From: Ancrocorticia sp.
Lineage (GTDB): Bacteria; Actinomycetota; Actinomycetes; Actinomycetales; Actinomycetaceae
Assembly (NCBI GenBank): GCA_047602305.1
Contig: JASGHO010000001.1
Coordinates: 3,151,898-3,215,897, forward strand
Length of the DNA stretch: 64,000 nucleotides
Direction: 5' to 3'
Shown: one piece after another, positions 1 to 64,000 of the stretch
Position numbering within the stretch: the first letter of the stretch is position 1
Layout of the letters: every line of letters begins with the position of its first letter
Position numbers and translations under genes: made by a program
The notes under the pieces: generated by a model
The model's input: the letters and a program-made list of their open reading frames with translations, nothing else
The model's database searches: none
What the model was told of the DNA's origin: nothing

Positions 1-268
1 ATCCCTCCCGGAAGAGCAGTTCTTTCTCCGATCCTGCCACCGATCGTCAGGTATATCGAGGGTGCTGATGGATTGGTCCGGAAGTCGTGATCCGGTGACT
101 GGAAAACTCACCCGATCCGGTGACTGGAAACTGGTGACTGGAAAACTAAGTGGCCTCCACAGCGACATCCCCTGCCGAATACGGCACGGGATGTCGCTGT
201 GAAGGCCACCGGGAGATCCTGCCAGTTGGCCGAACCTATTGGCGCAACCTCCTAGCGAGTAGCTTCAA

Positions 269-1429
269 CTAATTCCGCCCGTTGCCCCAGGCGCGGCCAA
301 TGGCGGAGATGACTCCGGCGAGCGCCGCGGCGATGGGCCAGACGATCCAGGAGATTCCCCAGGCATCCCAGCCGAAGCTCCAGATGAAGAACACGAGCAG
401 CGTGAGGGGCCAGAGAACCGCATTTGCCACGCGGATGGGGCGGGGGAATGACTTTTCCACTTCCTCTTCGCTGGGCTCGGGATCGCTGAGGGTATCAGAG
501 ACGGAGGCGGCCCAGTTGGCGGGGAGGAAGATGAACAGTCCGAGAGCCACGATGATCAGAGTGAGTGGTACTCCGACGCCTGGCAGCTGCTCTCCCCAGG
601 CGCCTGCCGATTCGCTCAGCAGGCCGGAGGCGAGGGTGGGAACGGCGGCGAGAATCCACAGCGTGATGGCGATGACCAGTGCTCGGGTACGCCCGCCTTC
701 ATAGAGCGATCGCTGCTCCTCGGCCCAGGCGGTGACGGTCGAGTCGGGTTCGAAACGCCCCTCGTTGATCTCCTCAAAGGTGCGGAATGCCTGCTGGCGC
801 TGCATGATGAGCATGACGCCGAGTGCCACCACCACAAGGAGGATGACGAGGCCAATAAGGGATCCCACTGAATCGCTCACCGGGAATCGAGGATTGCTTC
901 CGAGAACTGAGAGGAAGATGAGGGCCGACGGCGAAACCGTGAAGAGTGCGACCGCAGCGCCCAGCAGGTTGCGGGTACGGAACATTGCCTCCGAGTAGGC
1001 CATCGCCTCCTGCATCGTGATGGTCGGATAGGAGGAATGTGACGGGTTTGCATAGGCAAATTCGTCGTAGCTCGATCCGGCAGCACCGTAAGTCCCGCCA
1101 CCGTAAGTCCCAGTACTGCCGTAACCGCCATACGAATCCGCCGGAGAAAACCCTCCCGCAGGGGAAGTCGAGCCGGCTTCGGGGTAGGGTGGCGGCGCCG
1201 TCGTCGGGCGAATATCGGAAGCAATTCCCAGCACCGGGGCGAGTTCGTCAAGGTTTCCGAACTCGGTGATGACCTTGCCCACGGCCTCGTTGTTGGAGCG
1301 TCCGGCCGCGATGGCTTCGTTGTAGGCGTCCTCCATCATTCCGCGGAGATCTTCCTTGGCTTCAAGAAGTCGGGGAGTCTGCGGGTAGGGCGAGAACATG
1401 GTCTCCAGATAGGCATTGATGACGTCCAT
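269..1429 (-). CDS. Membrane protein with N-terminal permease-prefix domain (PadR-associated)
   Basis: N-terminus 'INAYLETMF...EAKEDLRGMMEDAY...AVGKVITEFG' is typical of permease prefix domain 1; several TM helices; directly downstream of a padR-family gene. Confidence 0.75.
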   Translation of the reverse strand: MDVINAYLETMFSPYPQTPRLLEAKEDLRGMMEDAYNEAIAAGRSNNEAVGKVITEFGNLDELAPVLGIASDIRPTTAPPPYPEAGSTSPAGGFSPADSYGGYGSTGTYGGGTYGAAGSSYDEFAYANPSHSSYPTITMQEAMAYSEAMFRTRNLLGAAVALFTVSPSALIFLSVLGSNPRFPVSDSVGSLIGLVILLVVVALGVMLIMQRQQAFRTFEEINEGRFEPDSTVTAWAEEQRSLYEGGRTRALVIAITLWILAAVPTLASGLLSESAGAWGEQLPGVGVPLTLIIVALGLFIFLPANWAASVSDTLSDPEPSEEEVEKSFPRPIRVANAVLWPLTLLVFFIWSFGWDAWGISWIVWPIAAALAGVISAIGRAWGNGRN

Positions 1430-1759
1430 TTAGAGGATTCCCTTCACAAAGCGGTCAACGACAGATTTTGTCGCTTCCCATTCCTGGCACTTGGAGACGA
1501 GGCCATCGTCGCCAACAGGAGTAAGTTGATAATACGTTCGTTGTTTTCCGGACTCCGAGACGCCGGGGAAAGATTCCACCCAGCCGCTTGTCTCGAGCCG
1601 CTTGACTGCTGAATACAGTGTGGTCTGTTTGATGTTGTACTGCCCATCCGAAAGCTCGCCGATGGTTTTGGCTAGCTCGTAGGCGTAGGAGGGGCGTCCC
1701 CGCAGGATCGACAGGATCATGATGTCGATGTAGCCGCGGATTGCGTCTGCGCTGATCAT
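1430..1759 (-). CDS. PadR family transcriptional regulator
   Basis: 'ILSIL..RPSYAYEL...IKQTTLYSAVKRLE..GWV...RTYYQLT' PadR winged-helix signature. Confidence 0.92.
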   Translation of the reverse strand: MISADAIRGYIDIMILSILRGRPSYAYELAKTIGELSDGQYNIKQTTLYSAVKRLETSGWVESFPGVSESGKQRTYYQLTPVGDDGLVSKCQEWEATKSVVDRFVKGIL

Positions 1760-1787
1760 GTTCCTCCTTCCGGTTGTCTACGTTCAG

Positions 1788-1810
1788 CGTACTACGTCAG
1801 ACGTAGTACG
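1788..1810. promoter_or_regulatory. Perfect 10-bp-arm palindrome upstream of padR; candidate PadR operator
   Basis: CGTACTACGT-CAG-ACGTAGTACG between divergent padR and HAD genes. Confidence 0.6.
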
Positions 1811-1883
1811 TCTAGTGGAGCGTAGTGAACATCTCTGGGATATTTCCGCAGACCCTTCTAGGATGGTCGGGTGCATCGACAAG

Positions 1884-2723
1884 ATGCCAAGAAAGGACAT
1901 GCGCGCAGTGGACTCTGCTAAGAACAGGTACGTGCCGGGAAAGAAGCTGATCTTCCTGGACTTTGATGGAACGCTCTCCGATTGGGAAGGAGTTCCACCC
2001 GGGCATGTGCGGGCGTTGCAGGAGTTGCAGGCCAATGGCCACCTTGTGTTTTTGTGCACGGGCCGTCCCCTCAGCGGGGTGAACGAGGACGTCCGAGCCC
2101 TGGGCTTCGACGGGCTCGTGTGTGCGGCGGGCGGCTTCGTCTTCATTGACGGCCAGATTCTTGCCGACAGGCGCTTTGATCAGGACGTGGCCACTCGCGC
2201 CGTCGACCTTCTCAATGAGCACGACGGCATCTACATCCTCGAGTCACCGAATCACGTGTACGTGCGGGCCGAGGCCGAAGCGCCCCTGCGCAGACTGTTC
2301 CGAACGCACTTGGACATGCTGGAGCGGCTCCGAGTCCGCGACGACCTCCACGGAGTGTCCTTCAGCAAGATCACCGTGATCCACTCGAAAGCACGGATCG
2401 TTGACCTCGCGCGGGAGATCGGTGACGCCGTCCAGGCCCTGCCCAGCTCCATTCAGGATCGGGGAGAGTCCTCGGGCGAGATCCAGCCGAGCGATGTGAA
2501 CAAGGCGGTGGGGATCGACGTCGTCGTCGACTATCTGGGTGCCGATCTGGCGGACACCATCGCCTGTGGCGACGGGCTGAACGACGTCGAGATGCTGGCC
2601 CATGCCGGAGTTGGGGTGGCCGTTGGTTCGGACCAGCGCGTGCTCGACGTGGCCGACATGGCCGTTCCGGGCCCGGAGAAGGAGGGCCTGCGCGTCGCCT
2701 TCTCCGAACTGGGCCTAATCTGA
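1884..2723 (+). CDS. Cof-type HAD-IIB family hydrolase
   Basis: Motif I 'FLDFDGTL', motif II 'LCTGR', motif IV 'CGDGLNDVEML'; start uncertain (ORF open from 1758). Confidence 0.9.
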   Translation: MPRKDMRAVDSAKNRYVPGKKLIFLDFDGTLSDWEGVPPGHVRALQELQANGHLVFLCTGRPLSGVNEDVRALGFDGLVCAAGGFVFIDGQILADRRFDQDVATRAVDLLNEHDGIYILESPNHVYVRAEAEAPLRRLFRTHLDMLERLRVRDDLHGVSFSKITVIHSKARIVDLAREIGDAVQALPSSIQDRGESSGEIQPSDVNKAVGIDVVVDYLGADLADTIACGDGLNDVEMLAHAGVGVAVGSDQRVLDVADMAVPGPEKEGLRVAFSELGLI

Positions 2724-2794
2724 TCTGGCCGATCTAGTTTGGACGGGGTGGCCCGGCTGGTTTGGCTGGGCCGCCCCGGTCCAGTTCGACGTAT

Positions 2795-3076
2795 CTACTC
2801 CGCGTAGAGCCCGAGTGCGATGATCTTCTCGCGAAGTTCGGCGTCACTCGGCTCCACCTGGAAGGTACCGTCCGAGAAATGAACCACCGGGATGCGCATC
2901 TGGCCGCTGATCTCCTGGGCCCTCTGCGGCGCACCTTCTTCGGTTTCCAGGTCGTGATAGGTGTAGGCGACGCCGAGATTGTCCAGCAGTTTCTTGGACC
3001 TGCGGCAGTCTCGGCACCACAGCGCACTGTAGAAATCGATCGTTGCGGTTGTTCCGTCCGGCGCTTTTTCACTCAT
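2795..3076 (-). CDS. Glutaredoxin/mycoredoxin-like protein
   Basis: 'WCRDC' CxxC, 'MRIPVVHFSDGT..VEPS' glutaredoxin fold. Confidence 0.85.
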   Translation of the reverse strand: MSEKAPDGTTATIDFYSALWCRDCRRSKKLLDNLGVAYTYHDLETEEGAPQRAQEISGQMRIPVVHFSDGTFQVEPSDAELREKIIALGLYAE

Positions 3077-3348
3077 GGGTTCACCCTATGTGATTGGTTG
3101 GGATATCGGAACGGCGTGAGTCGGCTGAACGCCGGTAGCGAACGTATCCGGTCTTTTTGACGACGACGGCGCCCGCCCGCTCGCCTAAGTCTCGCGTCAC
3201 CTTCGGTGGAGAACTCCCCACCCATATTGTGCTGTGAGCAGACCCCGGGTTACGGTGCCTCGTCCATCTCCACTAGAATGACTACAGAACATTGCTCTGT
3301 AGTTTTGCTCTGCAGTGCTCGACCGTGCTCATCCGCCTAGGAGGAATT

Positions 3349-4224
3349 TTGAGCAACAACCCAGTCATGAACCGCAATCCCTATTTCAGTGGGAACGCGA
3401 CTACCCCCACGATGCCGCAGCAGGCCCCTTATGGTCAGCAGTACGGGGCGCCGAATTCGCAGCAGTTCGCTCCGCCGCCGCCCCAGGGTTACTACCCTGA
3501 CCAGCAGGCCCAGCAGTACGCTCCTGCGCAGGGTGCTTTTGAACCGCAGGCCCGCTCCGGTGGCATGACGTACGACGACGCCATGGTCAAGACCTTGATC
3601 CTTCTGGCCGTGGCCGTGCTTTCTGGTGCTGGCACCATGGCGTTCCTGCCGCTGGAGATGGTGATGCCGGTGGCTATCGGCGCCTCCCTCGCAGCCTTCG
3701 TGCTCGGTATGGTGGCCGCCTTCCAGCGTATGGTCAAGCCTATCTTCGCGATTGGCTACGCACTGCTTGAGGGCATCGCCCTCGGCGCTCTGACCGGCGC
3801 CCTGAATTTCTTCTACCCGGGCGTCGCCATTCAGGCGGTTCTCGGAACCGCGGTTGTTGTGGGCGTTGCTGTGGCTTTGCACATGTCTGGCACCGTCCGG
3901 ACAACACCCCGTGGCCGCAAGATCGTCATGGTGGTGCTGATCTCCTACATGATCTTCGGCATCCTCAACATGGTTCTCGTCTGGACCGGCGTGATGAGCG
4001 GCTTCGGTATGCGCAGTGGCTCCTTCGGGATCCTCCTTGGTCTCGTCATCATCGCGGTGGCTGGCTACATGCTGATCGGCGATCTTGAGACCGTCAAGCT
4101 TGCGGTTGCCAATGGTGCTCCCAAGGAGTTCGCATGGACCTGCGCCTTCGGAATCGTCATGACGATCCTGTGGATCTACGTTGAGGTCCTGCGCATCGCC
4201 GCCATCCTGGCATCGGATCGATAG
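3349..4224 (+). CDS. Bax inhibitor-1/YccA family membrane protein
   Basis: 'MTYDDAMVKT', seven TM segments, C-terminal 'GIVMTILWIYVEVLRI'; TTG start after AGGAGG. Confidence 0.88.
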   Translation: MSNNPVMNRNPYFSGNATTPTMPQQAPYGQQYGAPNSQQFAPPPPQGYYPDQQAQQYAPAQGAFEPQARSGGMTYDDAMVKTLILLAVAVLSGAGTMAFLPLEMVMPVAIGASLAAFVLGMVAAFQRMVKPIFAIGYALLEGIALGALTGALNFFYPGVAIQAVLGTAVVVGVAVALHMSGTVRTTPRGRKIVMVVLISYMIFGILNMVLVWTGVMSGFGMRSGSFGILLGLVIIAVAGYMLIGDLETVKLAVANGAPKEFAWTCAFGIVMTILWIYVEVLRIAAILASDR

Positions 4225-4264
4225 TCAGAGGTTGCGCCAATCGGTTCGTGAAGAACCGAGAAGA

Positions 4265-4312
4265 ACAATAACGAAGGGGACATCCGGTTGCGGATGTCCC
4301 CTTCGTTATTGT
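4265..4312. terminator. Bidirectional intrinsic terminator
   Basis: Perfect 22-bp stem with GTTG loop between convergent yccA-like and FKBP genes. Confidence 0.8.
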
Positions 4313-4324
4313 GGTCGGTTTCGA

Positions 4325-4729
4325 CTACTTCATTCCCAGAACGTCGACGACGAACACGAGCGTATCGGTGCCCTTGATGCCGGCTCCGGGGTGGCCATTA
4401 CGGCCATAGCCCTTCTCCGGCGGGATGGAGATGAGCAGGCGCGAACCGACGTTCTTACCCACGATGCCCTGATCCCAGCCCTGGATGACCATGCCGACCC
4501 CGATCGGGAAGGATGCCGGAGCGCCACGAAGGAAGGAGGAGTCGAAGAGTCCGCCGCCCCAGATCTGGCCGTGGTAGTTGACTTCGATCTCGCGGCCAGC
4601 CTGAACGGTGGGGCCGCTGCCTTCCTTGAGCACGGAGACGTGCAGACCGCTGGGAGCGGGGCTCTCCGGGAATGTGAGTACCGGGTTCTCTCCGAACTCG
4701 CCGGTGACCTCGGGAAGTGTGACTGCCAT
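4325..4729 (-). CDS. FKBP-type peptidyl-prolyl cis-trans isomerase
   Basis: 'VNYHGQIW...FDSSF...VIQGWDQG...IPPEKGYG...TLVFVVD'. Confidence 0.93.
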   Translation of the reverse strand: MAVTLPEVTGEFGENPVLTFPESPAPSGLHVSVLKEGSGPTVQAGREIEVNYHGQIWGGGLFDSSFLRGAPASFPIGVGMVIQGWDQGIVGKNVGSRLLISIPPEKGYGRNGHPGAGIKGTDTLVFVVDVLGMK

Positions 4730-5007
4730 GAAAATCCTCTCGTAGATGATTCCTCAAGTTTAAACGCAGGTGCTTGATAGTGAGCACTGGGTTCTCGCAG
4801 GGGAGAGTTTTATGCGCGGGTAACGAATTGTGGTTCTCGTTCAGGCAAGATTCTTGTGCTTGCCCAGGTAAGACTCTTGTGCTCCTCGTCGGCTCTCGAG
4901 TACTCTCGTTCCTCTGGTCTCGCATCAGCGAGAACGGAGTACTAGAGATCCCACTCCATGGGCTACGGCCTGAGAGTGGAGCCTCTCGACGAGACAAGGC
5001 GGGCACT

Positions 5008-7392
5008 TTGCACACTCAGACAAGCGACAACCTCCTGCCCCTCGCCGATCGTCACGACACCATCAGGGTGCGTGGAGCGCGCGAGAACAATCTGAAGAAC
5101 ATCAGCGTGGACATTCCCAAACGCCGTCTGACGGTGTTTACCGGGGTCTCGGGCTCGGGAAAGAGCTCGCTGGTGTTTGACACCATCGCCGCTGAGTCCC
5201 AGCGCATGATCAATGAAACCTATTCGGCATTCGTCCAGGGCTTCATGCCCACTCTTGATCGTCCCGAAGTGGATCACCTGGAAGGGATTACCACGGCGAT
5301 CATCGTGGACCAGGAGCGGATGGGAGCCAACCCTCGCTCCACCGTGGGAACCGCCACCGATGTGTATGCGATGCTGCGCATCCTCTTCTCCCGCCTCGGA
5401 AAGCCCTATTACGGTCCGCCGCCGGCGTTCTCCTTCAACGTTCCCACGGTGAGCGGCACCGGCGCTTTCAAGGTGGATCGCGGGGACAAGACCCAGCCCA
5501 TGAAGAAGAGCTTCGTCTCTCTCGGTGGCATGTGCCCCGAGTGTGAAGGCATGGGCCGCGTCAACGATATCGACCTCACCGAGGTCTACGACGCCACGAA
5601 GTCGCTCAACGAGGACCCCTTCAAGATTCCGGGATACAAGAAGGACAGCTGGTACTGGAAGATTTACGCCACCTCCGGCCTTCTCGATCCGGACAAGCCG
5701 ATCGAGAAGTACGGCAAGCGGGAACTCCACAATTTGCTCTATGCCGAGACCCAAAAGGTCAAGTTCCAGGACATGAACATCACCTATGAAGGCCTTATCC
5801 CGCGCCTGAAGAAGTCGTTGTTCTCCAAGGAAATCGAATCAATGCAGCCTGCTAGCCGGGCCTTTGTGGAGCGCGCGGTGACATTCAAGACGTGCCCTTC
5901 GTGCGAGGGTACTCGCCTGTGCGAAGGGGCGCGCGCCTCGAAGATTGCTGGCATCTCGATTGCCGACGCCACCTCGATGCAGATCAGCGATCTCGCCGAG
6001 TGGATCAAGGAGATCGAGAATCCGAAGGTGGCGCCGCTGCTCGCCGGACTCACCGACATCCTTGACTCCTTCGTGGACATCGGCCTGGGCTACCTCTCCC
6101 TCAACCGCCCGGCCGGTTCCCTATCCGGCGGCGAGGCTCAGCGCACCAAGATGATCAAGCATCTGGGTAGCTCCCTCACGGATGTCACCTATGTGTTTGA
6201 CGAGCCCACGGTGGGCCTGCATCCGCACGATATTCAGCACATGAACGAGCTGCTCCTCAAGCTGCGGGACAAGGGCAACACGGTGTTGGTGGTAGAGCAC
6301 AAGCCGGAGACCATTGCCATCGCGGACCATGTCATTGACCTTGGCCCGCGCGCCGGTAGTGGCGGCGGCGAGATCTGCTTCGAGGGCAGCGTTGAGGAAC
6401 TGAAGCGGTCGGATACCTTGACCGGCAGGCACTTCGCCGACCGCGTGCAGCTCAAGGATCGCGTCCGCACCGCCACCGACTACCTGCATATCGCCAATGC
6501 CACCACCCACAATCTTCGTAACGTGAGTGTGGATGTTCCTCTCGGCGTGCTCACCGTGGTGACGGGCGTGGCTGGTTCGGGTAAGAGCTCGCTCCTGCAC
6601 GGTTCCCTCCCCAAGGGCAGTGGAGTGATTTCGGTGGACCAGACCGCCATCAAGGGCTCGCGCCGCTCGAACCCCGCCACCTACACCAGCCTGTTGGAGC
6701 CGATCCGTAAGGCATTTGCCAAGGTCAACGGGGTCAAGCCGGCGCTCTTCTCTGCCAACTCCGAGGGCGCCTGCCAGAACTGCAAGGGCGCCGGGCTCAT
6801 CTACACGGATCTCGGAATGATGGCGAGTGTGAGCACCACCTGTGAAGTGTGCGAAGGACGCCGCTTCGAGCCGGACGTACTCAACTATCACTTCGGTGGC
6901 AAGGATATTAGCGAAGTTCTTGAGATGCCGATTGATGAGGCGCTCGAATTCTTCTCCGCCGGTGAGAGCAAGATTCTGGCGGCTCAGAAGATTTTGCAGC
7001 GTCTCCACGATGTTGGTCTCGGCTACCTCAGCTTGGGCCAGCTACTCACTACCCTCTCTGGAGGCGAGCGCCAGCGCCTCAAGTTGGCCACTCACATGGC
7101 CGAGAAGGGTGGGATCTACGTGCTTGATGAGCCGACGACGGGCCTCCACCTCGCCGACGTCGAGCAACTGCTTGGACTCCTCGATCACCTCGTGGATTCG
7201 GGCAAGTCCGTTATCGTCATTGAACATCACCAGGCTGTCATGGCCCACGCCGATTGGATCATCGACATGGGTCCGGGAGCCGGGCGTGACGGTGGCCAGG
7301 TGATCTTCGAGGGAACACCAGCCCAGCTGGTGGCCGAGCATTCCACTCGAACTGGTGAGTACCTGGCGCGTTACGTGGGAGCTGCCAAGTAG
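5008..7392 (+). CDS. Class II UvrA-like ABC ATPase (UvrA2/DrrC-like)
   Basis: Two Walker A ([18 protein letters not shown]), two LSGGE signatures, zinc fingers; about 800 aa, shorter than canonical UvrA; start uncertain. Confidence 0.88.
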
Positions 7393-7399
7393 AAATTAG

Positions 7400-7446
7400 A
7401 GTGGGCACCTGGTCACTCGGCGATGTGGAGTGACCAGGTGCCCACT
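7400..7446 (+). terminator. Stem-loop after uvrA-like gene
   Basis: 19-bp perfect arms AGTGGGCACCTGGTCACTC / GAGTGACCAGGTGCCCACT. Confidence 0.7.
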
Positions 7447-7638
7447 TGTGTCATTTCGGTGCTGTTGAGCAAGAGGATTCGCCAGTAGTTTTGGCGTTGA
7501 CGAGCGAGGCACGGCTTTTTTCTGGCAACGCACTCACTAACAAACGAAAGGGACCGACGACGACGTATGGTGGCGTCGTCGTCGGTCCACTTTATGTCTC
7601 GCGCCGGTAGTTGCCCGACGCGTTGAATGTGTGACGGG

Positions 7639-8319
7639 CTACTTGGCGGTGCCGAGCGGACCCGAACCCGGTAATGGGCAGGCAACTCCTGTGCGGGCGT
7701 GGCACTGGTAGCCGTTCGGGTTCTTCTCCAGATACTGCTGCTGGTAATCCTCGGCTGGGTAGAAGGGGCCGGAGACCAGAACCGAGAGTACCTGGGTGAC
7801 AATCTCGCCGTGTCCGGCTTCGTTGAGAGCCTTCTGATAGCCCTCGACCATCGCGTGTGCGATATCTTCCTGGGACTGGGTGGTGGTGAAGATGGCCGAG
7901 CGATACTGGGCGCCGACGTCTCCACCTTGACGGTTGAGACTCGTTGGATCGTGCGATTCAAAGAAGGCTTGCAAGAGCTTCTCGGTGCTCAGCTTCGAGG
8001 GAGTGTAGAGAACGCGGACGGTCTCAGCATGCCCGGTGAGCCCGGTGCACACCTCCTCGTAGGTGGGATTCGGTGTGAATCCACCCATGTAACCGGCAGC
8101 GGTGGCGTCCGCCCCCAGCTCCCACGCCAGCTTTTCAGCTCCCCAGAAACAGCCCGAGGCAAGGTAGATGACTTCCTGGCCCTCCTGAGGATCGGCAAGG
8201 ATGTTGGTTCCCAGAACGGGATGGGGGCGCGGGTCAGACAGAATCGGCGTATCGCGGCCCGGAAGAGCGTCCTCCAGAGCGACCATCTTTGACTTTTCTG
8301 ATTCTTCCCAAATGAACAT
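7639..8319 (-). CDS. msrA: Peptide-methionine (S)-S-oxide reductase
   Basis: 'GCFWGAE' active site, 'TGHAETV', 'GAQYRSAIF', 'AEDYQQQY'. Confidence 0.95.
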   Translation of the reverse strand: MFIWEESEKSKMVALEDALPGRDTPILSDPRPHPVLGTNILADPQEGQEVIYLASGCFWGAEKLAWELGADATAAGYMGGFTPNPTYEEVCTGLTGHAETVRVLYTPSKLSTEKLLQAFFESHDPTSLNRQGGDVGAQYRSAIFTTTQSQEDIAHAMVEGYQKALNEAGHGEIVTQVLSVLVSGPFYPAEDYQQQYLEKNPNGYQCHARTGVACPLPGSGPLGTAK

Positions 8320-8328
8320 GGTAGCTAC

Positions 8329-8817
8329 TCAGCCTTCAAATGCTTCGATCTTGATAACTTCAACGGGAATGCTACGGCCGTTGGGGGCCTTGAACGAGGT
8401 CTTGTCACCAGCCTTGAGACCCATGATGGCCTTACCCAGCGGCGCGCCCTCCGGGTAAACCTCGATGCCCTCAATATCCTCAGCGGCCTCGCGCGAGCCA
8501 AGAAGGAAACGCTCCTCCATCCCGGCGATGGAAGCAGTAATGATGGTGCCGGGGCCAACGGCCTCTGCGCTCGGCGGCTCGGAGACGTGAGCGTTCTCCA
8601 GCAGGTAGGTCAGCTCGCGAATGCGTCCCTCAAGCTTCGACTGCTCTTCGCGGGCGGCCTGGTATCCGCCATTCTCGCGGAGGTCACCCTCGGAGCGCGC
8701 GGCTTCAATCTTCTGAGCGATTTCTGCGCGGCGAACCGTGGTCATCTCTTCCAGCTGGGCCTGCAGGCGGGCGAACGAAGCCGGTGAGAGCCAAGTACCC
8801 TGAGTGTCCTCTGCCAT
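8329..8817 (-). CDS. greA: Transcription elongation factor GreA
   Basis: 'EGDLRENGGYQAAREEQ..LEGRI..L', 'PLGKAIMG'; ATG after AAAGGAG. Confidence 0.96.
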   Translation of the reverse strand: MAEDTQGTWLSPASFARLQAQLEEMTTVRRAEIAQKIEAARSEGDLRENGGYQAAREEQSKLEGRIRELTYLLENAHVSEPPSAEAVGPGTIITASIAGMEERFLLGSREAAEDIEGIEVYPEGAPLGKAIMGLKAGDKTSFKAPNGRSIPVEVIKIEAFEG

Positions 8818-9022
8818 AGGATGCTCCTTTGACGTTGTGGGGCCGCTCATGCGGCACCTAAGCAAAAGAATCATGCCCGCAGCGACGGGCATGCTGTTCT
8901 GCTGGCTACGATACCAGCGGAGAAGTATTTTATTAACCGGACCTATTGCGCGGCCAGTGAACGGGGCTTCTCGCACCACATCCTAGCGGATGACTCCGGA
9001 TTGGGGGTGGGTCATCGCCCGA

Positions 9023-9145
9023 AGTGAAGGGTTTGTACACCAGGTGCAGGGTTTGTACACCAGGTGCAGAGATCTGACGCCAAGTGAGGGGTTTGTGCAC
9101 GACACCCCGGCAAAAAACCGCGATTTTGTGTACAAACCCCTCACT
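9023..9145. repeat. Intergenic repeat cluster (AGTGARGGGTTTGTRCAC x3 plus one inverted copy)
   Basis: 20-bp tandem unit AGGGTTTGTACACCAGGTGC x2 (9028-9067), third copy 9083-9100, inverted copy 9128-9145. Confidence 0.8.
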
Positions 9146-9157
9146 TTGTGGAACGTC

Positions 9158-9886
9158 TTACGCGACGCTCATCACCGCCATCCACACGGCCACCGCGTGG
9201 CACGAGTATCCGACAAGCGTTCCGGTGTGGAAGAACTCATGGAATCCCCACACTCGCGGCCACGGGTTGGGCCAGCGCAGTCCGTAGCACACAGCGCCCA
9301 ACGTGTAAGCGATACCTCCGGCGATGATCAGCCACACGATCGAGGGGCTGCCCGTCTCCCAGAAGGTGGGAAGGAACCATACGGCTACCCAGCCCAAAGC
9401 AACGTACATGGGCGTGTACAGCCAGCGTGGCGCCGTCGGCTTGAACACCGAAAGAAGAATGCCTCCCAAGGCACCCGACCACACAATCGTGAGAACGAGG
9501 GCTGCCGTTCGGCCCGGCAACAGGGCGACAGACAGCGGCGTGTAGGTCCCGGCAATGAGCAGGAAGATATTCGAGTGGTCGATGCGGCGAAGGATCGAAT
9601 GGACCTTCACGGACCAACGCCCCAGGTGATAAACCGCAGAGTTTCCGAAGAGAACAACGGCAGAGATGCCAAACACCACGCACATCGCACGCAAGGTGGT
9701 TGTGGGAGCCATGACGACGAGAACGATTGAGTTGGCCAACGCCAAAGGGGCCGTGATTGCATGAATCCAGCCGCGTGCCTTCGGCTTGGGCAGTGAATCC
9801 AAGCGCGCCTTACGGCTCGCGATCTTATTGGTGGATGAGGGATGTTCATCCTGTAAGCGTTGTGATTTATCGACAGATGCGGACAT
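9158..9886 (-). CDS. Hemolysin III / PAQR family membrane protein
   Basis: 'KPKARGWIH', 'SAVYH', 'RRIDHSNIFLLIAGTYTP', 'GFHEFFH'. Confidence 0.93.
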   Translation of the reverse strand: MSASVDKSQRLQDEHPSSTNKIASRKARLDSLPKPKARGWIHAITAPLALANSIVLVVMAPTTTLRAMCVVFGISAVVLFGNSAVYHLGRWSVKVHSILRRIDHSNIFLLIAGTYTPLSVALLPGRTAALVLTIVWSGALGGILLSVFKPTAPRWLYTPMYVALGWVAVWFLPTFWETGSPSIVWLIIAGGIAYTLGAVCYGLRWPNPWPRVWGFHEFFHTGTLVGYSCHAVAVWMAVMSVA

Positions 9887-10140
9887 CTCGTGCTCCTCAA
9901 TGGTGACGGTGCCACTCATATTGGCTACTAGCAAGCACTATTCTACGTACCTGTGCGTTCTGTAAGGGAAGAGCCAATGTGGAGAGGTAGGCGAGGTCAC
10001 GCGTAGGTGAGGGGAAATTCGTCGTCGTTGATAAACTTCCGGATAATTTTTGAACTAAAAATAGCGAAACTCCACACGTAATGTCATGATATTGCTCGCG
10101 AACCGCTAATCTGAGGTGACAAAGACGAGAGGGGAGAACC

Positions 10141-10902
10141 GTGAAGGTTCCGTCATTTCTTTATCGGCTCTATGAGCGTCGGCTAATTGGCGGGCTTTCC
10201 TCGACCAAAGTGCCGAATCATGTCGCGATCATGCTTGACGGTAATCGGCGGTGGGCGCGCGAAATCGGCCAACCTGCCGCCTACGGGCACCGAAAAGGCG
10301 CGGACAGGATGTCTGAGTTCCTGGAGTGGTGTGACGAATCCGGGATCAAGATTGTCACGCTCTGGCTACTCTCCACCGACAATCTCAAGCGGGACAAGAA
10401 GGAGCTGCAGGAGCTGGTCGGCATCATTTGCGACGCCGTCGAAACCGTCGCGGCCACCGGTAAATGGCACCTGACCATGGTGGGAAACCTGGGCATGCTT
10501 CCCGAAGTGGAACGCGAGCGGCTGCGCCGGGCCGAGGAGCGGACGCGGGAAGTTGACGGCATGCAGGTCAATATCGCCGTGGGATACGGGGGCCGGCAAG
10601 AGATTACCGACGCCGTCCGTGAGCACCTGCGCGAGGAAGCGGCGGCTGGTCGCAGCATCACTGACGTCGCCGAATCCATCTCACTTGACGACATCACCGA
10701 TCACCTCTACACCAAGGGCCAACCCGACCCCGACCTGGTGATTCGCACCTCCGGCGAACAGCGCATGAGCGGATTCATGCTGTGGCAGTCCGTGCACACG
10801 GAACTCTACTTCTGCGAAGTGTTCTGGCCTGACTTCCGCCGCACCGACTTCCTTCGCGCACTGCGTGACTACGCACAACGCGACCGCAGGTTGGGGCGTT
10901 AG
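10141..10902 (+). CDS. uppS: cis-Isoprenyl transferase (UppS / Z-FPP synthase type)
   Basis: 'HVAIMLDGNRRWA', 'DPDLVIRTSGEQRMSGFMLWQ'. Confidence 0.92.
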   Translation: MKVPSFLYRLYERRLIGGLSSTKVPNHVAIMLDGNRRWAREIGQPAAYGHRKGADRMSEFLEWCDESGIKIVTLWLLSTDNLKRDKKELQELVGIICDAVETVAATGKWHLTMVGNLGMLPEVERERLRRAEERTREVDGMQVNIAVGYGGRQEITDAVREHLREEAAAGRSITDVAESISLDDITDHLYTKGQPDPDLVIRTSGEQRMSGFMLWQSVHTELYFCEVFWPDFRRTDFLRALRDYAQRDRRLGR

Positions 10903-10961
10903 GGACTGGCATTCGAGACTCGGGTGCCAGAACTTGGCCGGTAGGTGCCGGACGTGAGCGG

Positions 10962-11963
10962 CTAGTACGCCCGCGCCCGCATCCCGGTGACGCCACTCGT
11001 CTGATACAGCTCATGGTGGTCAATCAGTTCACCGCGAGTAGGTAGGCTGGCGCCCGCTCGCGACACGGTGACCGCTGCCGCCGTGGACGCGTAGGCGATG
11101 AGCGTGTGCAGGCTGGCGTCGCTGATATCCCTGAGATATTCGCGATTGTGGGCGCCGTCCATTGAAATACGCGAGATTCCGTCGATGAGAGCGGCGAAGA
11201 ACGCGGCCCCTGCACCCACAGTATCCACCGTTGCAACACGCGGGGCAGGCTGGTTGAACACTCCACCACGTGCGGAATACACATCTGCACCATCGGAGCC
11301 GCGAGTGATGATGACAAGAGCCGGCCCGAGCGCAAGCCAGCGCCGAGCAACCTGCGCGGGGTCAACGAGCTGACCGTACAAAGCGCGAAGATCTGTCAGC
11401 GAGGCCTTGACGATGTCGGAGAGAGCCACGGATGAATCGACGATCTTGCGAGTCTCCGACAGGTCACCAATCAGTGCCTCACGGATATTGGGATCATAAA
11501 AGACCGTGGCGGTCTCCCGAAGCTGCTCAATCCAATGCCGCACTTTGGAAGCGCCAGGCTCGATGTGGGTCGAGAAAGAGCCGAAAGCCACCGACTGTGG
11601 GGCAAGGACTTCCAAATCAAGCTTGCATGCCGCTGAACTCGGGGTGTCTTGGATGTCCCACGTGAAGTCGAAGTCGTAGGCGAGCGTGCCATCTCGGTGA
11701 AGGTCCACGCGGGCGGCCGATGTGGGGCTGGTGCGCTCAGTGTCCGACCGCAGCCACAACTCCAAGCCGTTGGATGCGGCGTATTCGGAGAGCAGGGCGC
11801 CGTCGGCATCCAAACCGAAATCCGTGACGAGCCGGACTGTGCGCCCGAGCTTACGTAACCCAATCGCCACGTTGAGCATCGACCCACCGGGGTGGCGGGA
11901 CAGGGTGCCGTCGTGAGATCGGATGATGTCCACGAGGGCCTCGCCAATTACCAAGCAGCTCAC
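10962..11963 (-). CDS. PfkB family carbohydrate kinase
   Basis: 'IGEALVD', 'PGGSMLNVA.GL..LG', 'VDTVGAGAAF'. Confidence 0.88.
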   Translation of the reverse strand: MSCLVIGEALVDIIRSHDGTLSRHPGGSMLNVAIGLRKLGRTVRLVTDFGLDADGALLSEYAASNGLELWLRSDTERTSPTSAARVDLHRDGTLAYDFDFTWDIQDTPSSAACKLDLEVLAPQSVAFGSFSTHIEPGASKVRHWIEQLRETATVFYDPNIREALIGDLSETRKIVDSSVALSDIVKASLTDLRALYGQLVDPAQVARRWLALGPALVIITRGSDGADVYSARGGVFNQPAPRVATVDTVGAGAAFFAALIDGISRISMDGAHNREYLRDISDASLHTLIAYASTAAAVTVSRAGASLPTRGELIDHHELYQTSGVTGMRARAY

Positions 11964-12325
11964 GGTATCTCCTCACTGTCGGGGTGGTTAGCGGTGGAGG
12001 AGTCCGCGGGTGTTTTGGGTGAATGGGAGCCGGTTGTAGTGGAGCCGACCGTAGTGGAGTCAGTTGTTGTGGAGGGTTGTACTGACGCATCGGGAGTGGC
12101 CGACGCGTGATCCTGGGCGGCCTGCAGGCGCTTGCGGGCGCCGTCGAGCCATGACTGACAGTGCCGTGCCAAGGCCTCGCCCTGTTCCCACAGGGTGAGC
12201 GATTCTTCCAGCGAAATTGATCCCTGTTCCAGTCGCGTCACAATCTCAACGAGACGCGAGCGGGCTTCCTCATAGGAAAGCTTGCCAATGCCGTTATCGG
12301 GGTTGTTAGCGATGTAATCAACCAT
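11960..12325 (-). CDS. xseB: Exodeoxyribonuclease VII small subunit (Ser/Thr-rich C-terminal tail)
   Basis: 'LSYEEAR..LVEIV..LEQG..SLEESL.LWEQGE.LA..C'; follows xseA. Confidence 0.95.
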   Translation of the reverse strand: MVDYIANNPDNGIGKLSYEEARSRLVEIVTRLEQGSISLEESLTLWEQGEALARHCQSWLDGARKRLQAAQDHASATPDASVQPSTTTDSTTVGSTTTGSHSPKTPADSSTANHPDSEEIP

Positions 12326-13673
12326 GGCGAACTCCTTGACTGGCTGAAGTGACTGGGGAACCAGCTGATGTGACTGCCGGGTGGGCGGCAGGGGTGGTGG
12401 ACTGAGCCGGGTGGGCGGCGGTGGCGGCCGGGCTGGCTGACTCGACTATGACGCCGAGGGAACCTGACGCCAGAACCGCTCGCAATGATTCACCAGGGTG
12501 CGAGGATGCCGCGTTGCTAACGATGCTGCCGTCGGTTTTGTGCAGGATGGAATATCCGCGTTCCAACGTTGCCTGTGGTGACAGTGCCCGTAGCTGGGAG
12601 AGGGCCGTGTCGATTTCCGCGGTGGCGTTGTTGAGCCGGGCCGTGGTGTGGTGGACGAGCCATTGGCGAAGCATGGTGAGGTTGTCCTGGCGCATATCCA
12701 CCATGACGTGGGGGCGGGCAAGAACCGGGCGCGCCCTGAGCGAGTCAAGATCCCACTGCGCGGAATCGAGCCGGGCGACGACGGCGCGGCGGCCACGGCC
12801 CAGCGCCTCGGCTATCCCGGCAAACTCTTCGGCGACGTCCGGGACGATGCGTTTGGCGGCGTCGGTGGGCGTGGAGGCGCGCAGATCCGCAACGAAATCC
12901 AGGAGGGGGTTGTCGCCTTCGTGGCCGATCGCGGACACAACCGGGGTGCTGGCTGCGGCGACCGCGCGAATGAGGCGTTCATCGGAGAAGGGGAGAAGGT
13001 CTTCCACACTTCCGCCACCACGGGCAAAGACGATGACGTCCACCTCGGGATCTGCGTCCAGTGTGGCGAGCGCACCAAGGATTGCCTCGACGGCCCCGTT
13101 GCCCTGCACCTGGACCTCAAGAGTGGAGAAGGAAACAGCGGGCCAGCGCCCAGCAGCATTGACCTCGACATCCTCTTTGGCCTTGGTATTTCGGCCGCAA
13201 ATGAGGCCGATCTTGCGGGGGAGGAACGGAAGCGGAAGCTTGCGGGCCGGGTCGAAGAGCCCTTCGGCCGCCAGCTGCTTCTTGAGAAGTTCGAGGCGAG
13301 CGAGGATATCTCCCAGCCCCACGGGGCGAATTTCTTCCGCCCAGAGCGAGAGAGAGCCGTTGCCCTCGTAGAAATCAGGTTTTGCACAGACCACGACGCG
13401 GCTGCCAGACTGCACTGAATCGGGCAGCAGGAACGTCATGATCTTGACGGTGATGGAGTTGTTGACTTCCAGGTCACGGAGCGTCAGGAACTGAACCTTC
13501 GCACCGGGGCGGCGTTGTAATGTAATAACTTCACCCTCGACCCACAGGCGGGACATGGCTGCCACATATTCCTTGATTTTCGCAGACAACAGCCGCAGCG
13601 GCCAGGGCCGCTCCGGGGAGGTTGCTGCGGCCTGCTGTGGAAGGTCAGCAGGCACTGGAATCTTTGACGCCAT
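12318..13673 (-). CDS. xseA: Exodeoxyribonuclease VII large subunit
   Basis: 'LWVEGE', 'LFDPARK..LP', 'ARGGGS.EDL.PFSDE', 'SAIGHE.D..L.DFVAD.RASTPTDAA'. Confidence 0.96.
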   Translation of the reverse strand: MASKIPVPADLPQQAAATSPERPWPLRLLSAKIKEYVAAMSRLWVEGEVITLQRRPGAKVQFLTLRDLEVNNSITVKIMTFLLPDSVQSGSRVVVCAKPDFYEGNGSLSLWAEEIRPVGLGDILARLELLKKQLAAEGLFDPARKLPLPFLPRKIGLICGRNTKAKEDVEVNAAGRWPAVSFSTLEVQVQGNGAVEAILGALATLDADPEVDVIVFARGGGSVEDLLPFSDERLIRAVAAASTPVVSAIGHEGDNPLLDFVADLRASTPTDAAKRIVPDVAEEFAGIAEALGRGRRAVVARLDSAQWDLDSLRARPVLARPHVMVDMRQDNLTMLRQWLVHHTTARLNNATAEIDTALSQLRALSPQATLERGYSILHKTDGSIVSNAASSHPGESLRAVLASGSLGVIVESASPAATAAHPAQSTTPAAHPAVTSAGSPVTSASQGVRHG

Positions 13674-13929
13674 GCAACCATATTGACATTACGAAACCGA
13701 GAAACTCTGTGCCCTGCGTCCTAGCAGGGTGAAATGGTGATCTTCTTCGCGAAGACGGAGTCCTTCCATTTAGCCCGGACGGCGCGGGTGAGTGTTTGGA
13801 GAGTAGTAGGCGGCGACCTGGAGTGCAGGAGGGGCCTGGGCGCCGTGGTTGGCAGGTGAGTGTGAACTCTGAGCGAGGTGTGCGCTGTTGCTCTCGCGTT
13901 TTTGGAGTCATCCCAAGTACTCTGAGGGG

Positions 13930-15066
13930 GTGACTGCCCTTGAATCCGCTGAATCCACAGCTGCCTCCGGTTTCTCTGCTGGCCCCACCATTTCGTTGGC
14001 GGGTGCCTCGGCATTTCCTTCGGACGTTCCGTCGAGTCCTTCGCTGGACGGGCGCCGGATTCTGTTGGCGACTCCACGCGGATATTGCGCCGGCGTGGAT
14101 CGAGCTGTCGACGCCGTCGAGAAGGCCCTGGAGTTGTATGGTGCGCCGGTGTACGTGCGCAAGGAGATCGTCCACAACAAGTACGTTGTGGAAACGTTGA
14201 GTAGGCGCGGTGCGATTTTCGTGTCGGAGACGGACGAGGTGCCCGAGGGCGCTCGCGTGGTGTTTTCGGCCCACGGTGTGTCCCCGCAGGTTCATGCGGA
14301 GGCTGCGGCACGCCAGCTGGAGACGATTGACGCCACCTGCCCCTTGGTGACGAAAGTACACAAGCAGGCTGTTCGTTTCGCCAAGGACGATTACGATATT
14401 CTCCTCATCGGACACGTTGGCCACGAGGAGGTTGAGGGCACCCAGGGCGAGGCACCCGAGCACATTCAGGTGGTCAATGGTCCTGAAGACGTGGACAAGG
14501 TTAGCGTGCGTGACCCGGATAAGGTGGTGTGGATTTCCCAGACCACCCTCTCGGTTGACGAGACTCTCAAGACCGTGGATCTGCTGCGCGAGAAGTTCCC
14601 GAATCTCAACAACCCGCCGTCGGACGATATTTGCTATGCCACCCAGAACCGTCAGGGCGCCATCAAAGCGATGGCTCCCGATTGCGATGCGGTGATCGTG
14701 GTGGGGTCGGCCAATTCCTCGAACTCGGTACGCCTGGTGGAGGTTGCGCTGGAGTATGGTGCCAGCGCTGCTTACCGGGTGGATACCGCGGATGAAGTGG
14801 ATCCGGCGTGGCTTGAGGGCGTCACGACCGTGGGTTTGACGTCCGGCGCCTCGGTTCCTGAGATTCTGGTTCGTGAGGTGGTGGAGAAGCTCCGCGGCCT
14901 CGGCTACCCGGAAGTTGACCTTGTAACGACGGCGACCGAAGACATCCGTTTCACCCTTCCCAAGAACCTGCGCGCCGACCTCAAGGCCACCGGCGTGCAG
15001 CCCGATCGCCCGGTCAAGGCGCGCGAGCGCCGCGCGGCCCGTGAACGCCCAGGCAGCGAAGGATAA
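13930..15066 (+). CDS. ispH: 4-hydroxy-3-methylbut-2-enyl diphosphate reductase
   Basis: '[11 protein letters not shown]', 'IVHN', '[11 protein letters not shown]', 'ICYATQNRQ', 'SSNS'; start uncertain. Confidence 0.97.
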
Positions 15067-15197
15067 CTATCTCGTGTGGCGCGGCGCCACACTCTATGAC
15101 GAGCGCCGTACCAATCACGAAGTCTGGTTGCGCTTACAGGCAGACGTTCCTGTAGATAGCCATTCCTGCGGGTGAACTGCTCATGCTTGATGATCGG

Positions 15198-16415
15198 TCA
15201 CCCGGCGGCTTTCTCACCCCCTTCGGTGCCTTCTGGACTCAGCAAGCCCGAGGTGAAATGGCGAACCTGCCCTTTCTCCGAGCTGACTTCCTTGGGCGTG
15301 ACCAGTGGGGAATCGATGGACTCGAAGGAGCGCGCGGTGACCAGCAAGCGAGACTCGATCGAGGCCACGGTGCGGTTGTAGGCAGTGACAGAACGCTGAA
15401 GCGAGGATCCCAGGGAATCAAGGTGCCCCGCAACAGTATTGAGCCGCTGCACGAGAGTACGCCCGAGATACATAATTTCCTGCGCCTCTTCGCTGACCTG
15501 CGCAGAGGCCCAGATCGTTGCCACCGCACGGAGAAGCGCCAGGAGTGAGCTGGGGGAGGTGGGCGTGATGCCCAATCGAAGAGCATCCTCCAGAAGAGCG
15601 GCATCGGCGGCCAACGCCTCCGAGAGCAGGGACTCAGCAGGCAGGAACATCACTGTGAACTGTGGAGATCCGGGGAACTGTGCCGGGTAATTGCGCTTGC
15701 CCAGTTCGTTGATGTGAGCGCGCATGGCCTTGGCGTGCTCAGACATAAGCTCTGCTCGTGCCCGACGTGATGCGGCATCCTGCCCCGTGATGTCCTGGGC
15801 GCGAAGCATGGCGCTCAAGGGAACCTTGGCATCAACGGCAAGGTGGAAACCCCCGGGCAGATGCACCGTGAGATCGGGGCGCGAGGCCGAACCTGACTCG
15901 GAAACCTGGCCCGTGGCTTGCTGAAGCGAGAAATCCACGTGGGGGAGCATGCCAGCGGCCTCCACAATTCTGCGCAGCTCGATCTCTCCCCAGGTGCCGC
16001 GCGCAGAGTTTGAGGTTAAAGCAGTGCGCAACGAACTCGTTTCGCGAGCCAGCTCGCGCTGCGTGCGGTTTGCCTGCCCAAGTTGCTCTTGCAGCTCAGC
16101 GCGCTGTGCCACCTGTGTTTCCTGAAGGCCCTGGACACGCCTATTCATGGTGTCGAGCTGTTGGGCGAGGGGAGCAAGCGCCCGCAGGATGTCCTGATCG
16201 GAGCGCGCCCGGTCAATGAGGGCGTTGTTCTCCTCCTCCAGGCGCTCGGCCCGTGCCGTAGCGGCAGCGGCATTCGACTGTATTCGGGCCAGTTCCTGCG
16301 CCTCCTGCCCCGGAGCACGAGCCATCCTGACCTGCGCAAAGAAGTACCCGACGGCCATGCCCAGAGCAACGAGCACGACCGCCAGCAGAAAGAAGACAGG
16401 AAGCGAAATGTTCAT
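15198..16415 (-). CDS. rmuC: DNA recombination protein RmuC
   Basis: N-terminal TM plus coiled coil, 'RGTWGE.ELRR.VE.AGM', 'RPD...LPG...VDAKVP', 'VMFLPAE'. Confidence 0.92.
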   Translation of the reverse strand: MNISLPVFFLLAVVLVALGMAVGYFFAQVRMARAPGQEAQELARIQSNAAAATARAERLEEENNALIDRARSDQDILRALAPLAQQLDTMNRRVQGLQETQVAQRAELQEQLGQANRTQRELARETSSLRTALTSNSARGTWGEIELRRIVEAAGMLPHVDFSLQQATGQVSESGSASRPDLTVHLPGGFHLAVDAKVPLSAMLRAQDITGQDAASRRARAELMSEHAKAMRAHINELGKRNYPAQFPGSPQFTVMFLPAESLLSEALAADAALLEDALRLGITPTSPSSLLALLRAVATIWASAQVSEEAQEIMYLGRTLVQRLNTVAGHLDSLGSSLQRSVTAYNRTVASIESRLLVTARSFESIDSPLVTPKEVSSEKGQVRHFTSGLLSPEGTEGGEKAAG

Positions 16416-16515
16416 GGCTCTAGTTCACCACGAGCCTCCGACACATTTTGCCGCCGGGCCGGATTTCCACCCAATACAGATGGGCTACTCCGGTCTCCTC
16501 CTCAATGCGGACGAG

Positions 16516-17550
16516 CTATACGTCAGTCGATGAAGTTGACGATGTCGATGCTCCTGGTGCGGGGCGGCGAACCCTACGAACAATAACGAAAACCACCGCG
16601 GCGAGGACAAGAATAATAACCGCTACCGTGCTCCACGACACCGCGAAATCGGATAGAGACACAGCAACCTTCTCCGGAAGTGGCGTGGTATCCGAGCCGA
16701 TCGACACCGGTGTCACCGTGAGTTCCCCGCTCAGCCGGATGAGGGGGAGCGCAGCAATCTCCATCGACTGGGTCACCGTGTCTCCGGGAAGAAGTTCAAC
16801 GGGAGCATCTGTGACGCCCGAGGCGGCTCCAAGTCCAAACGGCCCCTGGGTGTGCCCGCTGATGACCGCGCCCGTACGCACGTTCCCCGTGTTCACCAGC
16901 GTGTACGTCATGCGTGCGGTGCCCTGAGCAAACGGTACCGCCGACGGTTCAAACGTCAGCTCACTCGACGTGATCTCCAGCGCGGGTGCGATATTTCCGG
17001 TTACTTGAAGATGGAGCCGAACACCCACACGGTGCGTGACGGTGACGCCGTCGCCCTGCTGACTCAGCGCCACGACGATACCGGCTGGGTGATCGCCGGG
17101 AACCGCGTCGCCCGGCACCGCAATAGAAACGGGCAGCACCCGGCTCTCACCGGCTGCGAGAGTGAGGGCGCCGTCGTCGAGACCGTCGACCGTGATCCAC
17201 GCACCGGAGTCTTCTGGGTCGCCTGCTGCGATGTCGAACGCTCCGTTTGCTCCGACGACGCCGTCGCCCGCGTACACCTTGAAAACGCCTTCCGTACTTC
17301 CCGTGTTGCGTACTTCGATAGCGTCGCTCACCGTGGAACCGGGGTCCAGTTCGTGCCGCAAGGAAATGCGCCCGTCAGCGCCGTTGGCGTCTGTGGGAAC
17401 AACCGTCCACTCGACGCTGCTGGCGGTGGGCGAAGCGGACATGACGGAGACGGGAGCTGCGACAGGAAGAGCGGAGGCGACACTTGGTGTGAGCAGCGTG
17501 AGCGCCGCCGAAATGGCAGCGCTCAGAAGATTGATGCGGCGAAAGTGCAT
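16516..17550 (-). CDS. Secreted/membrane DUF916-like (WxL-interacting) protein
   Basis: Signal peptide, 'LDPGSTVSDAI.V.N', 'P.DA.PGDH.AGIVV', 'RVGVRLHL.V.G', C-terminal TM with RRVRR stop-transfer. Confidence 0.65.
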   Translation of the reverse strand: MHFRRINLLSAAISAALTLLTPSVASALPVAAPVSVMSASPTASSVEWTVVPTDANGADGRISLRHELDPGSTVSDAIEVRNTGSTEGVFKVYAGDGVVGANGAFDIAAGDPEDSGAWITVDGLDDGALTLAAGESRVLPVSIAVPGDAVPGDHPAGIVVALSQQGDGVTVTHRVGVRLHLQVTGNIAPALEITSSELTFEPSAVPFAQGTARMTYTLVNTGNVRTGAVISGHTQGPFGLGAASGVTDAPVELLPGDTVTQSMEIAALPLIRLSGELTVTPVSIGSDTTPLPEKVAVSLSDFAVSWSTVAVIILVLAAVVFVIVRRVRRPAPGASTSSTSSTDV

Positions 17551-17619
17551 GGAATGAACTCCAGGACGTGATTGGGATAGTCGGGCGAATAGAACAGGGG
17601 TGATGTGATCAGGCAGCCG

Positions 17620-17653
17620 AATGGGGGCCGAGACGGATCCCGGCCCCCATTCG
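17620..17653 (-). terminator. Stem-loop between phosphatase and DUF916-like gene
   Basis: GAATGGGGGCCG...CGGCCCCCATTC arms. Confidence 0.5.
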
Positions 17654-17658
17654 TCAGG

Positions 17659-19545
17659 TCAGTCCTGCGCGAACAGTGAGAGTGTGATCTCGCTGCCGTA
17701 GTTGCCGGCCTTGGCGTCGGCGGGGACGGTCAGGGCGAGATCCGCGCCCACGACGGTGCTGCCCACACGCGATTTCAGGTCGGCGCTGGCGAGTACCGCC
17801 GGAACCTCTAGTGTGGAGGCCACGCCACTTGAGGCTCCGTTGTCGCTCGCAATGATGCGGGGCGTCCAGGAGAGTGCGTCGGCACCGAAGGAACGGTTTC
17901 CTGCGACGAAGTCGCGTGCGGTACCCGAAAGCGTCCAGCCGTTGCCCTGTGCCTGCACGTCGTTGCGGGAGTCGAGCACGGTTGCTTCGGGCAACTCACC
18001 CGCGAGGGTCGAGCTGTCACCAGCTAGAACAACAGGGGTGCTCGCTTCGACGGAAAGGCGCAGGCTGCCGGCGGGCACGGCCTCGCGAACGACGGCGGCG
18101 TTGATACCGACGGCGTTGAGATCGCCGCTCGCGCTGTGACCGAGGAAGTCGAAGATGACCTCGCCGATATCAGTGTTATCGAGGTAGGCTCCCCGCACGT
18201 TGTCCCAGTTGACCGCGCGTGCGGCAAGGATGTCCGATCCGGCGCCATTGGCGAAGATCGGGACGAGGGAATTTGTGTGGTTACCCGAGTGCCAGCTGAC
18301 GCTCGGAAGCTCGCCAGCCTTGCCCTCCAGCGGGGTCCATCCGGTCTCGGTGCCAGCACCGGTGCCAGACAGGAAGCCCGTCTCGTGATCGGCGGTAACG
18401 ATCACGAGAGTCTCATCCCAGCTGCTGTTGGTCTCCACCCAGTCGCTCACAGCTTCGACGGAATCGTTGAAGCTGACCTGCTCTTCGACGAGGCGGGTGG
18501 TCTGGTTGGCGTGGCCAGCCCAGTCAACGGCGCCGCCCTCGATCATGAGGAAGAATCCATCCTCATCCTGTTCGAGTACGTTGAGAGCCGCCTTGGCGGC
18601 GGTCTCCAGCGAGGGGACGTCGGTGTTGAGCGGATCCGAGAAAGGCAGCACGTTGTTGTTGGTCTCGAGTCCGGGACGGTTGTACTGAAGAGTCTCGGCT
18701 ACGCGTGCGAGGCCGAAGAGCTTGTCAGGAACGTTCTCGCCCGCAGCGATCTGTTCGAACTGGCTCTTGCTCTCGATGTAGGTGAAAGGCGTCTGACCAG
18801 AGGAAACGCGCTCGAAATCTGCCTGCGAGATCCATGAGCCCTCACCGTAATGGGACGTGCGGGGCTTGTTGGCGTCGGTGTAGTTGGGGTGACCGCCGCC
18901 GATCACGACATCCACGCCGGAGTCAATGATCTCGTTGGCAATGCCGTGGTTGTCCCAACGGTCAGGGTTGTGGGCGATGAATCCCGCGGGAGTGGCATGG
19001 GCGAAGGGCACCGAGGTGACGAGGCCGACTGCCTTGCCAACTTCCTGGGCCTGCTCACCGAGCGTGAGCAACTGATCGCCCTGCGGGGTAATGCCCAGGA
19101 TGCCGTTGTTCGTCTTGACTCCGGTGCCGAGTGCTGTGCCAGCCGCTGCGGAATCGGTGGGGCCTTCCTTGACCCAGTCGAATGAACCCCATGCTTCGTT
19201 CGTGTCGTAGTAGCCGCGGCCGCTTGCCGAGTAATGAGATTGGCTGAGCTGGACCGGCCACGTCTCGTAGACCTGTACTGGCTCGCCAGGAATGTTGGTG
19301 ATCGCGCCAGTCTTGGGATCAACGGCGACCTGATGGCTGGCCTGGCCGGATTCGTAGATGCTCGCGATGTCGTACTGGTTGTAGCCAGCACCGTCGGCAA
19401 TCAGGAGGATGACGTTCTTCGGGGTGCCCGAGGAGTTGGTGTCGGTGGTGGTCGCGAGGGCTGGGACGCAGGTCACCGCAAGTGTGGTGGCCGCACTTGC
19501 AGCGATGAGCGTGAACTTGCGCCGAGGCGCCGCTCTCTTGGACAT
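17659..19545 (-). CDS. Secreted alkaline phosphatase (PhoA family) with C-terminal WxL-like domain
   Basis: 'ILLIADGAG', 'TDSAAAGTALGTG.KT.NG' (Ser nucleophile), 'MIEGGAVDWAGH', 'VTADHETG'; tail 'VLDSR...GWTLSG...VPADAKAGNYGSEITLSL'. Confidence 0.85.
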   Translation of the reverse strand: MSKRAAPRRKFTLIAASAATTLAVTCVPALATTTDTNSSGTPKNVILLIADGAGYNQYDIASIYESGQASHQVAVDPKTGAITNIPGEPVQVYETWPVQLSQSHYSASGRGYYDTNEAWGSFDWVKEGPTDSAAAGTALGTGVKTNNGILGITPQGDQLLTLGEQAQEVGKAVGLVTSVPFAHATPAGFIAHNPDRWDNHGIANEIIDSGVDVVIGGGHPNYTDANKPRTSHYGEGSWISQADFERVSSGQTPFTYIESKSQFEQIAAGENVPDKLFGLARVAETLQYNRPGLETNNNVLPFSDPLNTDVPSLETAAKAALNVLEQDEDGFFLMIEGGAVDWAGHANQTTRLVEEQVSFNDSVEAVSDWVETNSSWDETLVIVTADHETGFLSGTGAGTETGWTPLEGKAGELPSVSWHSGNHTNSLVPIFANGAGSDILAARAVNWDNVRGAYLDNTDIGEVIFDFLGHSASGDLNAVGINAAVVREAVPAGSLRLSVEASTPVVLAGDSSTLAGELPEATVLDSRNDVQAQGNGWTLSGTARDFVAGNRSFGADALSWTPRIIASDNGASSGVASTLEVPAVLASADLKSRVGSTVVGADLALTVPADAKAGNYGSEITLSLFAQD

Positions 19546-19953
19546 GTCTGTCTCCGCTTCATTTCGGAAATAAGGCATGCGGGAGGCTGATGCACCCGCT
19601 CTTTCACTTTGCTTGAAAGAAATGAAGCTCAACCGTTCTGTACCCAAAATTCCGGTGAACGCTCACGGGCGCTCTGGCAAACAAGCCAATGTGTGTATCG
19701 CAGCGTTCTCCGTGCCGTCCACGGCATACGGAACGCTGTGGTGCACAGTTTGGATTCTTATCTTCTTTCTCATTCTTTCTCGTAACAATCCGGCCATAGC
19801 CGGTTACGGTTTGGTTGAGTCAGTCGCCGGTAAGCGCTCCACAACGTAGCGTTGACGTCAAGAGATCCAGCCAATAGGTCGTGGTCTATCAGAGCAATCT
19901 CTACGTGGCGAGCTATCTCACCCCGCCGCTAGAGCCATGACGAAGGAGTCATC

Positions 19954-21345
19954 ATGTCATCCCGATCAAGAGATCACGCCAATAGGCCATGGCCGAACCC
20001 ATTGGCGCAACCTCTAAGCAAGAGTTCCCAATTCCTCCAACGTTCCGTCGCGGCGGTTGCCGTGGCATCACTGGCGTTCTTCGCCGCCGGATGCAATGAC
20101 AAGACTGACGATCCATCCTCCACCCCGACCACTCCCACCACCTCGGCCCCCACGTCAACCGAAGCGGCGACCGCCGCGCCCGGAGGAAATACGGGAGAAC
20201 CCGCGCCGTCGTCGTCAAAGCCGGTGGCCCTGGCCATTGACTTCGCGAGTGGGGTGCGCGAGGCGTGGGTCATTGACGCGTGGCGTGTGGTGGACGTGAA
20301 CGAGACCTATCTTCTGGTGGAGGACGAATCCAATGTCGTGAGTGCGTACGACATCACGGGCGAGGAACCGGAACTGCTGTGGAAGAAGATGGATGATCCC
20401 AACGCCAAGATCAGGTACCTTTTCTGGGGCAATTTGGCAGTCACCAACAGGGCCCAGGCCTTTGACCTCCACTCCGGCGAACCCGTCCCGGTGGACTGGT
20501 CGGATGACGATTGGGGCAGCAATCCGGATCTCGCCGTCAGTGGTGACACGCTCGTGGTGTGCGAAGCAGTCGGCTGCAGTGGGTTTGCTCCGGACGGCAC
20601 CACGCGCTGGAGTGATCCGGACCTGACTTGGACGCAGCTGCGTGTCAACGGAGAAGGAGCCGTCGCCGGGTTGGTCAGCATGGCGAACGCTCCGTCGCTG
20701 CCGAGCGCCGTCATTCTTCCCAGTGGCGAGACGGTCCTCTTTGCCGACGGCATACGCGACGCCCTCGCGAAGGACGGATGCGGCGTTGCCGAGGATGATC
20801 TGCTGGCGGCAGCCAACCTCGGTGGGCTGAGGCCTCTCTCCGATGGCTGGCTGGTCACGGTAGCATTCGACGCTGACAAGCTGGAGGGCGAGCCACCCGC
20901 GGAGGGACGCGTCTACCACGTGCTCTTCTCCTCCGACGGCACCCTCGTCAACTCGTTCGGATTCGACGGGAATGATGCGCTCCTGCCCAACGTCGCCATC
21001 AGTTCCACGAGCACGCTCCTGCCGAGCGTGAAGGACTGGGAGAACCAGTTCCAGAACCCGGATCCGTGGCTTGTTTGCGACGGCGCCACCTGCACAATCA
21101 ACGCAAATCCCATTGAGGACTTCACCGCCGTCAATTCCGCAACGGCACTCGGTGAGGGCGGGACGCTCCTTCTTCACAGGAACCCCGGTCAGTACGCGCC
21201 CGGTCGGATCGCGGTGGTGACCGCGGAAGGCGACACCTCGTGGGACCTGGAGCTGTCGGGCGAGTCCATCTACGCCCCGCGCCCCGATCTCATCATCGCC
21301 GCCGGCGTGAACGGCACCCGGACGATCACCGGGGTGGCCCCGTAG
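19954..21345 (+). CDS. Putative lipoprotein, probable beta-propeller (paralog 1)
   Basis: Lipobox FAAGC, Thr/Pro-rich linker, W-containing repeats; RBS GAAGGAG. Confidence 0.7.
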   Translation: MSSRSRDHANRPWPNPLAQPLSKSSQFLQRSVAAVAVASLAFFAAGCNDKTDDPSSTPTTPTTSAPTSTEAATAAPGGNTGEPAPSSSKPVALAIDFASGVREAWVIDAWRVVDVNETYLLVEDESNVVSAYDITGEEPELLWKKMDDPNAKIRYLFWGNLAVTNRAQAFDLHSGEPVPVDWSDDDWGSNPDLAVSGDTLVVCEAVGCSGFAPDGTTRWSDPDLTWTQLRVNGEGAVAGLVSMANAPSLPSAVILPSGETVLFADGIRDALAKDGCGVAEDDLLAAANLGGLRPLSDGWLVTVAFDADKLEGEPPAEGRVYHVLFSSDGTLVNSFGFDGNDALLPNVAISSTSTLLPSVKDWENQFQNPDPWLVCDGATCTINANPIEDFTAVNSATALGEGGTLLLHRNPGQYAPGRIAVVTAEGDTSWDLELSGESIYAPRPDLIIAAGVNGTRTITGVAP

Positions 21346-21361
21346 CTCCGATGCGGTGATG

Positions 21362-21409
21362 AACGACGGCGGCGCTGCCCGGCGAGTACGTGGGCGGGGC
21401 GCCGTCGTC
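21362..21409. repeat. REP-like element, subfamily S (one internal unit)
   Basis: ACGACGGCGGCG...GAGTACGTGGGCGGGGCGCCGTCGT. Confidence 0.7.
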
Positions 21410-21423
21410 CTTCCGTCACGAAC

Positions 21424-21500
21424 GAGTGATAGCCCGGTTAAGGAGTGATAGCGATGACAGCGTCCGCGCTATCAACTCTTTGCCGCGCTATCACTCCTTT
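21424..21500. repeat. Palindromic GGAGTGATAG element, copy 1
   Basis: AAGGAGTGATAGCG...CGCTATCACTCCTT; inverted near-identical copy at 47596-47670. Confidence 0.8.
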
Positions 21501-21791
21501 GGATACAGCCTCCCTGCGGGGTGACGCCGTCGTTCACAACCCGATCCTTTCGACCGCGTTCCTAACTGGGCGCCACAACGATATCCGTGCCGTCTACGGC
21601 ATACGTATCGCTCTCATGCCCAGTTAGATTCTGATCTTCCCCGCATAACAATCCGGGCATACTCACGTAACGTTTTGGTTGAGTCGGCCGCCTGAAAGCG
21701 TCCCGGCATGTAGCGTTGACGCGGATTGAGAGGTCGGCTGGAGATGCCTGCCTCCTTACCCTGCCACGTGTGCCGCGACGAAGGAGCCACC

Positions 21792-23129
21792 ATGCCACGC
21801 CGATTGAGCAGAAGTACGCGTTCGTCAACGTTTTCTATCGTTGCTGCGTGCTTCGCCCTGGCTCTCGCGGGCTGCGATGGCTCCGCGGATGGATCGCAAG
21901 CTACTACCCCGGCACCTTCTGCAACCGAAACGGCAACCACCGGGCCCGAAGGGCATACGGAACGGGAAGGAAACACGAAACCCAAAGAAAATGCGGAAGC
22001 CTCCGTGCCGTCGTCGAACCCTAATATCCAACTTTCCCCCGACTGGATTCACGGCGCGCGTGAGGCGTGGACGATTGAGGCCTTCAATGTGGTGGATGTG
22101 AGCGCCGCGTACCTGCTGGTTAACTATGGGCACAGAACTGTCGGGGCCTACGACATCTCCAGTGAGCAACCGGAGGAGCTGTGGGTCCGAGGGACTGAGG
22201 ACTGGACGGGCGGAGTGATCTGGGGAGACAAGGCGGTCAGTAGAACCGGAACCATGGTGGACATCCGGACCGGCGACCTTCTGGAGCCACTGTGGGATGC
22301 ATCGGAGCAAAAGGAAGTACCTGTGCTCGTCGTTGTTGGAGACACTCTTGTTACTTCGGATCGATCCACCATGACGGGTTATGGTCCCGATGGAACGATC
22401 AAGTGGAGTGTTCCGGACCTGCGATGGTCCCGTATTGCCGTCAATGGTGAGGGATACGTGATGGGCTTTACCTACCAGCCTGATACGAAGGAGATGGCAA
22501 TCGGGCTAGTTTCTCCCGATGGTGACATAACATTCCCGACGCCGCACAGAGCCGACGGTGCTACCCCGAAGGACGTTCCCGGATGGGCTGGGGTTATAGG
22601 GCAGAACAGCGGTTTCCAACCGCTCTCTGATGGATGGCTGGTCACGAGCCACACCATGACCGCCGGGCCTGATAATCCCAACGAGTACTACTATTTCCTC
22701 TTCAGATCGGATGGCACGCCCGTGGCTGTCAATACCCTCGATTCCGCCCGGTTCATGGCCAATTCCACTGCGGCCATCAGTTCGGAAGGGACTGTGCTGC
22801 CGAGCGTGAAGGACTGGCAGAATCATCTCCAGAACCCTGATCCCTGGCTCGCGTGCGACGGCGCTACCTGCACAATCAACGGGAATCCCTTGGCTGACTT
22901 CAGTTACGTGGTCTCCGCGACGGCACTGGGCGAGGGTGGCAGCCTACTGCTGCGCAATGCCAGCTCTCTCAATGACATGAATTGGAATCGGATCGGCGTG
23001 GTCACCGCCGAGGGCGAGACGCTATGGACAGTGGACACGTCGGAGAAATCGTTCAACGCTTCCCGTCGCGACCTCATCCTCCTGGAAGGAGTGGGTGGAG
23101 ATTCGACAGTCTCCGGTCTGATCCCGTGA
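21792..23129 (+). CDS. Putative lipoprotein (paralog 2)
   Basis: Lipobox LAGC, RBS AAGGAG; shares 'G.REAW.I.A..VVDV' and 'LPSVKDW.N..QNPDPWL.CDGATCTIN.NP' with paralog 1. Confidence 0.7.
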   Translation: MPRRLSRSTRSSTFSIVAACFALALAGCDGSADGSQATTPAPSATETATTGPEGHTEREGNTKPKENAEASVPSSNPNIQLSPDWIHGAREAWTIEAFNVVDVSAAYLLVNYGHRTVGAYDISSEQPEELWVRGTEDWTGGVIWGDKAVSRTGTMVDIRTGDLLEPLWDASEQKEVPVLVVVGDTLVTSDRSTMTGYGPDGTIKWSVPDLRWSRIAVNGEGYVMGFTYQPDTKEMAIGLVSPDGDITFPTPHRADGATPKDVPGWAGVIGQNSGFQPLSDGWLVTSHTMTAGPDNPNEYYYFLFRSDGTPVAVNTLDSARFMANSTAAISSEGTVLPSVKDWQNHLQNPDPWLACDGATCTINGNPLADFSYVVSATALGEGGSLLLRNASSLNDMNWNRIGVVTAEGETLWTVDTSEKSFNASRRDLILLEGVGGDSTVSGLIP

Positions 23130-23154
23130 GCCATGATCCCGCGGTGATTGATAG

Positions 23155-23242
23155 CGACGACGACGTCGCGCGGCTGGTTCGTGGGTGACCCGGCTGGTTC
23201 GTGGGTGACTTGGCTGGTTCGTGGGCGGGCGCCGTCGTCGTT
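23155..23242. repeat. REP-like element, subfamily S (three 20-bp internal units)
   Basis: CGACGACGACG arm, (C/T)GGCTGGTTCGTGGG unit x3, GCGCCGTCGTCG arm. Confidence 0.8.
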
Positions 23243-23308
23243 CACGACGATCATCGGGAGCCGAACTAGCATCATCTCTCCCTCTACTTTCAATCTATAA
23301 CACGAGGG

Positions 23309-23327
23309 GGCTCTTGCCGCAAGACCC
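23309..23327 (+). promoter_or_regulatory. Rifamycin-associated element (RAE)-like 19-bp palindrome
   Basis: GGCTCTTGC-C-GCAAGACCC about 55 bp upstream of helR ATG and just downstream of TATAAC; matches the CTTGC-N-GCAAG RAE core as I recall it. Confidence 0.8.
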
Positions 23328-23380
23328 CCTCCATACGGCAGAATGTGGCCCTCTCACACTTGTTCGCGATCGGAGACGCC

Positions 23381-25726
23381 ATGCCCACGCCACTCGAATC
23401 CTCCATGTTTGTCCTTCCACAGCGGCTTGCGGGGAAGGCCGATCCGCGGTTTACAGCCAGGGACGAGCAGCAGTTCGGCGCCATCGCGGCCGCTATTGAC
23501 CATCAGAAGGAGGAGGTCGCGGGCCTCCTGGATGCTCGGCGAAAAGCCGGGGCCCATTTCGGAGGGGAAGTGGTTGAGAGGGACCAGGAGATTCGCCGTC
23601 TCAGCTCTCAGCTGGCATTTCTCCAGCGTTTCGGGGTGGATCTTTGCTTGGGACGGATGGTGACGGAAGCCCAGACGGACCCCGTTTATATTGGCCGCGC
23701 CGGACTCCGTTCGAGCGACGGCGAGCAGCTTCTCATCGACTGGCGAGCTCCGGCGGCCCGGCCGTTCTTTTCCGCGACCCGGGCGGATTCGATGGGGCTC
23801 GCGAGCCGTCGTCGTTATCGCTGGAACAACGGGAAGGTCGCCGACTACTGGGACGAAGTATTCGCCGCGGGCAATTTCGGCGACGCAACCACGTACGACG
23901 ACGAATCGGCCTTCATCGCCAGCCTGGGCGCCGATCGCTCGCCACGCATGCGCGATGTTCTCTCCACGATACAGGCGGATCAGGACGCGATTATCCGGGC
24001 GTCGTCGTGGGGAACGCTGGTGGTTGACGGCGGTCCCGGGACCGGAAAAACGGTGGTGGCACTGCATCGCGCCGCCTACCTGATGTACGCCGAGCCGCGC
24101 ATCTCCGACGCTGGCGGAATCCTGTTCATCGGACCGAATTCTTCGTATCTGAGGTATGTCGACGACGTCCTGCCCGGACTGGGCGAGAACAACGTCCAGT
24201 TGGCGACGCTGCGCGATCTCGTTCCTGAAGGGGCGGGTGCGCTGGCGGCGGAGGTCACCGAGGACGTTGTGGAACTGGAGATTGCCGCGCTCAAGGGAAC
24301 GGCGCAGATGGTTGCCGCGATTGATGCCGCGGTGCGTTTCTATGAGGAGCCGCCTCGCGAGGCGATCAGTGTTGAGACGGCGCGCGGAGAGTTTGTGGTG
24401 GAGTCCGCCGACTGGTCCGAAGCCTTTGGCGCAGTCGGCCGCGACACTCCCCACAACGAGGGCAAACGCGAGGTACTCGAATCCTTGGTGGAGATCCTCG
24501 TGGACCGGCTGGATATCGACGATGAGGACGACGACGAACTGGCTCGCGCTCGCGATGAACTCGCCCGGAGCTTTGAGCTGAGGAGCGCGGTGCGGAAGGC
24601 GTGGCCGATTCTCGACCCGGCCGAGGTGGTGGGTGACCTGTGGAGTGTGCCCGCTTACCTGGCGATGTGCGCGCCGGGTTTGAGCGGGGACGAGGTGAAG
24701 CGACTGCAGCGTTCCGATGCGCAGGCATGGACTACCGCTGACCTTCCGCTGTTGGATGCCGCGCGCTTCCGGATTGGCGATCCGGATCAGGCTCGGCGCG
24801 AGGAGCGGCAGACACGAGAGCGGGCCCGGGTGCGGGCGGATATGGACGATGTCGTCGCCGACCTAATAGCCAACGATGACACCGAGCTGAAGGTGATGTG
24901 GATGTTGAGCGAACAGGATATGCGCGAGGCGTTGGAGTTTGATGAGGTCCGGGAGGTCAGCCGGAGCGAGCGGTTGGCGGGGCCGTTTGGGCACGTCGTC
25001 GTTGATGAGGCGCAGGAGCTCACGGCGGCGCAGTGGGAGATGATAACGCGCCGCTGCCCGTCGCGAAGTGTGACCGTGGTGGGGGATCGGGCTCAGGCGC
25101 GGACAGGTTTTGCGGAGTCGTGGGAGGAGCGGCTCGGGCGGGTTGGGCTGGCTGGGCTCGCTGGGTCGGTTGGGTTTGGTGGGTTTGGCGGGTCTGCTGG
25201 GTCGGTTGGGTCTGGCGGGTCTGGTGGGCAGGGAGGGGTGCGCGTGGCGACGCTGCGCATCAACTACCGCACGCCGGAGGAGATCATGGCCGAGGCAGAA
25301 CCGGTCATTCGAACCGTGTATCCGCAGGCCAACGTGCCGGTTTCTGTACGTTCTGGAGGTTGTCCGGTCGAGTATGTGGAGGCGGGCGAATGGCGAGAGA
25401 TCCTTACGCGGTGGTTGGTGGAGCGGACGGGTGGCACCGCGTGTGTTGTGGCGCTGCCGAAGCGGATCGACGGTGTGCGTGCGGATTTTCGTGGTGTTGT
25501 GGGTGCCAAGGTGGTGCCGGGTGGCGAGGGGTTGCCAGCTGGGGCCGAGGCAGTGCGGGCTGGCGATGCTGTTGTTTTCTTGGAACCCGTGGACGTCAAA
25601 GGACTGGAGTTTGACCTTGTTATTCTCATCGATCCAGAAGCCTGGGGAACGGGCGTCACCGCAACCGTGGATCGCTACGTCGCGATGACCCGGGCGACTA
25701 AGCGCCTGGTGATCGCGGGTTCGTAG
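23381..25726 (+). CDS. helR: RNA polymerase recycling motor ATPase HelR (rifamycin-protective HelD paralog)
   Basis: 'F.LP..L..KADP...A.DEQ.F.AIA', 'DLCLGRMV', 'DWRAPAARPFF.AT....MGL..RRRY', 'GGPGTGKT', 'VVDEAQE', 'YVAMTRAT'. Confidence 0.9.
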   Translation: MPTPLESSMFVLPQRLAGKADPRFTARDEQQFGAIAAAIDHQKEEVAGLLDARRKAGAHFGGEVVERDQEIRRLSSQLAFLQRFGVDLCLGRMVTEAQTDPVYIGRAGLRSSDGEQLLIDWRAPAARPFFSATRADSMGLASRRRYRWNNGKVADYWDEVFAAGNFGDATTYDDESAFIASLGADRSPRMRDVLSTIQADQDAIIRASSWGTLVVDGGPGTGKTVVALHRAAYLMYAEPRISDAGGILFIGPNSSYLRYVDDVLPGLGENNVQLATLRDLVPEGAGALAAEVTEDVVELEIAALKGTAQMVAAIDAAVRFYEEPPREAISVETARGEFVVESADWSEAFGAVGRDTPHNEGKREVLESLVEILVDRLDIDDEDDDELARARDELARSFELRSAVRKAWPILDPAEVVGDLWSVPAYLAMCAPGLSGDEVKRLQRSDAQAWTTADLPLLDAARFRIGDPDQARREERQTRERARVRADMDDVVADLIANDDTELKVMWMLSEQDMREALEFDEVREVSRSERLAGPFGHVVVDEAQELTAAQWEMITRRCPSRSVTVVGDRAQARTGFAESWEERLGRVGLAGLAGSVGFGGFGGSAGSVGSGGSGGQGGVRVATLRINYRTPEEIMAEAEPVIRTVYPQANVPVSVRSGGCPVEYVEAGEWREILTRWLVERTGGTACVVALPKRIDGVRADFRGVVGAKVVPGGEGLPAGAEAVRAGDAVVFLEPVDVKGLEFDLVILIDPEAWGTGVTATVDRYVAMTRATKRLVIAGS

Positions 25727-25743
25727 AAGACGTCAGGCTGCAT
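25675..25743 (-). pseudogene. Stub of HepT/DUF86 toxin truncated after about 4 codons
   Basis: ATG CAG CCT GAC overlaps the MNT stop (coupled start, 'MQPD'), then runs into antisense helR and stops after 22 codons. Confidence 0.45.
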
Positions 25744-26044
25744 AGAGATCCTGGGCTGACCCGAAGGCTGACTTCGCGAAGTAGGGGTTTCTGATTGAGT
25801 TCGCGAAGACGAGATCGACTGGGCGCCCGACTATCAACTCCAGACTTTCACGAAGACCGAAATAGTCACTGAACAGATCGCCGCGTTCTTCTTCGAAATC
25901 TACAAGAAAGTCGACATCGCTGGATTCAGGGTCGAAACGATCAGATACTGCTGAACCAAAGATCCGGAGTCTGGACACACCGAACTTGCTGCACGCGGCT
26001 CTGATTGCGTCCAGGTCCAAGTTCAATGCGGCGACTTCCGTCAT
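25733..26044 (-). CDS. Minimal nucleotidyltransferase (MntA-type antitoxin)
   Basis: 'LRIFGSA...F...SDVDFLVDF...L..IVGRPVDLV'. Confidence 0.88.
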   Translation of the reverse strand: MTEVAALNLDLDAIRAACSKFGVSRLRIFGSAVSDRFDPESSDVDFLVDFEEERGDLFSDYFGLRESLELIVGRPVDLVFANSIRNPYFAKSAFGSAQDLYAA

Positions 26045-26100
26045 ATCTCGATGCTAACAGCCGAGTTGGTGAGGCGGTAGGGAACAACTTAGCTGGCGGT

Positions 26101-26199
26101 CGCCGTCGTCGTTCCGTCGCGAACGGGTGATAACGACGACGGCGACGCGTGGCCAGTACGTGGGTGACCCGGCTAGTACGTGGGCGGGCGCCGTCGTCG
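26101..26199. repeat. REP-like element, subfamily S (two internal units, three arms)
   Basis: CGCCGTCGTCGTT / AACGACGACGGCG / GGC(C/T)AGTACGTGGG x2 / GCGCCGTCGTCG. Confidence 0.8.
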
Positions 26200-26286
26200 G
26201 CTTTGAAGGAACTGAACCGCGGAATCGGGCCAACTCCACATGGGCGGGTGCGGAATCTGTGGGCGCTCGCGGCTAGACTTGGAGGC

Positions 26287-27366
26287 GTGTCGTTAACTAT
26301 TGGTATTGCTGGGCTCCCCAACGTGGGCAAGTCGACCCTGTTCAACGCGCTGACGCGCGCAACCGTCCTCGCCGCGAACTATCCGTTTGCGACGATCGAG
26401 CCGAATATCGGTATCGTGCCGCTGCCGGACGAGCGTCTCGACGTACTGTCCGAGAAGTTCAATTCGCAGCGGACGGTGCCCGCCACGGTGTCCTTCGTGG
26501 ATATCGCGGGTATTGTGCGTGGTGCGTCGAAGGGCGAGGGACTCGGTAACCAGTTCCTCGCGAATATTCGCGAGGCGGACGCGATCTGCATGGTGACGCG
26601 CGCGTTCTCGGACCCGGACGTGGTGCACGTGGATGGCCGCGTGAACCCGCTGGACGATATCGAGACCGTCACCACCGAGCTGATCCTGGCCGACATGCAG
26701 ACGCTGGAGCGGCAGATCCCGCGTATCCAGAAGGAAGTGACCGGCAAGAAGACGCCGAAGGAAGTGCTGACGGTTGCTCAAGAAGCACTGGCGCTTCTCG
26801 AGGAGGGCAAGGTTCTCTCTGCCACAGCCGGTGCGCTGGATCAGGACGTCCTCAAGCAGTTCCAGCTGATGACCACCAAGCCGTTCATTTACGTCTTCAA
26901 TACGGACGAAGATGGACTTGGCGACGACGACATGCAGGCCAAGTTGCGTGCCGCCGTGGCGCCCGCTGACGCGATCTTCCTGGACGCGAAGTTCGAGGCC
27001 GAGCTCGTTGAGTTGGACCCGGACGAGGCACAGGAGATGCTGGAGTCCACCGGTCAAAGCGAGTCGGGGCTGGATCAGCTGGCCCGCGTCGGCTTCGACA
27101 CGCTGGGTTTGCAGACCTACCTGACCGTCGGCGAGAAGGAGGCGCGCGCCTGGACGATCCACAAGGGCGACACCGCTCCCAAGGCCGCTGGCGTGATCCA
27201 CACCGACTTCGAGCGCGGCTTCATCAAGGCCGAGATCGTGTCCTACGAGGACCTCATCGAGTACGGGTCGGTGGCCGACGCGAAGGCCGCGGGCAAGGTC
27301 CGTATGGAGGGCAAGGACTACGTGATGCAGGACGGCGATGTGGTGGAGTTTAGGTTCAACGTCTGA
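26287..27366 (+). CDS. ychF: Redox-regulated ATPase YchF
   Basis: 'GLPNVGKSTLFNALT', 'ANYPFATIEPN', 'DIAG.V.GAS.GEGLGNQFL', 'EGKDYVMQDGDVVEFRFNV'; GTG after GGAGG. Confidence 0.98.
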   Translation: MSLTIGIAGLPNVGKSTLFNALTRATVLAANYPFATIEPNIGIVPLPDERLDVLSEKFNSQRTVPATVSFVDIAGIVRGASKGEGLGNQFLANIREADAICMVTRAFSDPDVVHVDGRVNPLDDIETVTTELILADMQTLERQIPRIQKEVTGKKTPKEVLTVAQEALALLEEGKVLSATAGALDQDVLKQFQLMTTKPFIYVFNTDEDGLGDDDMQAKLRAAVAPADAIFLDAKFEAELVELDPDEAQEMLESTGQSESGLDQLARVGFDTLGLQTYLTVGEKEARAWTIHKGDTAPKAAGVIHTDFERGFIKAEIVSYEDLIEYGSVADAKAAGKVRMEGKDYVMQDGDVVEFRFNV

Positions 27367-27440
27367 TTCTTCGGATGACAGATTCTTTGGATGACGAACC
27401 GAATTTGATGAAAAACGTGTCGGAGCCGGTCGATAGGCTG

Positions 27441-28511
27441 ATGAACATGACTACTAGTTCTCTTATTCATCGCCCAGACCGGGCCTCCGCAGTTGTGTAG
27501 GCACAGACTTTTCCTCGAATCCGTTACATGGGTTCAAAGTACAGACTGCTTCCGCAGCTTGCTGAAGTATTCGAATCAGTGGGTGGACACACTGCCCTTG
27601 ATGCCTTCTCTGGTTCGGGAGTCGTCTCCTATCTACTTAAGACTCTCGGATACTCGGTGACGTCAAATGATTTCTTGACGTTCCCTTCCGTGATCACCAG
27701 AGCGACTGTAGCCAACTGGTCTGAGACTCTGGATGAGGCAGAGGTGGACGCGATCTGCGGTCCCGCAGTGGACGATCGAGACTTCATTCAGTCGACCTTC
27801 GAAGGGCTCTATTTCACGCCGGAGGATCTGCGCTTCTTCGACTCTGCGTGGTCGCATATTGACAGCATGGTTGGGCACAAGCGAGATATCGCGATTGCCG
27901 CATTGGTTCTCTCGGCAGCCCGCAAGCAACCGCGTGGAGTCTTCACGTTCACCGATCCCACGAAGTATTTTGATGGGCGGAGGGATCTACGACTGACGAT
28001 GCGGGAGCACTTCCGTGAGGCGGTACGCGATTACAACGCTGTGGTGTTTGATAATGGCGTGGTGTCTGAGTCTCTGTGCGGTGACGTGTTTGATGTGCCG
28101 TTGATCGATCCAGATATTGTTTACTTGGATCCTCCTTACGCTCCCAAGAAGGATGACGCCGACTATACGAAGAGGTACCACTTCTTGGAGGGGCTGAGTG
28201 TGTATTGGCAGGGGATGCCGATCATGGAGAACACCAAGACGAAGAAGATTGAGAAGCGCCATACTCCCTTTGCGAGTAAGCGAACTGTCGACGACGCCTT
28301 GGTGCGAGTTTTCGAGCAGTTCAGTGACGCGGGTGCCATCGTGATGTCCTACTCGTCGAATGCGTTGCCCGAGTCTTCGCGGATTGTTGAGCTACTCAAG
28401 ACCGTCAAGAAGGACGTGCAGGTGACAGCAGTGGACTACCGTTACAGCTTTGGCACTCATAGCGCCGCTTTGAAGACCACAGCACAAGAACTTATTTTTG
28501 TGGCGCGGTGA
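27441..28511 (+). pseudogene. D12-class N6-adenine DNA methyltransferase with in-frame TAG at codon 20
   Basis: 'FPRIRYMGSK', 'DAFSGSGVVS', 'YLDPPY'; in-frame TAG at 27498-27500 lies between ATG 27441/27447 and the conserved motif; an ATG at 27528 could still give a shortened product. Confidence 0.65.
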
Positions 28512-28546
28512 GAATATGAGTGCGCGAGTTATTCCGGAGCGAACAA

Positions 28547-28756
28547 GCTATAACTCTAAAATTGTTAGAGTACTTTAGAGTAGCCGCCGGGTGGGACTCA
28601 ATGTGGAGCCTTAAGTTCGGTACTCAATCGACGTTCCTGCTGGTAGTGGCGCCATTCCCTATCTTCATGTAAGCTCTAACACCTACTCTAACGACTCTAA
28701 CATTTTGGCGTTAGAGTCTTTATAGTAGGTGCTCTGACGCCTCGCCAGCCGGCGTC
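28547..28756. repeat. Duplicated promoter block A (ACTCTAA/TTAGAGT motifs)
   Basis: Homologous to 34308-34519; several direct and inverted copies of ACTCTAA. Confidence 0.85.
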
Positions 28757-28793
28757 TTGTTCACAACTCCCGCAAACTCGAGGCGTCGTCGTC
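28751..28793 (+). repeat. Repeat R1 (half site, lacks left arm)
   Basis: GGCGTCTTGTTCACAACTCCCG...GGCGTCGTCGTC. Confidence 0.85.
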
Positions 28794-28839
28794 ACTCCCG
28801 CCGTTGCGGAATAGACCATGCAGGTTCTAGAATCTTCTT

Positions 28840-29190
28840 ATGTGGGTGGTTGATGTCGAGTTGATTGAGGAGTGGCTGGACTCGCTAGACGCAGTCTCAT
28901 GGAGGCAAGTGATGGCCGCTATTGAGATACTGCAAGAGGTGGGGCCGAGATTGGGACGCCCGCTTGTTGACACATTGACAGCGTCTCGTCACAGGAACAT
29001 GAAGGAGCTCAGACCAGGTTCTTCTGGTCGATCCGAGTTGCGAGTCCTGTTCGCATTCGATCCTGAGAGGTCGGCCATCATGCTGATCGCGGGGGATAAG
29101 GCTGGAAATTGGAGTCGCTGGTACAAGAAGAACATTCCTTTGGCTGACGATCTGTTTGATCGTCATCTGCGGGGATTGAGGGGAGAATGA
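28840..29190 (+). CDS. RelE/HigB-type toxin (Gp49/DUF891-like)
   Basis: 'GPRLGRPLVDT...RH.NMKELR......ELRVLFAFDP.R.AI.LIAGDK...W..WYKKNIP.AD'. Confidence 0.92.
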   Translation: MWVVDVELIEEWLDSLDAVSWRQVMAAIEILQEVGPRLGRPLVDTLTASRHRNMKELRPGSSGRSELRVLFAFDPERSAIMLIAGDKAGNWSRWYKKNIPLADDLFDRHLRGLRGE

Positions 29191-29510
29191 TCAAGATGGC
29201 ACTCAGTTACGAAGAATACTTGGCGAAGCATCCCGTGACTTCTGCAGAGCGCGCGGAGATTGACGCCCACAAGAAGCGGATGGCCTCTGAAGTTCGTGCG
29301 TATCGGTTGCGTGAGTTGCGTGAACAAGCTGGGCTGACTCAAGCCCAACTTGCAGATCGAATCGGCGTTGGGCAAAGGCAAGTCTCTAAGATCGAGACGG
29401 GCAATCTCGACAACGCGAAGATTGGCACGATTCGCAGCTATCTTGAAGCGGTCGGCGGCAGTCTCGCTGTGGAGTACGTCGTCGGCGACGAGCGGGTGCA
29501 GGTAGCCTGA
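29187..29510 (+). CDS. XRE-family HTH antitoxin
   Basis: 'LRELREQAGLTQ.QLA...GV.Q..VSKIE.G'; ATGA overlap with the toxin. Confidence 0.92.
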   Translation: MIKMALSYEEYLAKHPVTSAERAEIDAHKKRMASEVRAYRLRELREQAGLTQAQLADRIGVGQRQVSKIETGNLDNAKIGTIRSYLEAVGGSLAVEYVVGDERVQVA

Positions 29511-29591
29511 AAATCGTCGAGAATGTCGGTGATCGAGTTCCAGTAGCCGGTCGAGTCTCCCTCACCTTGCTCTAGGCGCCCTGATCCGACC

Positions 29592-29668
29592 GACGACGGC
29601 GTCACCTCGGAACCTTGTTCACAACTCCCGCGAGCCCGCGGCGCCGTCGTCGTTAATCTGCGAGAGCC
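29592..29668 (+). repeat. Repeat R2 (full palindromic site)
   Basis: GACGACGGCG...CTTGTTCACAACTCCCGCGAGCCCG...CGCCGTCGTCGTTAATCTGCGAGAGCC. Confidence 0.9.
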
Positions 29669-30135
29669 GTAGATGCAAGAGATGTGTGACCGATCTGCGC
29701 ATGCTGACCTGAGGGCTTCGGCAACGCGGAATCGGGGCTATCTGCCGCGAGTTCTTCCGGATTCTGAGCGCTGGCATGTCTGGGGTGTCCATTGCTCTGA
29801 TTCGGACGCGCTGATTGCCCCACGCGGTTGCTTTGATCCCAGTCGAGTTTAGATTTGACGTCAAGCTTTCGTGACGCGTTGAGTTATATGCTGGTCGTGT
29901 GATTAGGTCGTTCGGGAGTGTGGATGCCGAATGCATCTGGCAGGCGCACTCTGTCAATGGCGTCGATCAGCGAGTTCAGTGGGAGCGCTGCTGATGCGGC
30001 TGTCCGGCTGACGTGTTACTTCGGTACCTAAGAAGGGGTTGGGATGAACTTTCAGTCGAACGACGAACTACGAGTGCAGCGCCGGGTGTTGTGGGACAAG
30101 TTTGCCGAGATCGCACCGTTGAAGGTCGCTTAGCG

Positions 30136-30543
30136 GTGCCGATCGAGTTCAAAGTCTCGGCGGCGGTCGACGACCGGGAGTTGTCTGCTCTGCATCATCG
30201 TGCGTTCGGCAAGGGAGCCGAGCAGGTTGTTCCTTGGGGTCAACGGCTGAACCGATGCAGTATTTTCTGGGTGACCGCGGAAGACGATTCGGGTCTTGTT
30301 GGATTCGTGAACGTCGTTGGGGATGGCGGAGTTCATGCGTTCATTCTCGACACAGTCGTCTCCCCGGAGAGACAAGGTGAAGGGATCGGAAGGACTCTGA
30401 TTCAGGTAGCTGCTTCTGAGGCTCGCGATCGTGGCTGCGATTGGTTACACGTCGACTTCGAACCGGAACTCGCGAAGTTCTACTTCGAGCACTGCGGTTT
30501 TCGTTCCACGCAGGCCGGGCTGCTCCGACTCTCAAACCCCTAA
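30136..30543 (+). CDS. GNAT family N-acetyltransferase
   Basis: 'LVGFVNVVGDGGVHAFILDT.V.PE.QGEGIGR.L', 'WLHVDFE..L..FY...CGF'. Confidence 0.92.
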   Translation: MPIEFKVSAAVDDRELSALHHRAFGKGAEQVVPWGQRLNRCSIFWVTAEDDSGLVGFVNVVGDGGVHAFILDTVVSPERQGEGIGRTLIQVAASEARDRGCDWLHVDFEPELAKFYFEHCGFRSTQAGLLRLSNP

Positions 30544-30607
30544 CCGTGACGTCATGCGGTTGAATTGTCCTGAGTTCGCTCCTCGCTCCGGGTACCCCGA
30601 CCCGACC

Positions 30608-30657
30608 GACGACGGCGTCGCCTCGGCACAACTCCCGTGAGCCCGCGGCGCCGTCGT
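30608..30657 (+). repeat. Repeat R3
   Basis: GACGACGGCG...CACAACTCCCGTGAGCCCGCGGCGCCGTCGT. Confidence 0.88.
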
Positions 30658-30671
30658 ACAAGTTGCTCGCT

Positions 30672-30770
30672 GAATCCGCAAAGTCTCTGGACGCAATGTG
30701 TTTCTGCTTGGTAATAGCATCAATCCGATGCCCCAATAAATAAAGTGAATAGAATAAATACGGTTTCCAG
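30672..30770 (+). repeat. AT-rich block A (homolog of 34568-34667)
   Basis: GCAAAGTCTCTGG...CATCAATCC...AATAAATAAAGTGAATAGAATAAATACGGTTT. Confidence 0.8.
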
Positions 30771-30840
30771 AGTGCGGATGGCACCACAGATCCTCCGGCA
30801 GACTTGACTCTGACACCGTGGAAGATTGGAGAGTAGGTAC

Positions 30841-31644
30841 ATGCTTTCCATTGGAGCTTTCGCGCAGATCGGCCAGGTGACCCACCGCCAACTCAGACAC
30901 TGGGACTCGGCCGGGTTGCTCGTACCCGCGCACGTGGATGAGTTCACCGGCTACCGTTCGTATGATCCGTCGCAGCTCAAGCAGCTGCACCGGATCGTCG
31001 CTCTGAGGCGACTTGGTTTCGGAATCGACGATATTGCGGCCATGCTCGACGAGGGAGTCGACACCGACTTCCTCACCAAGCAACTGCGTATCCGCCAGGC
31101 CGAAGTTGAGCGTGAGCACCGGATTGCGGCAGCCAGACTCATCGACGTCGAGCGACGGCTCCACCTGATCGAAACGGAGAATCACATGTCCCAGATAGAG
31201 CTTGTCGAGAAGTCACTACCCGCACTTCGCCTTGCTGCTCGCACTGCCGTTGTTGCCGAGCAACCGGAGATTGCGGGCGTCGTCGGCCCAATGTTTGATG
31301 ACATCGCAGCCATCATCGGTGATGTGCCCGGTACCCTTGATACGCCGGTTGCGCTGTACGAGTCGGTTGAGGAAGGCATGCGGGTCACGGCTGGTTACGT
31401 GTACAAGGGCGAGGCTCGCGAGGGCTTCGACATCGTGGAGATTCCTGCGGCCGGCGCCGCGATTTGTGGAGTCCACCTAGGTTCAATGGATCGCATCGGC
31501 AACAGTTGGCAGGCGCTGCACACCGATCTGCTCGCGCGTGGTTACGTGCCCTCCGCGCCGTGCCGCGAGCTCTACGTTCGTTCATACCCCGAGGATCAGA
31601 CGGACTGGGTGACCGAGCTCCAGCAGCCGGTCGAGCTGCCCTGA
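30841..31644 (+). CDS. MerR family regulator with GyrI-like effector domain
   Basis: 'LSIGAFA....VT.RQLRHWD..GLL.PA.VD..TGYR.Y'; C-terminal 'PCRELY...WVTELQQP'; TTGACT -35 at 30804. Confidence 0.92.
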   Translation: MLSIGAFAQIGQVTHRQLRHWDSAGLLVPAHVDEFTGYRSYDPSQLKQLHRIVALRRLGFGIDDIAAMLDEGVDTDFLTKQLRIRQAEVEREHRIAAARLIDVERRLHLIETENHMSQIELVEKSLPALRLAARTAVVAEQPEIAGVVGPMFDDIAAIIGDVPGTLDTPVALYESVEEGMRVTAGYVYKGEAREGFDIVEIPAAGAAICGVHLGSMDRIGNSWQALHTDLLARGYVPSAPCRELYVRSYPEDQTDWVTELQQPVELP

Positions 31645-31666
31645 GTCTGTTCACCGGCATCCCGTA

Positions 31667-31740
31667 TCGGCCGATGATGTCAGTTTGGCGCCTTGTTTAG
31701 GACTCCTGCGAGCCGGTGCCGCCGTCTATTTGCGAGAGCC
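31667..31740 (+). repeat. Repeat R4 (degenerate)
   Basis: CCTTGTTTAGGACTCCTGCGAGCC...GCCGCCGTC.ATTTGCGAGAGCC; same flanks as R7. Confidence 0.6.
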
Positions 31741-32072
31741 TGACGACGGGCTTGCCAGTAGAGCGGGCGTACTCGATTTCGTGGGTGGTTGGCTTGCCGA
31801 TGTAGCCGCCTGGGTCGACGACGAAGACAGCGTCGGCGAGGTCAATCTTCCTCAGATGAAGCTCGTCGAGGAGCTGCTTCTGTTCGTCGGGATTGTGTCG
31901 CCACTGTGCTGGAACAGCGCCGGGGCCACAACAATGATTCCCGCGAGTGTGAGGTGTTGATTGGCGGCCGCCATCTCATCGCGGAAGCGGGTGGAGCCAC
32001 AAATGCAGACGATCTGCGGCTGGTCTGCGCGCGCCAGCCCGAAGATCGCGGTCATGTCCGGTTACGCGATGC
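31735..32072 (-). pseudogene. Nucleoside 2-deoxyribosyltransferase-like gene, frameshifted copy
   Basis: Homolog of 36980-37402 with a 1-nt deletion near 31890 (TTCGTCGG-GAT vs TTCGTCGGTGAT). Confidence 0.8.
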
Positions 32073-32102
32073 GTGCGCCTCTTTCGGTAGAGAAGAGTGG
32101 GC

Positions 32103-32227
32103 GGATCTCCGTCACTTCCCGTCCAGTGTGAGATCCTCGGACCCGGCCCGGCTCGAACGGGCTGCCACCCTCACCGATGACGGGTAGGGCGCATCCTTAC
32201 CGGGTAGATGCGCCTTGGGCGGGCTCG
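32103..32227 (-). ncRNA. Candidate structured RNA with tRNA-like T-arm, copy 1
   Basis: Minus strand: GAGCCCG/CGGGTCC closing stem, two hairpins, GCCCG-TTCGAGC-CGGGC T-arm, then GGATCTC/GAGATCC hairpin; 123/125 identical to copy 2. Confidence 0.55.
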
Positions 32228-32233
32228 TTGTCG

Positions 32234-32242
32234 ATCGTAGCA
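32234..32242 (-). promoter_or_regulatory. Extended -10 promoter TGCTACGAT
   Basis: TGn-TACGAT 7 nt upstream of the predicted RNA 5' stem; kept as TGATACGAT in copy 2 (37521-37529). Confidence 0.55.
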
Positions 32243-32298
32243 GTGAGAGGTAAGCTCCGGAGATTCAATTCTAGGTCGTGCCGAGTTTCTGGCTTCCT

Positions 32299-32356
32299 AT
32301 GGCGGTGAGAGCGTTCTATCCGGTTATATATCCAGATAGAACGCTCTCACCGCCAT
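32299..32356. repeat. Long hairpin element (22-bp arms), copy 1
   Basis: ATGGCGGTGAGAGCGTTCTATC-CGGTTATATATCCA-GATAGAACGCTCTCACCGCCAT; second copy 50734-50789. Confidence 0.85.
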
Positions 32357-32406
32357 CCGTGTAAAGTTTGTTGTCAGAATTTGACAGGGTAGCGGCCTGT
32401 ACCGAG

Positions 32407-32814
32407 CTAAGCTTCAACCCCACGCAGTGGCACGAGGCCACGGTTCTTGCGGATGTCGCGGTAGTTCCACTGGATTTCACGCACTTCGGCGAGCCAGAGG
32501 CTGAGCGCCTCGACGTCCACCTGGTCCGGTGCGGTGTAACGCAGTTCAGCTGCTTTGAAACTGCCTACGGCTTTCAGCCCGGGTTCGTGGAACGACTGAC
32601 CACTCCAGAACATGATGCGCACCGACGCCTTGAGTGGGCTGTATCCAACAACAGGATTCCCGTCGAAGAACCAGACGGGGTGTGCGTGCCAGATCTTTCG
32701 CGAAGCATCGGGAAGTTCACGTTCGATGACCGAGAGGAGGAGATCGCAGATTGGTCGGGCTTCGGGGTCAAGTTTCGCGTGGAAGTCCCGGATATCTTCG
32801 GGTACTGCTGCTAT
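32407..32814 (-). pseudogene. DUF1801 gene copy with start codon ATG mutated to ATA
   Basis: 408-bp homolog of 37601-38008, open frame, first codon ATA. Confidence 0.7.
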
Positions 32815-32906
32815 GGTGGCCTCCGGTTCTCGTATTGTTTCCTGCCGGGCTAGTCTCGACTGGACTGTCCCCGCTCAGTCCGTTTCGGGACTCCGCCGGT
32901 CCCTGC

Positions 32907-34307
32907 CTAGCTCACCCTCCACGTTGCGCGGGGATCCTTCGGAGAATCACCTTCCCAGATAACGAGGCCCGCATCGCGGAGAGCGTCGAGGTGGCGTAAC
33001 ACGGTTGGCCGAGCAAGATCAACAAGTTCGGTAATCTGGCCGGTTCCCAATGGACGTTGTGCCAGGCGCAAGGCATCCAAAACTCTGATTGCTCCGGCAC
33101 CGAGCGATGTCATAATGGCTTCTGGAACTGCGTTGCTTGCGAGCAAGGTTAGTCGGACTGTCTCGGTCGTCTGAACGTACATGGGATCAGCCAGACCTAC
33201 GCGCCGCATCTCGCTGAATATACGGCGGATGCCTTCACCGAGTTCCTGTGTGATTCCGAGGTCAGCGCAGACGCGTGCAATACGAGGATTCCTCGCATAC
33301 CGGTTGATTGACTCCGGATGCGCAGGATTGGCCATTCCGGGGAATCGGCCAGGGCTAGTAATCTCGATACGGTTCGGAAAAATCTCGACCCTAATATGAT
33401 CGCCGCCGATGCTGTAGGAGCGATGCACGACGGCGTTGACCAGCCCCTCCAGCCACGCATCGGTAGGAATCATGGGGATGCCCTCGAACCGTCCAGAATC
33501 TCCCAGCGCTTGGCGCCGGGGGAGAAGTTCTTGGATCACATGCATTGCCTGAGTGATCTGTTGCGGAATGGAACCCTCACAGCGCGTGTCTGTGCCTTCT
33601 TCGAGAGTGTGAGTACGGCCGGATCCGCGTTCGATGTCGGCATACTTAAGAACTCGAACGTGGGCGCTCGGATAGATGATTTGCGGGCGGTCGGCAAACA
33701 GAAGGTAGGCGGCAACCGTTATTTCGTTATCTCTTGTCAGAAGATCACGGGCTCGGAGGGTGAGTTCGGGAGACGCTGATCCCAGAGCCTGCTGGTATGC
33801 CGCGAGTTGAGCAGCACTGAGATCGGTAATGTCTGTCGACGGAACCGCAGTGCCGTCGAAACGGGTAACTCCTCTATCCCATTCAAGTTCTTGCCGTTGA
33901 GCGAAAGTGAGTCGCCTCGACTCATCGCCAACTCGTTGGAAGCACTCGCCTTTCTTGGACTCGTGTACATGATCGTCCGGTCCCACACGAAAGGCGAGGA
34001 TGCGGCCCTGACTCGTCAACAGTTCCTCTACGCGAACCCGAACAGTGGGCACAGTGAAATCGATGGCTGCTTGCCGTAGATCGTTGTCAGCCTTATCTGA
34101 GACGGGGACTATCTTGCCGTCAGAAAGTCCTGCGACGACGACGCCACCTTCCGAGTTAGCCATGGCGATAAGGGGTACTGCGAGATCTACTGGTTTGATG
34201 ATGCCTGACTTGCGCTCAAACCACTGGCTTTCGGGTAACTCCAACAGGTGTTTGACGGCCTCATCAGGTGGAAGGCCGAGCGCTTGATCTACAGCTGCAG
34301 GAAACAT
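32907..34307 (-). CDS. Schlafen/AlbA_2 domain + HATPase_c_4 + C-terminal wHTH protein
   Basis: 'ESQWFERKS...IAMANSEGG..VAG..D', 'EGLVNAVVHRSY...IRVEIFPNRIEITSPG...RNPRIA...ELGEGIRRI', 'RPTVLRHL..L...GLV'. Confidence 0.85.
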   Translation of the reverse strand: MFPAAVDQALGLPPDEAVKHLLELPESQWFERKSGIIKPVDLAVPLIAMANSEGGVVVAGLSDGKIVPVSDKADNDLRQAAIDFTVPTVRVRVEELLTSQGRILAFRVGPDDHVHESKKGECFQRVGDESRRLTFAQRQELEWDRGVTRFDGTAVPSTDITDLSAAQLAAYQQALGSASPELTLRARDLLTRDNEITVAAYLLFADRPQIIYPSAHVRVLKYADIERGSGRTHTLEEGTDTRCEGSIPQQITQAMHVIQELLPRRQALGDSGRFEGIPMIPTDAWLEGLVNAVVHRSYSIGGDHIRVEIFPNRIEITSPGRFPGMANPAHPESINRYARNPRIARVCADLGITQELGEGIRRIFSEMRRVGLADPMYVQTTETVRLTLLASNAVPEAIMTSLGAGAIRVLDALRLAQRPLGTGQITELVDLARPTVLRHLDALRDAGLVIWEGDSPKDPRATWRVS

Positions 34308-34519
34308 GCTATAACTCTAACATTTTTATAGTAGTTTAGAGTAGCTGCTCGGTGGGGTTGTGATTGGTGTGTAAGGCCCTGTTCTTTTCGTAGCGTTTTT
34401 GCTGGTAAAGGCGTCGTTGCCAGGGTTTGGGTATTGCTCTAATACCTACTCTAAAGACTCTAACATTTTGGCGTTAGAGTCTTTATAGTAAGTGCTCTGA
34501 CGCCTCGCCCGCCGGCGTC
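34308..34519. promoter_or_regulatory. Duplicated promoter block B; leaderless promoter for the AlbA_2 gene
   Basis: Minus strand TAGAGT-TATAGC-ATG (-10 hexamer 6 nt before ATG); homolog of 28547-28756. Confidence 0.7.
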
Positions 34520-34563
34520 TTGTTCACAACTCCCGTGAGCCCGAGGCGCCGTCGTCGTTAATC
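34514..34563 (+). repeat. Repeat R5 (half site, apparent 'empty' site)
   Basis: Left flank matches R1's left flank; right flank matches R3's right flank. Confidence 0.88.
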
Positions 34564-34567
34564 TTGC

Positions 34568-34667
34568 TGAGCCTGCAAAATCTCTGGGCGCAACGCGTTT
34601 GCCTGGTACAACATCAATCCAATATTCAAAAATAAATAAAGTAAATAAAATAAATACGGTTTTCTAG
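34568..34667 (+). repeat. AT-rich block B upstream of the AAA ATPase
   Basis: AATAAATAAAGTAAATAAAATAAATACGGTTTT followed by TATAAT at 34669-34674. Confidence 0.75.
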
Positions 34668-34681
34668 GTATAATTGACATT

Positions 34682-35881
34682 ATGACTCGACGTGAGAACC
34701 TTGGACCCAGCCCGTTTAGCCCGGGGTATGGGAGGCGTCCACTTGTGTTCGGAGGTCACAGCGAAGAGTTTGCGGAGATCTCCGAGGTATTCGAGACGTT
34801 GGATTTCGGTGAGAATCAGTCGATCCTGATTTCAGGTCTCCGCGGTGCTGGAAAGACGTCGATGCTTGCGAAACTGCAGGATGCTGCCAGGGAGAATCAA
34901 TGGCTTGTCATCAGCGACGATGCAAGTTCTGGCCTGATGGATCGTGTCATGGAGACGACCATTCCGGCGCTTCTGGGCACGCTGTCACCTGATACCCGGT
35001 CGCGACTGACGGGGTTGGGGATCTGGCAACTGGATGCTCAATGGGAATATGTAGATAGGCGTAGAGAAGTCAAGCCACTGCTCCGCCGTGATCTTGTCGC
35101 GCTTTCAAATATTCTTCAAGAATCAACGCCGCATGGTGGAATTCTGATCACTATAGACGAGGTGTCGTCGGGCAAAGTTCGGTTGCGGGAGCTTTCGAGG
35201 TTTGCGTTGGAGGTCTCTCACGCGATCAGTGAGGGTGCGAACATCATGATTGTATTCGCAGGGATCAAAGTAGATCTAGATGCGCTCGTTGAGCAGGACC
35301 ACACGACATTTCTGCGGCGTTCGCGTGAGCTTGATTTCCGTAGGCTTACACCGTCGCAGACGCGTTATGTCTTGGCTGAGACCATCCGAATCGGTGGGCG
35401 GATTATTGAAGATGACGCGCTCGAGCTCCTGCTCTCCTTCTCCCAGGGATACCCCTATTTGGTTCAGCTGGCTGGAGACTATGCTTGGCGCCATAATGCC
35501 TCGGCTGAGGAAATCAGCCTTGATGATGCCAGTGCCGCTCACAGGCGTGCGATTACAGCGGTTGAACGGCGTGTTATCAGTCGCGTATATCAGGATCTAT
35601 CCGATAAGGATCAGCAGTTCATAGCCGCTATGGCAGTGGATAATGGGCGGAGCAAGATCTCCGACATCGTCGAAAGGATGGGCGTTTCCGCCCAGTATGT
35701 TCAGGTCTATAAGAAACGGCTCATTGAAACTGGTTATGTCCAAGCGGACGGGCGCGGTCACGTAGTGTTCTCGCTTCCCTACTTGGGAGACTATGTCCGC
35801 GCCATGCTGGAAGAAGATGAGGCACCCCGCAAGGACGGGTGGGAAGACGTCCCACCTCCTCGGGCTTCCGTAGATGGATGA
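34682..35881 (+). CDS. AAA+ ATPase (AAA_16/archaeal-ATPase type) with C-terminal wHTH
   Basis: 'SPFSPGYG..P', Walker A 'SGLRGAGKT', Walker B 'LITIDE', 'SQGYPYLVQL.G', 'Y.KRLIETG'. Confidence 0.85.
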   Translation: MTRRENLGPSPFSPGYGRRPLVFGGHSEEFAEISEVFETLDFGENQSILISGLRGAGKTSMLAKLQDAARENQWLVISDDASSGLMDRVMETTIPALLGTLSPDTRSRLTGLGIWQLDAQWEYVDRRREVKPLLRRDLVALSNILQESTPHGGILITIDEVSSGKVRLRELSRFALEVSHAISEGANIMIVFAGIKVDLDALVEQDHTTFLRRSRELDFRRLTPSQTRYVLAETIRIGGRIIEDDALELLLSFSQGYPYLVQLAGDYAWRHNASAEEISLDDASAAHRRAITAVERRVISRVYQDLSDKDQQFIAAMAVDNGRSKISDIVERMGVSAQYVQVYKKRLIETGYVQADGRGHVVFSLPYLGDYVRAMLEEDEAPRKDGWEDVPPPRASVDG

Positions 35882-36005
35882 GGGCGGAGGCAGCAAACTC
35901 ACTGAAAAGCGAGATTAGGCATCGTCGCTCCTTGATTCGTTGAACCCCGGCCCCTAATATTCCTCCGGCGGACTCAACTCTGGCACCGTGGAGATTCCGG
36001 CAGTC

Positions 36006-36080
36006 GACGACGGCGTCACCCGGTACCTTGGCCACAACTCCCGTGAGCCCGAGGCGCCGTCGTCGTTAATCTGCGAGAGC
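36006..36080 (+). repeat. Repeat R6 (full site)
   Basis: GACGACGGCG...CACAACTCCCGTGAGCCCGAGGCGCCGTCGTCGTTAATCTGCGAGAGC. Confidence 0.9.
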
Positions 36081-36260
36081 TGTGGGACAGGCGTGCCGGT
36101 GGATCGGGCGTACGCGATGCCGAACTTCTGACATTTGGCCAACCGGTGCCTAGAGTCGGTGGCGCAGGTGATTTGCTGTCACATCGCCTATGTCGGGATA
36201 GCGTTTCTTTGGTTGGGACCTATTGGTGGTACACCTCAGACACTGGTGGTACACTCGGGT

Positions 36261-36518
36261 ATGACTACTTCTCTGCCACGTATTCAGGTCACGGTGACGG
36301 AGCCTGTTGCCAAAGCACTGGAGGTCGCTGATGAAACCTGGCCAGGGTTGCAGCGATCCCAGCAGGTTGCCAGGCTCTTGAGTGAAGGCGCGCGTTCTTT
36401 GGCCTCGGCTCAGAAGTTGAGCAAGGAAAAGCGGCGGGAAATTCTTGAGGCCACGCGAGGAATGGTTGCGTATCAGGACGGCTACCTTGATCAGCTCCGA
36501 GGTGAGTGGCCGGAATGA
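36261..36518 (+). CDS. VapB-like antitoxin
   Basis: Small protein 'MTTSLPRIQVT...YQDGYLDQLRGEWPE' with ATGA overlap to a PIN gene. Confidence 0.8.
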   Translation: MTTSLPRIQVTVTEPVAKALEVADETWPGLQRSQQVARLLSEGARSLASAQKLSKEKRREILEATRGMVAYQDGYLDQLRGEWPE

Positions 36519-36895
36519 TCGTTCTGGATGCCTGCGTCTTGATCTCGCACTTCGGTTCAGGCGACACTCACTCCGATCAGGCGCTCGAGATTCTTGTTCA
36601 TGAAGAAGAACTGTTGGTGCATCCGTTAACGCTTGCTGAGGTGTTGGTGGGTGCAGTGAAGCAAGGTGTTTCGGGGCAGCTCATCGAGGCACTTGGGACT
36701 ATTGGGATCGAGCAAGCTGATGTGAATGATGTCAGTCCACTGGAGCTGGCGGCGTATCGAGTCGAAGACGGACTCAAAATGCCGGACTGCTGCGTGCTTG
36801 GCCTTGCGGTGAAACATGGCGCGACGCTGGCAACATTCGACGCCAAATTGGCCAAAGCTGGCCGAAACCACGGACTGGAAGTCATGGGAGCATAG
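36515..36895 (+). CDS. vapC: VapC-type PIN domain toxin
   Basis: 'IVLDACVLI', 'TLAEVLVG', 'MPDCCVL..A......LATFD..L..A'. Confidence 0.9.
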   Translation: MIVLDACVLISHFGSGDTHSDQALEILVHEEELLVHPLTLAEVLVGAVKQGVSGQLIEALGTIGIEQADVNDVSPLELAAYRVEDGLKMPDCCVLGLAVKHGATLATFDAKLAKAGRNHGLEVMGA

Positions 36896-36933
36896 GTGGC
36901 ACTGAGTCTGTTCACTGGCACTTAGCATCGGTC

Positions 36934-37026
36934 GACGACGACGGCGTCGCCTCGGAACCTTGTTCAGAACTCCCGCGGGTCACAACTCCCGTGAGCCCGC
37001 GCCGCCGTCGTTAATCTGCGAAAGCC
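36934..37026 (+). repeat. Repeat R7 (full site, internal duplication)
   Basis: GACGACGACGGCG...CTTGTTCAGAACTCCCG..CACAACTCCCGTGAGCCCG...GCCGTCGTTAATCTGCG. Confidence 0.88.
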
Positions 37027-37402
37027 TGACGACGGGCTTGCTGGTGGAGCGGGCGTAAGCAATCTCGCGGGTGGTTGATTCCCCGATGTAGCCGCCGGGG
37101 TCGACGACGAAGACCGCGTCGGCGAGGTCGATCTTGCGCAGGTGAAGCTCGTCGAGGAGCTGCTTCTGTTCGTCGGTGATGACGTCGCCGCTGTGTTGAA
37201 ACACGGCCGGGGCAACGACGATCTTGCCCGCGAGAGTCAGTTGTTGATTGGCGGCCGCCATCTCGTCACGGAAACGAGTCGAACCGCAAATGCAGACGAT
37301 CTGCGGCCGATCCTCGTACACTGGCCCGAAGATCTCGGTCATGTCCGGGTACGTCATGCGCGGGCCTCTTTCGGTAGAGAAGAGCGGGCGGATCTCCGTC
37401 AC
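36980..37402 (-). CDS. Nucleoside 2-deoxyribosyltransferase-like protein
   Basis: 'IVCICGSTRF...LHLRKIDLADAVFVV...GYIGEST.REIAYA'; start may be internal (MTYPD); stop lies inside R7. Confidence 0.7.
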   Translation of the reverse strand: MTEIRPLFSTERGPRMTYPDMTEIFGPVYEDRPQIVCICGSTRFRDEMAAANQQLTLAGKIVVAPAVFQHSGDVITDEQKQLLDELHLRKIDLADAVFVVDPGGYIGESTTREIAYARSTSKPVVRLSQINDGGAGSREL

Positions 37403-37514
37403 TTCCCGTCCAGTGTGAGATCCTCGGACCCGGCCCGGCTCGAACGGGCTGCCACCCTCACCTATGACGGGTAGGGCGCATCCTTACCGGGTAGATACGC
37501 CTTGGGCGGGCTCG
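37390..37514 (-). ncRNA. Candidate structured RNA with tRNA-like T-arm, copy 2
   Basis: Same fold as 32103-32227; the two substitutions fall in a loop and convert a C-G pair to U-G. Confidence 0.55.
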
Positions 37515-37600
37515 TTATTGATCGTATCAGTGAGAGGTAAGCTCCGGAGATAATTCTAGGTCTTGCCGAGTTTCTGGTTTTCTATGGCGGTGAGACCGGG

Positions 37601-38008
37601 CTAAGCTTCAACCCCACGCAGTGGTAGGAGGCCACGGTTCTTGCGGATGTCGCGGTAGTTCCACTGGATTTCGCGCGCTTGCGCGAGCCAGCGGCTGAGC
37701 GCCTCGACGTCCACCTGGTCCGGTGCGGTGTAACGCAGTTCGGCGGCCTTGAAACTGCCCTCAGCTTTCAGTCCGGGTTCGTGGAACGACTGACCACTCC
37801 AGAACATGATGCGCACCGACGCCTTGAGTCGGCTGTACCCAACAACAGGATTCCCGTCGAAGAACCAGACGGGGTGTGCGTGCCAGATCTTTCGTGAAGC
37901 ATCGGGAAGTCCACGTTCGATGACCGAGAGGAGGAGATCGCAGATTGGTCGGGCTTCGGGGTCAAGTTTCGCGTGGAAGTCCTGGATATCTTCGGGCACT
38001 GCTGCCAT
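37601..38008 (-). CDS. DUF1801 (YdhG-like) protein
   Basis: 'KIWHAHPVWF.DGNPVVGYS.LK..VR.MFWSGQSF.EPGL...GSFKAAE.RY'. Confidence 0.85.
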   Translation of the reverse strand: MAAVPEDIQDFHAKLDPEARPICDLLLSVIERGLPDASRKIWHAHPVWFFDGNPVVGYSRLKASVRIMFWSGQSFHEPGLKAEGSFKAAELRYTAPDQVDVEALSRWLAQAREIQWNYRDIRKNRGLLPLRGVEA

Positions 38009-38043
38009 GGTGGCCTCCGGTTCTCGTATCGTTTCCTGCGTGG

Positions 38044-38463
38044 TTAGTCAGATGACCCCTCGCGTGCCCGGTTCGTGAAAGTTCCAGCGGTTAAGGCCGC
38101 GAACGAAGCTGTGACGATCTGTTCGAGTACACCGAGATTAATCTTCTCCAAGTCGGTGAGGTAGAGACAGCCGACGCCTCCTCGGTAGGGCCCAAGCTGA
38201 GCCAGCAACTCTTCGTGCGACCCCAGGCCATCGTTGAGATAGACCGACATTGCAGCTTTGCGCGGCGCGAACGCGGCGGCGGGTGCCGTACCCTTGCGGC
38301 CGCTGTCATAGTGATAGTGGTACTCGCCGTACCCGACGATTGTGCCCCGCAGTTCAGGCTTCAGACCGGTCACCTTCGTGAAGAGTGCAAGCAGTGTTTC
38401 GGCGTCGCGACGCCGTTTGGCCGGGGTAACCTTCGCGATGAAGTCATCAATTTCGCTCGACAT
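38044..38463 (-). CDS. DUF1801 protein
   Basis: 'RRRDAE.L......TG..P.L.GTIVGYG.YHY.Y.SGR.G......FAPRK..MS.YL...GVGCLYL..L'. Confidence 0.88.
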   Translation of the reverse strand: MSSEIDDFIAKVTPAKRRRDAETLLALFTKVTGLKPELRGTIVGYGEYHYHYDSGRKGTAPAAAFAPRKAAMSVYLNDGLGSHEELLAQLGPYRGGVGCLYLTDLEKINLGVLEQIVTASFAALTAGTFTNRAREGSSD

Positions 38464-38604
38464 GCTCAGAGTGTATCCCAGCGTTTACGCAGGCAACACT
38501 ACGACGGGAGATACGTAGATATCCCGGATGCTCTTGCGCCTCTCAACTACTCCTGCGCCTCTCAACCGGCGCAACCCGTAACCAGGGAGGGATTGCATGC
38601 ACCG

Positions 38605-38676
38605 AAATCTATCTCCGAAATCCCGTACCTTGCGTACCCATGACACACGGGTAGCGGGATTCTGGAGATACATTTT
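38605..38676. repeat. ATCTCCG hairpin element, copy 1
   Basis: ATCTCCGAAATCCCG...TACCCATGACACACG...CGGGATTCTGGAGAT; second copy 51842-51913. Confidence 0.75.
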
Positions 38677-38682
38677 GAGAGT

Positions 38683-39123
38683 TCACTCCGTATCGGGCTT
38701 GCGCCGGTCCCGTTTGATGCTGGATCGCCGCTTCTTGGTTTCGAGTCGACGACGTTGCGACGCCCGCGTTGGTTTGGTAGCTCGCCGGGGTACCGGCGGA
38801 ATGATTGCTTCCCGGATAATCTCGGCCAGACGCTTCCGTGCGGCTGCCCGGTTGCGATGTTGAAGGCGCTCGGTGGACACGGTGACGGTGAGGACGCCGT
38901 CGGCCAATCGAGAGGAGAGCCGGTCGAGAACGCGGGCGCGTTGAATTTCGTTGAGCGACGTCGTCGTCGAAATATCCAGACTCAACTGGACGCGCGAATC
39001 GGAGGTGTTGACGCCCTGCCCGCCGGGGCCGCCCGAATGCGAGAATCGCTCGGTCAGCTCAGCGGCGGGAATTGTTGTTCCGTGCGGTGCGCCGGGGCCC
39101 GGAGGTACCTGCAAATCATCCAT
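38683..39123 (-). CDS. arfB: Alternative ribosome rescue peptidyl-tRNA hydrolase ArfB
   Basis: 'FSHSGGPGGQGVNT.DSRVQL', basic tail 'RRATKPTRAS.RRRLE.KKRRS'. Confidence 0.95.
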   Translation of the reverse strand: MDDLQVPPGPGAPHGTTIPAAELTERFSHSGGPGGQGVNTSDSRVQLSLDISTTTSLNEIQRARVLDRLSSRLADGVLTVTVSTERLQHRNRAAARKRLAEIIREAIIPPVPRRATKPTRASQRRRLETKKRRSSIKRDRRKPDTE

Positions 39124-39182
39124 ACCCTCAAGTGTGCCTTACGTGAGAACCGACTGTGGACGTGTGCGGTAGTCTCGGCTTC

Positions 39183-39584
39183 ATGGCCAAGTCGCATCCC
39201 CACATTGATAGTCCCACGGCTGAGCAGCTCCGAAATCTGGCTGAGGGGCGTCCACAGAAGATTGTCGACGCCTATCTTGCGTTGCACGAGATTGTCATTG
39301 AGACGCTTCCCGAGCTTACGTACTCGGTCGACGAAGTGGATGGGTCGGTCGGATATGGCCCTCACCAGTATGGATACAACGGATGGGGGATCGCCGCGTT
39401 GACGCCATACGGCAAATGGGTGTCGCTGACGCTGCTACAAGGTGCGCGTCTCGCGGACCCGAACGGGCTGCTTCAAGGGAACTCCACGATGAGGCATGTG
39501 AAGTTGAGTGGTCCGCAGGAGGTTGAATCGAACCGCGCCGCAGTTGTGGAACTCCTCCGCGCGGCGGTGCGTGTCAATGAGTGA
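39183..39584 (+). CDS. DUF1801-like protein
   Basis: 'GIAAL.PYGKWVSL..LQGA.L.DP.GLL.G....MRHVK'. Confidence 0.7.
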   Translation: MAKSHPHIDSPTAEQLRNLAEGRPQKIVDAYLALHEIVIETLPELTYSVDEVDGSVGYGPHQYGYNGWGIAALTPYGKWVSLTLLQGARLADPNGLLQGNSTMRHVKLSGPQEVESNRAAVVELLRAAVRVNE

Positions 39585-39614
39585 CATCTACCGTGAAGGC
39601 GACTAATGTACGTC

Positions 39615-39718
39615 GATAACCGCGTCCATCTGCACGGATAATCGTTCTGATCCGCGTTGATAACCGCGTCCATCTGCACGGATAATCGTTCTGATCCGCG
39701 TTGATAACCGCGTCCATC
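39615..39718. repeat. 44-bp tandem repeat, 2.4 copies
   Basis: GATAACCGCGTCCATCTGCACGGATAATCGTTCTGATCCGCGTT at 39615 and 39659, partial at 39703. Confidence 0.9.
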
Positions 39719-39900
39719 CGCCATTTTATGGTCTTGATTATTGGGATTTAACGTGTTTGTAACTTTCATCCCTGTAGGTTAAAAGCGCGTCAGGCCCATG
39801 TTTCAGACCGTGACAAGCCCACCGGCAGTAACCGTGTCAGGCGTGCCATTCTCCGTTGAATCCAATGAGGGAATTCTGAAGACGAAGTACGGTAGCGAAA

Positions 39901-41427
39901 ATGGAGGGGTTTATGGAGGCATTCGAGTCGATTCTCGATAAAGTTGCAGGAATTATTTGGGGGCCGTTCTTATTGATCCCATTCCTGCTCGGAACGGGCA
40001 TCTACATGACATTCAGGTTGGGGCTTGTGCAGTTTCGCGGGCTCGGTCCGGGCCTGAGCCTGGGGCTGCTGCGGCGTTCCGATGAAGGGTCCAGCGGTGA
40101 CGTGACGCAGTACAAGGCGCTCGCCACGGCCATGGCCGCTACGGTCGGCACGGGCAACATTGCGGGCGTGGCTACTGCGATCGCTCTTGGCGGTCCGGGC
40201 GCTATTTTCTGGATGTGGGTCAGCGGCGTGTTTGGTATGTCGCTCAAGTACAGCGAGTCGTTCCTCGCCGTGCGTTTCCGGACCATTGACAGGCGTGGGG
40301 GCCGCAATGGCGGACCACAGCATTACCTGCAGAAGGGAATCAAGGGTGGGGTCGGGGTCTTCCTCGGTTGGTTCTTCACCATTGCCACGATCGTGGCTTC
40401 CTTCGGTATCGGCAACATGGTGCAGGCGAATTCGCTGAGCGAAACCATGGAGTCAAACTTCTCGATCGCGCCGTGGGTGACTGGTCTCGTGGTTGCCGTT
40501 GTCACCTTCTTCGTACTTATCGGCGGTGTACATTCCATTTCCAACGTTGCGGCCACTGTCGTGCCTGTCATGGTTATTTTCTACATTGCCGCGCAGCTGT
40601 GGATCCTTATCGCAAATGTTGGTGATCTGGGCGGCGCCTTCGCGGCGATCTTCCACGGCGCCTTCAACGGCACCGCGGCAGCCGGCGGTTTCCTCGGTTC
40701 GCTTGTTATCGCCGCGATCCAGTTTGGTCTGGCTCGTGGTCTCTTCTCGAATGAGTCCGGTATGGGCTCGGCTGCCATCGCGGCTGGTGCTGCCCAGACC
40801 AGCCACCCGACACGTCAGGGTCTCGTCTCAATGACCCAGACCTTCATCGACACCATCATCATGGTGACCCTCACCGGTCTCGTCATCACCATCACCAAGG
40901 CGTACGAGATGGTGGACGCCTCTGGCAACGCTCTCACCGGCGTGAACCTCACCTCGACCGCGTTCAACGAAGGACTCGGTGTTGGCGGCAACGTGGGAGG
41001 CGTACTCGTGGCCATTTGTCTCGTACTATTTGCGTCGACGACGTTGTGGGGTTGGTCGTACTACGGTGACCGCGCCATCGAGCGTGCTCTTGGCACAAAG
41101 GCAATTCTTCCGTTCCGTCTCGTCTGGGTGGTTATGGCCTACATTGGCGCTACCATTCCGCTCAACGTGGTGTGGCTTTTCTCTGACATCGCTAACGGCC
41201 TCATGGTGATCCCGAACCTCATCGGTATCCTCATTCTCTCGGGTCTCATCGCCCGCGAGACGAAGGCGTACCTCTCTTTCGATCCCAAGTTGTTGGCTAC
41301 GCAGGCCGAGATCGATGTGGCTCTCAAGGATGAGCCAGGCTACCAGTCGTGGCGCGTCGAGGAGAAGCGACTTGATAAGGAAGCTGAGATTGTTCGGCAA
41401 GAGCGCGCCGCCCGCGGGAAGCGCTAA
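39901..41427 (+). CDS. Alanine/glycine:cation symporter (AgcS/AlsT family)
   Basis: 'AATVGTGNIAGVATAI..GGPGAIFWMW', 'RGLFSNESGMGS', 'QTFIDT', 'GWSYYG'. Confidence 0.95.
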   Translation: MEGFMEAFESILDKVAGIIWGPFLLIPFLLGTGIYMTFRLGLVQFRGLGPGLSLGLLRRSDEGSSGDVTQYKALATAMAATVGTGNIAGVATAIALGGPGAIFWMWVSGVFGMSLKYSESFLAVRFRTIDRRGGRNGGPQHYLQKGIKGGVGVFLGWFFTIATIVASFGIGNMVQANSLSETMESNFSIAPWVTGLVVAVVTFFVLIGGVHSISNVAATVVPVMVIFYIAAQLWILIANVGDLGGAFAAIFHGAFNGTAAAGGFLGSLVIAAIQFGLARGLFSNESGMGSAAIAAGAAQTSHPTRQGLVSMTQTFIDTIIMVTLTGLVITITKAYEMVDASGNALTGVNLTSTAFNEGLGVGGNVGGVLVAICLVLFASTTLWGWSYYGDRAIERALGTKAILPFRLVWVVMAYIGATIPLNVVWLFSDIANGLMVIPNLIGILILSGLIARETKAYLSFDPKLLATQAEIDVALKDEPGYQSWRVEEKRLDKEAEIVRQERAARGKR

Positions 41428-41524
41428 TGTGCTCAGACTAGCGACGGATGCTCACTAATCGAAGGCTTTCACTGACTGATCTGGATGAGCCGCTGACCTA
41501 GAGGCTAGTTCGTGACGTGAAAGA

Positions 41525-41555
41525 GGGTGCCCGGACCTTGTTGGCCCGGGCACCC
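41525..41555. terminator. Stem-loop between convergent genes
   Basis: GGGTGCCCGG...CCGGGCACCC. Confidence 0.55.
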
Positions 41556-41596
41556 TCCATTCAGCTTGTCTCACTCATGCTCGTGGCCGAGTTGTA

Positions 41597-42616
41597 CTAC
41601 TTCTTCGCTGCCTCCAGGGCGTCGGCGAAGGTGTTGAGGAACTTGGTGTAGGTCTGAATTCCCTCGTTGATGTAGGTGTCGTTGGGCATGTAGAGAACCT
41701 GGCCCGACTTGACGGCGTCGACGTTCTGCAGAGCCTCCGAACCTTCGATGATCTCGGCGGCGGGCTTAAACTCGGGGTTGTCCGAATCGATGGCGGCGGA
41801 GCGATCCATCACCAGGATCCACGCGGGATTGGAATCTGCGATTGCCTCGACGGAGACCTCGTCACCCTCGTGGTTATCGGTTGCATTCTCGATCGTCAGC
41901 GCAGGTGTCAGCCCGAGCAGACGCTGCAGCTCGCCGAGTGTACGGCCGTGATCGGGGGAGATGAAGCCGATCTCGCCACCGGAAACGTTGACGGCGATGA
42001 CGCTCTGAGCGGGATCGTATGCGGCCTTCACTCGTGCGACGGCGGCGTCGAGATCGTCGCCCAGCTTCTTGGCCTCGGCCTGCTTGCCGAAGATGTCACC
42101 CAGGACGGTGGCCTGGCGCTTGAGCTCGGCGTCGAAAGGCTGATCCTCGCGCGGATCCAGCTCGATCACGGTGGCGTCGGGAACCAGCTTGATGATGTCC
42201 TCGTAGTAGCCGCCGAAGCGCTGGCCGGTGACGACCAGATCAGGCTTTGCGGCGACAAGCAGTTCGAGGTTGGGCTCGCGGTGAACGCCGATGTCCACAA
42301 TCGAGGAATCCTTGGTGTAGTCAATCGTATCCGGCATGAGGGAGACTGCGGCGGCCGAGAGCTTGATGTCCCAGTCAGAGAGGGTCTGGAATGTGCGGTT
42401 GTCGAGCGCCACAACCGAGGTTGGCGGCACGGCGAGGGTATGGCTGCCGTGATTATCCTCGAACGTCAGTTCTTCGGGAGCGGAGGGTGCTGACGATTCT
42501 TGAGCCTGCTCCGAGGTGCTTTCGGTGCTGGGGGTGTCCTGTGAGCCACAGCCTGCGAGGGCGAGGGCTGCGGAAAGGGCGAGGGCTGCGGGAGCCCAAA
42601 ACTTCTTGCGATGCAT
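41597..42616 (-). CDS. Siderophore ABC transporter substrate-binding lipoprotein
   Basis: Lipobox LAGC; 'VVALDNRTF..L', 'EPNLE......PDLVV.GQRF', 'E.IA..NP.WI.V.DR'. Confidence 0.9.
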   Translation of the reverse strand: MHRKKFWAPAALALSAALALAGCGSQDTPSTESTSEQAQESSAPSAPEELTFEDNHGSHTLAVPPTSVVALDNRTFQTLSDWDIKLSAAAVSLMPDTIDYTKDSSIVDIGVHREPNLELLVAAKPDLVVTGQRFGGYYEDIIKLVPDATVIELDPREDQPFDAELKRQATVLGDIFGKQAEAKKLGDDLDAAVARVKAAYDPAQSVIAVNVSGGEIGFISPDHGRTLGELQRLLGLTPALTIENATDNHEGDEVSVEAIADSNPAWILVMDRSAAIDSDNPEFKPAAEIIEGSEALQNVDAVKSGQVLYMPNDTYINEGIQTYTKFLNTFADALEAAKK

Positions 42617-42768
42617 GTGATTGATTCCTAGTGCGCGGCGTGAGGCAATCTGGCGTGAAGCCGAAGCCGTCGAGCGTGCCGGGCAGATGGTGGTAGGTAC
42701 ATGGTGTCCAGGTTGTGGCATCGAAGTGTTCCTCAGGGTGGTGGATTTTTCACGGACGCCGACAGTCA

Positions 42769-42787
42769 TTAGGTTAGCCTAACCTAA
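42769..42787. promoter_or_regulatory. DtxR/IdeR iron box
   Basis: TTAGGTTAGCCTAACCTAA, perfect 19-bp consensus upstream of the siderophore-binding gene. Confidence 0.95.
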
Positions 42788-42858
42788 TGGGTTGTGGCCG
42801 TGAGAGGTGAATTTTTTCAGTATGTGGAAGGCCGTTGGCTGTCGACTACAGTCAAACC

Positions 42859-43458
42859 ATGAGCAATGACGTTTCCAGCGACCTCTGGACTGAGGATGAT
42901 CTTGAAGGATTTGTTCGCGGCGACGAGTGGATGATGCGAGTACTTCGTGCCGCTGAGACGGTCGCGTTGCCAGACTGGTGGATTGGCGCCGGATTCCTAC
43001 GAAACGCGATATGGGACCGGTTGTCTGGAAGAGAACCTTGGCACGACGCCGACGTCGACCTTGTTTACTTCGATGCCGCCGACACGACTGCGCAACGGGA
43101 CTGGGACCTTGATGCTGACCTCCGGCAGCGCTTCCCGTTTGCGACGTGGGAAGTCCGGAACCAGGCGAGAATGCACGAAAGAGATGGTCTGCCGCCCTAT
43201 AGCTCCACGGAGGATGGCATTGCGCATTGGGTGGAGACAGCGACGTGTGTTGGAGTCCGGTTAACCTGCGGCCAACTGAACTTCTTGTTCTGCCACGGTC
43301 CGGAGGATTTGTTCGGCCTGATCGCGCGGCCGATTCCCGAATTTCAGAACCCGGATCGGATTGAGGTCTTCCAGCGTCGCGTTGTTACGAAGGGATGGAG
43401 GCAGAGGTGGCCGAATCTACGGGTCGAGGATGCTCAGGAATTCTCTGTCCTCGAATGA
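42859..43458 (+). CDS. Nucleotidyltransferase family protein (DUF925-like)
   Basis: 'LPDWWIGAGFLRN.IWD...D.D.DLVYFD', 'WEVRNQARMH', 'ETATCVGVR', 'G.EDLF'. Confidence 0.88.
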   Translation: MSNDVSSDLWTEDDLEGFVRGDEWMMRVLRAAETVALPDWWIGAGFLRNAIWDRLSGREPWHDADVDLVYFDAADTTAQRDWDLDADLRQRFPFATWEVRNQARMHERDGLPPYSSTEDGIAHWVETATCVGVRLTCGQLNFLFCHGPEDLFGLIARPIPEFQNPDRIEVFQRRVVTKGWRQRWPNLRVEDAQEFSVLE

Positions 43459-43459
43459 C

Positions 43460-44263
43460 ATGTTGACAGGAAAGAAGAGACACGTGACGAAGGAACAAGA
43501 ACTGTCAGGTGGAAATGCCAGTGGGCATGTTGTGCGTATAGGCGGAACAGTTCGTAAACCTTGGACAGCAGCCACTCCGAGCGTGTTTGCGTATATGGAG
43601 GCACTTCGGTTGGTGGGAGTCGAGCTACCTGCGCCGATGGGTCGAGATGAGCAAGGGCGTCAGGTAACGGAGTTTGTCGAGGGAGAACTCGCTATGGGCG
43701 GGGAACCCTTGACCCTTGTGGAACTTGCTGAAGTTGGTGCGCTCGTTCGCCAGATTCACGACGCCAGTGCTGGATTTTCTCCCGCGAGAGATGCCGTATG
43801 GGAAACAGCAATTGAGGCTCCCGGCGATGAGTTGATTTGCCACAATGACCTTGCGCCATGGAATCTTCGTCGTGGTGAACGCTGGGTTTTCATTGACTGG
43901 GACGCGGCGGCACCGAGTACTCGACTGTGGGACCTGGCCTATGCGGTGCAAGCTTTTACGCTTACTGACCCGCAGCAAACCCCGAAGGTTGCAGCCGAAG
44001 CTCTCTCATCTTTCGTCTCGGGATATTGTGCGGACGCACAGCTTCGTGTGGAGTTACCTGAAGCGCTCGTGGATCGAGCATGGGCGATGTTCAGTATGCT
44101 GGAGCGGTCGTACCGGGAGGGGTGTGAGCCGTGGGCGACGATGTTCGTCGAAGGACATGGTGATCACTGGCAAACGGTCGCCCAATATGTTGAGCGAAAT
44201 CGGGAGGTTTGGCGTGCGGCCCTTAGTGGGGCTAGCAGTCAGACTGATAACTCAGACTGCTAA
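43460..44263 (+). CDS. Aminoglycoside phosphotransferase-like kinase
   Basis: 'LSGGN....VVRIG.TVRKP', 'ICHNDLAPWN', 'FIDWDAAAP...WDLA'. Confidence 0.85.
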   Translation: MLTGKKRHVTKEQELSGGNASGHVVRIGGTVRKPWTAATPSVFAYMEALRLVGVELPAPMGRDEQGRQVTEFVEGELAMGGEPLTLVELAEVGALVRQIHDASAGFSPARDAVWETAIEAPGDELICHNDLAPWNLRRGERWVFIDWDAAAPSTRLWDLAYAVQAFTLTDPQQTPKVAAEALSSFVSGYCADAQLRVELPEALVDRAWAMFSMLERSYREGCEPWATMFVEGHGDHWQTVAQYVERNREVWRAALSGASSQTDNSDC

Positions 44264-44310
44264 CCTCGTCCCACCTGCTGTGTATCCAGCCCCTTTGGTA
44301 GCATCCAGGC

Positions 44311-44763
44311 ATGGCCATCAAACTGAACAACGTGGGTATCGCCGTCCGTGATCTCGAGGAGGCCATTGCTTTCTTTACGGACCTCGGTCTCACCGTGCTT
44401 GGACGGGACACTGTGAGCGGAGAATGGGCCAGCACCGCTGTCGGCCTCGATGGCAACCACGCCAAAATCGCGCTGCTCCAAACTCCTGATGGAAACGGCC
44501 ATATCGAACTTTTTGAGTACATCCATCCCGACGCGATCGAGACGGAAGCGACCCTTCCCAACGAGATTGGTATGCACCGTGTCGCCTTCCAAGTGGACGA
44601 CATCGACGAGTCGATCGCGATTGCCGCAAGGCACGGCTGTTACCCGCTTCGTGGTGTCGCAACCTACGAGAACATCTACAAGTTGACGTACCTGCGCGGC
44701 CCGAGCGGAATCCTGGTCATGTTCGCCGAGGACCTGACCGTATCGTCCACTCCAAAAGACTGA
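44311..44763 (+). CDS. VOC/glyoxalase family protein
   Basis: 'NVGIAVRDLEEAIAFFTDLG', 'IELFEYIHP', 'HRVAFQVDDID', 'YLRGPSGI'. Confidence 0.92.
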   Translation: MAIKLNNVGIAVRDLEEAIAFFTDLGLTVLGRDTVSGEWASTAVGLDGNHAKIALLQTPDGNGHIELFEYIHPDAIETEATLPNEIGMHRVAFQVDDIDESIAIAARHGCYPLRGVATYENIYKLTYLRGPSGILVMFAEDLTVSSTPKD

Positions 44764-44770
44764 AGGGATC

Positions 44771-45202
44771 ATGGTGACCATGAGTTCATCGCCAAACAAA
44801 ATAGTAGGGACGGTTGTCTGCTTGCCCGTCCGTGACCTCGAACGATCATTGCGCTTCTACCAAGCTGTTTTTGAACTTGCGGACCTTGAAGCGAATGAAG
44901 GAATGGTTGTCGTCGAACTTCCTAACCTTTCACTCTTCCTCCTCGAAGAGAACGTCTTTGCGGACTACAGTCAGAAGGTAGGGCGTCAAGTGGCTTATCC
45001 AGATGGAGGGAGCTCAGTCATCCTCAGTTGCGCGATCGATTCGAGAGAATCACTGGACAGCATACTGGAGGCGGCTGAAGTATCGGGTGGCACCGTCCCC
45101 AAACCTGCGGTCGATGACGAATGGACGCGTCTGTACATTGGTTACTTCTTCGACCCAGATGGCCATCACTGGGAGCTTGCCCATTCGGATCAGCAAGGTT
45201 AA
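44771..45202 (+). CDS. VOC/glyoxalase family protein
   Basis: 'LPVRDLERSLRFY', 'GYFFDPDGHHWEL'. Confidence 0.9.
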   Translation: MVTMSSSPNKIVGTVVCLPVRDLERSLRFYQAVFELADLEANEGMVVVELPNLSLFLLEENVFADYSQKVGRQVAYPDGGSSVILSCAIDSRESLDSILEAAEVSGGTVPKPAVDDEWTRLYIGYFFDPDGHHWELAHSDQQG

Positions 45203-45255
45203 ACCACCGGACCTATTTCCGCTAGTTGCTGTCTATTGCTCCTGTCAGTTGCGGT

Positions 45256-45735
45256 CTATCGGTTTGACTCCGCGCCGTCGTCGTTCTTACGTGGCCACAG
45301 CTGCCCGCGGCGCTCCTCGGCCTTCTCATTGAAGCGACGCATCAACGTGGCGAAGGCGCGGACGTCGTCGTCGCTCCAGCCGCTTGTGATTTCAGTGAAG
45401 GTTGCGTGCCGGGCTTCGAACTCTTCCTCAAGCCGTACGTTTCCCTCCTCGGATGGTTGGTGAAGCCAGGCCGCGCCGCCTTCTGGGTCGCGGACTTTCT
45501 CGATGAGTCCGTGTTTGGCGGCGGCCGCGAGTTGCCGGTGTACGGTGGAAATGTCGAGTCCGAACGCCTCGGATAGCTGCGCAACCGTCATCGGCCCCTC
45601 GGCTTTCAAACGAGCCAGAAGCAGCGTCGCGCTGCGGTCGAGATGTGCCTGCCTGCCGTAGGGTCCGGTGCTGTGAACCACGTGCCGTTGCATGAGCATG
45701 TGTTCGTAAAGCAGGGAATCGAGTGGGTCGGACAT
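45256..45735 (-). CDS. MarR family regulator
   Basis: 'LDRSA..LL.RL..EGPMTVAQL..AFGLDISTV.RQL.A....GL'. Confidence 0.9.
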   Translation of the reverse strand: MSDPLDSLLYEHMLMQRHVVHSTGPYGRQAHLDRSATLLLARLKAEGPMTVAQLSEAFGLDISTVHRQLAAAAKHGLIEKVRDPEGGAAWLHQPSEEGNVRLEEEFEARHATFTEITSGWSDDDVRAFATLMRRFNEKAEERRGQLWPRKNDDGAESNR

Positions 45736-45980
45736 TATTTCTCCAGTCGGACTGCGGTTGGCTGCTGGGCAATTTGGGGCTGTCGGGTTATTTGTGGCCC
45801 CGGGTGTTGGTATTCGAAGTTGTTGGTGTGCGAAGTTGTTGGTGTGCGAAAACTTGGGCTTCCAGTTGGGGTAAGGCTACCGAATAGTCGTGAGAGAAAG
45901 CCGACATGGGGCGCCCTGTTTCCTTCAAAACTGGTGGTCAGGATACTTATGTGAGCGAGAAGACCATATTTCTCTCCTAA

Positions 45981-46007
45981 TTGCATGATACAAATTGCAT
46001 CATACAA
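45981..46007. promoter_or_regulatory. Tandem palindromic operator pair (probable MarR sites)
   Basis: TTGCATGATACAA and TTGCATCATACAA (TTGYAT-n-ATRCAA) between divergent marR and MFS genes. Confidence 0.7.
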
Positions 46008-46022
46008 ATTTCTAGGTGAAGG

Positions 46023-47522
46023 GTGAAACCTGCTGTGCTGACAGCGTCTGACGAACAAGAATTAGGCCACGTTGACCGCTCGAACGGAACGACTGGCGTC
46101 ACAAGCGATGCGTGGATGGTCGAGGGTGGTGGGAAGACTGCTAGCGGGAGTGGGAAGACTGCCGACGGCGGCGCAAAGACTGCCGAGGGCGGTGCAAACC
46201 AAGCCCGGCTCATGACGCCGGCCTTCGTACTGGCCTGGGTTGTGAATTTCTGCCAGTACCTGGTCTTCTACGTCCTCGTCACGACCATGGCCTTGTACGC
46301 AGTCAAGCAATTCGCCGCCTCGGACGCCGCAAGTGGCCTGGCCTCCAGCGCCTTCGTTGTGGGAGCAACGTTCGCTCGCGTGTTCTCGGGTTACCTTGTT
46401 GACACGTTTGGCCAGCGCAAGATCCTTGTTGTCTCGCTTGTCGTGGTGGTGATCGCCTGCGGTCTGTACCTCCCGGCGGCCTCGCTATCGCTATTGATTC
46501 TGGTTCGCATGCTCCACGGCATCGGGTACGCATTTGCCAGCACGGCCACGATGGCCCTGGCGCAGTCGGCCATCCCCGCCGACCGCCGCGCTGAAGGAAC
46601 CGGATACTACGCCCTCGGCTCCACCCTGGCCACGGCGATCGGGCCGGCAATCGGCCTCATGATCGTTAACGATTTCAGCTACTCAGGGCTTTTTTGGACC
46701 TCTCTGGCGACCGCTGTTGTTGGTCTACTCTTGGGCCTTGCACTTCACCGTTTCACGCGCCAGCCCATCCCCGATGGGGCCGACGCACGCGGCTTGGTTC
46801 TGGACGCCGAAACCTCTGCTGGGTCCGCTGGATCCACCGGAGCCGTGTCCGCTAAATCCGCCAACTCTGCTGGGTCCGGCGCCAAAACCGCCGCCAAGCC
46901 CGGCATCGAAACCGCCGCACCGACCGAGACTCGCGAAAGCTTCTCTCTTCGCACCATCGCCCACCCGGCGGTTGTGCCGATCGGTACCTTCATGCTGATG
47001 GTTGGCCTGTGCTACGCGGGCGTCATCACCTACCTCAATGCGTACTCCGAGGAGCGCGATGTCGTCTCCGGTGCCAGCATGTTCTTCCTTGCCTACGCCG
47101 CCGCCATGTTCGTCATGCGTTTCGTGCTCGGCAAGTTGCAGGATCGCCGCGGCGACAACGTCGTCGTTTACCTTGGACTCGTGTCCTTCGCGATTGCGCT
47201 CGTCATCCTCGCCATGGCAAATCAGGACTGGCAGGTTATCGTTGCGGGTGCTTTCACCGGGCTTGGTTACGGCACGCTGATGCCAGCCTCCCAAGCGATT
47301 GCCGTCCGCATGGTTCCTGCTCACAAGCTCGGCACCGGCATCTCCACGCTGCTCCTGCTCACGGATCTGGGCATCGGTCTCGGCCCGATTTTCCTCGGTT
47401 TCCTTGTTGCGAAGACCGGCTACGGCTCCATGTATGCGCTCTTGGCCATGCTTGTGGTGCTCGCCGCGATCTTCTACCACCTCGCCCACGGCCGTAAGGA
47501 CATCGCGAAGCCGAACGCGTAG
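46023..47522 (+). CDS. MFS transporter
   Basis: 12 TM pattern, 'GYLVDTFGQR', 'RRAEGTGYY', 'GKLQDRRG'; true start probably downstream. Confidence 0.92.
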   Translation: MKPAVLTASDEQELGHVDRSNGTTGVTSDAWMVEGGGKTASGSGKTADGGAKTAEGGANQARLMTPAFVLAWVVNFCQYLVFYVLVTTMALYAVKQFAASDAASGLASSAFVVGATFARVFSGYLVDTFGQRKILVVSLVVVVIACGLYLPAASLSLLILVRMLHGIGYAFASTATMALAQSAIPADRRAEGTGYYALGSTLATAIGPAIGLMIVNDFSYSGLFWTSLATAVVGLLLGLALHRFTRQPIPDGADARGLVLDAETSAGSAGSTGAVSAKSANSAGSGAKTAAKPGIETAAPTETRESFSLRTIAHPAVVPIGTFMLMVGLCYAGVITYLNAYSEERDVVSGASMFFLAYAAAMFVMRFVLGKLQDRRGDNVVVYLGLVSFAIALVILAMANQDWQVIVAGAFTGLGYGTLMPASQAIAVRMVPAHKLGTGISTLLLLTDLGIGLGPIFLGFLVAKTGYGSMYALLAMLVVLAAIFYHLAHGRKDIAKPNA

Positions 47523-47595
47523 TACTAGGCGTTGGTTCGCTTGTCCCTTTTGCGTATTCCTTGCCCAATGGCGCGGTTTGTTTCGGCGCTCCACT

Positions 47596-47670
47596 AAAGG
47601 AGTGATAGTCCGGCAAAGGAGTGACAGCGCGAACGCTGTCGTCGCTATCACTCCTTTGCCGCGCTGTCAT
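47596..47670. repeat. Palindromic GGAGTGATAG element, copy 2 (inverted)
   Basis: Reverse complement aligns with 21440-21500. Confidence 0.8.
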
Positions 47671-47820
47671 TTCTTCCCGTGTGTCGGGCAGCCCATCTTT
47701 CCGTGTGCCTGGCAGTCCAAGACGGTTGCCGGACATGTGTTTCTTCATCTTTTGTTCCCTAAGTGGGCATGAGAGCGAGCACTGTGCCGTATGCGGCACG
47801 GATATCGCTGTGAAGCCCAG

Positions 47821-48528
47821 TTAGGGCGACGGCGCCACCTGCTCCAGTTCGTCGACGCTTCCGGCCATGATGGTCCGAACGTGCGTGGTGATGAGATCAA
47901 GCGGCCAGTCCCACCAGGCGAGGGCGAGCAGGCGGGCGATGTCGCTATCGTTGAAACGCTGACGGATAACTCGCGCGGGATTTCCACCGACAACGGCGTA
48001 GTCCGGGACGTCATCGACTACAACGGATCCCGACGCGATGATCGCGCCGTGGCCGATACGGACGCCGGGCATGATGGTGGCGCGGTAGCCGGTCCAGACG
48101 TCGTTGCCCACAACTGTGTCCCCGCGGCCGGGAAGGCCGGTGATGAGGTCGAAGCTGCTGGACCACGCGCCGCCCATGATGGGGAACGGGAAGGTGGATG
48201 GGCCGTCCATGCGGTGATTCGCACCGTTCATGATGGAGCGAATGCCTTCGCCGAACGCGCAGAACTTACCGATGATGAGCTTTTCCGGGCCGTAATGGTA
48301 GAGCACGTTGCGGGTTTCGAAGGCGGTGGGAGCGGTGGCGTCGTCGTAGTAGGAGAAGTCGCCCACTTCGATGAGCGGAGACGTGACCAGCGGCTTGAGG
48401 AGCACGACCCGGGGCTGTCCGGGGATCGGATGGAGGATAGTCGGATCCGGTGGAAGGTTCGGGTCCAACGGGGGAGCAGAGTCTGGCAAGAGAGCCGAGT
48501 CTGGTGGGAGATTCTCGTTCATGGTCAC
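47821..48528 (-). CDS. CatB/Vat-related O-acetyltransferase (hexapeptide repeat)
   Basis: '[11 protein letters not shown]', '[17 protein letters not shown]', 'ANHRMDG.STFPF', 'VGNDVW.GY.A.IMPGV.IG.GAII', 'LAWWDW'. Confidence 0.9.
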
Positions 48529-48695
48529 CGCTTCATGTTGCTGGGATTGTTCTCGACCATAGCTGAGTAGGTGACTGCGCGGAAAGTGTTCGAGAGCTCG
48601 GGCTACTGGAACAGTGGGTTAGTGCCGGGTTTCGGGCCGTGTCGTGGTGCTGTCCCTGATACGACGTGAGGAACAGAAAATGGTAGCGTGGCGAG

Positions 48696-49265
48696 ATGGT
48701 AAATGGTGGTGTGAGAAGTACCGGGGCTGTCGTCTCTCTGGTGGTCCCTGAGATGGGTCACGCTACTGAACTCTTGGAACTCGTTAACCGAAACCAGGAG
48801 CATTTCGCGCCTGGTGAGCCGCTGCGGCCGGATTCTTATTTCACGTTGGACGCACAACGCAAGGTGATCCGAGGCTGGAAAGCGGCGCGGGAATCGAGTG
48901 ATAGTTATGCGTGGTTGATCGAGTACGAAGGGCAGATTGTCGGGAGAGCGAGCCTGAATATTGTGATTCGTGGGGCGTTCCAGTCCGCGAGCGTTGCGTA
49001 CGCGGTGGATCGGGAGGCCACGAGACGCGGTATTGCCACTGCCGCGCTGCTCCAGATGGTCGACTTCGCGTTCGCCAAACTTGATCTCCATAGGCTGCAA
49101 GGCGAGACGCTCCTGACGAACCACGCCTCGCAAGCCACGCTGCAACGGTGTGGATTCGTCCGGTACGGAACTGCGCCGGACTATCTTTTCATCCAGGGAC
49201 GGTGGCGCGATCACGTCCTGTTTCAGCGGCTCAATCCGAACCATTCGTCGTTGCAGAGCGGGTAA
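48696..49265 (+). CDS. RimJ/RimL-type GNAT acetyltransferase
   Basis: 'IVGR..L..VIRGAFQSA.V.Y.VD....RRGIAT', 'LHRLQ.ET...N.ASQ..L..CGF', 'WRDHVLFQ'. Confidence 0.9.
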   Translation: MVNGGVRSTGAVVSLVVPEMGHATELLELVNRNQEHFAPGEPLRPDSYFTLDAQRKVIRGWKAARESSDSYAWLIEYEGQIVGRASLNIVIRGAFQSASVAYAVDREATRRGIATAALLQMVDFAFAKLDLHRLQGETLLTNHASQATLQRCGFVRYGTAPDYLFIQGRWRDHVLFQRLNPNHSSLQSG

Positions 49266-49305
49266 CAGATTGCAGGTTGGCGACGGCTTGAGGGCAAGGG
49301 GGATG

Positions 49306-49336
49306 TAACGTCTAGCGTTATTAACGGAAGGCGTTA
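49306..49336 (+). promoter_or_regulatory. Two TAACG-N5-CGTTA operators and a TATAGT -10
   Basis: TAACGTCTAGCGTTA and TAACGGAAGGCGTTA directly upstream of higA. Confidence 0.7.
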
Positions 49337-49348
49337 TAGTCTGGATGG

Positions 49349-49645
49349 ATGATTAACAAGATAGATCCAATACATCCGGGCGAGATCTTGATGGAAGATT
49401 TCATCAAAGGATTTGGTATCACGCAGAACAAACTCGCTGTGTCGATTGGGGTTCCGCCTCGCCGAATCAATGAGATCGTGCATGGCAAGCGCGGAATCTC
49501 GGCAGACACAGCAATTCGACTAGCGCGATACTTCGGAACGTCCGAAGAATTTTGGATGAACTTGCAGTCGTACTACGAATTGAGGGTTCAACGGCAAGCT
49601 TTGAAAGAACAGATCAAAGCGATCGAGCCTTTAGCTGCTGCGTGA
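49349..49645 (+). CDS. higA: HigA family antitoxin (orphan)
   Basis: 'PIHPGEIL.EDF....ITQ.KLA..IGVP.RRINEIV.GKRGISADTA.RLARYFGTS.EFWMNLQ'. Confidence 0.95.
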   Translation: MINKIDPIHPGEILMEDFIKGFGITQNKLAVSIGVPPRRINEIVHGKRGISADTAIRLARYFGTSEEFWMNLQSYYELRVQRQALKEQIKAIEPLAAA

Positions 49646-49686
49646 ATTTTATGGCTGGGTGGCCTGTAGTGGAGTGTTTGCTGGGA

Positions 49687-50628
49687 TTACCTTCCGAACA
49701 TCAGGTGCTGGGGCTTGGGAATCGGGAGGTCCCACTCAACTGCGTTCCACGGAGAGCTCGGATCTGAGGTGAGAAGATTCTGGGCGTGGAGGTCGTGTCG
49801 CATGCGCTCGGCTGCCTCCGCGCCATTGTCTGCTGTCCAGTACCAGCGGCCACGAAGAAAATTGAGACCCATGTCGGTCCACGAGGGATAACGTTCCTGG
49901 AGCAGCTTCGATGCGACGAGCGCGGTATCCACGGCTTCTTCCTCACGGAGAAGACCTGCCGCCACTCCCGCCCGGCACAACATAATGGCGCGCACGAGAT
50001 CCCACGCGAGGAAATCGATGCTCGTGGCGTCGTTCGTGTTCGATTGGACCCACTGGAATCGAAGGAGGCTCGCTACCGCCTGAGGGTCAATGTTCGCCTG
50101 CGCCCTGAGAACCTCGAAGGCCACCTGCCTGTCAGAATCACCAAGCTCGGACCAGCGCCGACGTTCGCTATCGAAACTCTGACGGTTACCGGTGTAGAGC
50201 AAGAAGTAGATCTGCTCGCGAAGCTCAGCTGGCGTATGAGCGCCCCACACCGTTGCGAGCATCTCGGCTTCTACCTGCGGTTCCAGGAAGGTAAAGACGT
50301 CTACCGGGGCGGAGCGGCACAGCGCGTACGACGTGCTCGCGACCATCGGCCATGCCGCGGGATCGCCGTGCAACTGCGCCGGGCTGTTGCGCCAGTGGAT
50401 GGTGTGGTGCGCGTCGAGCTCGGCCTGTTCCTTCTTGGAAAGCTTCGTGGGAGCAAGTGCGCGGGCTTGGCCTGTGCTGTCCGCACCCGCGCCTGTGCTG
50501 CCTGCACCCGCGCCCCCGATCCCCGCACGGTCTTGCGCCGTTCGTTGCTTGTTGGCACGTATGCCAGCCCATCCGAGAACGATCAACACGACAGGGAGCG
50601 CAAACCCAAGAATTTCAACAATACTCAC
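49687..50628 (-). CDS. DUF1266-like protein with N-terminal TM anchor
   Basis: 'L...WG...P.EL..QI..L...G', 'FLAWDL.RA..L.R.G..AG....EEA', 'Y.SW......FLRGR..W'. Confidence 0.7.
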   Translation of the reverse strand: MSIVEILGFALPVVLIVLGWAGIRANKQRTAQDRAGIGGAGAGSTGAGADSTGQARALAPTKLSKKEQAELDAHHTIHWRNSPAQLHGDPAAWPMVASTSYALCRSAPVDVFTFLEPQVEAEMLATVWGAHTPAELREQIYFLLYTGNRQSFDSERRRWSELGDSDRQVAFEVLRAQANIDPQAVASLLRFQWVQSNTNDATSIDFLAWDLVRAIMLCRAGVAAGLLREEEAVDTALVASKLLQERYPSWTDMGLNFLRGRWYWTADNGAEAAERMRHDLHAQNLLTSDPSSPWNAVEWDLPIPKPQHLMFGR

Positions 50629-50733
50629 CTGTTGAGCCTACGTCAGAGTGTTCATACGAGCCACCTGTTTCGCGGGCGAATCAAGAGATCGTGCCTTCGC
50701 CACACCCCAGTTTCCACCGAGATATTTCATGGA

Positions 50734-50789
50734 TGGCGGCGAGAGCGCTCTATCCGGTCATATATCCAGATAGAGCGCTCTCGCCGCCA
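50734..50789. repeat. Long hairpin element, copy 2
   Basis: TGGCGGCGAGAGCGCTCTATC-CGGTCATATATCCA-GATAGAGCGCTCTCGCCGCCA. Confidence 0.85.
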
Positions 50790-50914
50790 CGTATGTCGTT
50801 GGATGAGGGAAGCCTGCCGTATTGGATGAGGGAAGCCTGCCGTGGTCGCGGTTCAGGCGGGCCGCTTCTCCTATAGTGGATGGTGAGAACGTGCATCAAA
50901 GGAGAAGCGCCCGC

Positions 50915-51772
50915 ATGACAACCACACCAGATTCCGCCCGCCCTGCCAGTGCCGCACCGGACAGCATCCCAGTGTCGAGCGCCCCAGCGCTCAGCGGCAA
51001 TCTCGCCCGCCCTGCTGACTCCACGGGTAAGTACCAGCACGCCGGTTTCTATAACTTACGCGAGGCTGGCGGGCTGCCCACCGCCAACGGCAGAATCCGT
51101 ACCGGCCGCCTCCTACGCTCCGATTTTCCAGCAATGATCAGCACCGACGCAGCAGCGTTCTTCCGCGAATTGCCGCTGGCTGCGGTCGTCGATCTTCGGG
51201 ACCCGGACGAAATCGACACCAACCCGAAGGCGTTCTGGGATGCCGGTTTCAGCGTTGTGGAGCGCCCGATTTTCTCGGGTTCCATCGCGTCGATGACTAC
51301 CGGGGTGCCAGCCGTTGAGGAGCTCTACCTCACCATGTTGGAGCGCTTCCCGGTCCAGCTCGCGGCGGCCGTCGGCGACATCGCGGACTCGGTGGAAAGC
51401 GGCGCGGTCCTCGTCCACTGCACGGCGGGCAAGGATCGCACGGGCATGGTCATCGCGCTCATCCAGTCACTGCTCGGCGTCCGCGACGACGACGTCATCA
51501 CCACCTACGCCCGTACACAGGCCAACCTCTCCGGCGAGTGGCTGGTGGGGATGTATCGAAAGCTCCGGCACCTCGCGGCGAACGATCCCAGGTTCGCCAA
51601 CCTCGACGAGCGCGATCTTGACCCGCTCCTTGTTGGGTCCCCGCCGGAGGCGATGCGCTCGGCCCTTGACTGGATTGACCGCACTAGCGGCTCTGCGGAA
51701 ACCTTCCTCCGCGACAACGGCTTGGAAGCTGATCAGGTGGGCGCCCTGCGCGAGGTGCTGCTTGAACGCTAG
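50915..51772 (+). CDS. Protein-tyrosine phosphatase (Y_phosphatase3 type)
   Basis: 'NLREAGG', 'VVDLR...E', 'VHCTAGKDRTG' CX5R motif; RBS AAAGGAG. Confidence 0.92.
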   Translation: MTTTPDSARPASAAPDSIPVSSAPALSGNLARPADSTGKYQHAGFYNLREAGGLPTANGRIRTGRLLRSDFPAMISTDAAAFFRELPLAAVVDLRDPDEIDTNPKAFWDAGFSVVERPIFSGSIASMTTGVPAVEELYLTMLERFPVQLAAAVGDIADSVESGAVLVHCTAGKDRTGMVIALIQSLLGVRDDDVITTYARTQANLSGEWLVGMYRKLRHLAANDPRFANLDERDLDPLLVGSPPEAMRSALDWIDRTSGSAETFLRDNGLEADQVGALREVLLER

Positions 51773-51841
51773 GGGGCTTGAACGCTAGGGGGCTTGAACG
51801 CCAGGGGTGACTGATCCGTTGCCCCTCGGCCGGACACCCTC

Positions 51842-51913
51842 AAAATCTATCTCCGTAATCCCGCACCCTGTGTACCCATGACACACGAGATGCGGGATTA
51901 CGGAGATGTTTTT
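51842..51913. repeat. ATCTCCG hairpin element, copy 2
   Basis: 17-bp perfect arms ATCTCCGTAATCCCGCA / TGCGGGATTACGGAGAT. Confidence 0.75.
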
Positions 51914-51953
51914 CAGGACACCCCGATCCGGCTCAAGAAATTCGCGGAGCCAG

Positions 51954-53012
51954 CTACAGCAACGCCTCCGCGAGCAGCTGCAACGTGCGCTCGCGCTGCA
52001 CCCCGCGATCCAGCGCATCGCCTGCATAAGCACCGGCGACCGGGCTGACCATCACCTCGTCGGCGCCGAGCCGCTTGGCAAGACCAACAAGCCCTTCGGC
52101 CACCTTCTCCGGCGTGCCAACAAACATCGAATCCGGGTTTGCCGCCGGAACCATCAGCTCGCGGGCCGTCCACGCGTAGTCTTCCATCTCCTCCACGGTG
52201 CGCTGCGGCACGATCTGTCCGCCGCTGCGCAGCCGCGCCGTGGTGAGCTTCTGCGGCAGCGCCAGCTTGCGCGCTTCTTCCTCGGTTTCAGCGACGACGG
52301 CGTTGACCGGCACCAGCGTCTTCGGCTCCGGGAATTGCTCGGAGGGCTGGTAGTTGTCGCGGTAAATCTTGAGTGTCTGATCGATGCCCGGCATCCCGAA
52401 GTGGTTGGCGAACACGTAGGGGAGTCCCAGCATTCCGGCGGCTTCGGCCGAGTACGCGGAGGATCCGAGCAGCCACATCTCTGGCACCGTGGTCATGGCC
52501 GGAGTGGCACGCAGCTCGAAGAGCCGCTGCCCAATCTCCACCGGAAGCTTCTCACCGAGCGGGTTCTCTCCGAGGCCAAGGAGCTCCCGCACCAGGGTGA
52601 CGTCGCGAATGTAGTTCTGGACGCCGTCGCCGGGGAGGGCCTGCCGCAGCACGGCTGCTGTCAGCTGGTCGGAACCGGGCGCGCGGCCCAGCCCCAGATC
52701 GACGCGTCCCGGCAGCATCTCGGAGAGCAGCGCAAACTGCTCGGCCACCGCAAAGGGCGCGTGGTTGGCGAGCATGACGCCACCGGAACCGAAACGAATC
52801 CGCTCCGTTCCCTGCGAAAGGAAGGGAATCAACACCGCAGGAACCGTCGAAACAATCGCGTCCATGTTGTGATGCTCGGCCACCCAGTAGCGCGTGTATC
52901 CGAGCCGGTCAGCCTCGCGCGCCAGCGCCTGGCTGGCAACGAGTGCGTCGCGGCTGCTCTGGCCACGACGCAGGGGAATCAAATCAAGGACGCTCAGCAA
53001 CAGATCACTCAT
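51954..53012 (-). CDS. LLM class flavin-dependent oxidoreductase
   Basis: 'LSVLDL.P', 'GYTRYWVAEHHN', 'GSGGVML.NHAP..VAEQF', 'DLGLGRAPG.D', 'WLLGSS'. Confidence 0.93.
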   Translation of the reverse strand: MSDLLLSVLDLIPLRRGQSSRDALVASQALAREADRLGYTRYWVAEHHNMDAIVSTVPAVLIPFLSQGTERIRFGSGGVMLANHAPFAVAEQFALLSEMLPGRVDLGLGRAPGSDQLTAAVLRQALPGDGVQNYIRDVTLVRELLGLGENPLGEKLPVEIGQRLFELRATPAMTTVPEMWLLGSSAYSAEAAGMLGLPYVFANHFGMPGIDQTLKIYRDNYQPSEQFPEPKTLVPVNAVVAETEEEARKLALPQKLTTARLRSGGQIVPQRTVEEMEDYAWTARELMVPAANPDSMFVGTPEKVAEGLVGLAKRLGADEVMVSPVAGAYAGDALDRGVQRERTLQLLAEALL

Positions 53013-53122
53013 GCACTCACGCTATCGCTGAGGAGCAAACTCGGCCAGTAAAAAACCGGGCGCTCGGCTATGGGCGGAGCGACGCCGTCGTCGTCGAAGA
53101 AGTGGATGTCGAACCCGCCAGC

Positions 53123-53539
53123 TCACCCCATCCGGACGAAAACCCTGATGGGGTAGCTGAGGTCGCGGACTTCGATGAAGCCCATCGCCTTGTAGAAGGC
53201 GCGCTGGGCGGGTTCGCCGTCGGTCATGAGGACTTTTTGGCGGACGTCGGCGAATGGCTCGAGTACTCGGGTGAAGAGTTCGCGGCCGATACCGCGGCGC
53301 CGGTGAGTGGGTGCGACGAGGATGTCCTGCACGTACGCGATCGTCAGCCCGTCACCGACGACGCGGGCGAGCCCCACCACCTCACCGCCGTCCCGGGCGA
53401 CGACGACGGCGAGTGACGCCCGAACCGCCGCCGCCAGCCGAGCCGGATCTTTGCTGTAGGCGGTCCACCCAACCGAGTTGTAGAGCGCGACCAGTTCCTT
53501 CTCGGGAGGAATGTCTGCGGCGGAGTATGTCATGGCCAT
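53123..53539 (-). CDS. GNAT family N-acetyltransferase
   Basis: 'LY.SVGW', 'VGLARVVGDG..IAY.QDILV.P..RRRGIG'. Confidence 0.92.
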   Translation of the reverse strand: MAMTYSAADIPPEKELVALYNSVGWTAYSKDPARLAAAVRASLAVVVARDGGEVVGLARVVGDGLTIAYVQDILVAPTHRRRGIGRELFTRVLEPFADVRQKVLMTDGEPAQRAFYKAMGFIEVRDLSYPIRVFVRMG

Positions 53540-53705
53540 GGGTTAAGCCTATGTGTGGGGAATCCCGTGTGGAGAATATCGGCAGCATCCATCGCATAGA
53601 CTTGTCCACGTGTTAGCGGTGGCGCGGCGAAACTGCGCGAGGCGCTGGCACCCGGTACTCAAAGAATCTCACGTAAGGCGCAAGGTGGGCACGAACGCAT
53701 CATGG

Positions 53706-54386
53706 ATGTCCTCTCCTGACGACATTCAGGGCCGAAACGCGGTGGAGGCCATCTTTGAGGACATCCGCCACGCGATCGAGCGGGGCGATGTGGAGCTGGG
53801 GCAGCGCCTGCCGGGGGAGAATGCGCTCGCGGCGCATTATGGGGTGAGTCGGCCGGTGGTGCGGGAGGCGTTGCGTTGCGCGGCGACACTCGGATTGACG
53901 ACGACGAAGAACGGCTCCGGAACGTATGTGCGTGCGCGGAGTCCCCGTCCCGAGTTGAATTTTGGGGATTTTTCTACGCGTGATCTGATGGAAGCGCGTC
54001 CGTTTATTGAGCCGCCGGCGAGTGCGTGGGCGGCTATTCGCAGGTCAGAGTCCCAGATGGAGAGCATTCTTAGCCTCTGTGAGCGGATGGAATCCGAGTA
54101 TGACCCGGAGAAGTGGGTTCAGCTTGACTCGGAATTCCATGTGTTGATTTCGGTGGCGTCGGGGAATCGTGTGTTTTCCAGCATTATCAATGATGCGCGG
54201 GAGGCGCTGGAGAAGCAGTCGCAGATTGTTAATCTGGTAGCTCATGGGCGGGAGGACTCCAATGTGGAGCATCGGCGGGTTGCCGAGGCGATTGACCGCC
54301 AGGATTCTGATGCGGCGCGGCTTGCGATGCGTGCGCATTTGCTGCGTGTCGAAGGTGTCATGCGGCCGATGATCTTTGAGGGATAG
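53706..54386 (+). CDS. GntR/FadR family regulator
   Basis: 'G.RLPGE..LA..YGVSRPVVREAL......GL....NGSGTYV'; FCD domain 'DSEFH..I..ASGN'. Confidence 0.93.
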   Translation: MSSPDDIQGRNAVEAIFEDIRHAIERGDVELGQRLPGENALAAHYGVSRPVVREALRCAATLGLTTTKNGSGTYVRARSPRPELNFGDFSTRDLMEARPFIEPPASAWAAIRRSESQMESILSLCERMESEYDPEKWVQLDSEFHVLISVASGNRVFSSIINDAREALEKQSQIVNLVAHGREDSNVEHRRVAEAIDRQDSDAARLAMRAHLLRVEGVMRPMIFEG

Positions 54387-54449
54387 CGCAGGCTGGGATA
54401 GCGCCGACTTTTCGGGGAAAATCCTTGGTTAGCTGCGCCTAGCGAATAT

Positions 54450-54553
54450 CTGTCAGACAGGTTTGCTTCGCTCTGATTGATATAAATTGCTTAAATTACA
54501 TCGGTAATTCCGTATTTCTTTGCGCCATGATTTGCTAACCTGTCTTACAGGTT
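54450..54553. promoter_or_regulatory. Two FadR-type palindromes upstream of the asparagine permease
   Basis: CTGTCAGACAG (54450-54460) and AACCTGT-CTT-ACAGGTT (54537-54553). Confidence 0.6.
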
Positions 54554-54661
54554 GCTTGAGAGGGTGACCGTCTTCCATCGTCAGCGTGGAGGAACAGGAC
54601 ATTGAGCTCCGCCCACAAAGTGGTGGTCGTGATGCCTCAATCTGACGGATAGGTAACGGCT

Positions 54662-56143
54662 ATGGCAGCAGACACGACTGAAAGCGGGGAGCCCCACGGC
54701 GCTCCCCGCGACGTTCTCAAGAATGAGGACGAGGGCTACCACAAGGTCCTCTCCTCGCGACAAATCCAGATGATCGCCATCGGTGGATCGATCGGCACGG
54801 GCCTCTTCATGGGTGCCGGTGGGCGCCTTGCGATGGGTGGACCGGCGCTCGCCTTCATTTACGCACTGTGCGGCTTCTTCGCCTTCCTGGTGATCCGCGC
54901 GCTCGGCGAGCTCGTCATGCACCGCCCCTCCTCCGGCTCCTTCGTCTCCTACTCGCGCGAGTTTTACGGCGAGAGGATGGCGTTCACGGCAGGCTGGCTT
55001 TACTGGCTGAATTGGGCGACGACGTCGATCGCGGACGTCACCGCAGCCGCCCTCTACATGAACTTCTTCAAGAACTATGTTGAATGGCTGCAGCCGGTGC
55101 CGCAGTGGGTGTTTGCGCTGGGCACACTGGTGATTGTGCTTGCACTCAATCTGGTATCGGTCAAGGTGTTTGGTGAGCTGGAGTTCTGGTTGGCCCTCAT
55201 CAAGGTGGCCGCGATTGTCACCTTCCTTCTGGTGGGTATTTACTTTGTTCTCTTCCGTGTGCCGATCGAAGGAACCGTTCCCGGTTTCCATCTCATCAGT
55301 GAGAATGGTGGCTTCTTCCCGAATGGCTTGGCCGCATCCTTCGTTATCATCCAGGGTGTCGTATTCGGATTTGGCGGTATTGAGCTGGTGGGAACTGCCG
55401 CTGGTGAAGCTGACGATGCCAAGACGGTGATGCCGAAGGCCATCCGCACGGTGATCTTCCGCCTCGTCTTCTTCTACGTGGGTTCGGTACTGCTGTTTGC
55501 GCTGCTTCTTCCCTATACCGCGTACCAGACCGGCGAGAGCCCGTTCGTCACCTTCTTCGGCAAGATTGGCGTGGATGGGGCGGACCTCATCATGAACATG
55601 GTGGTGCTCACTGCGGTGATCTCCTCCCTCAACTCGGGGCTCTACTCCACCGGCCGCATCCTGCACTCGATGGCTATTGCTGGCTCGGCGCCGCGCTTTG
55701 CAGCCCGCATGAACCGGGCCGGTGTTCCTTACGGCGGAATCGTTATCACCGCCGTGGTCACCGTGTTTGGCGTGGTTCTCAACGCTTTTGTTCCATCGCA
55801 GGCCTTCGAAATCGGTCTGAACCTCTCGGCGCTCGGCATCGTCAGCGCGTGGGCGATCATCATGCTGTGCCAGCTCCGTCTGTACAAGTGGTCGAAGGAA
55901 GGGAAGATGGAACGGCCCGAGTTCCGCATCTTCGGAGCGCCCTACACCGGGTACCTCACGCTCGTCTTCCTTGGTTTGGTTCTGGTGCTCATGGCCTTCG
56001 ACTGGCCGGTGGGAACCGGAACGATGGGCGCTCTCGTTGTGATTATTGTGCCGGCGCTTCTTATCGGCTGGCGCATGGCCAAGGTGCGGATTGCCCAGAT
56101 CATCAAGGAAGAGGGCGAGATCAAGGAGATTGATTTCTCATGA
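54662..56143 (+). CDS. ansP: L-asparagine permease (APC family)
   Basis: 'EDEGYHK.LS.RQIQMIAIGG.IGTGLFMGAG', 'GELEFW', 'SSLNSGLYSTGRIL.SM'; coupled to asparaginase. Confidence 0.88.
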   Translation: MAADTTESGEPHGAPRDVLKNEDEGYHKVLSSRQIQMIAIGGSIGTGLFMGAGGRLAMGGPALAFIYALCGFFAFLVIRALGELVMHRPSSGSFVSYSREFYGERMAFTAGWLYWLNWATTSIADVTAAALYMNFFKNYVEWLQPVPQWVFALGTLVIVLALNLVSVKVFGELEFWLALIKVAAIVTFLLVGIYFVLFRVPIEGTVPGFHLISENGGFFPNGLAASFVIIQGVVFGFGGIELVGTAAGEADDAKTVMPKAIRTVIFRLVFFYVGSVLLFALLLPYTAYQTGESPFVTFFGKIGVDGADLIMNMVVLTAVISSLNSGLYSTGRILHSMAIAGSAPRFAARMNRAGVPYGGIVITAVVTVFGVVLNAFVPSQAFEIGLNLSALGIVSAWAIIMLCQLRLYKWSKEGKMERPEFRIFGAPYTGYLTLVFLGLVLVLMAFDWPVGTGTMGALVVIIVPALLIGWRMAKVRIAQIIKEEGEIKEIDFS

Positions 56144-57063
56144 TCGCCGTCATCACCACGGGCGGAACCATCGCGAGCCGCAAGACCGAAGGCGTTGCCG
56201 AGCCGGTTCTGGACGGCGGGGATCTCCTTGAGGGTGTAGCTCATCTGGCTCAATTCCGGGTGCGTAACCTCATGATGAAGGACTCGGCCACCTTGCGGCT
56301 GGCGGATATGCAGGCGATCAGCGATGCAATCAAGGAAGAGTTCCGCACCCCGGACATCCGCGGAGTGATCGTTTTGCACGGAACTGATTCGATGGAGGAG
56401 ACGTCATTCCTCGTTGAACTACAGCAGAGGGATCTTCGCCCCGTTGTGTTCACGGGCGCCCAGTTCACTGCGGATCACGAACGATCGGATGGCCCCGCGA
56501 ACATTCAGCTCGCCGTGCGCACGGTGCTCGACTGGTCGCCGGAGGACGATTCCAACGCCACGGGAGGGAATGTGCGCGTGGTGTTCGGCGATTCGGTGTT
56601 CGTGCCGCGGGGACTGTACAAGGCGAGCACGGACAGCGAATATGCGTTCGCCCAGTTCAATCCCGGTGGGCCCATGACTCGGCTGCCTGATTCGGATGTT
56701 TCCGGAATCCGCGTGGATGTCGTTGCAGTTCCTCCGGGTTCCGACTCGGTGCACATTGACGCCAGTATTGCCGCGGGCGCGCGGGGTATTGTCCTGGCCT
56801 GTCCGGGTTCGGGCAACAGTACGCCCGAGGTGGTGGATGCGGTACGTGGGCACGTGAGCAACGGGATCGCCGTGATTGTCACCAGCCGCGTACCCCAAGG
56901 GCTCCTCAGTCCCATCTATGGCGGCGGCGGGGGAGGGCATGACCTCGTTGAGGCCGGTGCCATCTACTCCCATTTCCTGCGTTCATCGCAGGCACGCATC
57001 TTGCTTGCCGCGTTGCTGGCATCGGATGCTGATCGAGAAGAGATCCGGCGCGCCTTTGGGTGA
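56140..57063 (+). CDS. L-asparaginase
   Basis: 'TTGGTIAS', 'HGTDSMEET', 'VVFTGAQ...D....DGP.N', 'GSGN'. Confidence 0.92.
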   Translation: MIAVITTGGTIASRKTEGVAEPVLDGGDLLEGVAHLAQFRVRNLMMKDSATLRLADMQAISDAIKEEFRTPDIRGVIVLHGTDSMEETSFLVELQQRDLRPVVFTGAQFTADHERSDGPANIQLAVRTVLDWSPEDDSNATGGNVRVVFGDSVFVPRGLYKASTDSEYAFAQFNPGGPMTRLPDSDVSGIRVDVVAVPPGSDSVHIDASIAAGARGIVLACPGSGNSTPEVVDAVRGHVSNGIAVIVTSRVPQGLLSPIYGGGGGGHDLVEAGAIYSHFLRSSQARILLAALLASDADREEIRRAFG

Positions 57064-57390
57064 GTGACACGTGTGAGTGGCGTGGATAAGTGAACGAATG
57101 CCGGTTGACAGCTGACGGTTGCTGATTGTCGGTTGCGGGCCGGGTAGTTGGTGGTTGAAAACCACCGGCTACCCGGTCCGTTGCTGTGCGACCATGGCGG
57201 CCGGTGCCAATACCGCAACAATTTCCATTACCGTGGCCGGTGTCAGTGCTGTTCCTAGCCTCAGCCCCGTACCCGCTCCAAGGTGGGCCCGATATACTCG
57301 GCGGCAGGGCGTCGTCGTCGGCGCGGTGACGAAATGTCGCAAACTACAGGAGCTGGCCACGGCCGGCCCAACCGGATGATCGGGGAAAAT

Positions 57391-58359
57391 ATGGTCCGCA
57401 TCGGCATCGTGGGAACGAACTTCATCAGCGAATGGTTTGTGGCGGGAGCGCGGCGCACCGCGGGACGGGTTGAGCCGGTGGCGGTGTACTCGCGGTCCGC
57501 CGAACGTGCCGAGGCTTTCGCGCAGCAGGAGGGGATCGCGCGCGGCTTCGGTGATTATGAGGAGATGCTGGACGCGGTCGACGCCGTGTACATCGCCAGC
57601 CCCACCATCGCACACCACCCGCAGGCGATGGCGGCGATCGAGGCGGGCAAGCACGTGCTGGTGGAAAAGACGATCACCCAGTCGCTGCCCGAAGCCGAGG
57701 AGATCTTCGCGGCGGCCGAGAAGCAGGGCGTGGTGGCGATGGAAGCGATGCGTCACCTGCACACGCCCGATTATCGGCTCCTGCAGGATGCCATCGGGCG
57801 CATCGGCACGATTCGTTACGCCAACATTCAGAAGTTGCAGTACTCCTCGCGCTACGATCGCTTCCGCGCCGGCGAGGTTCTCAATGCTTTCAAGCCGGAG
57901 CTCGGGAATTCCGCGATCGTGGATATTGGTGTGTACTGCCTGGAGCCGGCGCTTGACCTGTTTGGTGTGCCGATTTCGCACACTGGGCACAGTGTCTACC
58001 TGCACAATGGCTTCGAGGGCGGCGGCAGCATCCAGTTCCAGTACGAGCAGATGATTGCGGACGTTACGTACTCGAAGATCATCGGTGGTGTCGCTCCGAG
58101 CACCATCATTGGCGAGGACGGCGCGGTGACCATCGACATGGTGGGTGAGCCGTCGCTCATTGAGCTGCACGGGCGGGACGGCAAGGAGACGCTGTTGGAA
58201 TGCGCGCCGGTGCACCCCTCCGACACCATGCAGCACGAACTGCTGGTGTTCGCCGATCAGGTGGAAAGTGGCGTGACGGATCCGCGCTGGAAGAACGTCA
58301 CGCTACAGGCGCGGCGCATCATGGACGAGCACCTGGCACGGACGGCGCCGGCGAAGTAG
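57391..58359 (+). CDS. Gfo/Idh/MocA family oxidoreductase
   Basis: 'RIGIVGT.FI', 'DAVYIASP...H', 'GKHVLVEK', 'DIGVY'. Confidence 0.92.
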   Translation: MVRIGIVGTNFISEWFVAGARRTAGRVEPVAVYSRSAERAEAFAQQEGIARGFGDYEEMLDAVDAVYIASPTIAHHPQAMAAIEAGKHVLVEKTITQSLPEAEEIFAAAEKQGVVAMEAMRHLHTPDYRLLQDAIGRIGTIRYANIQKLQYSSRYDRFRAGEVLNAFKPELGNSAIVDIGVYCLEPALDLFGVPISHTGHSVYLHNGFEGGGSIQFQYEQMIADVTYSKIIGGVAPSTIIGEDGAVTIDMVGEPSLIELHGRDGKETLLECAPVHPSDTMQHELLVFADQVESGVTDPRWKNVTLQARRIMDEHLARTAPAK

Positions 58360-58607
58360 AGGAGGGGACTGGGCGGTAGGCCAACAGTGTCGGATCTTCG
58401 TTCGGACTATGCGGCAGCATTCGCTGAGCAGGAATTGGGTCCTGTGTTGAGTCGCAATGGTTGAATCTGGCAACGGAAATGATGATGTTCAACGCGAGCG
58501 CTGACAATCCCAGGCAATTCTGACGTTCTCAAAAATATCGTCTACATGAGGGGATCGATGCGGCAATATAACCGCAACGATCCCCTCAGCGCAGTCAAAT
58601 TTTTGAG

Positions 58608-59276
58608 CTAGCCCTCCACGGCAATTCCGAGGTGGTGCGCGAACGCCTCAGCGAGCACAACAACCTGTCCGCGGCTGAGCGTTACCCCGCGCGCACCTTC
58701 GAGCCCGTTGATGATCCCGATCTCTGCCCCGCGCAGGTCCACGTTCTGCAACCGCGTCCTGCCTAGGCTCACGGTATCGATGACGCACCCCTCGAAGGCC
58801 ACCCGCGCGGCGGTACATCCATCAAAATCGACTTCCCCGATGCGGCAGTTGCGGAACACTACGTTGGTCAGTTCGGCCGCCCGCAGGTTGAGGAAGTCGA
58901 GTTTGCAGGAGTCGAAGAGTGTTGACTGGACATCCGCGTTGCTCGCCTCGACCACTCCGAGTCGAGAATTGATGACCACGACGTCCCGAAAGCTCGCCCT
59001 GTCCGTGCGAAAGACCGGTGCGGTCATCCCGTCGATGCGGGTTTCGCTGAAGCGGACGCTGCGGAACTCGGTGCCGTCGGCGACGGGCCGGACGAACTCG
59101 CATTCCAAGAACACGGTACCGGAGAGGTCGCGGTAGGAAAGGTCGGCGTCGACGAACCTCATCGCATCGTAGCTGCGTTGTGCCGTCAGCAGCTCGGGAT
59201 CGGTCTCGTCCAATTCAGGCAAGATGAGTGGCGAGATAGAAGGGGCTGGGTTCTGCTTCCTGCGCTGTGCGGCCAT
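58608..59276 (-). CDS. Pentapeptide repeat protein
   Basis: Periodic 'ADLSYRDLSGTVF', 'ASFRDVVV', 'AELTNVVFRNCRIGEVDF', 'LQNVDLRGAEI'. Confidence 0.88.
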   Translation of the reverse strand: MAAQRRKQNPAPSISPLILPELDETDPELLTAQRSYDAMRFVDADLSYRDLSGTVFLECEFVRPVADGTEFRSVRFSETRIDGMTAPVFRTDRASFRDVVVINSRLGVVEASNADVQSTLFDSCKLDFLNLRAAELTNVVFRNCRIGEVDFDGCTAARVAFEGCVIDTVSLGRTRLQNVDLRGAEIGIINGLEGARGVTLSRGQVVVLAEAFAHHLGIAVEG

Positions 59277-59576
59277 GCGTCCCAGTCTTCCACAAGCGGG
59301 ACGACGTGGATCCGACTGTTCGGGAACTCTGCCAACCATCCGCCAGCTCACTGTCAACCATCGGCCAGCCCTGTCAACCATCAGCGCCCGCCCCGCCGAA
59401 TCCGTCTCAGCAGGAGAACACGTAGGCAACGCCACCTCGCTTTCTTCGACCCATCGGTAACCAGCGCAAGGCCTCGCTACCAGCGGTTTTACTGGAACTG
59501 TTCCAGGCGTCGCCGTCGCCCCCGGTGCCCCTACAGGACAAAAGCACCTCCTCAGCGCCCCGCCTCCTCTGACACA

Positions 59577-60440
59577 ATGAAGCCCATGACAGCCGACCAG
59601 AGCAAACTCTTCCCGGGATCACAATTCATCTCGACAGTCCTCGACGCCGCCGACACCAAAGTGAACATGACGAAAGCGATCACTCGCGTTTACCTCATGC
59701 GCGCGGCGATGGCGGGATTCCTTATCGGACTTTTCTACCTTGCCAACTACGCTGTGATCGCGGCGTTCACGGCGATCTCCCCGGAGATTTACGACGCGGG
59801 TCGCTTCGTGGGTGCCATCGTGTTCGGGTTCGCGCTCGCGTTCATTTATTTCACGAAGTCTGAGCTGCTGACGTCGAACATGATGATCGAGACGATCGCG
59901 CTGTATTACAAGCGGGTCAAGGTCGGACGCGCGTTTACCGTGCTGCTGCTGTGTTTCGCCGGTAACATCATCGGCGGTTTGGTGATTGCGTTGCTCGTCA
60001 ACGGCAGCTCGCTGCTCGACGGCGCCGCGGGCGAACTCGTTGCGCACACGGTGGAGGCCAAGCTCGCGTACGTCACGTCCGGGGCGGGCAGCATGCTCGA
60101 CCTCTTCGTCCGCGCCATCCTCTGTAATTTCATGATCAACGTGGCGATGCTGCTCACCTACAACGGCCACGTCAAGGCCGACGGCGTCAAGGTGATCGCC
60201 ATGAACGTCTCCGTGGTGCTGTTTGCGTTCCTCGGTTTCGAGCATTCCGTTGCGAACACTGTGCTCTTCATGATTGAGGGCCTCCATGGCGGTATCGATG
60301 TGCTCGCGGCGGCTGGAAATGTGGGCATCGCGCTCCTCGGCAACTACGTGGGCGGCGGCTTGCTGATCGGCTGGTATTACGCCTACGCGAACGACCCGAG
60401 CCACGGCCTGGCCCACTCCTCGGTGGGAGTGAAGGGCTAG
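59577..60440 (+). CDS. Formate/nitrite transporter family protein
   Basis: 'SELLTSN', 'CFAGNIIGG', 'AILCN...N.A', 'GFEHSVAN', 'LGNYVGG'. Confidence 0.93.
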   Translation: MKPMTADQSKLFPGSQFISTVLDAADTKVNMTKAITRVYLMRAAMAGFLIGLFYLANYAVIAAFTAISPEIYDAGRFVGAIVFGFALAFIYFTKSELLTSNMMIETIALYYKRVKVGRAFTVLLLCFAGNIIGGLVIALLVNGSSLLDGAAGELVAHTVEAKLAYVTSGAGSMLDLFVRAILCNFMINVAMLLTYNGHVKADGVKVIAMNVSVVLFAFLGFEHSVANTVLFMIEGLHGGIDVLAAAGNVGIALLGNYVGGGLLIGWYYAYANDPSHGLAHSSVGVKG

Positions 60441-60522
60441 TCCTTTCACGCTTGCGAACGAACGCTGCCCGGTTGGAGTTGATTCCGACCGGGCAGCGTT
60501 GTTTGTTCAGTTGGTGAGTTGT

Positions 60523-61251
60523 TCAGTCCGTGCGGACGGGGCACGTGGGTTCTGGGGCTGTGCGTCCTCCAATGACGACGACGTCGTCCTTCGGCCAGTC
60601 CCGCACTTCCGTCTCCTTGGGGGCGAGGTTCTTCGACTGGTTGAAGAAGATCGGGCGGCCGTAGGGGCTGGCGATGGCGTCGTGGACGGGCAGGGCGAGG
60701 CGCGGCTTGACGTCGCGCAGGAAGTCGATGGTTTCTTCCATCTTGCTCCAGGGGGCGACGACGGCGAAGGCCAGCACGTCGATGCGGCGGAAGGCATCGA
60801 TGGGTTCGAGGGAGTCGCCGGTGATGCCGAGGCGTGGTTCGCCGATGGCTTCGAGGACGATGCCGGTGTTGCCCACGCGCGGGATGTCCGGGTGAATGAC
60901 GGCGTGCAGGCCGCCGTAGCCGCGGATGGTGACGTCGCGGACTTCGTGGACGTCGCCAGCGGCGAGCTCGATGATGGGGTGGCCCGCGGCGGGGGAGTCC
61001 TCGGCGGTGAGGATGGCGGCGGTCTCGGGCTCGGCGATGACGGGGATGTCCGGGTTGTCCGCGAGGATTTGTGCGAGCAGGCCGGGGTGGATGTGATCGG
61101 GATGCTGGTGAGTGATGAGCACGGCGTCCAGCCCGGTGATCGGTCCGTATTCCTTGATCTTCTCCACGCTGAACGCACCCGGATCTACAAGGATCCGGGT
61201 GCCGGCCATGGTGACCAGCAGGCACGAGTGGTTGAGGTGGCGAACTTCCAT
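60523..61251 (-). CDS. MBL-fold metallo-hydrolase
   Basis: 'HSCLLV......LVDPG', 'THQHPDH', 'HAVIHPD', 'GDS', 'PVHDA'. Confidence 0.92.
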   Translation of the reverse strand: MEVRHLNHSCLLVTMAGTRILVDPGAFSVEKIKEYGPITGLDAVLITHQHPDHIHPGLLAQILADNPDIPVIAEPETAAILTAEDSPAAGHPIIELAAGDVHEVRDVTIRGYGGLHAVIHPDIPRVGNTGIVLEAIGEPRLGITGDSLEPIDAFRRIDVLAFAVVAPWSKMEETIDFLRDVKPRLALPVHDAIASPYGRPIFFNQSKNLAPKETEVRDWPKDDVVVIGGRTAPEPTCPVRTD

Positions 61252-61471
61252 TGGTCGCGGTCCTTCCGACGAAGTTGGGCTTGCCTATAGGTTGAGGTTT
61301 TCCGACGAGATGAGCTCTTCTGAATCTACCGCACTGCGGCGGTCGAGTGGCAAGGCGACGCTGTTAAATGTCAGGACTGAAAGGCTCGGTGGGGCGAGGT
61401 TGCGGCTCGGTGGCAGGGCGAGGTTGCGGCTCGGACGTCAGGCGAGGCTGCTGCTCAGTCGCAAGGCAACG

Positions 61472-64000
61472 CTACTCAGTCGCAAGGTCAATGAAGTCCT
61501 GAACCTGGTCAGGTACGAGATAAGGCAAGGAAGTCCAGCCGTACCAAGGATGTCCAGAAGCAAGCCAGATCTTGCCGAGTCGTTGGGAAAATATGTCTTG
61601 TATTTCTGGATCTCTCAGGTTGGAGGTGAGTCGCGCGGCGATGTAGGCCAGCGCGTTGTCCTTGTCAAAATCGTCGGTGATGGTTTTTGCGATGGCGAGG
61701 GCTTCGTCGATGACTTTGCCTGCTTTGGCTGGATCGGTGGTGGCGAGTTGTTGGGCGATGATGGCCAGAACCGAGACCTTGCCGTGGTCGTAGGTAATGG
61801 TTCTGGCCGTGGTGAGGGCTTCGTCGGTGACTGTGTTTGCTTTGGTTGGGTCGGTGATGGCGAGTTGCTTAGCAATGTTGTCCAGAGCCAAGACCTTGTC
61901 ATACTTGTTGGTAATGGTTCTGGCCGTGGTGAGGGCTTCGTCGGTGACTGTGTTTGCTTTGGTTGGGTCGGTGGTGGTGAGGCTTTGGGCGATGTTGGTC
62001 AGAGCCCTGGCCTTGTCATAGTTGGAGGTGATGGTGCTGGCGGCTTCGAGCGCTGTGGTGGGATTGGTGCTGCCGAGCGAGAGAGCTCGGGTGGTGAGGG
62101 TATTGGAGATGTTGGCCAGCGCCATGCTCTTGTCGTTGTCGTTGTTGATGATCGAGGTGGCGAGGGCTTCGTCGATAACTTTGCCTGCTTTGGCTGGATC
62201 GGTGGTGGCGAGTTGTTGGGCGATGATGGCCAGAACCGAGACCTTGCCGCGGCCGTTGGTAATGGTTCTGGTGGTGGTGAGGGCTTCTTCTGCGACTGTG
62301 TTTGCTTTGGTTGGGTCGGTGGTGGCGAGTTGCCCAGCAATCTTGGCCAGAACGCTGGCCTTGAGGTAGTCGTTGGTGATGGTTTTTGCGGTGGTGAGGG
62401 CTTCTTCTGCGACTGTGTTTGCTTTGGCTGGGTCGGTAGCAGCGAGGCATTGGGCGATGCTGGCTAGAGCCTCAGCTTTCAGGTGGTTATCGGTGATGGT
62501 ACTGGCGACAGTGAGGGCTCTAATGGGGCCGGTGGTGGAGAGACTCTGGGCGATGCCAGACAGTGCCCGGTCCTTCCAAGGATCGTTGGTGATGGTTTTT
62601 GCGGTGGTGAGGGCTTCGTCGGTAACTTTGTTTGCTTTGGCTGGATCGATGGATATGAGGCTTTGGGCGATGTTGGCCAGGGCCCTGGCCTTGTCATAGT
62701 TGTCGGTAATGGTTTTGGCGATGATGAGGGCTTTGTCGATAACTTTGTTTGCTTTGGTTGGGTCGGTGGCAGTGGTGAGGCTTTGGACGATGCCAGTCAG
62801 CGCCCAGACCTTCGAGCTGTTGTCGGTGATGGTTTTGGCGACAGTGAGGGCTCTAATGGGATCGGTGATGGCGAGGCTGTAGACGATGTCAACCATCCTC
62901 CCGGCCTTCATACTCGCGTCGACGATGGTGTTGGCAATGGTGAGGGCTTCTTCGGTGACTTTGCTTGCTTTGGCTGGGTCGGTCCTAGCGATTTGCTGGG
63001 CGATTCTGGCCAGAGCCCCGGCCTTCATAAAGCTATCGGTGATGGTGTCGGCTGTCGTGAGGGCTTCTTCGGCTGTCCGAATCGAGGTGGCGTGGTCGGC
63101 TACGTTATCTAGGATCGGTGTTAGCTTGCTGAGAGCTAAAGCTCTCCTGGATGGATCGGGGATGGCCCTTGCAATGCCAATCGCTCTGCGCAATTGTCCA
63201 AGCTTGGCAAGAGTGGCAGGAAGACTTTCGGTTACATTTGCATACTTCTGCTTGAGAGAATCCGAGTAGGTTAGCGTTTTTGCTAGTTGCAGGAGGTTCA
63301 GGTGACCATTGGTCCAGTGATCCAGCAAATCTTGTGAGGCATTTCGGAGTTGCGAGAGGGCTTCGTCATCGGCCCAATGCTTCCGGGCAAGGAGATCCTT
63401 CCGATTGTCGTCCGTGACGATTTGAACGCCCCGATCCTGCAGATCGGGGTCTGCGCAAAGGAGCGACACGAATGTAGCTGATACAAGGTATTCAGGTGTG
63501 CTGTCCGGCCAACCTTTGGTTGCCCACTCTTGACCCCAATCGGCGATCCTATGCCTCCATGGCCGTAAGGCTGCCTGGCGTTCAGCTTGATAGCGGGTGC
63601 GATCAGCGTTTGCTTGTTCTTCAGTTACACCTTGGTTAACGGAAGGAGGCTTGACGGGAGTATCCAGGAACTTTGTGACAAGAATTTGGTCGAGCATATC
63701 GTGGCCGAGGGTGTATGCGTATTGACCATCGGGCAACTTTGCAACATTGAACGAGCGCCCGTCGCGTGAAGCCAAAAGCTCATCAATGACCCACCGAGGT
63801 TGACCTGTCAGTTCTGATAAATCCTGTGCCGTAAGGGCGGCACCGGAAGCGGCAAGAAAAGCCAGAATGTCCCGGCCATATCTATCTTGGCCGTTACTGA
63901 TTCGGAGAATTACCCGGAGTTCAGCGATTGCTCGGTCTCTTGCCGCCACAGCGGCAGGAGATTCTGTGAGGAGATGTTGTGGAATCGCTCGAAGTGGATG
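61472..64000 (-). CDS. Large protein with STAND-type winged-helix region and about 13 TPR/HEAT-like repeats; 5' end outside the window
   Basis: Frame open to 64000; 'RDILAFL.A.G..LT..DL.ELTG...W.I.ELL....GRSF......Y.LGHD.L'; 39-aa and about 32-aa repeats 'DP.KA..V..EAL..A.TIT....K...LA.IA..L'. Confidence 0.7.
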   Translation of the reverse strand, partial: HPLRAIPQHLLTESPAAVAARDRAIAELRVILRISNGQDRYGRDILAFLAASGAALTAQDLSELTGQPRWVIDELLASRDGRSFNVAKLPDGQYAYTLGHDMLDQILVTKFLDTPVKPPSVNQGVTEEQANADRTRYQAERQAALRPWRHRIADWGQEWATKGWPDSTPEYLVSATFVSLLCADPDLQDRGVQIVTDDNRKDLLARKHWADDEALSQLRNASQDLLDHWTNGHLNLLQLAKTLTYSDSLKQKYANVTESLPATLAKLGQLRRAIGIARAIPDPSRRALALSKLTPILDNVADHATSIRTAEEALTTADTITDSFMKAGALARIAQQIARTDPAKASKVTEEALTIANTIVDASMKAGRMVDIVYSLAITDPIRALTVAKTITDNSSKVWALTGIVQSLTTATDPTKANKVIDKALIIAKTITDNYDKARALANIAQSLISIDPAKANKVTDEALTTAKTITNDPWKDRALSGIAQSLSTTGPIRALTVASTITDNHLKAEALASIAQCLAATDPAKANTVAEEALTTAKTITNDYLKASVLAKIAGQLATTDPTKANTVAEEALTTTRTITNGRGKVSVLAIIAQQLATTDPAKAGKVIDEALATSIINNDNDKSMALANISNTLTTRALSLGSTNPTTALEAASTITSNYDKARALTNIAQSLTTTDPTKANTVTDEALTTARTITNKYDKVLALDNIAKQLAITDPTKANTVTDEALTTARTITYDHGKVSVLAIIAQQLATTDPAKAGKVIDEALAIAKTITDDFDKDNALAYIAARLTSNLRDPEIQDIFSQRLGKIWLASGHPWYGWTSLPYLVPDQVQDFIDLATE

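Follow-up and report, generated by a model that had tools for sequence, protein, structure and literature searches.

Gene modules of an Actinomycetaceae chromosomal island are separated by copies of the 3' end of an NDT-like gene

A chromosomal island of an Actinomycetaceae bacterium carries small accessory gene modules with copies of a repeat, R, as separators (Table 1). R is the 3' end of an NDT-like gene together with its downstream hairpin and is not an independent element. The core genes flanking the island are conserved on both sides (ychF on one; NDT, DUF1801, RF-1 and agcS on the other), while the content between them varies by strain. The island is not an integron, and a special enzyme is unnecessary. 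In the reading favoured here, to which we give about an even chance, modules stacked at the NDT 3' end and R served as portable homology for general recombination.

The original prediction described seven co-oriented R copies with a matching pair of empty and filled sites, and this array is real. Its gene identities agree with Pfam. Its interpretation held in part: modules have been gained, lost and reordered at R, but no evidence emerged that a separate cassette system with a dedicated enzyme is at work, given the NDT origin of R, ragged junctions and breakpoints that also lie outside R. Homologous recombination at R, originally a fallback, is the reading preferred here.

Copies of R and their origin in the NDT-like gene

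R spans about 75-95 nt and comprises the last NDT-like codons and an imperfect hairpin. Searching the window (the whole 64-kb stretch of DNA analysed) with the core CACAACTCCCGYGAGCCCG at ≤ 3 mismatches gave six matches, all at 28.7-37.0 kb, against 0.08 expected from shuffles. No R was found in the remaining ~55 kb of the window, in the non-array DNA of the window and related contigs (about 107 kb by our own tally) or at 80 ychF loci from other actinobacteria. Within a related metagenome-assembled genome (MAG) the type I core occurs at this locus only.

R7 shows where the repeat comes from. The conserved NDT domain ends ...KPVVRLS and is followed by the tail QINDGGAGSREL, the last 12 residues, encoded by the right arm and core of R7, which overlaps the NDT stop codon. 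The GTTAATC motif represents the codons for ...QIN. Close NDT homologues (78-88%) have R-like tails (QIDDGGTDSRES, HIEDSGTDPRKF), whereas more distant ones have unrelated tails. Remnants of the neighbouring genes persist at other copies, with MerR 3' scraps left of R2 and R7, and NDT 3' scraps right of R2 (about 17 nt), R6 (about 55 nt), L107d (about 95 nt) and the R of relatives (about 100 nt). Sequence differences among these scraps suggest that one target segment was duplicated independently more than once.

Table 1. Features of the island in window coordinates
Feature	Coordinates	Strand	Remarks
Operator/promoter block A	28542..28750	+	78% to block B; 21-22-nt inverted repeat (I3)
Block A promoter-like site	28697-28726		CTAACA-18-TATAGT; reads towards R1
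R1, variant copy	28751..28793	+	Left arm from block; right arm variant CGAGGCGTCGTCGTC
higBA module	28840..29510	+	HigB/Gp49 28840-29190, HTH antitoxin 29187-29510; Pfam
MerR/GyrI-like 3' scrap left of R2	29528..29562	+	83% to 31608-31642 (family D17)
R2, full type I hairpin, with 17-nt NDT 3' scrap (GTTAATCTGCGAGAGCC)	29591..29677	+	
GNAT acetyltransferase module	30136..30543	+	135-aa form; ORF extends to 30013; Pfam; protein identity in relatives 90-96%
R3, type I	30607..30657	+	9-nt internal deletion
AT motif A, orphan copy of AAA upstream motif	30735..30766	+	94% to 34631-34662 (D18); AAA ORF missing
MerR promoter region scrap	30791-30822		88% to 35961-35992 (D19)
MerR-family regulator with GyrI-like domain, 267 aa	30841..31644	+	Pfam; 95-96% identity in relatives
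R4, degenerate native-type (type II), between MerR and NDT pseudogene	31667..31730	+	No stable fold; 65% to reference copy
Duplicate NDT (frameshifted pseudogene) and DUF1801a	31703..32855	-	87% and 94% to 36985-37598 and 37595-38049; interrupted by 57-nt palindrome 32299-32356, tblastn matches split
AlbA_2/HATPase_c_4/wHTH protein	32907..34307	-	Pfam
Operator/promoter block B	34303..34512	+	Promoter-like site 34460-34489
R5, hybrid	34513..34564	+	Block-type left part, type I right part
AT motif B and AAA_16-wHTH ATPase gene	34631..35881	+	Gene start 34682 or 34745, end 35881; Pfam
MerR promoter region scrap left of R6	35961..35992	+	88% to 30791-30822 (D19)
R6 (type I) with ~55-nt NDT 3' coding scrap	36005..36118	+	D7, 80% to 36999-37063
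vapBC module	36135..36895	+	Antitoxin ORF 36135/36260-36518, PIN toxin 36506-36895; Pfam, NCBIfam; left boundary also 36133 in relatives
Alpha spacer with MerR 3' scrap, and R7	36899..37026	+	D15; R7 from 36934
NDT-like gene, 125 aa	36980..37357	-	
Two DUF1801 genes, conserved right flank of island	37601..38463	-	Pfam; kept in relatives

R2, R3, R6 and R7 are hairpins, as predicted, with closing stems of 9-13 bp (11 bp in R2 and R6), a DNA MFE of -17 to -22 kcal/mol and z of -2.1 to -3.3 (R2, -3.3). R1 folds with a different left arm (GACGCCTCG / CGAGGCGTC, 9 bp), and R4 and R5 fold no better than shuffles (z -0.18 for R5). R1 and R5 had been described as lacking the left arm and as attI-like. 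The first point is true only in part, since both have a left arm, of variant sequence and fused to the block; instead of attI-like sites, they are hybrid or variant copies downstream of the promoter-like site of the block. A consensus fold predicted across all R types is weak and supported by almost no covariation, and does not demonstrate a structural role for R.

Several copies are mosaics. R7 combines type II and type I sequence with multiple switches and has a 19-nt core duplication that also altered the NDT C-terminus. Perfect identity between R1 and R2 extends over only about 18 nt. GAGCCCG is common to all five good copies in the window and GAGTCCG is found in most relatives; the shared GAGCCCG is consistent with gene conversion.

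Layouts and junctions in the window and in relatives

The empty site (block-R5-AT) and the filled site (block-R1-higBA-R2-GNAT-R3-AT) align on both flanks, 28542-28793 with 34303-34556 and 30627-30766 with 34525-34662, each at 78%. Such identity indicates old or foreign paralogues and no recent event. The 'AT-rich block' originally taken as a flank of the R site is instead a conserved motif that precedes genes of the AAA family; it lies outside R and is kept upstream of AAA homologues at nine loci in seven named genera. Overall, the island reads as two diverged copies of AlbA-block-R-AT-AAA-MerR-R-NDT-DUF1801, from which different parts have been lost, and R4-NDT'-DUF1801' duplicates R7-NDT-DUF1801 at 87-94%.

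Strain polymorphism of the modules, on which the prediction depended, was found across about 40 related contigs, in which modules are absent, reordered or recombined. The commonest layout in the recovered relatives, shared by many contigs from many samples, is GNAT - R with ~100-nt NDT scrap - GNAT2 - DinB - MerR - R - NDT - DUF1801 - RF-1 - AgcS, with one R between the convergent MerR and NDT genes and a second after GNAT. In the related strain L106 the block is joined directly to the GNAT module by a hybrid R (L106a; left half of R1, right half of R2) and higBA is absent. L128 has the order vapBC-R-GNAT-R-AT and no AAA gene. L089 and L128 carry the AlbA_2 gene at 96.5% DNA identity, with different left neighbours. 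By manual count, ten combinations of left and right flank meet at R.

R junctions are ragged, with no single fixed nucleotide. In R2-equivalent coordinates, flanks diverge between 29592 and 29672. Right-side junctions lie 0, +17, +24, +55-70 and +95-100 nt past the arm, and left-side junctions lie inside the arm or at -2, -26 and -35. Breakpoints in relatives were expected inside R, and many do fall within about 80 nt spanning it; others, including loss of the AAA ORF, loss of MerR, block duplications and the 5.2-kb R-NDT-DUF1801 duplication, lie outside.

Alternative readings

An integron-type cassette array without integrase (CALIN), with R as its attC site, is highly improbable. GTTAATC is similar to GTTRRRY, and TA and GNAT genes are typical cassette cargo. 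Like the CALINs of Cury et al. 2016 (PMC4889954), the island has small, mostly co-oriented accessory genes (TA pairs, acetyltransferases) with similar folded repeats 3' of them as separators, no nearby integrase and an order shuffled between strains. However, there is no R''/R' box because the GATTAAC partner is absent left of the stem, L''/L' boxes are also missing, and the stem runs through 10-11 bp without interruption or conserved extrahelical bases. The GTTAATC motif is coding sequence of the NDT 3' end, junctions do not fall between G and TT, and some modules lie on the other strand or have promoters of their own. No IntI was found among 50 ORFs scanned across the window, and complete integrons are not known from the host phylum; Cury et al. 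2016 found none in Actinobacteria. Only slightly more credible, and still very unlikely, is a small mobile repeat (REP/BIME with RAYT, or a MITE) inserted between genes. R is an intergenic imperfect palindrome similar in size to REP/BIME and ERIC palindromes, lies 3' of genes, is probably transcribed, and shares this genome with other small dispersed palindromic repeats. Unlike those elements, it has one locus and one orientation, is absent from the other DNA searched, and forms part of a coding sequence end. Target-site duplications were not seen in the aligned flanks, and neither a Y1 transposase in the window nor a RAYT accompanies it. The earlier likening of R to attC or REP elements fails on the missing R''/R' pairing and on this lack of dispersal.

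An origin of most of the region by segmental or tandem duplication and later differential deletion, with R a passive passenger (a terminator copied with its gene) that has no special role at joints, is unlikely. The two diverged copies with their different losses, the duplicated NDT-DUF1801 segment and the breakpoints outside R speak for it; the ten flank combinations, the hybrid copies that switch inside R, and higBA and vapBC, which came in as foreign DNA and not by duplication, speak against it. A stronger though still doubtful candidate is that a site-specific recombinase encoded elsewhere uses R, or the NDT 3' end that R overlaps, as its attachment site, with integrase-less modules stacked by tandem accretion and mobilised in trans, or that a new hairpin-specific cassette recombinase is active. 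Direct repeats copied from the 3' end of a target gene are what target-restoring integrative elements classically leave, and tandem accretion of such elements and integrase-less cis-mobilisable elements (CIMEs) at a target gene 3' end is known from ICESt1/ICESt3 of Streptococcus. The island likewise has direct repeats, all co-oriented, that copy one gene's 3' end, stacks several integrase-less units and retains displaced target-end scraps at older junctions. One segment was duplicated independently at least three times, each time with foreign cargo. The 90% cluster of higBA in the protein database searched holds this genome's copy alone (the nearest others, at 90% and then 82-85%, are from other genera), and the module already had R halves and a MerR scrap of its own on arrival, so modules seem to move between R arrays. 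In contrast to CIMEs, the units are very small (0.8-1.5 kb, one to two genes), neither a cognate integrase nor a parent ICE is in evidence, the ragged junctions have no fixed core and the repeat holds a long hairpin. By inspection, duplex R consists of 11-bp inverted arms 40-45 bp apart, an arrangement unlike known core sites, and the 19-nt duplication and multiple type switches of R7 also argue against site-specific recombination. In agreement with the remark that no integrase was in view, 50 ORFs scanned across the window contained no integrase, transposase or Y1/HUH domain. Nor was any recombinase common to the relatives' arrays; a resolvase (L138, L141), IS integrases (L089, L128) and an integrase-less IME (L132) each occur in some layouts only.

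Proposed stacking of modules by general recombination

In the favoured reading, stacking at the NDT 3' end by general recombination, the native R would be a terminator-like structure between convergent MerR-family and NDT-like genes. Foreign or duplicated DNA would have been stacked repeatedly at this junction in this lineage, each event leaving a further co-oriented R, often with an NDT 3' scrap on its right or a MerR 3' scrap on its left. The outcome would be the higBA, GNAT, MerR, AlbA, AAA ATPase and vapBC modules separated by R copies. Recombination between two R copies could then delete or duplicate the intervening DNA, a putative circle of module plus R, or incoming DNA flanked by R, could re-enter at any R, and gene conversion would homogenise and mosaic the copies. 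Host general recombination, probably by the RecA pathway, would suffice for all steps, with a dedicated integrase neither required nor visible.

Three points weigh against this reading. Recurrent independent insertions at one ~100-nt target (MerR-R-NDT, vapBC-R-NDT, higBA-R-like-NDT in L153 and GNAT-R-NDT scrap) look like site preference, and homology alone leaves the first capture of each foreign module unexplained. In addition, perfect identity of about 18 nt, as between R1 and R2, is short for RecA-dependent exchange. The third point is the weak consensus fold of R.

Stacking by general recombination has a parallel in the 'minimal mobile elements' of Neisseria, which are recombination hot spots between conserved flanking genes. 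There, as in the island, flanks are conserved, content is variable and homologous recombination can explain the exchange. In the island, however, homology comes also from the internal repeat R and not from the flanking genes alone, so that many units can stack and reorder within one locus.

Repeat copies and modules of the array

The locus between ychF and agcS is a real repeat-jointed, strain-variable array of accessory genes. All seven copies of R, a hairpin repeat of about 80 to 95 nt, were recovered where the original prediction had placed them, on one strand inside 8.3 kb. The 19-nt core (≤ 3 mismatches) matched the window six times, where 0.08 matches would be expected, and all six lie within 28.7-37.0 kb. 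The predicted cargo is likewise borne out by Pfam, which agrees on HigB/HigA, GNAT, MerR with a GyrI-like domain, a broken copy of the NDT-like gene (NDT) with DUF1801, AlbA_2/HATPase_c_4/wHTH, an AAA_16-wHTH ATPase and VapBC. Downstream of the cargo are the intact NDT and two DUF1801 genes. The surrounding genes are of a housekeeping kind (GreA, MsrA, UppS, XseA, IspH, RmuC and YchF), with AgcS and transporters on the other side.

Closing stems of 9 to 13 bp form in R2, R3, R6 and R7 (fold z -2.1 to -3.3), and in type I copies, the type found in the array, the stem is uninterrupted over 10 to 13 bp. R1 folds with another left arm, contributed by the upstream block, and R4 and R5 fold no better than shuffles. 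The consensus fold across all R types has eight weak pairs, one compensatory change and essentially no covariation, so that any role of R as a structure or terminator is at most putative.

In the DNA scanned, R is confined to this locus. In profile scans it was absent from 80 ychF loci taken from other actinobacteria and from the remaining ~55 kb of the window, and related contigs carried it in their arrays only; by tally, ~107 kb of non-array DNA (window ~55 kb plus ~50 kb of related contigs) is free of R. The type I core occurs in a related MAG at the GNAT/GNAT2 junction only, where the assembly breaks, and the variant core GAGTCCG matched one related MAG, solely at this locus. Exact-core scans of GTDB (one genome per species) and JGI metagenomes returned single chance matches without R arms, no plasmid was matched by megablast with the 8.6-kb array, and Rfam matched neither R nor anything else (gathering threshold, whole window; E ≤ 1, 28.4-37.2 kb). 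No tRNA or tmRNA target was found in a scan of the window. The nearest species representative bearing R is an Actinomycetaceae MAG; the window's YchF shares no more than 82% identity with that of any species representative, the top matches being Actinomycetaceae.

The proposed pair of empty and filled sites also stands, as block A-R1 resembles block B-R5 and R3-AT A resembles R5-AT B, each at about 78% (blocks A and B are operator/promoter blocks; AT A and AT B are AT-rich motifs). In the promoter block a 21-nt inverted repeat overlaps a promoter-like site directed at R1 and R5, so both copies would sit in 5' leaders. The motif AAATAAA(N4-6)AAATAAATA lies upstream of AAA_16-wHTH homologues at nine loci of other actinobacterial genera (L116-L124). 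Besides a higBA neighbour in one case, this AT motif is all that these loci share with the array; R, the block and an AlbA neighbour are absent. AT block A, which precedes MerR, is thus an AAA module that lost its ORF, and the motif is probably the AAA family's own promoter or operator. The AAA gene of the window may be leaderless, with TATAAT 8 nt before its ATG. An R-NDT-DUF1801 duplicate (31.7-32.9 kb) has 87-94% identity, and the window can be read as two diverged copies of a unit AlbA-block-R-AT-AAA-MerR-R-NDT-DUF1801, differing in losses and insertions.

Two paralogous ORFs (463 and 467 aa, no Pfam match) precede a UvrD/GajB-like helicase (793 aa) close upstream of ychF, and a type II D12 adenine methyltransferase, whose nuclease partner is not visible, follows ychF. 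These surroundings look like a defence-island neighbourhood.

Positions of features in the window and in loci from other genomes
Feature	Sequence	Position	Strand
ychF surroundings (paralogous ORFs, helicase, D12 methyltransferase)	window	19954-25726, 27528-28511	
R1	window	28751	+
R2	window	29591	+
R3	window	30607	+
AT A	window	30735-30766	
R4	window	31667	+
Broken NDT and DUF1801 copy	window	31703-32855	-
57-nt palindrome	window	32299-32356, 50733-50789	
Half-site of 57-nt palindrome	window	37584-37603	
R5	window	34513	+
AT B	window	34631-34662	
ATG of AAA gene	window	34682	
MerR promoter-region scrap, after AAA gene	window	35961-35992	
R6	window	36005	+
R7	window	36934	+
Intact NDT	window	36980-37357	-
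~65-nt hairpin repeat	window	38605-38669, 51843-51907	
~65-nt hairpin repeat	L126	1947-2025	
~65-nt hairpin repeat	L151	3637-3714	
44-nt tandem unit	window	39611-39718	
825-aa ORF	window	61472-63949	-
Tandem repeats in 825-aa ORF	window	61660-63025	
AAA homologue and higBA pair	L119	2447-4957	
88-aa ORF	L089	9120-9386	
88-aa ORF	L107	1445-1711	
88-aa ORF	L128	7195-7458	
Mobilisable element	L132	3514-9366	

Origin of R at the 3' end of the NDT-like gene

The conserved domain of NDT stops at ...KPVVRLS, and the last 12 residues of the protein (QINDGGAGSREL) are encoded by R7 (tail, right arm and core) read on the reverse strand; GTTAATC, a lookalike of the attC core site, corresponds to the codons for ...QIN of NDT. 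The C-terminal tails are related in close homologues (78-88%) and unrelated in distant ones. Many related contigs from many samples carry a simpler locus, with a variable left side followed by GNAT-R+~100-nt NDT 3' scrap-GNAT2-DinB(-)-MerR-R-NDT(-)-DUF1801(-)-RF-1(-)-AgcS. From this layout R natively lies between convergent MerR and NDT, overlapping the NDT stop.

There are two sequence types of R, type II being native and beside NDT. R7 is a mosaic of types I and II with a 19-nt core duplication, and the mosaic has altered the C-terminal tail of NDT. Scraps of the MerR 3' end lie left of R2 (35 nt) and of R7 (shorter), and scraps of the NDT 3' end lie right of R2 (~17 nt), R6 (~55 nt), an R copy of the related locus L107 (L107d, ~95 nt) and the relatives' first R (~100 nt). 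Sequence differences among the scraps indicate that one target segment was duplicated several times, independently.

Rearrangement among relatives

Related contigs were reached through members of the protein clusters, one of which is labelled Ancrocorticia sp.; most of the contigs are short, with ends at R or a block, and those with other arrangements have about 94-96% identity to the window. Across ~40 contigs NDT-DUF1801-RF-1-AgcS is constant, and the left side and internal modules vary. Three loci (L089, L106 and L107) have the order ...block-R-AT-AAA-R-(GNAT scraps)-(block scrap)-vapBC-R-NDT scrap-GNAT2, with AlbA, YobI and an IS, or DUF2971, or GNAT and an 88-aa ORF (X88) as left neighbours. 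Two others (L128 and L129) read IS-YobI-AlbA-block-X88-block-vapBC-R-GNAT-R-AT-scrap-R-NDT scrap-GNAT2 and lack AAA and MerR within this stretch. The 88-aa ORF is conserved between two copies of the operator block; it has no family match and is absent from the window.

The expectation that breakpoints in relatives would fall inside R held in part. Joints do occur at R, with ten combinations of left and right flank by count, and about ten junction types are already present in metagenomes. However, the joints are ragged: shared flanks part between the R2-equivalent positions 29592 and 29672, within the R region and not at one nucleotide, and divergence points occupy several sites between the left arm and a point 20 nt (at most 100 nt) beyond the right arm. 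Other breakpoints fall outside R (for example, about 29880, 30566 and 36133), as do losses of AAA and MerR and duplications of blocks. Mosaic copies are R7, R5 and L106a, the R copy that links a block to the GNAT module in L106, which is R1-like up to CTCCCGCAA and R2-like from GCCCGCGG on. This joint is the state without higBA. The higBA cluster has this genome's copy as its sole member; the nearest homologue (90%) adjoins an R-like NDT 3' end on a 923-bp contig, and the next nearest (82-85%) are from other genera.

In Mycetocola tolaasinivorans (L119), a homologue of AAA_16-wHTH (71%) has a higBA pair (68% and 66%) ~0.7 kb downstream, so such small modules travel together outside the R array too. 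In a related MAG (L132, JBDIAV010000049.1; also L133 and L134) a mobilisable element adjoins the GNAT module. It encodes ArdA, a relaxase, MobC, a D5-type primase-helicase and an HTH_17 excisionase-like protein, with no integrase gene in view, and in L132 it has an IS3-family IS at its far end. Coverage taken from contig names is 16x, against 35x for the adjoining contig, and the element may be carried by only part of that population.

Known systems and the probable mechanism

The original prediction likened full R hairpins to attC sites. GTTAATC follows the right arm of R, but it finds no complement in the bases that precede the left arm (..GATCCGACC, ..GGCAGT, ..ATCGGT), and R has no counterpart of the complementary box pair, R'' (RYYYAAC) with R' (GTTRRRY), that closes the base of the fold in integron and CALIN attC sites. 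Integron attC sites also have an L''/L' stem, extrahelical bases and an unpaired spacer, whereas type I copies, by inspection, have no conserved bulged G/T. Integrons carry IntI, with attI and Pc, beside the array or at another genomic site, and no IntI is encoded within the 64-kb window; their cassettes are bounded between the G and the TT of R', whereas R junctions spread over several positions. With box pair, extrahelical bases, IntI (in the window) and boundaries all lacking, the integron/attC reading was rejected. Complete integrons were not found in Actinobacteria in the survey of Cury et al. 2016 (PMC4889954).

REP and BIME elements form many dispersed extragenic copies, often in alternating orientation, whereas R occupies one locus and one strand. 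The likeness to REP/RAYT systems did not survive either, there being no dispersal in the DNA scanned and no Y1 (IS200/IS605-like) RAYT in the window or related loci. MITEs have terminal inverted repeats, target-site duplications and precise empty sites; this reading was also rejected, since no bases are duplicated beside R in aligned flanks and R runs without a break into the end of the NDT coding sequence. An intrinsic terminator combines a GC-rich stem with a T-run. R has the stem, its tail is GTTAATCTG, and a terminator scan called none of its copies, so a U-tract terminator was rejected; R may act as a terminator of a kind lacking the U-tract.

Tandem accretion (CIME) is closer, as its units are bounded by direct repeats from the 3' end of a target gene, and R, which encodes the NDT C-terminus and is followed by NDT scraps, is such a repeat. 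CIME accretion relies on a cognate integrase, in cis or in trans, at a fixed core, whereas R junctions are ragged and no such integrase is in view in the window. The raggedness argues against a fixed core, but could have been produced by later deletions. Strain-variable content and mosaic junctions between conserved flanks are also those of a homologous-recombination hot spot. The locus is best filed as an accretion and recombination hot spot at a gene 3' end, not as integron-like.

Stacking of modules at the MerR/NDT hot spot, with R as homology, is the best-supported reading. The MerR/NDT junction would be an insertion hot spot at which accessory DNA was stacked, R being copied each time, and the copies would then provide portable homology through which modules could be deleted, duplicated, reordered and exchanged between strains, and through which gene conversion could act. 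GAGCCCG is present in five of five good R copies of the window, against GAGTCCG in most relatives, a uniformity that would fit within-genome homogenisation and hence general recombination. Alternatively, a trans-acting site-specific enzyme may drive exchange at R: the same ~100-nt target was chosen repeatedly for foreign cargo, and some R pairs share short perfect identity, both of which fit general recombination less well. However, ragged junctions, mosaics, homogenisation and the lack of a common recombinase fit general recombination instead, and we regard such an enzyme as rather unlikely. The 50 ORFs across the 64-kb window include no integrase (PF00589), other recombinase, transposase or HUH protein. 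A resolvase, IS integrases and IME genes lie near some related arrays; they are not common to all layouts and were therefore not taken as the array's enzyme. It is unlikely that a hitherto unrecognised recombinase with its gene outside the window recognises R and captures and shuffles single-gene modules at the NDT 3' end. If one did, the locus would be a non-integron cassette platform in Actinomycetaceae, evolved independently of IntI/attC, and if the exchanges proved recA-independent it would be a place to seek a new recombinase.

With stacking and general recombination as the favoured reading, a cassette-like array of TA pairs, acetyltransferases and regulator/ATPase genes, in an order varying by strain, can form without integron machinery. 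A short hairpin-bearing gene end, copied with each insertion, would later serve as the common joint. In annotation, finding folded repeats in one orientation between TA and GNAT genes is not enough to call an integron. The locus also offers a compact natural system in which gain, loss and exchange of accessory genes through about 50 to 90 nt of repeated homology can be gauged.

The window has two further small palindromic repeats, which, unlike R, are dispersed. A near-perfect palindrome of 57 nt (ATGGCGGTGAGAGCGTTCTATCCGGTTAT / ATATCCAGATAGAACGCTCTCACCGCCAT) is present in two copies with 91% identity; compared with the intact NDT-DUF1801 copy, the one in the older duplicate appears to be inserted. 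A ~65-nt hairpin repeat (ATCTCCGAAATCCCG...CGGGATT.CGGAGAT) is intergenic and kept in relatives, and is of a REP/MITE-like family different from R. Upstream of agcS, an intergenic 44-nt unit is repeated 2.5 times with 98% identity. The 825-aa ORF, which has a DUF3040 match, contains tandem repeats of ~117 nt (39 aa), and its region shows strong GC and AT skew.
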